Part shown: positions 1 to 64,000 of the stretch, piece by piece
Position numbering within the stretch: the first letter of the stretch is position 1
Layout of the letters: each line of letters starts with the position of its first letter
NCBI RefSeq assembly: GCF_964204645.1
Contig: NC_134026.1
Span: 19,998,150-20,062,149 of the forward strand
Reading direction: 5' to 3'
Origin: Tubulanus polymorphus
Lineage: Eukaryota; Animalia; Nemertea
DNA: 64,000 nucleotides
Translations under genes and position numbers: made by a program
The notes under the pieces: generated by a model
What the model was told of the DNA's origin: nothing
What the model saw: the letters and a program-made list of their open reading frames with translations, nothing else
Database searches by the model: none

Positions 1-85
1 ACTTTGGGTGTGGTCTTTTGTATTGTATGGAAAATCTGTAATCTGGATATGGATAATGAAGTGCCATGCAACAAATATATATTAA

Positions 86-305
86 GGCTAAAAAAAATTG
101 ATACCTTGTTTCTCCGCTCTGCTGAGCTTAAATGTTGACCCGGCCGGCCGCCTATCTACCCTATACATTACTTTTTTTTAAATCGTGATCAATTTTACCA
201 TAACAGACCCGGCCGGTATAGAAATGAACTGTTTATAAATTTTATCATATTTTACAAAAATGACCCGGCCGCTGCGGAGAAACAAGGTATCATTTTTGTT
301 TAGCC
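86..305. mobile_element. MITE with GGCTAAA...TTTAGCC termini (Kolobok-like)
   Basis: TIR ggctaaa...gataccttgtttctccgc / gcggagaaacaaggtatc...tttagcc, left flank TTAA. Confidence 0.6.
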
Positions 306-587
306 TAATAATTAGGTTTTATTGCCCCTAGCCTATATTTCTTCGTCTCTCCTTGGGTAGAAATACCCTCCGACCCACTGTACTACTCAGTGTTTAGCAG
401 TCATCTATCATTTGCTCATGGGCGTGGATCATTTGCTCATGGGTGTGGAGAAGGGCGATGAATGCAAACTGTCTTGCCCAGGGACTCTACATGTAGTACT
501 ACACTGATTTCAAACCCCCAAGAGTGAAAGTTATACGAAGTCAGTGTTTTTGGGGAAACACTGTATGATCCAACGTTCTTTTTTCAG

Positions 588-3500
588 AGATCTGCGAAAA
601 TACTCCGATTGGAAATCGATGGTGTTCCGCATCGATAAATGCGATTACTACAACTCGATGGGCAGTAATTTCAATAATGTGTCGAAACTAATGGAAGACA
701 CCCCCGTTAGGTAAAATCAGAAATGGATAAAAATCGATTTCACGGTTCCATCCTCAATTCCCTGCATTACTTACTAATCATTTTAGTTGTACTTTTTGAA
801 CAGCGCTAAACTCCGAGAATTGGTCATTGATTTGAGAGTGCCTGAATTCAATCATGTCCTGCCTAAAACTGACATTGCCAAAGGTATGAAATTCTATATG
901 AAGGTATTTTATTTGGCAAGTGTGGATGACGCTTTGAACTGTTCACTTTTTTTTGCAGTGAAGCATATTTTCAAATTGTTGAACAAACCACAGAAAACTG
1001 CTGTTTTAAAGGTGGGTCTTTTGAATCATTTAGACGATAGTTTCTAGAGAATATTGTTCGTAAGTTCCTGGCGTCGGTTTATAGACTGGTATTATCCTGG
1101 GGGTTAACTTAATTCATTTTCAATTGAGTTAACCAGTTAACCCCCTGGTTTGAGTTGTTAGCAGTCTATAGAATCGGCCCCTAGGTTTTGGATCTAACCC
1201 TCAAAGTTGGAAATTTTTTTGAATAAGACCACCAGTCCAGAGGAATCAATTGATTTCGAAAGAAATCTTCCCTGTAATCTAATGGCTTTGTTTCATCTCT
1301 TTTACCAGGTCTTGATGTGCAGAGATTATGTGCTAATTAAAGGCTACCCTGGAACGGGTAAGACATCCACTATTGTTTCATTAGTCAGGGTTCTATCCGC
1401 TATGGGTTTGTCTGTTTTACTGACCAGTTATACTCACTCTGCTGTTGACAATATTCTGCTCAAAATGACAAAGGTAATTTGGCATTGTTTGATTGTTCAC
1501 AACATCGCAACTCCTTATAGTCCAAGATCTTTTATGTTATGTACTTCAATTTCGTAGCATAAACTGGATTTCTTGAGACTGGGAAGGTTAGAAAGAATTC
1601 ATCGCGATATACAGCAATTCTCCGCTGAACATTTGACGAAAGATATCAACAATGTAGCCGATTTAGAAATGTTCTACGCCTCAAAGGTAATGTTCAAATG
1701 GGAATTTCTTTCTTTGATGTAAACTCTTAACTCCTTAACACTATAACATGCTATTGAATGTGGAATTTCAAATACTGTATGATATAATTTGATAGGTGTT
1801 AAATGTTCAAAATTCGCAATCAGTCTCAAAACGATTAAGTTTGGATTGTTTTCCTCATTGAAAACATGAAGTAACCAATAGCGACTAAACCAAACATTTG
1901 AGATTATCTCGTGTTGTGAAACTGGACTCGGACATTTTTTTATGGACTTGAGATTTGTAATACCATGCTATTTAAGAGAGGTACTTTAAGTACCTTCATC
2001 ACTATGGTTATTAAATATCAGAACATAAGAGACTGTGTGCCTATGTAATGGCCTTTCATGTTTACAATGATATGATATGATATGATATGATATGATATGA
2101 TATATGCATGATTGATGTGACGATGTGATGATGTGACTGATTTTCTGACTTTTTCATTTGGGATGTAATTCTAGGATAATCATATCGTTATAGAGGTCTA
2201 CCATCCATACGCTTTTCTACTATGCCATGTTGGTCAGCAAATGATACAAAAAGTGATTTACAATGAAGTTTGTAAATCCCCTGGGCCCGGTTTTATAGAC
2301 TGCTATTATCTTTAACCTGGGGGTAAACTCACTTGAAAATGAATTAAGTTAGCCCCGGGGTTAAAGATGATACCAGTCTATAAAACCGGCCCCTGATTAT
2401 ATTTTCTTGTTATGCATGGCAAGTCTTCAGCGCTGGTTAACCCGCGAACTAAGATGTCACATGCAAGACCTCTATACCCGAGGAGCTTCCAACCATAATA
2501 ATTCAACGAGAATTTGTGTTTTAGATGATAGTTGCTACGACATGTTTAGGCGTGTCTCATGCGATGTTCACTCAGCGTATGTTCGATGTGTGTATCATTG
2601 ACGAGGCGTCGCAGGTGCTGCAGCCGGCTTGTATCGGACCGTTGTTTTTTGCGAAGAAATTTGCCTTGGTTGGTGATCCTGAACAGTTGCCTCCTGTAGT
2701 GCAAAGTAAAGATGCTGTGTAAGTACCGTCGGATAATGGTAGATGGATAGATAGGGTCGGGTCCCTACAACTCCTTGATTGATTTGAAAATCCTTTAAAG
2801 GTGCTTGAAACTCATTTAATTGGAGCAAAATGCCCGAAACTTCTTTCAAATTCTTTTAACTTTGAGGAATAGGCAATTAGAAATTTTGTCCTGCTTGTAG
2901 TTGTACAGTTTTGTCTAAATTGGTGCAGTATTGGGAACAGGATTATTTTTTTCAACCCAATTAGATGATTACCGAATTAGAAACTGATTTTAGGTATTGT
3001 AAAGGATAATTTGCTTACAAAACCACCAAATTGATAATTCATCCAGGAAGAAAGACACTCTAAATATTTGGATGGATATATGAAAGCTGTGGGTACTGGA
3101 GTGTGTAATGGGTAGTGTAGTGTGATCTGTGTGCATTTGTGGCCAGCACACAGATCACATTGTTCAATGGTCCAGGACTCGCGAGATTTTCAACAACACG
3201 GAAGTAACGTGTAATAAATGATGACTTGAATTGCATAACTACCTACCACCCCTCATTATTGTTGGAAAACTAAACGTTCGGCAGTGACTAAAAATTAGTA
3301 ATAACATTTTAGAAATGGCCAGAATTTTAACTTAGGTTCTATCTCATTTTTATCTTACAATTGCGATTGGTATAATTTTTTTTTAATCGGCCGTTAAGGC
3401 TTCATGTTTCGTCTGCAATTCACTGCAAATAGTTACGCAACTACGCACATTTCAGTGTTTTTGGTAGCTGTACACTCAATCGGCACCGTTAGTGACTAGC

Positions 3501-6500
3501 TTCACTGCGGAATTATCATTAATTAACATCGCCATATCACATCATCAACTTATATTGTGCCTTAAAGCCCTAACAGCCGAAATAATTGAAATGCACACAC
3601 GATTTCTATCATTGAAAATTGAGAGAGTGGCCATGTTTGTGTTTGCTGCTTCGCGTAAATCCCGCGCGGTGGCGCAACCACGCGGAGTGGGGCCGATACG
3701 TCAAGATAAACAGTACCGATTTAGGAGGACTCTACTATAATTGGGATATTAAGTTATGCAGACGCTTCTTCTAGATTTGAAATTTTCTCCTTTAAAACTC
3801 CTTATATCCCGAAGGATTGTCTATAGGGAGCCTGAATGATTTGTTAAAGCAACAAATTAAAACTGAAAACTCCACTCAACATCTTCGAACAAAAGTTGAA
3901 ATTGCCAGTAAAATTTTTACCAGTGTACTGTAATGCCAGACACACCAAGCTCAGTTCCTTTCGCTCAAATATTTTCAAGAGACTTTTTATATCTGCTTAA
4001 CCCTTTCAGTGCATCTACACCGCGCCGTGATGTAGATGCACTATAGTGGTATTATTCAACACACTAGGGTGGAATTATTCAAAATTTTCAAATTATCTCC
4101 AGCACTATAGGGTATTGATTAGTCAGCACTGAAAGGGTTAAAGAAGTTTGTTCATTCTTCTTTTCAGAGCATTAGGAATGGCTGAAAGTCTGTTCCAACG
4201 ATTGGATACATCGCACGCTACATATGAACTCAATGTGCAATACAGGATGAATAGGTATGAAGTAATGGATGTTTTAATACCAGGACAATGTAGTTTGAAT
4301 GAAGATACGGCTGAATAAAAAAGAAAATACCACAATGTTTATCGAAAATCATGGGGAATTATTTTCAGACCAATTATGACTCTCAGCAATGAGTTGGTAT
4401 ACAACGGCGCTTTGAAATGTAACTCCGTCCAACAAGAACAGCAATGTCTACAAATTCCGAAACTTGATGTCCTGTTACAAGTAAGTTTCGGTTTGTGCTA
4501 GGGGATGAATGAATTAAACATTGGCATGTCATAGAGATGATTAATTTCTTCTGCTTAGTTGCAAGAATCTTGTCAGTGGTTAGCGGAGTGTATAAGTGGC
4601 AACCCGGGGCGAGAGGTAGTTTTCGTAGACACCACCCTTGTGAGTATCTATTTGTGAATCGTAAGAATTCGAATGTGTTTCCGGTGTATGTATTTTATAG
4701 CATTTCACAAATATTTGAATTCATCGCCTGAGGAGAAATTGAAATTTTTGCCATATTCCTCTATATATACCTGCTTTCACATCTTACTAGGTTCCATGTC
4801 CGGAAAGTCGTAACGCTAAAGGAATGATGCAAAATGAGAAAGAAGCTGTGTTATGTTCTCAGATTGTTCATGCATTATTAACAGTAAGTATTCTTCGAGT
4901 AATTGACAGGGTGGCCACTGATTCAGAAAACCGGGAAAACTCAGGGAATCAGAAAAATCAGGGAAAAACTCTAGGAAATTTGGATATGTTATTGACCTTA
5001 ACATTTTAAACCAAGAAAATCTATCTTGGATTTGACTCGGTGAATTTTGTGTTATAACATGGAAAAATCCAGGAAAACTGGATTGTGGATTTTTGGAACG
5101 ATTGTTTATAGATTGTTTATAGGGTATGTGTGTGTTTGCAACTAGGGCTCAGATTTTTTGCCCCCCAATCAAAATTCATGTGGCCACCCCTTTAAAACCT
5201 CTTGCGTAGAGCACTGATTACACGCATATTTTTCTCTTTCAAGTGCGGCATCGAGAAAGCAAATGTTGGAGTGATATCGCCGTACAGGAATCAGGTTCAG
5301 TTGTTAGCGCAGACGGTCGAGGGTGCATGCGGTTGCGGCGTTGAAGTGAACACCGTCGATCAGTATCAGGGACGAGACAAGGACATTATAATTATCTCTT
5401 TCACGCGCAGTGTCGAGAATCTGCTGAAAATGGTAAACTATACATGTATACCACAAGTAGCTTTCAGCTACGTATACCATATCATATACTTGCACTGGAA
5501 TCTTGTTACAAAAAACTCTTACTGTGTACATATTCTGGGGCGGAGTCTACTGTATTACATATTCATGATCGAGAATATGTTTATCTTGTCAGGATGTTTC
5601 GAAATGTTCATTGAAAAACCTGTGCCGAATATTTGGGCATCAAATCCTGAAAAGCCACCTTATCAGTGTTTTTAGTAAGAAATTAACAAGCCAGGTCCCT
5701 TCGATAAACAGGAGGGTCCCATAATATGTCACAGTTCCTGAAACGAAAGCTGGTTTGAAAAAACAGGTGGGTCCTTAAAAAACGACAGACGGGTCTGGGA
5801 CCCAGGACCTGGCTCTTATTGAAAACACTGCTTATTCTTAGAGGATACAAAAATCATATTCCTTTTCCGTGTATTTTTAAACTTTTGACAAATGTTTTCG
5901 CAGGCAGGTGATATACTCGAAGATATTCGACGCTTGAACGTGGCAGTTACGAGGGCGAGATGTAAACTGATATTGCTCGGATGTAAGAACACCCTACGAC
6001 ATTTCACGCCGTTATCAAAACTCATCGAGATCTTAGCTTCGCAACAGATATCCTTTTTATGAACATAAGTCGGACTGAAACTCTTTCGTGTTGGAATTTA
6101 GTGTCCTTAGTTTGGATGTTTAGACTTAGTGGGCCAATCCATGTAAATGGACCGTCAAAATTCTGCTGGTACATGTACTTTGAAAATTCAAAACACCTGG
6201 AATCAGGAGTTACCAGGTATTTCTAATTCATTTATAATCCTGATCATCAGCTCCCTCAATCCCATTCAGTGTTCTCCATTGCTAAATGGGTCGCATCATG
6301 ACATTGAGGCTGCTGGCTTTCAATCCCCCAAAAATTCAAGAAATGTTAGCTTAGTTTTGGTCTACCGGGGTAATCTATTTTTCACAATAGCTCAATATAT
6401 TGATAGAATATTAATATCCACGCTGGTAAGGGCAGAAAATATTTTCTAAGGAGTGGCTGATTCTCAGAGGGGTGGATGTAAAAGTGAAAGGGGTGGCCAC

Positions 6501-6882
6501 CCCTCTAAAACCTGTTTTGGAGAACACTGCCCTTATGTACGCATTTTAAGCACTGTGAACATACTCCTTGGTAAAAGTGATAGTCAGCTGTTTATCCTAT
6601 CTAACCCTTTTGTTTTTCATAGGGGCCAGTTGCTGAAAGGTTGGTTAAAGTTAACTTTTACCAACTGTTGATTAGCTCTGCTAATTTCAACCTTGTAAGA
6701 GACAAGAAAAATCGGTCGGAAAATGATATATCCACTATCTACGTACATGTACTATACACGTAATAAAACCTATTTCATATGATCCTTAACTCATCCCTTA
6801 CATACTACCTCTACCTGTCGGCGCCGATCGAATTTATACCGGTTTTAAATGTGCTACTAGTGATGATGAACAAATCAATTGA
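588..6882 (+). CDS. DNA2: DNA replication ATP-dependent helicase/nuclease DNA2, 3' portion (5' exons lie upstream of the window)
   Basis: Spliced exons 588-710, 804-883, 959-1011, 1309-1473, 1558-1686, 2525-2718, 4168-4254, 4369-4480, 4559-4639, 4791-4883, 5244-5432, 5904-6047, 6802-6882 join in frame. SF1 helicase motifs: GYPGTGKT (Walker A), [18 protein letters not shown] (Walker B), [43 protein letters not shown]. The GxPGTGKT...[14 protein letters not shown] context is DNA2-like. Confidence 0.93.
2068..2104. repeat. (TGATA)n microsatellite
   Basis: About 7 pentamer copies in a DNA2 intron. Confidence 0.9.
2284..2392. mobile_element. Palindromic MITE (PIF/Harbinger-like); related copies at about 1069-1181 and 27175-27281
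   Basis: TIR GGCCCGGTTTTATAGACTG / CAGTCTATAAAACCGGCCC flanked by CTG on both sides. Confidence 0.7.
4001..4137. mobile_element. piggyBac-type MITE; other copies at 10513-10770, 11867-12171, about 26256-26700, about 34023-34300 and 36864-37063
   Basis: TTAA|CCCTTTCAGTGC...GCACTGAAAGGG|TTAA; shared internal sequence among copies. Confidence 0.85.
6048..6801 (+). other. U12-type (minor spliceosome) AT-AC intron, last intron of DNA2
   Basis: 5' site ATATCCTTT at 6048, branch point TCCTTAAC at 6783-6790, terminal AC at 6800-6801; joining gives an open frame ...LIEILASQQ|[12 protein letters not shown]...EQIN*. Confidence 0.92.
6267..6529. mobile_element. MITE with CAGTGTTCTCCA/TGGAGAACACTG termini; related copies near 388-563 and 19350-19536
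   Basis: Terminal inverted repeat plus shared internal text ggctttcaatccccca(a)aaa...ctctaaaa.ctgtt.tggagaacactg. Confidence 0.6.
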
Positions 6883-7067
6883 ACTGTGATAGATTTTCCG
6901 CATTCCCTGTGATTTACGTGAGGATATCTTTTTCTCAAGCCGCTGGTTGTCCTGATTACACATGTGATCTTCTACATGATAATGTGTCGTGAAGATTAGA
7001 TTTATCTGTATATAACGTGGATATTGTTATTTTATGCGATATTCATCATCCATATGAAGAAATACGG

Positions 7068-7627
7068 CAGTCAACCTCGGTTAATCCGTCTGTGGTTAAA
7101 CTGTATACCTAAGTGCTTATTCCGTATCAATAGTTTGTCCCGTTTTCAAGAAATGTTATACCCTTTAAAATTCTGCGTCTAATCCGTGTTTTCACTTATT
7201 CCATTTACAAAATACGCGGGCCCGTTGCCTAATTTCTATGTAAATACGTTGTGTGCAGTCCATATCAGCTGTCAGGAACATTCATTTGTTAAGAATTTAA
7301 GCAACTATAATCTACAAGTAATGAGGTTAAATGTGGTCAGTTGGAAATATGAGAAACTCCATAAAACGTTGAAGTAATCCATCAATGTCATTGTTTCGAG
7401 CTCCTCCATTTAATGATGGCTCCTGCTTTCATATTGCTTTCACGTGTCTTAATCGTAGCCACATGATTTTAAGTAAATGATTTAGACATCTTTAAACCGG
7501 CTATTGCACTGGTTATCCGCTTAAATCATCGTTTATGGATTATGATTAATTCCTAGAACTCGTGCGGATTATCTGTTATCCCTGTATCACTCAGTCCCGA
7601 GTGAAACGGATTAACCGAGGTTGACTG
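7068..7627. mobile_element. Tc1/mariner (pogo/Tigger-like) MITE
   Basis: TIR CAGTCAACCTCGGTTAATCCGT ... ACGGATTAACCGAGGTTGACTG, TA at the right flank. Confidence 0.7.
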
Positions 7628-8942
7628 TATTTGTTATTTATGTGGTTACATTTTATTGCCATTACGTCACACCTGAAGACTTTTTTCTTCAGTACCTGTA
7701 TACACTACAATACATTTAGTGGATATAAGGATAACTAAAGATTTCAGAAACTAACCTAGAAATTCTGAAGTAAAACCTGTTCATCGACAGCATTACATGT
7801 GGCGGCATAGTTTGCCATAGTTGCATTTAGTTAAGTCTTCCCGTAAGAGTATTTATATTCTTATTTTGGAGATCTTTAGACGTGTATTTATCTTCAAATT
7901 TTTAGATGCATTTAATTAATTCCAGTATGAACGTATTGTGACTAAATGTATATAGTTTACTTGAGTATGAGATGTATTGCACCGTAAGTACCATATGACA
8001 ATAAATACCTGGCATGTATTTAGCATTTTTGACAAAATTTATAGTTGTCTTCTTAGGTTGTATTTTCTTCCTGTTGGAATTCAATTTATTCATTGGACAG
8101 TGCTTTACATGTACAACAACTGTAAAACTGGACTGGTGATATCTTGTTCAATTAAGTTGGGACTGACAAGTTGAAGTGGATATGCAGAGACCTGACCTCA
8201 CTCAGACATGGCTAACTCCAACTTTTGACTAGTTCGGACAAAAACGAAATCCGTTTTTTTTCCTAATTTCCAAATGTATTTTCCTATCTTTAACTCGGAC
8301 TTCGCTTATATTGGACCAGTTTTTGCCAGTCCAGTTTAAGTTAGGCAAGGTTAACTGTACATATGCAGTTGGCAAAACGGAACATCTGCATTATGTCTTG
8401 GACCTAGTCAAAGTTAATCCCCCAATATACCGCCATACTCTGCCAAAATCCTAAATCACCAAAGTGGGCTGTATGTCAATACATACATTGTAAACCACTT
8501 ACACACTATAAAGAAACCAATACACACTATAAAGAAACCAATAAGAGGTAAGATGATATAGATGAGACTTTATTGTCCAAATCTAACAAAAGCACCTCAG
8601 CAAAATGCCATGCATTGCTTTACATGCTTGCAAAGCATAGAATAAAGGAATATATTTTAGACACACCCTTTCCTTGCATTTTAAGCGAATAATCAACGGA
8701 TTGACACTTACTTTACTTTGGAATTATGTAGTTGAACCTCCCTTGCAGTACAAAAACATTCGAATTTATGCAACAAACTTTCTGGGGACTGATCAAATTC
8801 TACCAAGGTCCACAATCCACGAAAATATGCAAAATGAATTGATCATGGTTGTAAACTGTATTACAGTTCAAGAGCCATAATTTGCATTTTTATATTGCTT
8901 CTCAACAGTTAAAGCTAAATGATTGAAACAGAAGGCATTTTG

Positions 8943-11900
8943 TCACGAGAGAGATTTCATCAAACTGATGGACGAGTCTTTATAACCGGTTCCGAAATGA
9001 TTCCTGAAAATATACAACAATGGATTTATCAATACATCAATCTAGGATAGTCTGAGGCTAAGAGGAGCGAGGCATTTATTCCACTGGAGGTTGTCTACTT
9101 AACTAAACCTATATGAAATTTCAATTGTGATTTTAATTACATTGTCTATTCAGGACCCACTTTCACAGTTTTGAGTTAAGATATGATTCTAGGATTAAAT
9201 CAATTTAATGACCTTACTGGTATTAATACTCAATGGAATTGAACTGAACTCAGAACTGTGGAACTAGGTCATGGTTTGAACTAGTATTAAGCTAAAGTTA
9301 ACACTTTTCAGCATTTTTGGTGCAGAAAAGGTAGCACCTTTCTGTGAATTGCACCCGTGATAGACATAGTAACTGTTCACCATGATTTGTCAGACCATCG
9401 CAATAACCTATGGACAAGTCACCTATGTCATCCATGCACTAGGACATGTTTACTGCCCTGAAGTGCTTGCTTTTGATTTTTTTTTATCAACGCAATAGTA
9501 TTACGATTATGAATGCTGTCCAAAATGTAAATTTCAAGTCAAGAAGTAGCATTTTTCAGCACTTACTGACATTTTTGTGAAACGTACTGGTAAGTACAAA
9601 TCAGTGCCTTATCAATTTTTTTCCAAAATATAGCACTAAATTGACTTGCTATGACTCATGTAGGTGCTGATAAAGGATCATACGTTGAACTATGGAGTCT
9701 GACTACTTACCAATGATTCAAGTAGTGAAACATTTGATAAAGACCCAGTCGTTGACTATGTCCTGGTTGCTTTGGCAATAACTTGAAATATTCGTCGTAA
9801 AACATTTTGCTGAAACCGCCGAACATGCTCGCGATTCCTAAGTCGAATTCCGAATGTCCGTAGAAACTTGCCGGGTCGAACACCACTGTCGAAAAAATGA
9901 ATTCATTCAAGTGAGAGTATTAGTGAGAAAATGCTACAGAAGACACCGCCTGCCTCGAATCTCGCGAGACCAATACATTCTCTTTGAGGAACGCAAAATT
10001 CCGGGCAATCGGAGCAGGGATCGGTCCTAATCACGACGAATTGGAGTAGGAAATTTTTTTGAGGCAATCAAATCCAGGGCGAACGAAGTCTACTGTGTAT
10101 CAAAATTTGCAATCTATTATCGCGAGGAGTGACAAAATTCTATATAAGTTCAGCTTATGACAGCCTTTTCGAATTTCATCGGCGAATCATTAGCCTGCGA
10201 TTGAATTCGAGTGACCAAGGTTCACACTTTTTTCAAAGATTTACTTCTTGCCAAAGTTGTTCTGTCACATTTCGATGACATCATACACCACTAATTCACC
10301 GATTAAAAAATTCATATCATTTAGTAGATTACCTGGTTCACCGTCGAGTTCACCAGCATTTCCACCCCACAGATCTCCGTGCATGAGAGCCGGCGTAATT
10401 TCTAAACCCTTGAAATATTCCGGTATTTTACGTTGCAATCGGGGCCACCATTCTACGACGTCTCGATCGCCAGTCTTTGAAGTTGAAAAATAACAACACG
10501 CGTTACCATCAACCCTTTCAGTGTGTCTACACCGCAGAGCAGTGCGATGTATCAATCGGTGTTCAACTTAGCTAGTACACAGCATCAGGATGTTATTATT
10601 AACTAGCTTTTATCGCTATCAAAAGATGACAGCACTTGTCAAACGTACTGAAATATTAGTAATGATACACCGCACCAGGGTGTAGAGGCACTAAAGCAGT
10701 ATGCTCGTTATTCAACACAATGGGATGAAATTTTCAGCACTTGGGTAATAATAAGTCGGCACTGAAAGGGTTAATGAGAATTGTCATTTATTATCAAGCA
10801 TGGGCATTATGAACAGAACTGGAGAAAAGCACATTAGTCTGTGATATCTTCCATGGCCTGCTACAGATGATTGCTTCAGATACAATGGTACACAGGCAAC
10901 GAGTGAACATTGTTATGAAGAGCAAAGGTAACGCAAAGGGTTGAGTCTGCACGGCATACACTACTCTATTTCCATGTTGCACATTCTTACCTCATTGATG
11001 ATCTTATCGACTTGCAGCTGTAATTTCTGTCTGCTAAAGAATATCTGAAATTTAAGAAGAACATTGAATTTTCTGAAGTTCTAAAAGAAACAACAGCAAA
11101 GATACGCGAATATTGTAGCTACGAAACGGCTTACGTACCACCCAGTCATCGATCCAAGAATTATCTTGCGGAATGAATCCGCAACAAGTCGGCACATGGA
11201 AACCAAACTTTTCGATATACTTGACATCTTCACCTTGTTTATGAACTGAAGTTGCCATGCTTTCGGATTTATCCTTTATTTTGGTGTTGTGAAGATGCAT
11301 CCTACAAAAAACGCAGGAATTATAGAAGTAACTATAATGCCATTTAGATCTCAATCATAAACTGATTCTATAATCATGAACTCAATTTTATGTATTTCTT
11401 TCAAATATTTTACCAAGCATGAGTGATAAGATCCAATTGACAAGATTCTTTTAGCTCTCTTAAATGACAGCAACATATTGAATACAAAGTTATTTTCTTA
11501 CCGAGCTAAAAGATGTCCTAACTTTCCTGCATTTTGTCGGCCCAAACCTGTCATGTTCAGATATTCCATGACGAAAACTGTGCCATGTTTTTTATCATCA
11601 AACACCTTAAAACCATGTAATACGTGATAGTAACAAATTAAATTGCCAGTAAGGATTCGCAGAACTTGGAAAATTGAGACATTTTTTATGCCTCGGGTAC
11701 AGATTTGACATGGTACTGGTACCTTGATTGGTTTTGGTACACGTATCGAATTAGTTGCAGCAATTGCTTTGAGGCTTTCATATTCTCCATCAAACATTAA
11801 CCTAGCCTGAATTATCAGAGATCAAATATATAAGTCGCAAACGAGAGGGAGAGGAAGAGAGCTTAACCCTTTCAGTGCATCTACACCACAGTGCGGTGTA

Positions 11901-12346
11901 TAAATCAATGATGGACTTTTCTTATACACTGCATCACAGTATCACAGTGTATTGATGTAGGCTCTAATCAGTTTTCATATCAGGCAGTTCCTGTCAACCA
12001 CTGTTAAATATTAGTACCGGTAACTAATGATATACCGCAATGTAGACTGCAATGTAGTTGCATTATAGCAGTATGACTGGTATTCAACATACTAGGGTGG
12101 AATTTTTAAAAAATTTCTAATCATCTCTAGCACTTTAGGGTATAGGCCTAAATTGATTAGGACTGAAAGGGTTAACCCCAAACTAATCTAAATGATACTT
12201 GCCCCATGTTTTTTATTAACTTTTGCGAATATGTGTCCCTCAGAATCAGTCATAAATCCAGCACCAGAGCTAATACAGCCGCTTCCATCTCTTCCATAGC
12301 TTTTAACTGATTTACATCCCAACTCCTTCTTCAATAGTTCCTCCAT
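8943..12346 (-). CDS. FN3KRP: Fructosamine-3-kinase / ketosamine-3-kinase (FN3K/FN3KRP family), 8 coding exons
   Basis: Exons (minus) 12346-12203, 11806-11723, 11605-11502, 11301-11139, 11044-10991, 10474-10333, 9885-9711, 9003-8943. Family motifs: [83 protein letters not shown]. An in-frame upstream ATG at 12397 is an alternative start. Intron 1 needs a GC donor. Invertebrates may have a single co-orthologue of FN3K and FN3KRP, so the symbol is approximate. Confidence 0.92.
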
Positions 12347-12389
12347 TGTTTTAGTGGCCGTCCTGGAATAAACCATTTTACAGTTGCTA

Positions 12390-13812
12390 GCCGCCATTTT
12401 GTTAAGGTACTTTTGTCCTGTATTGTTGGGTCATTTTTTTCTCTTTTTTAAAAACTATCTGTGATGCGTGTTGTATCATATTTCATCTGTCCCTGGATGG
12501 ATTTTGACGGTTTCAGCAACATTCAAACCGTGTGAATCTCTAGTTTTGAGTGATGTAAAAATCATTCTATTATTTTCAACAATGTGACATGGGAGCGATA
12601 TATAAATCGGGGGTCAGTTTTTGCCGTGCCCATAAAAATCCAGGGTAGGCCTACGCGGGTACTGAACTTTGAAGTTCGTTATTTTCAGAAATAAGTTTCC
12701 AAAAAATCCAAACATTTCAAGAACTGTGAGCATAAACGCCCCCTTTCTATGGCTAAATATATTGGTGGCTGTGACAATATCTTGGGCAGTGTAATAGACA
12801 AATGAAGAAAGTTGTCATGGCATAGGGTTTGTGTTGGTACAAGCTTCGGTGGTAGGCAAACCCTGGCAAGCAAGATGGGCTCCTGTAGAACGATCTGGAC
12901 CAGACAAAAGACGTACCGTACCCGGTATTCACCTGAGAGTAGCCAGTTGGCGGCGCTCTGTATACTAAGAGCTCGCGTGAATAGCGATACACCACTGACA
13001 CTAATGTCTCAGTGAAACATGGTATTGACGTACTGGTAATAGGCTAATTTTTTCTTTATTCATAGAACGAAGTACGAAGTAAGAATTCTCGAAATTTACA
13101 TACCGGTAGAATTAAGTGTCGCGGTAATGATTTGAGGAGATTGATTGAAGGATAAATTGATTTCATGCTGTTATGTAGGCTACCGGTACGTGTCCTCAAA
13201 TCATCATAGTCACTGGTACTGTAGTTAGTTACCTAATCGTTGGTGGTAAGCTTTTTATAATGGGATGGGCTTATTGTGAAAATATCCGATCCACAGGGAC
13301 CTGACAAAAATATGTACTATATATAAAAAGTCTTTTTATATATAGTACCTAGGATACTGGGGTCAAAATTTTTTTTTTGTCAGGTCCCTGTGATCCGATC
13401 GTGTAACTAAACCACAGACAAAGGTTACTGACCGTACCGGTACCGGTACCGGTAGGCCTACACTTTTTCCTCCGATATGTGAGTGACAAACTATATTCAA
13501 GCACAGGGGCCTGACACAAAAAAGTTTCTGACCCTGGTATCCAAGATACTATAATACAAAAACTTTTTGTGTCAAGCCCCTGTGACTGTGTATTCAAGAA
13601 AAACTACTTTAAGCAGTGTTACTGTACTCGTATGGAAGCCCTGAAACGACATTACGAATTACGTTTTACGTTTTACGAATTACGTACCTTTAAACTACAT
13701 TGCACTCGAGAACGCCATAGTTCTCCACTCCACGGCCTTGAGAGCAGTGCGCTCCCAGTTTGACAGCAACGCGGAAGTAAATATGGGGAAACCCAGCACA
13801 GCACTTCCTGGT
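12390..13812. promoter_or_regulatory. Divergent promoter region between the FN3K-family and FYB-like genes
   Basis: Genes point away from each other about 1.5 kb apart; YY1-type GCCGCCATTTT at 12390-12400; ETS-type GCGGAAGT (13771) and ACTTCCTG (13803) near the FYB-like first exon. Confidence 0.45.
13292..13392. mobile_element. Tiny palindromic element with CACAGGG termini and 8-bp TSD (P-element or hAT-like); relatives at 13502-13589 and 43818-43979
   Basis: ATCCGATC|CACAGGGACCTGAC...GTCAGGTCCCTGTG|ATCCGATC; the second copy is flanked by TATTCAAG on both sides. Confidence 0.75.
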
Positions 13813-13864
13813 TGCGTTCATAAGAATATTAGTTTAGGCAGTTAGAAGTGGATAACCTGAGGCC

Positions 13865-16800
13865 ATGGTAAGTCTACACCATTCAGACAATTCAATCTAA
13901 TTACCTATAGGCTCACTGCCTTATTTCATAAGTTCCGCTAAAACTGCCTCAAAAATAAATGTATGAGATAAATAAGGCTAAAATTTAAGGAAATCAAGAA
14001 TCTGGTACCTGTACGTGCATTAGGCATGGTAGGCCAATCGAGAATTTTTTTTTTAAATCAAATATCCATCAATAGATTTATTGACAAAAACTATTTTTCT
14101 GATAGGCTGATGATCAAAAAGATGATAATTTCGATTTCAAAGAACTGCAAAATCGCTTCAAGGCTCAGCAGTCCGGCAAAAGTGATGTTATCAAACCGTC
14201 AACTACCGGTACTACAAAACCAAAACCAGGTATCCGTACGGTATTTGAATTAGGCTAATGCCGATATTGAGAAATAAGATTTACCTACCCTGGTGACTCT
14301 TTTTGGTACGCTAACCCGCTGTTTGTTGCCATTTTGAAAAATCAGCAGTAGGCCTCTACTCCGTTTTATCTCGAAGGTTTTGTGAAAATGACTCCCTTAG
14401 AATTTACATGAAACATCTTAAAGCACAGTTTTTGTTGTTAAGTGAGTTCATGTTTAAAGTTCCTGCAACGATTCTTCCTTCAGGTCAGCGTAATTCTGAG
14501 ATAAGTTTGAAACTAACCGGCGGTATTGGTATCGAATACATAACCACAATTTGTATAAGTGGTCACTGATGAATTATAATATACTATTGGTTATCCAGAG
14601 CCGTCAAAGGAATTTTTCAGTGGCGAGGCTTATTTCTGAAGGGGGGGTCTGGGGGCCCTCCCCTAAAAAAATTTTGAAAATTTGATCGCCGGAGATGCGT
14701 TTTGGGGCCATTTCACGGTTTCATTCACAGAAGCATGAGAAGTCGTGAGCCAACCACCTAGTACAGAGAACGACGAGCTGCTACGGGGTGCAGCGTGCTT
14801 TTGAAAAAAGCATTGAAAAATTTTTAAGCAAAAAGTTGGGGCGTCTTTGGCCACCTCTGCCACTCCCGTTCCGACGACTCTGCTATCGACACAACTTTTT
14901 AGGGGTTCGAACAACCTAAATTTTGACTACCTGGAGTCTTTAAATCATGGGAACTCACAAACTTAGGCTAAGCCTATAAGACCTTCCAAAGCTGGATAGA
15001 ACTAGAATTCATCCACGCAGTTCAATACCGGTATATTTTAAGCCCCATTCCGCATAAAATGTGAATGAAATGGATATTGATAACAGTAACCATGTATTTG
15101 TATTTTTCAGCGATCAAACCGCCATTATGCATTAAACCAGGAATTGGCCAAAAACCGCTGTCACCGAAAGGGCCGTGTTTTCCAGAGATCAAATCGGGCG
15201 TTTTATCGAATATAAAAAACGATTTGAAAGTCGCTAAAATGCCGTCTTCAAATGCTGATTCGTCGCATCGCATCGCGCCTTCCCCGAACAGTCTGAAAAA
15301 ACTGAAACCGGTTTTACCAATCGAGAAAAAATCGCCGTTTTTCCATAAAGAAACCGGACCTCCGAAGTTCGCTTTGGGGAAGGTCGATTGTGACGCCGAA
15401 AACGACGACTTTCCTCCACCACCGCCGGAGCTTTCATTGATGGCTAGCGGTGGCAACGACGTCGATGATTTGCCATTGCCATCGCCGCCGAGCGACGAGA
15501 AACCAAAATCGTGGAATCGTATGAAGTTCACGGAACGAATTCAGAACATGGAACAACAAAAGGAGAATTTCGCGCAGAAACGCGCGGCCATCGAAGGAAA
15601 ATTTCACCACATGAACAGCGAACAAAAAACCGTTAACGGTAGTAGTGTTGATCGGAAAAATAGTCAGCAGGACAGTTCGGCTGTATCAAATAATTCCGTT
15701 GAGGAAGATGAGCTTATCATCACAGTGGATAAAATAATTTATAAAGTAATACGACTAGGGGATGAAGGGCCATGTCCGAGTGTGCCGAAACGTCCTTCCT
15801 GGGTGAAATTGCACATTGCCAGTAAGTTATTGGGTAATTTTACTTTCACTCAGGGGCAAATTCAGAAGGTCTAAAGACCCTGAAAATTTTGAGTACCAGT
15901 AATGTAAAGGCATTTCTTTTTCAATAATAAATAACCTATAAAAGAGGACAATTTCTGTAAAACATTATTTGCCCTGAATAATACTATATGACCTTCAGAC
16001 CTTGCCCCTGGATTCCTTGCTGCTGAATCATATTCAAACCTCATGACAACAAACTTCGGAGACTGGTTCAATAACGAGAAGGATGGCGTTCCACAGTTGT
16101 GAGTTAGAGTTAACTCTGAGTTAAAGTTAGTTCATTTTCGATGAGTTAACTCTGAGTCAAATCTTAAGTGACAACTGTGGAACTGGACCGCAGTTGATAT
16201 GTAATTTTTGGTTGCTTCATGCTTTCAATTCAAACTTAGCAACTAAATAAAGCTTAAGCTTTTTCATGAAACTGGATCCAGTGGCCATTTCCATAGTTCT
16301 GAGTTGAAATTTGACTTCAATGGCGTCGATGGGGTCAATGGCGTTGGAAGTGCGGTAAAAGCCGCGGCAATTATTTACTGGATGACGTTTTTTTTTTCTT
16401 TCTGTACTATGTTTCTGACGAAATTAAAGTAAATTCGCCGCGGCAATATTAGAACCTGTCAAAAATCGGCAATCAAAAATTGCTTTCAATGCATCTGGAG
16501 GTTGATTGAACTAACTCTAGGGTCATCTGGGGATAGACATGAACTAACCTGGACTACGGGAGCTCTTGCCAGGGTTACGACTAATAAAGTTCAAGCTGTA
16601 GTCGCCATTCAGCTATTCTTGCTTTTAGAAGAATTTTTTTCATCACAGATCCAAGAAATGTTTCCGAGCCGACCATCGAGGATGATATCTACGATGACGC
16701 GGAAACGATGGATATTGCGATGAACGCGGTTACAGCTTCTCATCATCAAACCCCGGCTGCGGTAGCGGAGGAAGAGGATATCTACGATGATGCGGAATCG

Positions 16801-19800
16801 AACTTAACTTTCTCACTTACTCACAATCCTTGCGAGAATGTCGAGGAGACGTATGATGATGCGGAAACACTTGGAGTAACAACTGGGTATGTGAATATAC
16901 AACAGCTAGGGTGTCCACTGCCCTGGAAAACGCTGGGAATCAGAAATATCTAGAAAAAACAGGGAAAACTCAGGGAATTTAAGAAAATTGCAAAAAAGAA
17001 ATGATTTGGATAAGCTATAACTGACCACGCATTCTTCATCAATACGCGATTGGTGAATAATGAATGAATTGTTACATTTCAAACCAAGAAATTTCTTCAT
17101 TCACCTGCAGATTCTCTCAGCGAATTTGTCATCACAGAAACTGGTCACCTAGTATGATTATTTTTAAATGAGAGGCGTAGTGGCCGAGTGGATTAAGCCG
17201 CCGGTCACTGGTCTCGTCAATCCAGGGTTTATGGGTTCAAACCCTGGTGGTGACAGAGTTTCTTGGTCGAAGGTTCAACTCTGGTCTCTCCTCCCCTGTT
17301 GGGATAAATAAAGAAACATCGAGCTCGCTGTAATGCCCTGCGTGGCGCTTAGCAGGTTGAGGGTGTTAAAAAAAAAGAATTATTTTTTAATCATTTGTGA
17401 ATGTTTGAAAAGGTTGAACTAAGGAAAACAGGTTGGATGTAGTATGAGGACGATTCCGCTGTCATTCAATGTGTACCAGTACGCACACATCAAGATTATT
17501 ACCCCTACAATTTTCCTTCAATTTTGAATTAAAGGCTATAGGCCTATGCATAATTGTCTTACTAACAATTTTGATAACAGACATAGTTCCAGATAATACG
17601 TTGTTGATATAGCCACTACACATTTGAAAAATTTTTTTATGTAAACACTTTGCGTCAATTGTATTGATACGTTATTGCTACCAATTTACTTTAGATTGGC
17701 ATCCCTGAATGACATTTTTTTCTTTGAATACCATGTTTTTGATGAAATTGAAGTAAATTCACCATAGCAATATATTAGAACCTCTCAGAAATTGGCAATC
17801 AAGAATTGCTTCCAACCACCTGACTTTACTGTAGGATACAAACCGATGATCTTCAACCCCAGAATAGAAAGCTCTAACAACTCCCCACACTGCTACACAG
17901 ATCGAGATCTATTGTTATATGCCGTAAAATAGAAGAAAATCTATTGTGAGTCTTTTTAGTGGAAAATGTTGAATTTTGACGACATTCAACCTATTACCGG
18001 TACAACTATGCATTCTTTACTTCCTTGTTGATTCAACTGAACACAATATTTGTGTACTGCATTTCAAATGAATATTAGTTCCGTGTTATGGCTGAACTGT
18101 ATGTTGCACAGGTAGCCATTTTTTATGTACTATTCACATGTAAAGGTGTTCAGAGGTTAAAGAGGGCCCATGTGCTAACAAGATATTAGAGCGCTCTATG
18201 GACGAAGCACTATTTGGGGGTCCTCCCCCACAAAAATGTTGAAAATTAGGTATGAGCGAAGACATTCTCAAGGCTTCTGGTAAATGTACAGTAACTGCAA
18301 ATTGTGTTTTTCAGTCAGGAATTGTTGAGGAGCCCTTCAAGTGATCATTAATTATGAAATATTTTTTTATCACAGAAATTTTAATAAATCTCAACCGGCT
18401 GCCAAAAGTACATCAGATATTGGAACCTTTGATGAAGTTTATGACGATATTGACACCCCAGCTGTGGCTGGTTTAGGAAGGTAATTAGTTGCTGTACCCG
18501 GCGGTATCTTTTAGCACTTTTGATTTCTCACTGCCATTATTTCAGTAGCTCAGGGCCACCTCTTCCATCCAGAACGCAAGATAACGAAAAAGAGAAGAGA
18601 CAGCAGGAGAAGAAAGAAAGAGAGGAACAAGAAAAGAAGATCAAAGAAGAAAAGAAAAAGAAAGAAAAAGAAGAAAAGGTGTGCATAGAATATACAAATA
18701 GAATACGATTATCTTGAACGTGTTCTACCATCTTTGAGATGGAATAACTTTTACATAAAGTAGGTATGTTTGAAATGGAAACATATTCACATATTCAAAT
18801 TTTCAGAAACTACTTGAGGATCGAAAGAAACAACAAAAAGAAGAGAGGAAACGAAAAAAACGTTTGAAGGTGAGTTTGCTGATCAGGAAGGTGTCGGTTA
18901 ACTTTGCATGAAGAATTCTTGGGTTCAGCTTTTAAAGGTTCTCCCACTGAGCATCATGGTCGGCCTACATGTACATGTACAATCTATACCAGTATAAATC
19001 TGATTCGATAAAAAACCAATTTCCATCTATTCGCAGGTTAAAGGTGATGAAACGATTTTGAACGTAGCTTGTATATTAGAGGATGACAATGGAGGTAAAC
19101 TGGATCTACCAGTGGCGGCTGGTGAGAAGATCTACATTATCAGACTTGATAACAATCCAGCCGGAAAGTTTCTAGTACAGAATGAAAAAGGACAATGTAA
19201 GAAAAGTTCAACATTTATTGAGCAACATGAACACGAAAATGTAAATTTCTGTCAGTACAATGTATTTTGGGGAAGCTGTAGTGGTATACCTTTGGCGTTC
19301 TCAATACACAGGAATTTTAAATGGGGCTGCATTCGTTTTCATTAGTTTATGACATCGTGGTTGCTGAAGTAGCAAGGCTTTCAATCCCCCAAAAATATAG
19401 AAACGTGAGCTTTATTTTGGTGTAATCTTCTATTTCTGGTAGGGGCTGCAAATGTTATATAAGGGGTGGCTGATTTTCAGTGTGGATATAAAAATGAGAG
19501 GCGTCGGTCCTCTAAAATCTGTTGTGGAGAACACTGACCTTATTTGAGGTACATGTACGTGTTAAGTATTGCAAACCGATATGTATATTCTACAATTAAC
19601 CCGATCATTTCCAGATGGTTATGTCTCAAATGAAAATGTTGATATAAATGAAGAGGATTTGAAAAGATCGGTAAGAGACTTTGAAAGCTAGAATTCATCA
19701 TTGATTTGATATTAGCGTAGTTTCATAAATAGTTTTGATGAACCGTAGTATTTTGTGGTATATGGGCTTTGAAGCTAAAATGTATTTTGTTTCTTTTACA

Positions 19801-20403
19801 GTCATTACCGAGTCCATACTCGAATACAAACTTTCATCCTGGCGTTGGTTTCAAAGGATCAAGTCAGTCATCGTCTAACAGGTAAGAAACGCCCCAGCAG
19901 GTGTAGGCCTACTTCTCCAAGGATGTCTGGCATTATGGGTGTGTATCCCTTTATCATTTCAGCAATTTTTTATCCATGTATAGGTATCAGATGAATTCCT
20001 AGAAATGCTGGGTCACTACCTGTTCAGGCAGTCGAGAAATCAGATTTTTTTAATGAAATGAAATTTGCACATAATAGTTGAAATCAGCAAATGCTGTTCT
20101 CTAGAGTCTCAATAAACACATACATGAAAAAGTATAGTGCATTGCTTTTGATATTCTGTAGTGCTGGTGATGAATATGATGATGTTGAAGTGATTGCAAG
20201 CAATATGGCAGATATAATTCCGGATGAAGGTAAGTAGTTCATTCATATAGTGTTGAAAATGAATAATTTATACAAAGGAAATTTTCCAAGAAGAGGTGCT
20301 CTAGCACCCAAAGCACCTTCTGAATCTGCGCCTGTAAATGGATTCAAACATATTTTGAGGTGTACAGTTCTATCTATTTTCAGATATATACGAGGAATTC
20401 TAA
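13865..20403 (+). CDS. FYN-binding protein (ADAP/FYB/PRAM1 family) adaptor with one helically extended SH3 domain
   Basis: Exons 13865-13867 (ATG only), 14106-14229, 15111-~15821, 16649-16886, 18376-18480, 18546-18678, 18807-18869, 19037-19196, 19615-19670, 19802-19881, 20162-20229, 20384-20403 splice in frame. N-terminal DFKELQNRFK (FYB-family-like), Pro/Lys-rich region, DFPPPPP motif, YDDA/YDDI/YDDV motifs, Lys/Glu coiled coil, then hSH3-like GGKLDLPVAAGEKIYIIRLDNNPAGKFLVQNEKGQYGYV. Confidence 0.78.
17171..17376 (+). mobile_element. tRNA-derived SINE
   Basis: Pol III A-box TGGCCGAGTGG, B-box GGTTCAAACC, unrelated body, A-tail, approximate flanking direct repeat attattttt(t)aa. Confidence 0.75.
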
Positions 20404-22914
20404 GAAGAACAAGCACTGGTATATTTTGCACATATTTACTGTTTTATGAATAATATTCATACTGAAATGTACTGACCAACATTTAGACAATGAGAAGCAT
20501 ACTTAAGTGTATATCGGCATACTAAATACATGTAATGTATAATAATGATTACGATAATCAAGATTTTTTTTACAAAAAGCATGTTATCATGACAGTTGAC
20601 ACTTCATAAGGATTTCTGATCTAGTTGAAGATATATGTTTTGATCTATCACTGGTGTATGTTACTCAGACTTTTGACTAGTGAAACTTGTTAAAGAAAGC
20701 AAAAAATTCTTTGATTCAACTGTTCCCGAAATTTTACTGTAAGATCTTCTAACAGTTTTAACTTCTGTGCCATAAACTGTGATACGTAACTGGGATATCA
20801 TTAGGATTTCTGTCCAATTGAAGAAATATTCTAACAACTTAATTTGTGGCATATGATTATGAATGATTATTTATATTCAGAAGTGCAACTACATGTATAG
20901 TTAAGAAGCCAAAATACATCTACTTTGATCGGACTGATTTAAAAAAATGTGTAACTGTATTACCGGTACCTAACATTCCTTTTGTACTTTCCTGTGAGGG
21001 AAACATGGAGGAATATTTTACTCTGTGATATATTACTGGATTAATCTATAATATGTAGATACATTATTGTAATTCAAGTGATGTGTAAATGGTTGTGGAA
21101 TTATGTCTCTTTTTATAGCAAACCCCAGATATAGTAATTTATCGATATGATATTTTTATCCGTATGAGAAAATGTGATAATAATGGCTCTAGTGAACAAC
21201 CAGTATCTTTATAAGCAACGGATGTTTTGGGGACAGTTTGATACAGCGACTTTATCAACATTTGCCCCAACATTTTTGTACAACAGATCCCTGTTTCATC
21301 AAGAGATTGCAAAGCCCAATAGTTGTCCAATATTAGTACATATGATTTGCAAGGTGCTATATTTTTCAACGCGTGCTGATGATTAATCATGTTAAGTTTT
21401 TATTCTCGAATTGTATATTTTTGACAGATTTACGATATTCAAAAGATGGTGAAATAAACCAGACATATCTTTAGTTACCCAGTATATTCAATGATCTTCT
21501 CTTTCGTTCGACCGACTAGTTGTGTGGGCATTTTATCCTCATTCCTTCATTGTCCCTTGAAACCATTGTCACATCTGTCACTTCCCTGCCTGATCTTAAT
21601 TTACAATCCAAATTACTCCGCTCAACCGAATGGATGGAGAATGGATGAGAACAGTGTCTCACGGAAGCCCGAGAACCAAAAACTTGAAGGAACAATTGGG
21701 TATATTTGGTAGATATTGAGACTATCATATTTACGTCATTAAATTACATGTAAGACACAATATCGTATCACATAATACAAATATCTCGATAATAATGATA
21801 TGATAGTTTAGCGATGAATGTACACAAAAATATTTTACTAGAAGGTAAATGATGCCGATGAATGAAGAATAATACGATTGGAAAAACTAGGGCAACGTAA
21901 ACAACACAACTCATCGTTTAAGGAAGTTTCCGTCAAAAGCTTCAACCTAGAGCCGATCTCTTTGTTGTTGCACAATAAAGAAGTTTGCCATTAGCGAGAA
22001 AACTGTGCCTCGCACTAGCAGTTGTATTTTACAGTTGTTGCTATAACATACAAATCGGAAGTCAATTTGGATGCAAGAATTATACATACAGTAAGCCCCA
22101 TGAGAGGACCCATGTCAGAGCACCATGACAAGCCTGCGTCCTCTAACAGGCTACTGCGGTTCAATTTGTGTGCAATTATGTCAAATTCGACCGCAACTTA
22201 TAATTAAAGAAATAGGTCTGCACTCGAAGATGAATTCATTTTTGGAAATTTATGAAATCAATACAAAAGTAGAATAGATGTTATACATAACACATATTTC
22301 AGATTGATGACACAAGTGTTATAAGTGAATCATATACAATACATTTAATACCTATAAAATCTATACAACATTTCAGAACCACCTGGTCACATATCACCGT
22401 TACGCACTCGTATTAAGAACGACATCGTCAGTAACTCGCGCGTTTCATTTCTCGCAAAATCCGACACTATGCGAGAAATACCATAGAGGTATGATAGAAT
22501 ATTCCACGATATCACAATGCCACGCTAAACAACAGATCGACTCTTATTGGTTTTTTGTGTGTGTAGCAACCGAGGCATCGGACATTCTAAGATTTCTTAT
22601 CGGCATTCTTCCAATTTTTTTACCATCTATGCTTCACAATGGGTAGACATTTTTACGGCGATTAACAAATGCACAATGAATGCGGAACAGTAAATATTTC
22701 GCCACACCCGGTGAAAAACTGAATATATCGTGAGCAATGGTCGCAGATTGATATCTGTGTTACCGGTTACTCGACAGATATAGAGGTAATGAACGTAACG
22801 TTTTTCACGAATGGCTGACACGCAGTTCAGCAACGACGAAACACATCTAAATACAATGCACACACCCGCAACAAATGCAAATCCTGTCCGTTTTTACGCG
22901 TCGAGCTTTTATTC

Positions 22915-43697
<20,783 letters not shown>

Positions 43698-44271
43698 TGT
43701 GTCAGTTGATTCTGATATAAACGCTCGACGCCTTTGTGTGTCTTCTCTGAAGGAAAATAAATACAGGGCGTTAGGTATTAATGTCATTGGCCTATCATAC
43801 AGAAAGTTCATGATCAATCACAGGGACATGTCACAAATTAAAGTGAATGAATAAAAACCAGTATCAACGAGTAACCCTGATTTGTTGCCACCCTTGTTTT
43901 TTCATTATACAGGGATATTGGGGTTGATCATTAATACTGGTTTTATTCATTCACTATTGATTGTGACTAGTCCCTGTGATATCAAAATTAATGCAGCAAT
44001 AATTTGTTAAAAGTCATCATGCCGCACTCTGCATATAAAAACCATTAAGCCATTCTAATTAGGTTCAAGGTTAATATAAAATATTCAAAGAAATTCAAAA
44101 TCAGGTCAGGGTTCCAGGAAGCAGTGTGTGTGTAGGTAGGCAATCACCGGACGAACGCGAAGACATCTTTTTTGCTCGGGGCTAGGCTACAATTAGAAAT
44201 GGTCTTATATAACTGTCGATCCAGTCTTTTAGGTGGTGTATCACTTAGTCTACTAGTTAGAGTGAAGTTAC

Positions 44272-44620
44272 CTGGAAATGAAATTCCGACCGGCCAGATT
44301 ATGAGCTCCCGTCGGAAAATAACGGTTTATGTCGGTAAATAATGCGATTTCTGTCGAGACAAAAGAAAGTCGCCGGCATTGCTACAAACTTTTCAATAAC
44401 ATCTTAAACACAAAACACTAAATAATAACATTCGTATGAAAGATCCGCCTTTGATTAACAAAATAAGCTTCACGGGTTTACCGTAGACATATTTTAAGGC
44501 ACATTTAAGAGTTAAAACTTACATATATTTCACGATCGTCGAACAACAGAAGCGTGACGTCACTGTCTGGGAGTTTACCAATACAGATAAATTCAAATGA
44601 AAAGGCTTTGTTCACCAAAA
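44272..44620 (-). promoter_or_regulatory. Putative SMARCA2/4 5' non-coding exons and proximal promoter
   Basis: Minus-strand donors GTAAGT at 44522 and GTAACT at 44271, acceptor TTTGTAG ending at 44382, CpG-richer than introns, CRE palindrome TGACGTCA at about 44555. TSS position is inferred. Confidence 0.5.
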
Positions 44621-44724
44621 TATACAGCACAGCAGCGCGTCGTACGAACGAACGTTTTTTTTTACAATTTATACCCACTCGTTATTTTAATGCAAGTTAA
44701 CTTATAGTTTTAAGCGGTTTCATC

Positions 44725-46178
44725 TGTAGCCGGTACGCGTCCGCGATTTAGTGTCATCCTCTGGTAGCGACCGATAGGTGTCGTGATCTTCAGGTCTCCT
44801 CAATAAGCGTGGCTACAGGGTCCGCCTTGGTCCTGTAGTCCCGGGGAGTGGAACTACAAAGGGGAAATCCTCAGAAAGTTTCCGCCGAAGGGATGGACAG
44901 CTTCAGAGACAAAAAGTTTATAGTTCGTAAAAAAGGAATAGGAGAGAAGGAAGCGAGTGTCAGAGGTAAGTCTTAGCTATTGACCCAATTACACGGACCA
45001 GACAGGACAGGTGTCCGCCATGAGGTCTATCGAGTCAGGGCCCTTGACTCGATGTCGGAACCTCACAGTCACCCGAGCTCCGGCGCATCTTTTCCTCAGG
45101 TCCTCGAGGTGTAACATCATATCGAGTGCCTCCCTGCACGATCTCCTCGTCCTGGCGTAGTATCTTGCCCCCATCTATGTGTCTAAAGACACCCCGACAC
45201 TCGCCACTTCATTAAGAATAAGATTTATAAACCTGGCCTCAAGAAAGTGGATCCTACTTCGTCCAGAAGCCACCCCCCACGACAGTGATAAGTCTTGTAT
45301 TGAATAATATAGAAAATTATTATTTCAGAAACGGATAACTACTGTATAATTTATATACATATTTACATATTGCACGTGAAGTTTTTATCACAATAATTGA
45401 ATTGTACACCTCATTCAAATAAAAAAAAAGGTTAAATAAATTGTTTCAAAATAAATCATAATCTATCTTAGTTATAAATTATTTATAATCTATAAAAGGG
45501 CTAGTGCAAGGATCTCTCCTTCCTTGCAAAAATCCACGATTAATGACTCAATGGTCGCTAAATTTAGGCCCACGAAGACCCAAAATAATGCTCATGCCAT
45601 GGCATAAAAGTAAAAAGGTAAAAGGAAAAAGCCGCCAGGTTGACTATTCCCGATGGATTAAAAATAGGTACATATCGTCGAGTTGACTAACGTCAGAGCC
45701 CGGCCTGACCTGGGTTGCCCCAGGCCAGGAGAGCGCGTGTTATTGTTTACCTCAAATCAATGTGGGTCGAGACGAGAGTGACGTTTGCGCGCGCTGACCC
45801 ATTTTTATAGATTCCGCGCAGTGTGACGTCACCGTGCATGGAGGATGACGTCACACAGCACAAAAACATGGCCGCCGAGCAAAAGCTCCGAGTTTAAAAG
45901 TTTAGACGACTGTACAAATAGTAAATCGGGATCTTACATAGTAGAATAAGGTGAGAGCGAAAAGTGATCAACCTAAAGTTTTGATTATTAAAAGCTGAAA
46001 TTAATTATACTACTATATGCAGAGAAAATGAGGTGCACAGAATGTGAAATGAAAGGGGCGAGCTAATTATCGCCCAAAAACATTCCATTTAAAAAAAATG
46101 AGGAGGGCTCCGTAGCGGAAAAACAAACTATACATTAACGACAACATTTTAAACTATTTAACAGGAATTTCCGCTACA
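44725..46178 (-). repeat. 3' LTR
   Basis: Direct repeat of 52303-53756; preceded on the minus strand by G-rich PPT GGGCTGGTGGGGGGCTG (46195-46179). Confidence 0.96.
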
Positions 46179-46319
46179 CAGCCCCCCACCAGCCCTGAAT
46201 GCCCCATTCAGAACAGGCGACCAAACTACATATAAAAAAAAGGAAAATACATTATCACATAAAATACGTTACATCAACAATATTACATTAACAGTCAGCA
46301 GGACTTCTACGATCACGAA

Positions 46320-47168
46320 CTAGGCGCAAAGTTTTTCGATCATACGGTCTTTCATCTCTTCTTGAATTGTACAAAATTTGCAGTCAAATCGGTCACCGGG
46401 TCGACCCTCAATCGAAATAGTGCCGCCCCACAGTTCATGCCGGTGAATGACACGAATCGGAACTCGCGGATCGCTGGGCGCTGTTGTTGAGTTGTCTAAA
46501 GGAATTAGTTTCCACGCGTCGTTTGCGGTGGGCATATCTGTAGAAACGGAAGATGCGGAATCGGACGGAATCGGAATTTGATTATTAATGGCTACCGGTT
46601 CGACGGGTTTCCTCTTACTTATCAATACAGTTCTTGATACATGGTCTTCGTTCACGGACGGTTTCGTAATTGGAACAGAATCGGCAGGTTCCGGAATGAC
46701 ATCGTCGAGGTCATCGAACAATTTGGCAAATTCGATGTCCATGTCATCCAAGGTTAGTATCGGCATGTCTGCAAAATTTTCTTCATCTTTCGTTGTCGAT
46801 TTTACGGCCGCGGGTGCGGGGTCTGTATTTATTTTCGAGACCGCGCTTTTTAATACCGGTTTCGACTCCGATTCTTCGAGCAGCTTGATTAAGCCTAGGT
46901 ATTTCGATCCATTGTCTTTGAAAATCTTATAGTGTTTGGTTTCTATGTGAGCTTTCACCTCTTCCCGGTCTTCCGCTCCTTCACCGCGCGTCATACATCT
47001 ATAGAACCTCTTAAATATAAATGGAGACGAACCAGCCCGAGATTTGTACGGTGCACAATAAAACTCGAGATGTCTCTTCTTGTTGTAATTGGCAGAAAAT
47101 TTTCGCTTGCAATACTTGCAGTACCAATTTGCGGGTCGTCGGTTCTCTTTCATTGCGTTAGTCTTCAT
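46320..47168 (-). CDS. ORF3 of the Gypsy element: zinc-finger protein with acidic patch, not env-like (about 282 aa from the ATG after the splice acceptor)
   Basis: Open frame between pol and the PPT; WYCKYCKRKFSANYNKKRHLEFYC (C2H2-type spacing ending in Cys), degenerate second finger YRCMTR...KAHIETKH, acidic LTLDDMDIEFAKLFDDLDD, C-terminal H...CKFC; acceptor at 47177. Confidence 0.75.
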   Translation of the reverse strand: MKTNAMKENRRPANWYCKYCKRKFSANYNKKRHLEFYCAPYKSRAGSSPFIFKRFYRCMTRGEGAEDREEVKAHIETKHYKIFKDNGSKYLGLIKLLEESESKPVLKSAVSKINTDPAPAAVKSTTKDEENFADMPILTLDDMDIEFAKLFDDLDDVIPEPADSVPITKPSVNEDHVSRTVLISKRKPVEPVAINNQIPIPSDSASSVSTDMPTANDAWKLIPLDNSTTAPSDPRVPIRVIHRHELWGGTISIEGRPGDRFDCKFCTIQEEMKDRMIEKLCA

Positions 47169-47217
47169 GACTTCAACTGAAAGGAAAGAAAACAGGCCAG
47201 AGATTAGAACAACAGTC

Positions 47218-50200
47218 TCAGTCCCAACCCATGCGTTTGGGTGGGCGAATAGGACGCCCAGTTCTCGTTTGGTACGGTTGACAGTTGAGATTTGGATCGT
47301 CGCTAGGTGAAACATCGTTGCCTCGAGAAAAGACATCATTAGTTACGAGATACTCTTTTAATCGGTCACTATGGACGCATTTCTCCTTCCCGGAGGGAAG
47401 CCTGACACGAAAAATTACATCGTTAAAATTCTCAAGTATGGTACATGGCCCAGACCATAAGCATGATAGCTTTTTCGTTCTACCCGGCATTGTGGAAGGG
47501 GTATACAGCCAGACTCTAGAATCTATCGCAAATGTGTGTGGTTTAGATTTGACATTGTATTGTGTTTTGTTTCTTTCAGCTCGCTTATGAGTTTGTATGC
47601 GGACCTCGTGAAAAGACTCTGATAACCGGTGCTTCATTTCAATAACGTATTGACTGCTGATGACTGGAATTTCGCAGCGAGGACCACCTGTGATAACGTC
47701 AATGGGTAGGTCAATTTCGCGACCCAACATCAATCGGTTTGGGCTAAACCCAGTTGCATCGTGTATCGTCGCCCTGTACGCCATGGTGACGTATGGTAAG
47801 TGTTGGTCCCAGTCCATCTGGTTTTCTTCAACCTTAAAAGACAGACACATTAACAATGTTCGGTTATTACGTTCGATCATTCCATTCGATTGGGGTCGAA
47901 ATGCGGTACTTCTGGTTTTATGGATTTGAAGGAGTTCACACACTTCCGCCATCAATTTGGACTGGAAGTTTCGACCTTGGTCCGAATGTATGATTCTGGG
48001 GACGCCAAATCGAGTAATAAACTCGTCTACGAGTATCCGGGCGCAAGTTACTGCTTCTTGGTTCGGAATTGCGTATGCTTCGATCCACTTCGTAAAATAG
48101 TCACCAATAACTAATATATAGATGTTTCCATCATATGTTTCAGGTAATGGACCCAATATATCCATCGATACTCTCTCCATAGGTTGGCCTACCAGATAGT
48201 TGTTCATGGGTGCTTTTAATCTACTGGAGGACTTCTTTGAAGCGCACTTATCACACCCTCTACAGAAACACTTTACGTCATCACCGATACCGTGCCAAAA
48301 AAAACGATCGTGAACTAAAAAGAGGGTCTTTTTGACACCAAAGTGACCCCCGACTGCAGATGAATGAATATGGTCGAGGACTTGCTTCCTAAACTTTTCA
48401 GGTAAGATTAATAGAGTTGAGTCCGGGTAACCTTCTCTTCTCTTTATAATGTGTAAGAGCCCCTCAATCATTTTCAGATCATTCCAGTGGGTCCAATAAA
48501 ATTTGCAGGCAACACCTTGTGAGGAAACTTGATGCCATCCGGGGCGTTCATCATCTCGGATGTGAGCAAGGACCCATTTCAAGTCTCTTTCTTTCCCCTG
48601 TTCTAGTTTCATATTCTCGAGTGACCACTCTGACGACGGTAAGAACTCGCTGTAGGAATACGGCTTGTCGTTGTGAATTGTCATTTTCTTAACTGCTCGT
48701 TTCCTCACAGATATTGGTGTTTGTTTTTCAGAACAGATTCCTTCAATCCTCTCGCACTGACGACAGGGCATGCGCGATAGAGCATCAGCGTTACCATGGC
48801 TTCGACCCGGTCGGTGTACGATGTCGAACTGGTATGCACTCAGTAGAGATATCCAGCGAGCTACTTGGCCTTCTGGTTCTTTAAACGACATCAGCCACCT
48901 CAAGGATGAATGGTCAGTCCGGATTGTGAATTTCTTGTCGGCAAGGTAATATTTGAACTGTTTTACAAAGGCGACGACAGCTAAAAGCTCCCTGCGGGTC
49001 ACGCAATAATTCCTCTCGGCTTTCGTTAAACAACGGCTAGCACAGGCGATAATTCTCTCCTTGCCCTCTTGAACTTGACTGACGACACCTCCAATTGCGA
49101 ATGCTGACGCATCAGTGTCCAGGATAAACGGTAACCTTGGATCGGGAAAAGCCAGAACTGGTGAGTGAGTCAAAATTGACTTCAGCTCACGGAAAGCTTC
49201 TTCGCATTGGACATCCCATCTGAATTCCCTCCCCTTTTCCGTCAGCCGATGAAGAGGTTTTGCAGTTTCAGCGAACCCTTGGCAAAACGACCGATAGTAT
49301 GATGCTAAACCAAGGAAAGATCGAGTCTCTGTGACGTTTTTAGGAGTGGGCCAATTCTGGATTATTTCGATTTTGCTTTCTGAACATGATATACCATCAG
49401 CGGAGATATGGTGTCCAAGAAAATTGACTGACGTTCTAAACAGCTCACATTTCTTAGGTTTTAGTTTTAGGCCAGCCTGTCGCAGACACTTGAAGACAGT
49501 ACGTAGGTTGGTCATCATCCCAAGGAAACTACCAGCATGAACAATAACGTCGTCCAGGTAAACCAGAGCAATTTCTGGGATAAGACTTCTGAATACCTTT
49601 TCCATTAGCCTTTGAAACGTGGCACCACTATTCTTCAAGCCCATGGGCATCTTACGGAATTGGTATAGGCCTTTCCCGCCCACAACAAAAGCTGTCTTTT
49701 CCTTAGAGTTTTCGTGTACCTTCACCTGCCAGTACCCCGATGCTAGATCAAGGGTGCTGAGGTACTTCACGTCAGCCAGTGATCTGATAGTGTCGTTGAT
49801 AATAGGTAAAGGATAACTATCTGCCTTGGTTACAGCATTAACATCACGATAATCTAAACACAGTCGAATAGTGTTATCCGGCTTACGAACCACGACAATA
49901 CTGCTGCACCACGGACTATCAGATTCTTCAATCACGCGTGCTTTCAGCATGTCATCGACTAACTTATTGACTTCTTCTTGTGTTGCTAGGGGCAACCGCC
50001 GAAAGCGTTGTTTTGTCGGAACAGCGTTACCTACGTCGATGACGTGTGAAGTCTCTGAGGCCTCTCCAAGATCTAAATTAGAGGAGGCGAAAACGTCCGA
50101 AAATTCAGATAGTAGTTGTTTCACATCGTGACATTCATCAGTGGACAGACCTTCGCAACTCCGGTGGTACAAATCTTGTAGAAATTCAGGTAATTGGTCG

Positions 50201-51018
50201 TTTGAATTCGACGTTTTCGATGTACTAGTTTCAGTATATATTTTAGAAATTTGTCCGATTACCCCTAAGGGTGTCCCTTTATGAATGATCTTCGGATGCG
50301 AGCTAAGGTTCACCATACGAACAGGAATATGACTACTATTTATATTAACGACCTCTTTAGCGACGAGTACTTCTGGCCCTAGCCTCCAGTTGTTGCTAGA
50401 TTCTATTAAACCCCATTGTCCAGGTGGTAACGCCGTCTTTACATGACCCGATACCACAACTTCAGAATTCGGAGGTAAGACTAATTTCTCATAGTTACGA
50501 ACGTAGGTAGAGTTCTGTTCGAGATGGCCCGTCGGATTAGAAAAAGCTTGATTCCCCCGGCATGTCACAGTGCCGGTACCCGGGTGGATATGGCAGTCAT
50601 ATGCGACAAGAAAATCCATTCCTAGAATAGCATCATCTGTGATGTCAGCGACTATCACGTCCCACATTATGTTAGAAGAAAAGAGACCCAACGGAACTCT
50701 AGCTGTCCCTGCGACATCCAGGGAGCTATTATCAGCAGTATATAAATTATACTTTGTGTCCCTCAAGGTGAGTTTCTTCTTTTCGCTGATTTCAGAAAAT
50801 AATTTCTTACTCCACACTGTGAAGTGTGCGCCCGTATCTACTAAATACTTCGTGTCACGGCCGAGAATTCTTGCAGACAGATGTATAGATTCAGGTAAAG
50901 CATTCTCATATGAAAGAACCTTGATCTTTCCTGGCTGATTAAATTCGATAGGTAGGTGAGGATGTGTCTGTCCGGGTGTTACCCCTTCCCTCTCAGGAGT
51001 AACGGTATCTAGTTTCCC
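47218..51018 (-). CDS. pol: Pol polyprotein (aspartic protease, reverse transcriptase, RNase H, integrase), -1 frame to gag
   Basis: LVDTGA (PR), LDLASGYWQV / MPMGLKNS / YLDDV (RT), LDTDAS / RRELLA / TDHSSL (RH), HHCC plus D-D-E (SMDILGP, HSDQGRNF, ERNNRTL), GPY/F-like WSGPC module. Confidence 0.96.
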   Translation of the reverse strand, partial: GKLDTVTPEREGVTPGQTHPHLPIEFNQPGKIKVLSYENALPESIHLSARILGRDTKYLVDTGAHFTVWSKKLFSEISEKKKLTLRDTKYNLYTADNSSLDVAGTARVPLGLFSSNIMWDVIVADITDDAILGMDFLVAYDCHIHPGTGTVTCRGNQAFSNPTGHLEQNSTYVRNYEKLVLPPNSEVVVSGHVKTALPPGQWGLIESSNNWRLGPEVLVAKEVVNINSSHIPVRMVNLSSHPKIIHKGTPLGVIGQISKIYTETSTSKTSNSNDQLPEFLQDLYHRSCEGLSTDECHDVKQLLSEFSDVFASSNLDLGEASETSHVIDVGNAVPTKQRFRRLPLATQEEVNKLVDDMLKARVIEESDSPWCSSIVVVRKPDNTIRLCLDYRDVNAVTKADSYPLPIINDTIRSLADVKYLSTLDLASGYWQVKVHENSKEKTAFVVGGKGLYQFRKMPMGLKNSGATFQRLMEKVFRSLIPEIALVYLDDVIVHAGSFLGMMTNLRTVFKCLRQAGLKLKPKKCELFRTSVNFLGHHISADGISCSESKIEIIQNWPTPKNVTETRSFLGLASYYRSFCQGFAETAKPLHRLTEKGREFRWDVQCEEAFRELKSILTHSPVLAFPDPRLPFILDTDASAFAIGGVVSQVQEGKERIIACASRCLTKAERNYCVTRRELLAVVAFVKQFKYYLADKKFTIRTDHSSLRWLMSFKEPEGQVARWISLLSAYQFDIVHRPGRSHGNADALSRMPCRQCERIEGICSEKQTPISVRKRAVKKMTIHNDKPYSYSEFLPSSEWSLENMKLEQGKERDLKWVLAHIRDDERPGWHQVSSQGVACKFYWTHWNDLKMIEGLLHIIKRREGYPDSTLLILPEKFRKQVLDHIHSSAVGGHFGVKKTLFLVHDRFFWHGIGDDVKCFCRGCDKCASKKSSSRLKAPMNNYLVGQPMERVSMDILGPLPETYDGNIYILVIGDYFTKWIEAYAIPNQEAVTCARILVDEFITRFGVPRIIHSDQGRNFQSKLMAEVCELLQIHKTRSTAFRPQSNGMIERNNRTLLMCLSFKVEENQMDWDQHLPYVTMAYRATIHDATGFSPNRLMLGREIDLPIDVITGGPRCEIPVISSQYVIEMKHRLSESFHEVRIQTHKRAERNKTQYNVKSKPHTFAIDSRVWLYTPSTMPGRTKKLSCLWSGPCTILENFNDVIFRVRLPSGKEKCVHSDRLKEYLVTNDVFSRGNDVSPSDDPNLNCQPYQTRTGRPIRPPKRMGWD

Positions 51019-52058
51019 TGCTTCTTTGTGTAACTCGACTTGGATTGTTCCCATGGTCTATTGGGAGCTTGTCTTCGACCTCCGAGGTGGGGACAATTGA
51101 CTCGGATGTGGCCCTGTTGGTCGCAGTTAAAACATCTTCGATTTTCTGCAGAGGTTGGGTTCTGCGTTTTAATAGCCCGGACGTCAGCGGCCAACCGGGT
51201 AACAGCATCCGTCAGTTGTTGGATAGCCCTGGAATCATCAGAGTTCGCGACAGGCGTGGAGGTGACCGCGTTTATTTGCGACCTGACGTTCTCATGGTGT
51301 CGATTATTTTCCATCGCGTGTATGCTCTCTAATTCGAGCGCATAATTTACCAGTGCATCATATGAGCATGTATCCTTCTGATACATCAGAACCCGAGTCT
51401 CGACTTCTGGAAGGGCCTCGATAAAATGGTTCCGACAGAGGCGTTCCCTCTGTTTTGGGGTCAAGTCCGGATAGGCTAATCTTCCCATAGAAATGATCGT
51501 CTGACCAAGTTCCCTCAGCGACTCGCCTCGTTTACGTCGACGAGATCGTAATTCTGCAAGATGAATTTCTGCTCTATGGCTTGGTCCGAATCTACTCTCC
51601 AGAGCTGCACATAATTGAAAATAATTAGTTATTTTATCTCCCATCAGATTGCAAGCTAATTGTCTGGCAGCACCACGTAGATGAGAAAACAGCATATCAG
51701 CTTTAGTTGGCGAGTCCCATCCATTCAGACGAGACACTGTCTCGAACGTTAAAAAGTAATCATTCCACGGTTCATCACCATTGTAACACTCAGGTTTTAT
51801 TTTGCAGGTCAAAATACGGGACACTTGACCCGAAACATCAGTGTGGGAAGATCGAGACCTGTTCACTTCAACAGGTCGAGGAAACTCATCAACGACTGGA
51901 GCATCAGCGGGTCTAGCGGCCCCGGCATCAGGATAGTCTCCAGAACTTCGGTTTACGAGCTCAGCAGGCAACAAAGCTCTGTCTCCTAGGACCAAACTCT
52001 CGGAGCTACGACTCCGCGTCACACTTCGAGACATCCCTCGAGTTTCACGACGACTCAT
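51009..52058 (-). CDS. gag: Gag (capsid-like region plus CCHC zinc knuckle)
   Basis: 349-aa ORF; KPECYNGDEPWNDY...W...LRGAA capsid-like pattern; zinc knuckle CFNCDQQGHIRVNC. Confidence 0.9.
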   Translation of the reverse strand: MSRRETRGMSRSVTRSRSSESLVLGDRALLPAELVNRSSGDYPDAGAARPADAPVVDEFPRPVEVNRSRSSHTDVSGQVSRILTCKIKPECYNGDEPWNDYFLTFETVSRLNGWDSPTKADMLFSHLRGAARQLACNLMGDKITNYFQLCAALESRFGPSHRAEIHLAELRSRRRKRGESLRELGQTIISMGRLAYPDLTPKQRERLCRNHFIEALPEVETRVLMYQKDTCSYDALVNYALELESIHAMENNRHHENVRSQINAVTSTPVANSDDSRAIQQLTDAVTRLAADVRAIKTQNPTSAENRRCFNCDQQGHIRVNCPHLGGRRQAPNRPWEQSKSSYTKKQGN

Positions 52059-52281
52059 AATTGCGTTAATAGTATTTCCGGACTATACGAAAACCTATCG
52101 TATTAGATAAGAGAAACTAGAGTCATTTCACGCGTCACGCAATTTGTATGTATTTTAGTATAACTAACTAATGCGCCTAATGTTTAAGTGTTATTATATA
52201 TGGTAATCACTGTCATGGGAAGGGTAAGAGAACCAAAAAAAAATAGTGAATTTAAAAAAAAAAAGTCTCTGAAAGCAATCC

Positions 52282-52299
52282 ATCCCACCGCTGCCACCA
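52282..52299 (-). other. Primer-binding site complementary to the tRNA-Leu 3' end
   Basis: Minus strand TGGTGGCAGCGGTGGGAT, 3 nt inside the 5' LTR boundary; the plus strand ATCCCACCGCTGCCACCA matches the 3' end (with CCA) of metazoan tRNA-Leu(AAG/TAG) as recalled. Confidence 0.85.
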
Positions 52300-52302
52300 A
52301 TT

Positions 52303-53756
52303 TGTAGCCGGTACGCGTCCGCGATTTAGTGTCATCCTCTGGTAGCGACCGATAGGTGTCGTGATCTTCAGGTCTCCTCAATAAGCGTGGCTACAGGGTC
52401 CGCCTTGGTCCTGTAGTCCCGGGGAGTGGAACTACAAAGGGGAAATCCTCAGAAAGTTTCCGCCGAAGGGATGGACAGCTTCAGAGACAAAAAGTTTATA
52501 GTTCGTAAAAAAGGAATAGGAGAGAAGGAAGCGAGTGTCAGAGGTAAGTCTTAGCTATTGACCCAATTACACGGACCAGACAGGACAGGTGTCCGCCATG
52601 AGGTCTATCGAGTCAGGGCCCTTGACTCGATGTCGGAACCTCACAGTCACCCGAGCTCCGGCGCATCTTTTCCTCAGGTCCTCGAGGTGTAACATCATAT
52701 CGAGTGCCTCCCTGCACGATCTCCTCCTCCTGGCGTAGTATCTTGCCCCCATCTATGTGTCTAAAGACACCCCGACACTCGCCACTTCATTAAGAATAAG
52801 ATTTATAAACCTGGCCTCAAGAAAGTGGATCCTACTTCGTCCAGAAGCCACCCCCCACGACAGTGATAAGTCTTGTATTGAATAATATAGAAAATTATTA
52901 TTTCAGAAACGGATAACTACTGTATAATTTATATACATATTTACATATTGCACGTGAAGTTTTTATCACAATAATTGAATTGTACACCTCATTCAAATAA
53001 AAAAAAAGGTTAAATAAATTGTTTCAAAATAAATCATAATCTATCTTAGTTATAAATTATTTATAATCTATAAAAGGGCTAGTGCAAGGATCTCTCCTTC
53101 CTTGCAAAAATCCACGATTAATGACTCAATGGTCGCTAAATTTAGGCCCACGAAGACCCAAAATAATGCTCATGCCATGGCATAAAAGTAAAAAGGTAAA
53201 AGGAAAAAGCCGCCAGGTTGACTATTCCCGATGGATTAAAAATAGGTACATATCGTCGAGTTGACTAACGTCAGAGCCCGGCCTGACCTGGGTTGCCCCA
53301 GGCCAGGAGAGCGCGTGTTATTGTTTACCTCAAATCAATGTGGGTCGAGACGAGAGTGACGTTTGCGCGCGCTGACCCATTTTTATAGATTCCGCGCAGT
53401 GTGACGTCACCGTGCATGGAGGATGACGTCACACAGCACAAAAACATGGCCGCCGAGCAAAAGCTCCGAGTTTAAAAGTTTAGACGACTGTACAAATAGT
53501 AAATCGGGATCTTACATAGTAGAATAAGGTGAGAGCGAAAAGTGATCAACCTAAAGTTTTGATTATTAAAAGCTGAAATTAATTATACTACTATATGCAG
53601 AGAAAATGAGGTGCACAGAATGTGAAATGAAAGGGGCGAGCTAATTATCGCCCAAAAACATTACAATTAAAAAACATGAGGAGGGCTCCGTAGCGGAAAA
53701 ACAAACTATACATTAACGACAACATTTTAAACTATTTAACAGGAATTTCCGCTACA
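52303..53756 (-). repeat. 5' LTR
   Basis: Direct repeat of 44725-46178 (offset 7578); only 4 mismatches found by eye. Confidence 0.96.
53327..53431 (-). promoter_or_regulatory. LTR core promoter: two CRE palindromes, TATA box, Inr-like site and early splice donor
   Basis: TGACGTCA at 53424-53431 and 53402-53409, TATAAAAA at 53387-53380, TCACTC about 28 nt downstream (53359-53354), GAG|GTAAAC donor at 53328. The same motifs occur in the 3' LTR (45749-45853). Confidence 0.65.
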
Positions 53757-53904
53757 CATCTGTTTACTGTCTGCATAGTGTATGATCATAGAACTATTCT
53801 ATGGTATGATGCACCACGTAAATGAGGATCCACCGGCGTAAAAGCGAGACGGAACCTCTCGGAGCGAACCTACCAGTGCTCACCGAATCAGCATCGGATA
53901 GGGA

Positions 53905-54859
53905 AACAAATAGATTTCCTCGGTTTGACTATACACGAAAATCTGAACTGGAAAAATACACAAGAAAATTTCCCAAATTACTGGTATCATAAACAAAACT
54001 AAAAACATCCTTGACGCACAGAATTTACTTTCTCTTTACTACACCTTAGTCTATCCTCATTTGAACTATGGCTTGTTGGCTTGGGGTCACTCGCCTTATA
54101 ATAAAAAATGCCTCCTAATCCAAAAGAAGATTGTTCGAATAATCACCAACTCTAAGTACACTGCACTCACAGACCCACTTTTTAAAAATCTTGAAATCCT
54201 CAAAATCAATGATGTCCTCATCCTTAAAACCGCACTTTTTATTCAAAACACCATCAAATCTTCACCCCATTACTTTTCTAATTACTTCACCGCGGAAAAC
54301 TTGTCTCCTTTAGTCAACATCAGAAAAAGCATATATTTAGACCACGCATATTCTTTATTTTCAAAACAAACACCGCCAACCCCGCATCAAAATTCACCTC
54401 AAAACATTCTTTCAAACATCTGGCGAAAACTACCTTTTTCCAATGACATCCTACAAACAAGCAAACAAAATTTAAAACGTAAACTCATACCATATCTCAC
54501 CTCCGCCTACAATGATATCCATCAATGTAACAACTCTAATTGTTATAATTGCTCACTCTCCTGAACTCTAGCTTACTCATATAAACTCTCCTGAGATTAT
54601 CAAAAATCATCAACTCTCATTTCCTTCTCCTTTGTTTCTTCATTTCCCTTTCGTTTTTTTCCCTGGGTGCTTGCGACAGCGGCCTAAAGGCTTTGCTTAG
54701 CCCCCACTGAAAGCAACTGTTCTCTCTCTCTCTTTATAATTGTGCTTTTTTTTAAATTGTAAATTTTATTGTTTGTTTTGTCTCAACCTGTGTAGATAGC
54801 CCGTTATGCTTTCTGTGAAATAAATTTGAACTTGAACTTGAACTTGAACTTGAACTTGA
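53905..54859 (+). mobile_element. 5'-truncated LINE (CR1/L2 group-like) 3' end with (GAACTT)n tail
   Basis: Degenerate ORF2 C-terminus FLGLTIHENLNWK...YYTLVYPHLNYGLLAWG...QKKIVRII...TDPLFKNLEILKIND; AATAAA followed by GAACTT repeats at about 54828-54859. Confidence 0.8.
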
Positions 54860-54870
54860 GCTTAGTTCTG

Positions 54871-55072
54871 TACGAAAGCCCCTTGGCTTACGAGATAATC
54901 TTTTCACAATTTCTATGGAAGACCTCAGACGACATTCGAGATATGAGATATAACATATGAGATATTAGTCGAAAGTCGATTTATTAAGTCGAATTTCGAC
55001 TTATGTCGAATTTCGAGATAATAAGTCGAAATTGTGAAAAATGATCTCGTATGTCAACTAGGGGCTTACGTA
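54871..55072. mobile_element. MITE with TACG(A)AAGCCCC termini and 6-bp TSD GTTCTG
   Basis: gttctg|TACGAAAGCCCC...GGGGCTTACGTA|gttctg with extended internal inverted symmetry. Confidence 0.65.
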
Positions 55073-55576
55073 GTTCTGTGGCTCTAAAAAAAACTTTTAT
55101 TGATCAGCTGTGATTAAAGAATAAATTTTCCCTTGTCAGGTGAGTTTTCTGTCACGTTTTTTCTCGCAAGAATTTCGATTTTCCATATTAATGCAAGATT
55201 TCTAGCGCGGAGTGAAATCTCAGCATTTTCTCACAGAAAATAGATTTCATTAGCGTCGGGAGAAAATCTTGATTTTTTCTGAGTGAAAAAAATAGTTAAT
55301 GTCTATGATAATATATCATAATATTCAGTCAATTTTCAACCTACAAAAGCTCAGGATTCTACTGGATTATACAGTCGATTTAAAACTACGAATAATTGCT
55401 CATGAATCAAAATTGCATACTTTCCGTACCGGGTGTGCATTTTGAAGTTCTCTCGATATTCTTCCAGTGCTAGGATATAAAACGTCAACGAAAGTCAACG
55501 AAAACAGGTCAGGATAGCAACCTAGAAAACTCATTCATTGGCGGTGCCACTCTACTCTCCCGACCTCATAGCAAGA

Positions 55577-56710
55577 ATGGATTTTGACGGTGAACTTTAT
55601 TCAAACAATTCCGATTTTCAAAAACAATGTGTTAGAGATATTCTAACGTTGCCCGGGTTTTTTCGACAAAACTGCTATAGGAACGTATTGGATATCGGCT
55701 GTGGTAGCGGTGAGGTCACGAATTTTCTACAAAATAAGATCAACGGAGTTGACCGTATTTTTGCTTTCGATAAGGTAAAAAGGCATAGGCTTATGGTGGG
55801 ATATAACATCTCTTCCCCATGAAACGAGCTTTTTGATTTTGTTTAGATTTTGCGAAAGATTTTGTTTTCGGAAACAATGAACTTGATTATTATTTCAGAG
55901 TGCATCTATGGTTGAATTTGCTCGATCAAAAAATTCGAATCCTAAAATTGAATATTCCGTAGCTGACGTCACCAAACCCGAAACGTTCAAGCCGGAATGG
56001 CAACAGAAATTCGACCTGATAACATCGTTCCACGTTCTACATTGGACTAAGAATCAATACAAAAACTTAGAAAATGTAAAATCTTTGTTATCCCCGAATG
56101 GTGAAGTTTTATTCTATGTGCCGTACACGTCATCGATCATTTACATGTCTGATATAATGAACTCGGTAAAATGGTCTCCGTACTTTCAGGTAAACAACGA
56201 ACCAACATTTCCCACTTCATAAAATGTATTAGGTTTTTCGAGCCCTTTCGACGTTGTTACCGACGAACTGAGAATGTTTCGTGTTTGTAGGGATACACAC
56301 CGTCGTGGTCATTTAATCCCGATTGGGAAGAATATCGTGAATGGAGATATCCCGATGAAATCACCGGATACCGACGAATGGCTGAATCATTAGGTTTCAC
56401 GGTTAACCAATGCACGGAAGATGTTCAAAATTACATTTTCCCTGATCGTCAATCTGCAAAAGGTATATATTTGGAATTCCAAAATAAACTGCGTCATTCA
56501 CAAACAGGCATAGGGTTAACAGTCATCGTCGTATACTTTTTAGGTTTTTTCGGCGCAGTTTTGCTTCATTTGATGCGAATTCCAGACTCAAAATCGTCTG
56601 AATTTTTAGACGACGCGCTGGATCTATATTTGAAAAGTTTACCGCTGAACGAAAATGGAAAGATTCGATTTTATTCAAAACACGTCCTAGTGAATTTGCA
56701 AAACAAATAA
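55577..56710 (+). CDS. Class I SAM-dependent methyltransferase, juvenile hormone acid O-methyltransferase-like, copy 1
   Basis: Exons 55577-55774, 55899-56189, 56291-56462, 56544-56710; motif I VLDIGCGSG, FDKSASMVEFA, YSVADV, FDLITSFHVLHW, LLSPNGE. Confidence 0.85.
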
Positions 56711-57047
56711 AATATGGTGTCAGCATGATATGGAGTTCGGTGTGTGTCCTTAGTCGCAATATAGGACCGCTTGATTTATTTCCTTATCCGACGGATTGTC
56801 CCAATGCGCCGGAAAGTTTGGCATCATTTCCCGAAGTCCACGGCACTGCGAAGAACGATTATTCAGGGCAGATAAGTGGGCCCCGTTTTTATCTTAAAAT
56901 AGGGATTGACCCTATAATTTATTTGATTGGTAGATTTCGTTTGATATTCTGTTTTGGTGTCCCTTACAAACCCACCACACCTGCCGGGAGCGAAACAGGG
57001 GGCTTGATTTGGAAATGGGAAATCGAAGTACCAGAATGTAGTTGATA

Positions 57048-57525
<478 letters not shown>

Positions 57526-58119
57526 TACACGCGGGATGTTAAATTGATATGTCGTTCGTCGAGGTTACATAATTTTTTTTCAAAATCGAAGCACATAATT
57601 GGAAATTTCGGTTCCGGTTCATTCAAACAAACATCCAAGCAGCCTGAACCGGCAAGCGACTGATTGGGTTTTATTTTGTTGGCTGTCTAATTAATACATC
57701 GAGATTTTGGAAGTTACAAGGATTGAAGATCATTTGTCAATTTTTTTATATTTTTGGTCGTTTTCAGCGTGTAAATAGTCCGAAAGTTTATTGTAGCTTT
57801 TTTTTTCTCGGGTATATGTTGATGTAAAAGTCCTCTAACTTGATTTCCCGCGTTTGGCTAGATTAAAAGGAAGCCAATTTCGAAAACGCAAATTATCCAG
57901 CTGAGAGTACGATCCCTGTGTTTTTAGCAAAAAGAGTTTAGGACAAAGTGATATAAAAGCTGGGAATAAATTCCATTGCTTTTGTTGGTTAGAAGGTTAA
58001 CAATAGAAGCGTCTATCTGCGTTACTTTTTGGTGGACAAGATCATTTATCCGAGACGATATCCTATCAAACACTTCGAGCTCTGAATTTCAGCCGGCCAA
58101 TACAATTTCTTAATCGAAG

Positions 58120-58560
58120 CCACCTAATCCATCAGGATTAAAGAACACAGATCAAAGACTTCTGCGATTGGACAACATCTCGCAATTTGTCACACTTGTG
58201 ATCAGGAATTCAGTGATAACAAATTCAAAATTCTAGACAAAGGCTCATCTGATCTCGACTGTAAAATTAGGGAGGCCCTGTTTATTAGGCACAACGACCC
58301 TCTTTAAATCAACAATATTCCAAAACGGCTCATCCTTTATCTTAAATGTATTCAAATAATTAGCTTGTAATTAAATACTTGGTTTGTAATTAGCTTAGAA
58401 GTTCGCACTTGTAATTTTGTAACTTATGTTGTATATAAACCTGTAGTTTAATCATTTGATTCACTTGTATTTCACCTGATGAGGGCATATGATCCCGAAA
58501 GCGTTCGTGTTAATAAACTGTATTTACTCATTAGAAAATGAGGTTTTTAGTGTTATCGCT
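58120..58560 (+). mobile_element. Penelope-like element 3' fragment (GIY-YIG endonuclease C-terminus plus hammerhead motif)
   Basis: RIKEHRSKTSAIGQHL...FKILDKG...KIREALFI...P/LNQQ...GSSFILNVF* (frameshifted), followed by a hammerhead core at 58476. Confidence 0.78.
58473..58509 (+). ncRNA. Minimal type I hammerhead ribozyme motif
   Basis: cac-CTGATGA-ggg(catatgat)ccc-GAAA-gcgt-TC-gtg: intact core, 3-bp helix II, helix I cac/gtg. Confidence 0.7.
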
Positions 58561-58774
58561 TCTATGGTTATTCAGATATCAATATGTTCACACAAGGTCT
58601 ACATTGAGAAAATACGAAGGTCGATTTGAATGCGAAGAGTCTTCTATATAAATCTTTGCCATTCACGAAAACGATAGACTCGATTCAAGAAAAACATGTA
58701 CGCACAGTACCGTACACAATTATATTCTGATAATCAATTTTGTTGATAATCTCAACTCTTCCATCGGCAAAAAT

Positions 58775-60033
58775 ATGGACGCTGACGGTGAGGTTTATTC
58801 AAATAATTCTGATCTGCAAAAACAATTGGCTACAGATATTCTATCGTCAAATGAATTTCAGCAGAATCGTTATAGGAACGTGTTGGACATCGGCTGTGGT
58901 AGCGGTGAGGTCACAAATATTCTACTTGAAAAGATCGATGTAGTTGAAAATCTAATTGCTTTCGACAAGGTAGATATACAAAATGCATACAATAACGGTA
59001 GGTAGTGACTTTTCAACTTCTGATATTCGTCCTTGTTTAATTTCAGAGTGAATCTATGGTTGAATTCGCTCGATCAAAAAATCCGAATCCTAAAATTGAA
59101 TATTCCGTAGCTGACGTCACCAAACCTGAAACGTTCAAGCCGGAATGGCAACAGAAATTTGACCTGATAACATCGTTTCAAACACTACACTGGACTCGTA
59201 ATCAATATAAAAACTTGGAAAATATAAAATCTTTATTATCCCCGAATGGTGAAGTTTTCGTCAATATGCCTCACATTTCATCGTTCGTTCGCGTACTTGA
59301 TATAATGAAAACAGCGAAATGGTCTCCATACTTTCAGGTAGGAATTTGATGGTTCGTTTTAGTGGTGACTCGCATTATAGTCTGTGTTCTAAATACAACG
59401 AGACGGATAGTACTTTTACGGTTAAATCTTATATTTGACGCACGAGCTTACGCTACTTGCGAATAGCATCTTCATCAGCAGGCGGATGAGTCACTCGAAA
59501 GCTATCCGTCTCGTTGTATTTATTCTACACCAGATTAACACGGTTTCTCTGCGAGTCTATATTTTATTCACAGCATCGAAGATTAATCTGAACATTCGTG
59601 AATTTCAGGGATTTACGCCGGCATGGTTATTCCATCCAGATTGGGAAGAATATAGCGAATGGAGATATCCCGATGTACCCACTGGATACCGAAGAATGGC
59701 CGAATCATTAGGGTTTACTCTCAAACGATTTGCAGAGACGAATGATGATTTCATTCTTCCTGGTCGTCAGTGTGCCAAAGGTCTCCTGTTTGATAGGGAA
59801 TTCATATTTAAACCCGCTTCTTGTACTCAGTATATATTCAATATCACCGCGATGGTTCTATCATTCCAGGTTGGTTTAGCGCACTTCTGCCTTTGAAGCG
59901 AATTCCGGACTCAAAATCGTCTGAATTTTTGGACGATGCATTGAATCTATACTTGAAAAGTTTACCACCTGATGTCAATGGAAAGATTCACATTCGTTCC
60001 AAAAATATCATTGCTTATATGCAAATAAAATAA
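58775..60033 (+). CDS. JHAMT-like SAM methyltransferase, copy 2
   Basis: Exons 58775-58969, 59047-59337, 59609-59780, 59870-60033; same exon structure and motifs as copy 1. Confidence 0.85.
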
Positions 60034-60379
60034 ATTACAAAAATATATTGATTACGATTAGTGTATTTCTATTTCGCCAACATGCGTGTCGGAGATTTTT
60101 ATGCACACATAGCCATACATTCTTCCACGCTTATTTCATTCGACGGTGAAAAAGCAAATACGTCTCCACATTTGAAAGGAGATAAAAGTAAAACTCTTTA
60201 TTCGAAATCCATATTTCGTTGTTAATCGATAATCGAAATAAGATGTTATAAATTTCAAGTCCCATACGCCGAAACAAGCCAGATCGGCAATAATGGATTA
60301 ATAAGATAAAACCCACTATCTACAGATTAAAATAATTTAAAAACAAGAATTTATTTATTCAATCTAAAATATATAGAAT

Positions 60380-60422
60380 ACACGACGTTTCGATCTCACC
60401 CTAGAGATCATCGTCAGGTGTG
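60380..60422 (-). ncRNA. Minimal type I hammerhead ribozyme motif inside an inverted-repeat element (about 60300-60511)
   Basis: Minus: acac-CTGACGA-t-gatctc(tagggt)gagatc-GAAA-cg-TC-gtgt; palindromic ACGT at helix III; partial inverted copy at 60423-60449. Confidence 0.78.
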
Positions 60423-60637
60423 CACACCTGACGATGATCTCTAGGGTGAATTAATAAATTCTTGCTTTTAAATTCTTTTAATCTGTAGATAGTGGGTTTT
60501 TATCTTATTATCCGTTCACCACATTTAAGTGTGGTTATCGTTCCAATAATGAACTATTCTGAAAAGTCTGGCCGATTAGACATCAAATGAACAATTTTCC
60601 CGAAAAGAAGAAATACTCTTGACAAATAGTTATTACT

Positions 60638-61032
60638 ATGGTGGCTGATAAGGGCCATAGCGAAAAATTTTTAGTATGTAAATCAGGGCGCCAGAACGCC
60701 AAAACACCAAAACGAAAAAAAAACGTCAAATTTTCTCTGAAATTTCGACGTTTTTCGTTGTTTTGGTGGGGCGCCAAAACGGAATAATCTTTGTTTTAGC
60801 GCGCCAAAACGAACTTTCAGAGAAATTTCGACGTTTTTCGTTGTTTTGGAGGGGGCACCAAAATGAAAGTTCGTTTTGGCGGGAGCGCCAAAACGGAATA
60901 TTCTTTGTTTTGGCGCACCAAAACGAACTTTCAGAGAAAATTGGACGTTTTTCGTAGTTTTGGCTTTCTGTCGTTCTGGCGCCCTGATTTGCGTACCAGA
61001 AATTTTTCGCTATGGCCCTTATCAGCCTCCAT
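60638..61032. mobile_element. Unclassified MITE with about 60-bp TIRs and internal GCCAAAACG subrepeats
   Basis: ggctgataagggccatagcgaaaaattt...cagggcgccagaacg versus cgttctggcgccctg...aaatttttcgctatggcccttatcagcc. Confidence 0.7.
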
Positions 61033-61225
61033 TGAACCTACATTGATAAGAATATCAAGGTCGATTTAAATGCAAGGAAAATTCTAAGAAATAGTTATTT
61101 GTTCACACCACATTTTGATGTGTGACAGTCACGATAATATATAGACTAAATTCAAACACATTTTATACGAGATGTTGATATTCTAGTGCTGTTAATCCCA
61201 CCTCCGACCCAGAAGGACCGGCGAA

Positions 61226-61515
61226 ATGGATGTTGACGGTGAATTTTATTCAAATAATTCTGATCCGCAAAGACAATTGGCCACAGATATTCTATCGTCG
61301 ATTGAATTTCAGCAGAATCGTTATAGGAACGTATTGTACATCGGCTGTGGTAGCGGTGAGGTCACAAATATTCTACTGGAAAAGATCGATGTAGTTGAAA
61401 ATCTTATTGCCTTCGATAAGGTATAGATATATAAAATGTATATACAAATCGTAGGCAGTAACTTGGAAATATATTCTTATCATTCCTGCTCTATTTCAGA
61501 GAGTATCTATGATTG
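61226..61515 (+). pseudogene. Truncated JHAMT-like methyltransferase (copy-2 type)
   Basis: Exon 1 (61226-61420) with motif I altered to VLYIGCGSG; only a few bases of exon 2 remain before copy-1-type upstream sequence restarts at about 61556. Confidence 0.75.
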
Positions 61516-61886
61516 GACCAGGAATTTTATGTAATGGCCCGAATCAGCCACCATAGTCGGGAGAAAATCTTGATTTTTTCTGAGGGAAAAAATATATTTA
61601 ATGTATATGATAATATATCATAATATTCAGTCAATTTTCAACCTACAAAAGCGCAGCATTCTACATACACAGTCCATTTAAAACTACGAATAATTGCTCA
61701 TGAATCAAAATTGCATACTCCAGTACCGGGTGTGCATTTTGAAGTTCTCTCGGTATTCAGTGTTAGAATATAAAAGCTATCCAGACCTGTTTTCAACGAA
61801 AACAGGTCAGGATAGCTATTACATGTACAAAGCAGAAAACTCATTCATTGGTGGTGCCACTCTACTCTCCCGACCTCAAAGCAAGA

Positions 61887-63028
61887 ATGGATTTTGACGG
61901 TGAACTTTATTCAAACAATTCCGATTTTCAAAAACAATGTGTTAGAGATATTCTAACGTTGCCCGGGTTTTTTCGACAAAACTGCTATAGGAACGTATTG
62001 GATATCGGCTGTGGTAGCGGTGAGGTCACGAATTTTCTACAAAATAAGATCAACGGAGTTGACCGTATTTTTGGTTTCGATAAGGTATACATAAAAGGCA
62101 TAGGCTTATGTCGGGATATAACTTCTCTTTCCATGAAACGAGCTTTTTGATTTTGTTTAGATTTGAGAAAGTTTTTGTTTTCGGAAACAATGAACTTGAT
62201 TATTATTTCAGAGTGCATCTATGGTTGAATTTGCTCGATCAAAAAATTCGAATCCTAGAATTGAATATTCCGTAGCTGACGTCACCAAACCCGACACGTT
62301 CAAGCCGGAGTGGCAACAGAAATTCGACCTGATAACATCGTTCCACGTTCTACATTGGACTAAGAATCAATACAAAAACTTAGAAAATGTAAAATCTTTG
62401 TTATCCCCGAATGGTGAAGTTTTATTCTATCTGCCGTACACGTCATCGATCCTTTACATGTCTGATATAATGAACTCGGTAAAATGGTCTCCATACTTTC
62501 AGGTAAACAACGAACGAACATTTTCCACTTTTCATGAAATGTATTAGGTTTTTCGAGCCCTTTCGACGCTGTTACCTACGAACTGAGAATGTTTCGTGTT
62601 TGTAGGGATACACACCGACGTGGTCATTTAATCCCGATTGGGAGGAATATCGTGAATGGAGATATCCCGATGAAATCACCGGTTACCGACGAATGGCTGA
62701 ATCATTAGGTTTCACGGTTAACCAATGCACGGAACATGTTCAAAATTACATTTTCCCTGATCGTCAATCTGCAAAAGGTATATATTTGGAATTCCAAAAT
62801 AAACTCCTGCGTCATTCACAAACGGGCATAGGGTTAACAGTCATCGTCGTATATTTTTTAGGTTTTTTCGGCACAATTTTCCCTCATTCGATGCGAATTC
62901 CAGCCTCAGAATCGTCTGAATTTTTAGACGACGCGCTGGATCTCTATTTGAAAAGTTTACCGCTGAACGAAGATGGAAAGATTCGATTTTATTCAAAACA
63001 CGTCCTAGTGAATTTGCAAAACAAATAA
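61887..63028 (+). CDS. JHAMT-like SAM methyltransferase, copy 4 (near-duplicate of copy 1)
   Basis: Four exons matching copy 1, within a duplicated block about 61556-63277 corresponding to about 55255-56947. Confidence 0.85.
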
Positions 63029-64000
63029 AATATGGTGTCAGCGTGATTTGGAGTTCGGTGTGTGTACTTGCCGTTAGTCGCAATATAGGACCGCTTCATT
63101 TATTTCCTTATCCGACGAATTGTCCCATTGCACCGGAAAGTTTGGCATCATTTCCCGAAGTCCACGGGCACTGAGAAGAACGATTATTCAGGGCAGATAA
63201 GTGGGCCCCTGTGTTTTTTTATCTTAAAATAGGGATTGACCCTGTTATTCATTTGATTGGTAGATTTCGTTTGATATTGATACACCGGTCACAATCCTCT
63301 CTTTAATCGTTATCTATAAAATACTTGAGTAAGGCCCTGGCGAGAGAACGTGTCCGTGCACAAATCCGAATGAATAAATTGAAATACCGGATGATAATCT
63401 TGAAGATAATATATTTTATTTACCTTGAACAAAGAATGATTTTCCTAATCCCTATTGTATATGAATCCCTATCGTTCCGAAGCTTCTCCTGTCCTGCTGT
63501 TGACACTCGTCTTACTAAGGTACCGATTCTCTCGATTGACTGCTCTCTCAAGATGCGGGTCCCTTTTATAGAAAGAATCGGCATTCTTAAAATACCGACT
63601 CTCCCACTCGACTTTTTGGCAAGGAGCAGCAACCTTACTGTCATGACTGTTTTGGTCATATAGAATTTGGCCTTAATGATTCGCTGATCTAAAATTATTT
63701 TCAAAACTGATTTGCTAAACTAACTTTTTCCTTCCAACCCTCCGGTCATGACGCGTTGTGATTTACTCACTCCTTGCTAGTCGTTGTTGAGAGAGCAGCT
63801 ATTGTCTGTGAATTACCAACGAGCGCATACAGACAACAGAAACTTCAGACAGCTAGTTTTAACATTTAACACAAATTAATTTTTCTAAAACATTAGTGAT
63901 TATTAACAATTTGTTCTTTAACAACATCTAGATTACTCAAATTAAATATATTTTCAAAACTTTGTTTTCTTTTCTAATTACAGTACAAATTCATTGTTTC

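What the first reader, a model, noticed from the sequence alone, without database searches (positions are those of the whole stretch)
46320..47220. Gypsy retrotransposon carries a spliced, env-position ORF that looks like its own transcription factor (zinc finger plus acidic activator patch)
Seen: an intact ORF3 lies between pol and the PPT. It is preceded by a textbook 3' splice site (minus: TTCTAAT branch point, CTGTTTTCTTTCCTTTCAG|, AG at 47178-47177) with ATG 8 nt downstream (47168). A donor GAG|GTAAAC lies about 30 nt after the predicted TSS in the 5' LTR (53328). The 282-aa product has no signal peptide or transmembrane stretch. It has a C2H2-spaced finger (CKYC-x12-H-x4-C), a degenerate second finger, an acidic/aromatic patch (LTLDDMDIEFAKLFDDLDDV), a Pro/Ser-rich linker and a C-terminal H...CxxC. 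Established: env of errantiviruses and retroviruses is expressed from such a spliced subgenomic RNA; complex retroviruses (foamy virus Tas, HTLV Tax) encode LTR trans-activators; acidic-hydrophobic patches typify activation domains such as VP16. Inference: this is a 'complex' LTR retrotransposon encoding a DNA-binding trans-activator, an integration-targeting factor or an anti-silencing protein.
Basis: partly seen in the sequence, partly recalled or inferred. Interest (0 to 1): 0.85.

Follow-up and report, generated by a model that had tools for sequence, protein, structure and literature searches.

The report
Gypsy retrotransposon's own zinc-finger regulator
A young jumping gene carries, where retroviruses carry their envelope gene, an intact gene for a small zinc-finger protein that is kept by selection and recurs in many related elements; the protein likely binds DNA and likely switches on the element's own promoter, which would make these elements 'complex' like some retroviruses.

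Summary
A young Ty3/Gypsy element (LTRs 99.7% identical) has an intact 282-aa ORF3 between pol and the PPT. It lies behind the element's most pyrimidine-rich acceptor (1 of 211) and has no membrane segment. ORF3 has no sequence homolog in the databases searched. Among sister-copy contigs 23 of 40 displayed differences are synonymous (29% expected). The second finger is degenerate in this copy but canonical in most sister contigs. New here: C2H2-finger ORFs follow pol in 14 of 31 other loci of the same integrase clade and 0 of 20 outside it. Their fingers share an H-x4-H/C ending, three carry a significant acidic-hydrophobic patch, and two are fused to a TatD nuclease. So this is a lineage-wide accessory gene class, not a one-off capture. 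The spliced RNA was not seen, and the contigs could hardly show a 29-nt first exon. No function was tested. Best reading (0.45): a DNA-binding activator of the element's LTR, which has two perfect CRE sites beside its TATA box. Rivals: anti-silencing factor, CERV/Rev-like RNA export, integration tether. The scan noted zinc-finger ORF3s earlier in fungal and protist Gypsy elements. My ten paper searches found no report of this class.

The parts
52303..53756 (-). 5' LTR (1454 nt, TGTAGC...GCTACA ends)
   Evidence: 4 mismatches to the 3' LTR in 1456 aligned columns; 4-bp target duplication at 53757-53760 and 44721-44724
53402..53431 (.). Two perfect CRE palindromes (TGACGTCA, name recalled) 22 bp apart, directly upstream of the TATA box; candidate ORF3/CREB response region
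   Evidence: 0 of 5000 LTR shuffles hold two; function inferred
53357..53387 (-). TATA box (53387) and initiator-like start (about 53357)
   Evidence: the start is predicted from spacing only
53327..53357 (-). Predicted 29-nt ATG-free first exon and splice donor (GT at 53328-53327)
   Evidence: donor joint 6th of 509; use not shown
52282..52299 (-). Primer-binding site (tRNA-Leu-like; identity recalled)
52210..52211 (-). Second acceptor-like site, between PBS and gag ATG; may give a gag-pol mRNA lacking most of a leader that holds 18 ATGs
   Evidence: inferred
51009..52058 (-). gag (349 aa, one zinc knuckle); GGGAAAC slippery-type heptamer at 51018-51012 before the stop, pol in the -1 frame
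47218..51054 (-). pol: protease, RT, RNase H, integrase in Ty3/Gypsy order, intact
47177..47209 (-). Branch-point-like site, polypyrimidine tract and acceptor AG before ORF3
46320..47168 (-). ORF3, 282 aa, no TM segment, under purifying selection among sister copies
47055..47120 (-). Finger 1 (aa 17-38), C-x2-C-x12-H-x4-C
46932..46997 (-). Finger 2 (aa 58-79): one metal ligand missing in this copy, canonical spacing in most sister-copy contigs
   Evidence: (DUF629 E=6e-4, below cut-off)
46701..46775 (-). Acidic-hydrophobic patch (aa 132-156), predicted activation domain
   Evidence: p=0.003; of 6 displayed differences at aa 133-158, 3 inside the patch and 1 just past it are synonymous
46323..46526 (-). 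C-terminal segment with His and CxxC; alignable in diverged copies; fold unknown
   Evidence: best feature score 0.80, a lead only
46179..46195 (-). Polypurine tract
44725..46178 (-). 3' LTR

Best explanation
ORF3 is an intact, selected accessory gene of a young Ty3/Gypsy retrotransposon; it is likely made from a spliced subgenomic RNA and likely encodes a nuclear DNA-binding protein that would activate the element's own LTR promoter. Shown: position inside the element, open frame, excess of synonymous differences among sister copies, two C2H2-type finger motifs, a non-random acidic-hydrophobic patch, and finger-bearing ORFs at the same position across the clade. Inferred: a 29-nt first exon in R joins the acceptor before the ATG (about 0.75). 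The fingers bind DNA (about 0.7), likely in U3 at or beside the two CRE sites. The acidic patch recruits co-activators, giving positive feedback in the manner recalled for foamy-virus Tas and HTLV Tax. Overall about 0.45.
For: Selection: 23 of 40 displayed differences synonymous against 0.286 expected, p=1e-4; aa 1-160 15 of 22, rough dN/dS 0.19. Clade pattern: 14 of 31 in-clade loci against 0 of 20 outside, Fisher p=2.5e-4; 9 of 24 against 0 of 17 after collapsing close tips, p=0.005; no such motif on the antisense strand of the 51 loci. Relatives keep ORF3 open at 30-45% identity to each other. One relative's ORF3 (L088) has 12 homolog clusters, many on Mb-scale contigs. Finger type: window finger 1 best matches ZBTB17 and Zif268; ESM features score 0.92 against several C2H2 clusters, and the top three hits at 0.93-0.94 are unnamed; the L088 model has two beta-beta-alpha fingers at pLDDT about 80 whose best matches are DNA-bound CTCF, Tramtrack, ZBTB fingers (Foldseek E 0.007 at best, Z under 5). 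Window finger 1 and several relatives have Asn and Arg at the base-contacting helix positions 3 and 6 (code recalled). Acidic-hydrophobic patch p<=0.01 in the window ORF3 and in 3 of 13 others. Two CRE sites beside the TATA box. In 5 of 13 relatives the finger lies before any in-frame ATG, which requires an upstream exon or a decayed start.
Against: No junction or spliced-leader loose end in any of five runs laid; the one run with clearly spliced host and antisense joints (X2) has a contig running across the acceptor. Acceptors before relatives' ORF3s are only suggestive (10 of 13 have a YAG within 30 nt; combined p=0.08). The acidic patch is not significant in 10 of 13 relatives. Two relatives fuse the finger to a TatD nuclease, which does not fit a simple activator. 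ORF3s of different sub-lineages share no detectable homology beyond the finger. CRE sites are common promoter elements that host factors can use alone, and most relatives' loci show none (few hold a full LTR). The window protein gave no usable model (pLDDT 35). Only 40 of 148 differences were displayed, chosen by support, and frame-changing indels occur in some diverged contigs. The four loci nearest the window element in the tree lack an ORF3, so it is dispensable.
Confidence: 0.45

Rival explanations
1. Anti-silencing or chromatin factor: the fingers place the protein on the element's DNA and the acidic patch binds or blocks a host silencing or remodelling complex, so it lifts repression and does not recruit the transcription machinery directly.
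For: Same finger and selection evidence. Two relatives carry finger + TatD nuclease (Pfam E 1e-36), so the finger can serve as a targeting module for different effectors. Spliced antisense RNA over gag-pol is abundant in run X2 (depth 60-476 against about 21 for ORF3), consistent with host silencing pressure. Fast turnover of the non-finger parts.
Against: No chromatin-reader or enzyme domain in the window protein. The antisense RNA may simply be read-through or come from another, roughly 90%-identical copy.
Confidence: 0.2
2. Rev/CERV-like post-transcriptional regulator: ORF3 is made from the fully spliced RNA, binds the intron-retaining genomic RNA through its fingers and licenses its export.
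For: Direct precedent in a Gypsy element: CERV of Cer1 (PMC10309623, sections 9 and 15 read). The element has a donor near its start and two acceptor-like sites, so its genomic RNA would retain an intron.
Against: No homolog of any kind was found, so none to CERV. The fingers match DNA-binding C2H2 structures best. Export-signal patterns do lie in the patch, but 98% of shuffles have one too, so they carry no weight.
Confidence: 0.15
3. Integration tether: the fingers read a host DNA motif and the patch binds the element's integrase, steering insertions near promoters.
For: This copy sits about 170 bp from a CRE site and a donor-like site upstream of a QLQ-domain (brahma-like) gene. One insertion only.
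Against: n=1. A separately translated protein would have to reach the particle or the intasome. Known Gypsy targeting modules are recalled to lie within integrase; one relative (L026) has a chromodomain-like stretch at the pol end (read by eye).
Confidence: 0.1
4. Repressor or passenger: the protein dampens the LTR (negative feedback, copy-number control), or ORF3 is a captured host finger fragment kept only weakly.
For: ORF3 is missing from 17 of 31 in-clade loci; this copy tolerates a degenerate finger 2; the linker half shows no significant constraint (8 of 18 synonymous, p=0.10).
Against: Significant constraint on the finger-and-patch half; the shared H-x4-H/C finger ending across lineages; no host gene matched among 5.8 and 1.84 billion proteins.
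Confidence: 0.1

Closest known systems
CERV of C. elegans Cer1 (PMC10309623; abstract, sections 9 and 15 read)
   Same: Ty3/Gypsy element with a regulatory, non-envelope protein from a spliced RNA; nuclear; a possible zinc-binding loop; no homologs outside its lineage.
   Different: CERV is 517 aa, has 5 exons sharing gag frame, a C4-type loop and a G-protein-like domain, and acts on RNA export, not transcription. The ORF3 here lies after pol and has C2H2-type fingers and an acidic patch.
Non-envelope ORF3s of bdelloid rotifer Gypsy-like elements (PMC5408684; passages read)
   Same: Third ORF after pol, family-specific, gained and lost repeatedly, said to be expressed typically from spliced messages; includes nuclease ORF3s.
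   Different: Those are DEDDy exonucleases, GDSL esterases, TM or env proteins; 'finger' occurs 0 times in the main text.
Complex-retrovirus trans-activators: foamy-virus Tas, HTLV-1 Tax (recalled, no paper read)
   Same: Accessory gene at the 3' end, spliced from a donor in R; LTR with CRE sites (Tax); activation region.
   Different: Retroviridae, with env. No sequence match was found; Tas and Tax are not C2H2 tandem-finger proteins (recalled); activity here is untested.
Plant additional ORFs between pol and 3' LTR: Grande gene23, Retand TRP28 (PMC7264820 parts 1-2 of 3 read; PMC11963269 passages)
   Same: Conserved extra ORF between pol and 3' LTR, nuclear or predicted DNA-binding, proposed to be regulatory by analogy with retroviral accessory genes.
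   Different: Antisense, own promoter, plant Tat lineage, no C2H2 finger ('finger' 0 times in PMC11963269).
Errantivirus env (PMC13524379; passages read)
   Same: Same position and, as recalled, the same spliced subgenomic expression.
   Different: No signal peptide, TM segment or fusion protein here. env-like loci among my hits (L024, L079-L081) fall outside the finger-ORF3 clade.

Membership tests
Ty3/Gypsy LTR retrotransposon | Two LTRs with TG...CA ends, target-site duplication, PBS and PPT | tested here: met
Ty3/Gypsy LTR retrotransposon | gag, then pol in the order protease-RT-RNase H-integrase | tested here: met
A named Gypsy clade (412/mdg1, Cigr-1, MolGy1/2 etc.) | Grouping with reference elements in an RT/IN tree | not testable with these tools
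   No reference set was held; several database relatives are merely labelled 'transposon 412'; nearest pol is an unnamed protein at 61%
Errantivirus / env-bearing element | ORF3 with signal peptide and TM segment, a fusion glycoprotein | tested here: not met
   max hydropathy 0.51; no env family
Classical C2H2 zinc-finger protein | C-x2-4-C-x12-H-x3-5-H/C spacing | tested here: met
   finger 1 in this copy; finger 2 in most sister contigs but not in this copy
Classical C2H2 zinc-finger protein | Score above Pfam's curated cut-off | tested here: not met
   12.6 bits against 27; relatives' fingers also fall below cut-off
Classical C2H2 zinc-finger protein | Beta-beta-alpha fold | tested here: inconclusive
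   window model pLDDT 35; a relative's fingers fold so
Tas/Tax-type LTR trans-activator (works-like claim) | Expressed from a spliced or internal-promoter subgenomic RNA | tested here: inconclusive
   sites present; junction not seen
Tas/Tax-type LTR trans-activator (works-like claim) | Binds or is recruited to U3 and raises LTR transcription | not testable with these tools
   needs reporter, ChIP or EMSA
Tas/Tax-type LTR trans-activator (works-like claim) | Activation domain | tested here: inconclusive
   composition fits, p=0.003; activity untested
CERV/Rev-type export factor | Sequence homology to CERV or Rev | tested here: not met
   no homolog at all; no direct pairwise comparison was run
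CERV/Rev-type export factor | Export signal and binding to a structured element in genomic RNA | tested here: inconclusive
   pattern present but in 98% of shuffles; RNA element not tested

The most novel reading that the evidence does not exclude
A large lineage of invertebrate Gypsy retrotransposons has evolved its own class of accessory genes: spliced, env-position C2H2-finger proteins with an H-x4-H/C signature and swappable effector parts (acidic activation patch, TatD nuclease, unknown alpha-beta domain). They act as element-encoded transcription factors for their own LTRs, making these 'complex' retrotransposons that arrived at the Tas/Tax strategy independently of retroviruses.
Probability: 0.4. 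Interest if true: 0.82.

Novelty: new variant of a known kind. Interest (0 to 1): 0.64.

Why it matters
Apart from env and CERV, animal Gypsy elements are mostly treated as gag-pol only, with host factors driving the LTR. A lineage-wide finger-protein ORF3 would mean many such elements carry their own regulator, a direct parallel to complex retroviruses. It is testable with a reporter and a GAL4 fusion. It would also explain a set of orphan 'hypothetical' finger proteins in invertebrate genome annotations, and give a possible source of host zinc-finger genes and of trans effects on host promoters. The finger-TatD fusions point to a further, enzymatic branch.

Tried and rejected
Whole genome: none held, so no copy census. 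Homolog searches with window ORF3 gave only itself: 5.8-billion word search at 155-494 aa, 1.84-billion HMMER search, viral and metagenome contigs. Integrase alone found nothing in viral contigs. Single-sequence fold unusable. ESM search of the C-terminal part: nothing above 0.80. L088 C-terminal domain: no fold match above Z 5; it was not folded alone. An apparent likeness between the C-termini of window ORF3 and the L088 family was not supported: hhalign aligned only finger 2, probability 10%. Export-signal reading of the patch dropped as chance. Expression: no RNA holder listed; X5 gave no contig; X2 behaves as RNA by its GT..AG joints, but no sense junction was among the 15 of 46 joints shown or the 3 joints and 15 loose ends. 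A 29-nt first exon is shorter than the 30-letter overlap of such contigs and may be pruned (inference), so this blank is not evidence of absence. Rows changed by hand before the 14-of-31 count: automatic count was 13 of 26 in clade and 3 of 25 outside; I dropped L006 (motif beyond the PPT), L040 and L041 (next element's gag region or chance), added L101 (shorter finger missed by the pattern), placed L037 in the tree and re-rooted. The figures typed (14/32, 0/19) were miscounted and are replaced. No complex prediction was run. Paper searches found no report of C2H2-finger or TatD ORF3s in animal Gypsy elements. Two surveys of mollusc and annelid LTR clades have 0 hits for 'ORF' and 'finger' (PMC6238403, PMC8556966; passages); PMC8220671 has 0 for 'finger'. 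Repbase, GyDB entries, subscription papers and supplements were not seen and may describe such ORFs.
Full report
The element. The minus strand holds a complete LTR retrotransposon at 53756-44725. The LTRs are 1454 nt with 4 mismatches in 1456 aligned columns, flanked by a 4-bp duplication, with a PBS and a PPT. gag (349 aa) and pol (1278 aa; protease, RT, RNase H, integrase) are intact and in Ty3/Gypsy order, with a slippery-type heptamer at the gag end. The nearest pol found is an unnamed protein at 61% identity; the rest are about 40-44%, and the named ones come mostly from spiders, plus a pseudoscorpion, a sea star, an anemone and a clam. The host is therefore likely an invertebrate animal; no whole genome was held.

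The observation. The acceptor is the most pyrimidine-rich of 211 YAG sites on the sense strand (p=0.003). The donor is moderate, joint 6th of 509. TATA and an initiator-like site predict a 29-nt first exon without ATG, so the ORF3 ATG would be the first in a spliced RNA, whereas the unspliced leader holds 18 ATGs. A 339-aa frame from an ATG inside the pol end is an alternative. The database holds the 282-aa form as a single-member cluster.

Is it a gene? No homolog turned up in four searches. Contigs of runs X1, X3 and X4 hold diverged sister copies. Of the 40 differences displayed (148 in all), 23 are synonymous against 0.286 expected from the transition mix, p=1e-4. For aa 1-160 it is 15 of 22; for aa 161-283, 8 of 18, not significant. 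Indels cluster on both sides of the acidic patch and in the linker, and some diverged contigs carry frame-changing ones. The 'degenerate' second finger is a feature of this copy: the ligand position differs in all overlapping depth of X1 and X4, in 117 of 207 of X3 and in none of X2, and the other state gives canonical spacing.

Is it spliced? Not shown. No run was on record as RNA. X2 behaves as RNA, with a GT..AG joint in the neighbouring methyltransferase gene. It shows no sense junction, and one of its contigs runs across the acceptor. A 29-nt first exon may be invisible in 31-mer contigs (inference), so the test is weak. Indirect support: in 5 of 13 relatives the finger precedes any in-frame ATG, but acceptors before relatives' ORF3s reach only p=0.08 combined.

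The wider pattern. A pol alignment fetched 106 loci: 78 from metagenome contigs (the best 80 of 582 matches, from 6 of 64 parts scanned), 7 viral, 21 from MAG contigs. Fifty-one have the integrase end and 600 nt or more downstream. The automatic scan found a C2H2 motif in a long sense frame in 13 of 26 in-clade and 3 of 25 outside loci, and in none on the antisense strand. After the hand edits listed under Tried and rejected, the count is 14 of 31 in the integrase clade that holds the window element (FastTree support 0.953) and 0 of 20 outside, p=2.5e-4; collapsed, 9 of 24 against 0 of 17, p=0.005. Kinship makes these p-values optimistic. In L011, L019, L048 and L100 a PPT follows the ORF, placing it inside the element. 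Almost every finger ends H-x4-H or H-x4-C, whereas host arrays are recalled to be mostly H-x3-H, which suggests one origin. Beyond the finger the ORF3s of different sub-lineages are unrelated. Within sub-lineages they stay open at 30-45% identity. L100 and L101 add a TatD DNase domain (E 1e-36). L088's ORF3 has 12 homolog clusters whose genomic context I could not check. Its model shows two fingers (pLDDT about 80), a disordered middle and a helix-plus-three-strand C-terminal domain; the fingers match DNA-bound CTCF, Tramtrack and ZBTB structures weakly. Seventeen in-clade loci, including the four nearest the window element, show no finger ORF3, so it is gained or lost repeatedly.

How it likely works. 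Window finger 1 best matches ZBTB17 and Zif268 fingers and has Asn and Arg at the helix positions recalled to contact bases, as do several relatives. The acidic-hydrophobic patch is non-random (p=0.003), and a similar patch reaches p<=0.01 in 3 of 13 relatives. U3 has two perfect CRE palindromes 22 bp apart against the TATA box, found in 0 of 5000 shuffles. Fingers, a disordered linker and an acidic patch are the usual anatomy of an activator (established knowledge). The simplest beneficiary of an activator kept by a transposon is its own LTR, hence the best explanation at 0.45. All functional steps are inference. Anti-silencing (0.2) is favoured by the TatD fusions and the antisense RNA. CERV-like export (0.15) has a real Gypsy precedent (PMC10309623), but the export-signal pattern here is chance-level. 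A tether (0.1) rests on one insertion near a likely promoter.

Comparison and novelty. It is a Ty3/Gypsy element, not an errantivirus. Extra ORFs after pol are known in rotifers (PMC5408684, passages) and plants (PMC7264820; PMC11963269, passages), and a regulatory spliced protein is known in Cer1. Ten full-text searches found no report of C2H2-finger or TatD ORF3s in animal Gypsy elements; Repbase, closed papers and supplements were not seen. This scan earlier noted finger-bearing ORF3s in fungal and protist Gypsy elements, unchecked here, and nothing similar in sequence or in this genome. Verdict: a real, selected accessory gene that belongs to an apparently undescribed, lineage-wide class; a new variant of a known kind, with function predicted and untested.

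Noticed in passing
window 47794-51805, + strand: Run X2 shows four GT..AG joints antisense to gag-pol (47794-48143, 48637-48731, 49555-49988, 50186-51805; depth 60-476), at good splice sites; the main contig is about 90% identical, so partly from another copy. Possible silencing precursor or read-through.
   Followed up: partly
window 53526-55466, + strand (same donor also near 45948 in the 3' LTR): X2 joins an antisense donor in the LTR to the first coding exon of the neighbouring methyltransferase gene (depth 228, close to 251 for that gene's next intron; 28 letters on the LTR side). The LTR may supply a first exon or promoter to a host gene; which LTR is not resolved.
   Followed up: partly
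window 44500-44724: The element is inserted about 170 bp from a CRE site and a donor-like site upstream of a QLQ-domain (brahma/SMARCA2-4-like) gene on the same strand.
   Followed up: partly
L100:6876-9674, L101:6941-9370: Gypsy ORF3s of 800-930 aa with a finger motif, a helical region and a C-terminal TatD DNase domain, 42% identical over 604 aa, each with a YAG one base before the ATG; my TatD paper search found nothing relevant in its listing.
   Followed up: partly
L019:1730-1830 and 2960-3100: A short motif repeated several times in U3 recurs just upstream of the finger ORF3, like an internal promoter sharing sites with the LTR (read by eye).
   Followed up: no
window 52211 and 53357-52059: An acceptor-like site lies between PBS and gag; the unspliced leader has 18 ATGs and the LTR has no AATAAA on the sense strand.
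   Followed up: partly
L086-L106: Contigs filed in prokaryote MAGs hold eukaryotic Gypsy elements, likely host contamination.
   Followed up: no
L024:5539-10589; L026; L018; L064: Other extras after pol: an env-like ORF followed by an ankyrin-repeat-like ORF (L024), a chromodomain-like stretch (L026), unexplained long ORFs (L018, L064) (read by eye).
   Followed up: no
window 55300-63200: Three tandem methyltransferase paralogs about 3.15 kb apart.
   Followed up: no
window 3995-4158, 10507-12143, 26253-26696, 33736-37084: A dispersed family of short repeats with inverted ends, MITE-like, and a 54-bp near-perfect hairpin at 33736-33871.
   Followed up: no
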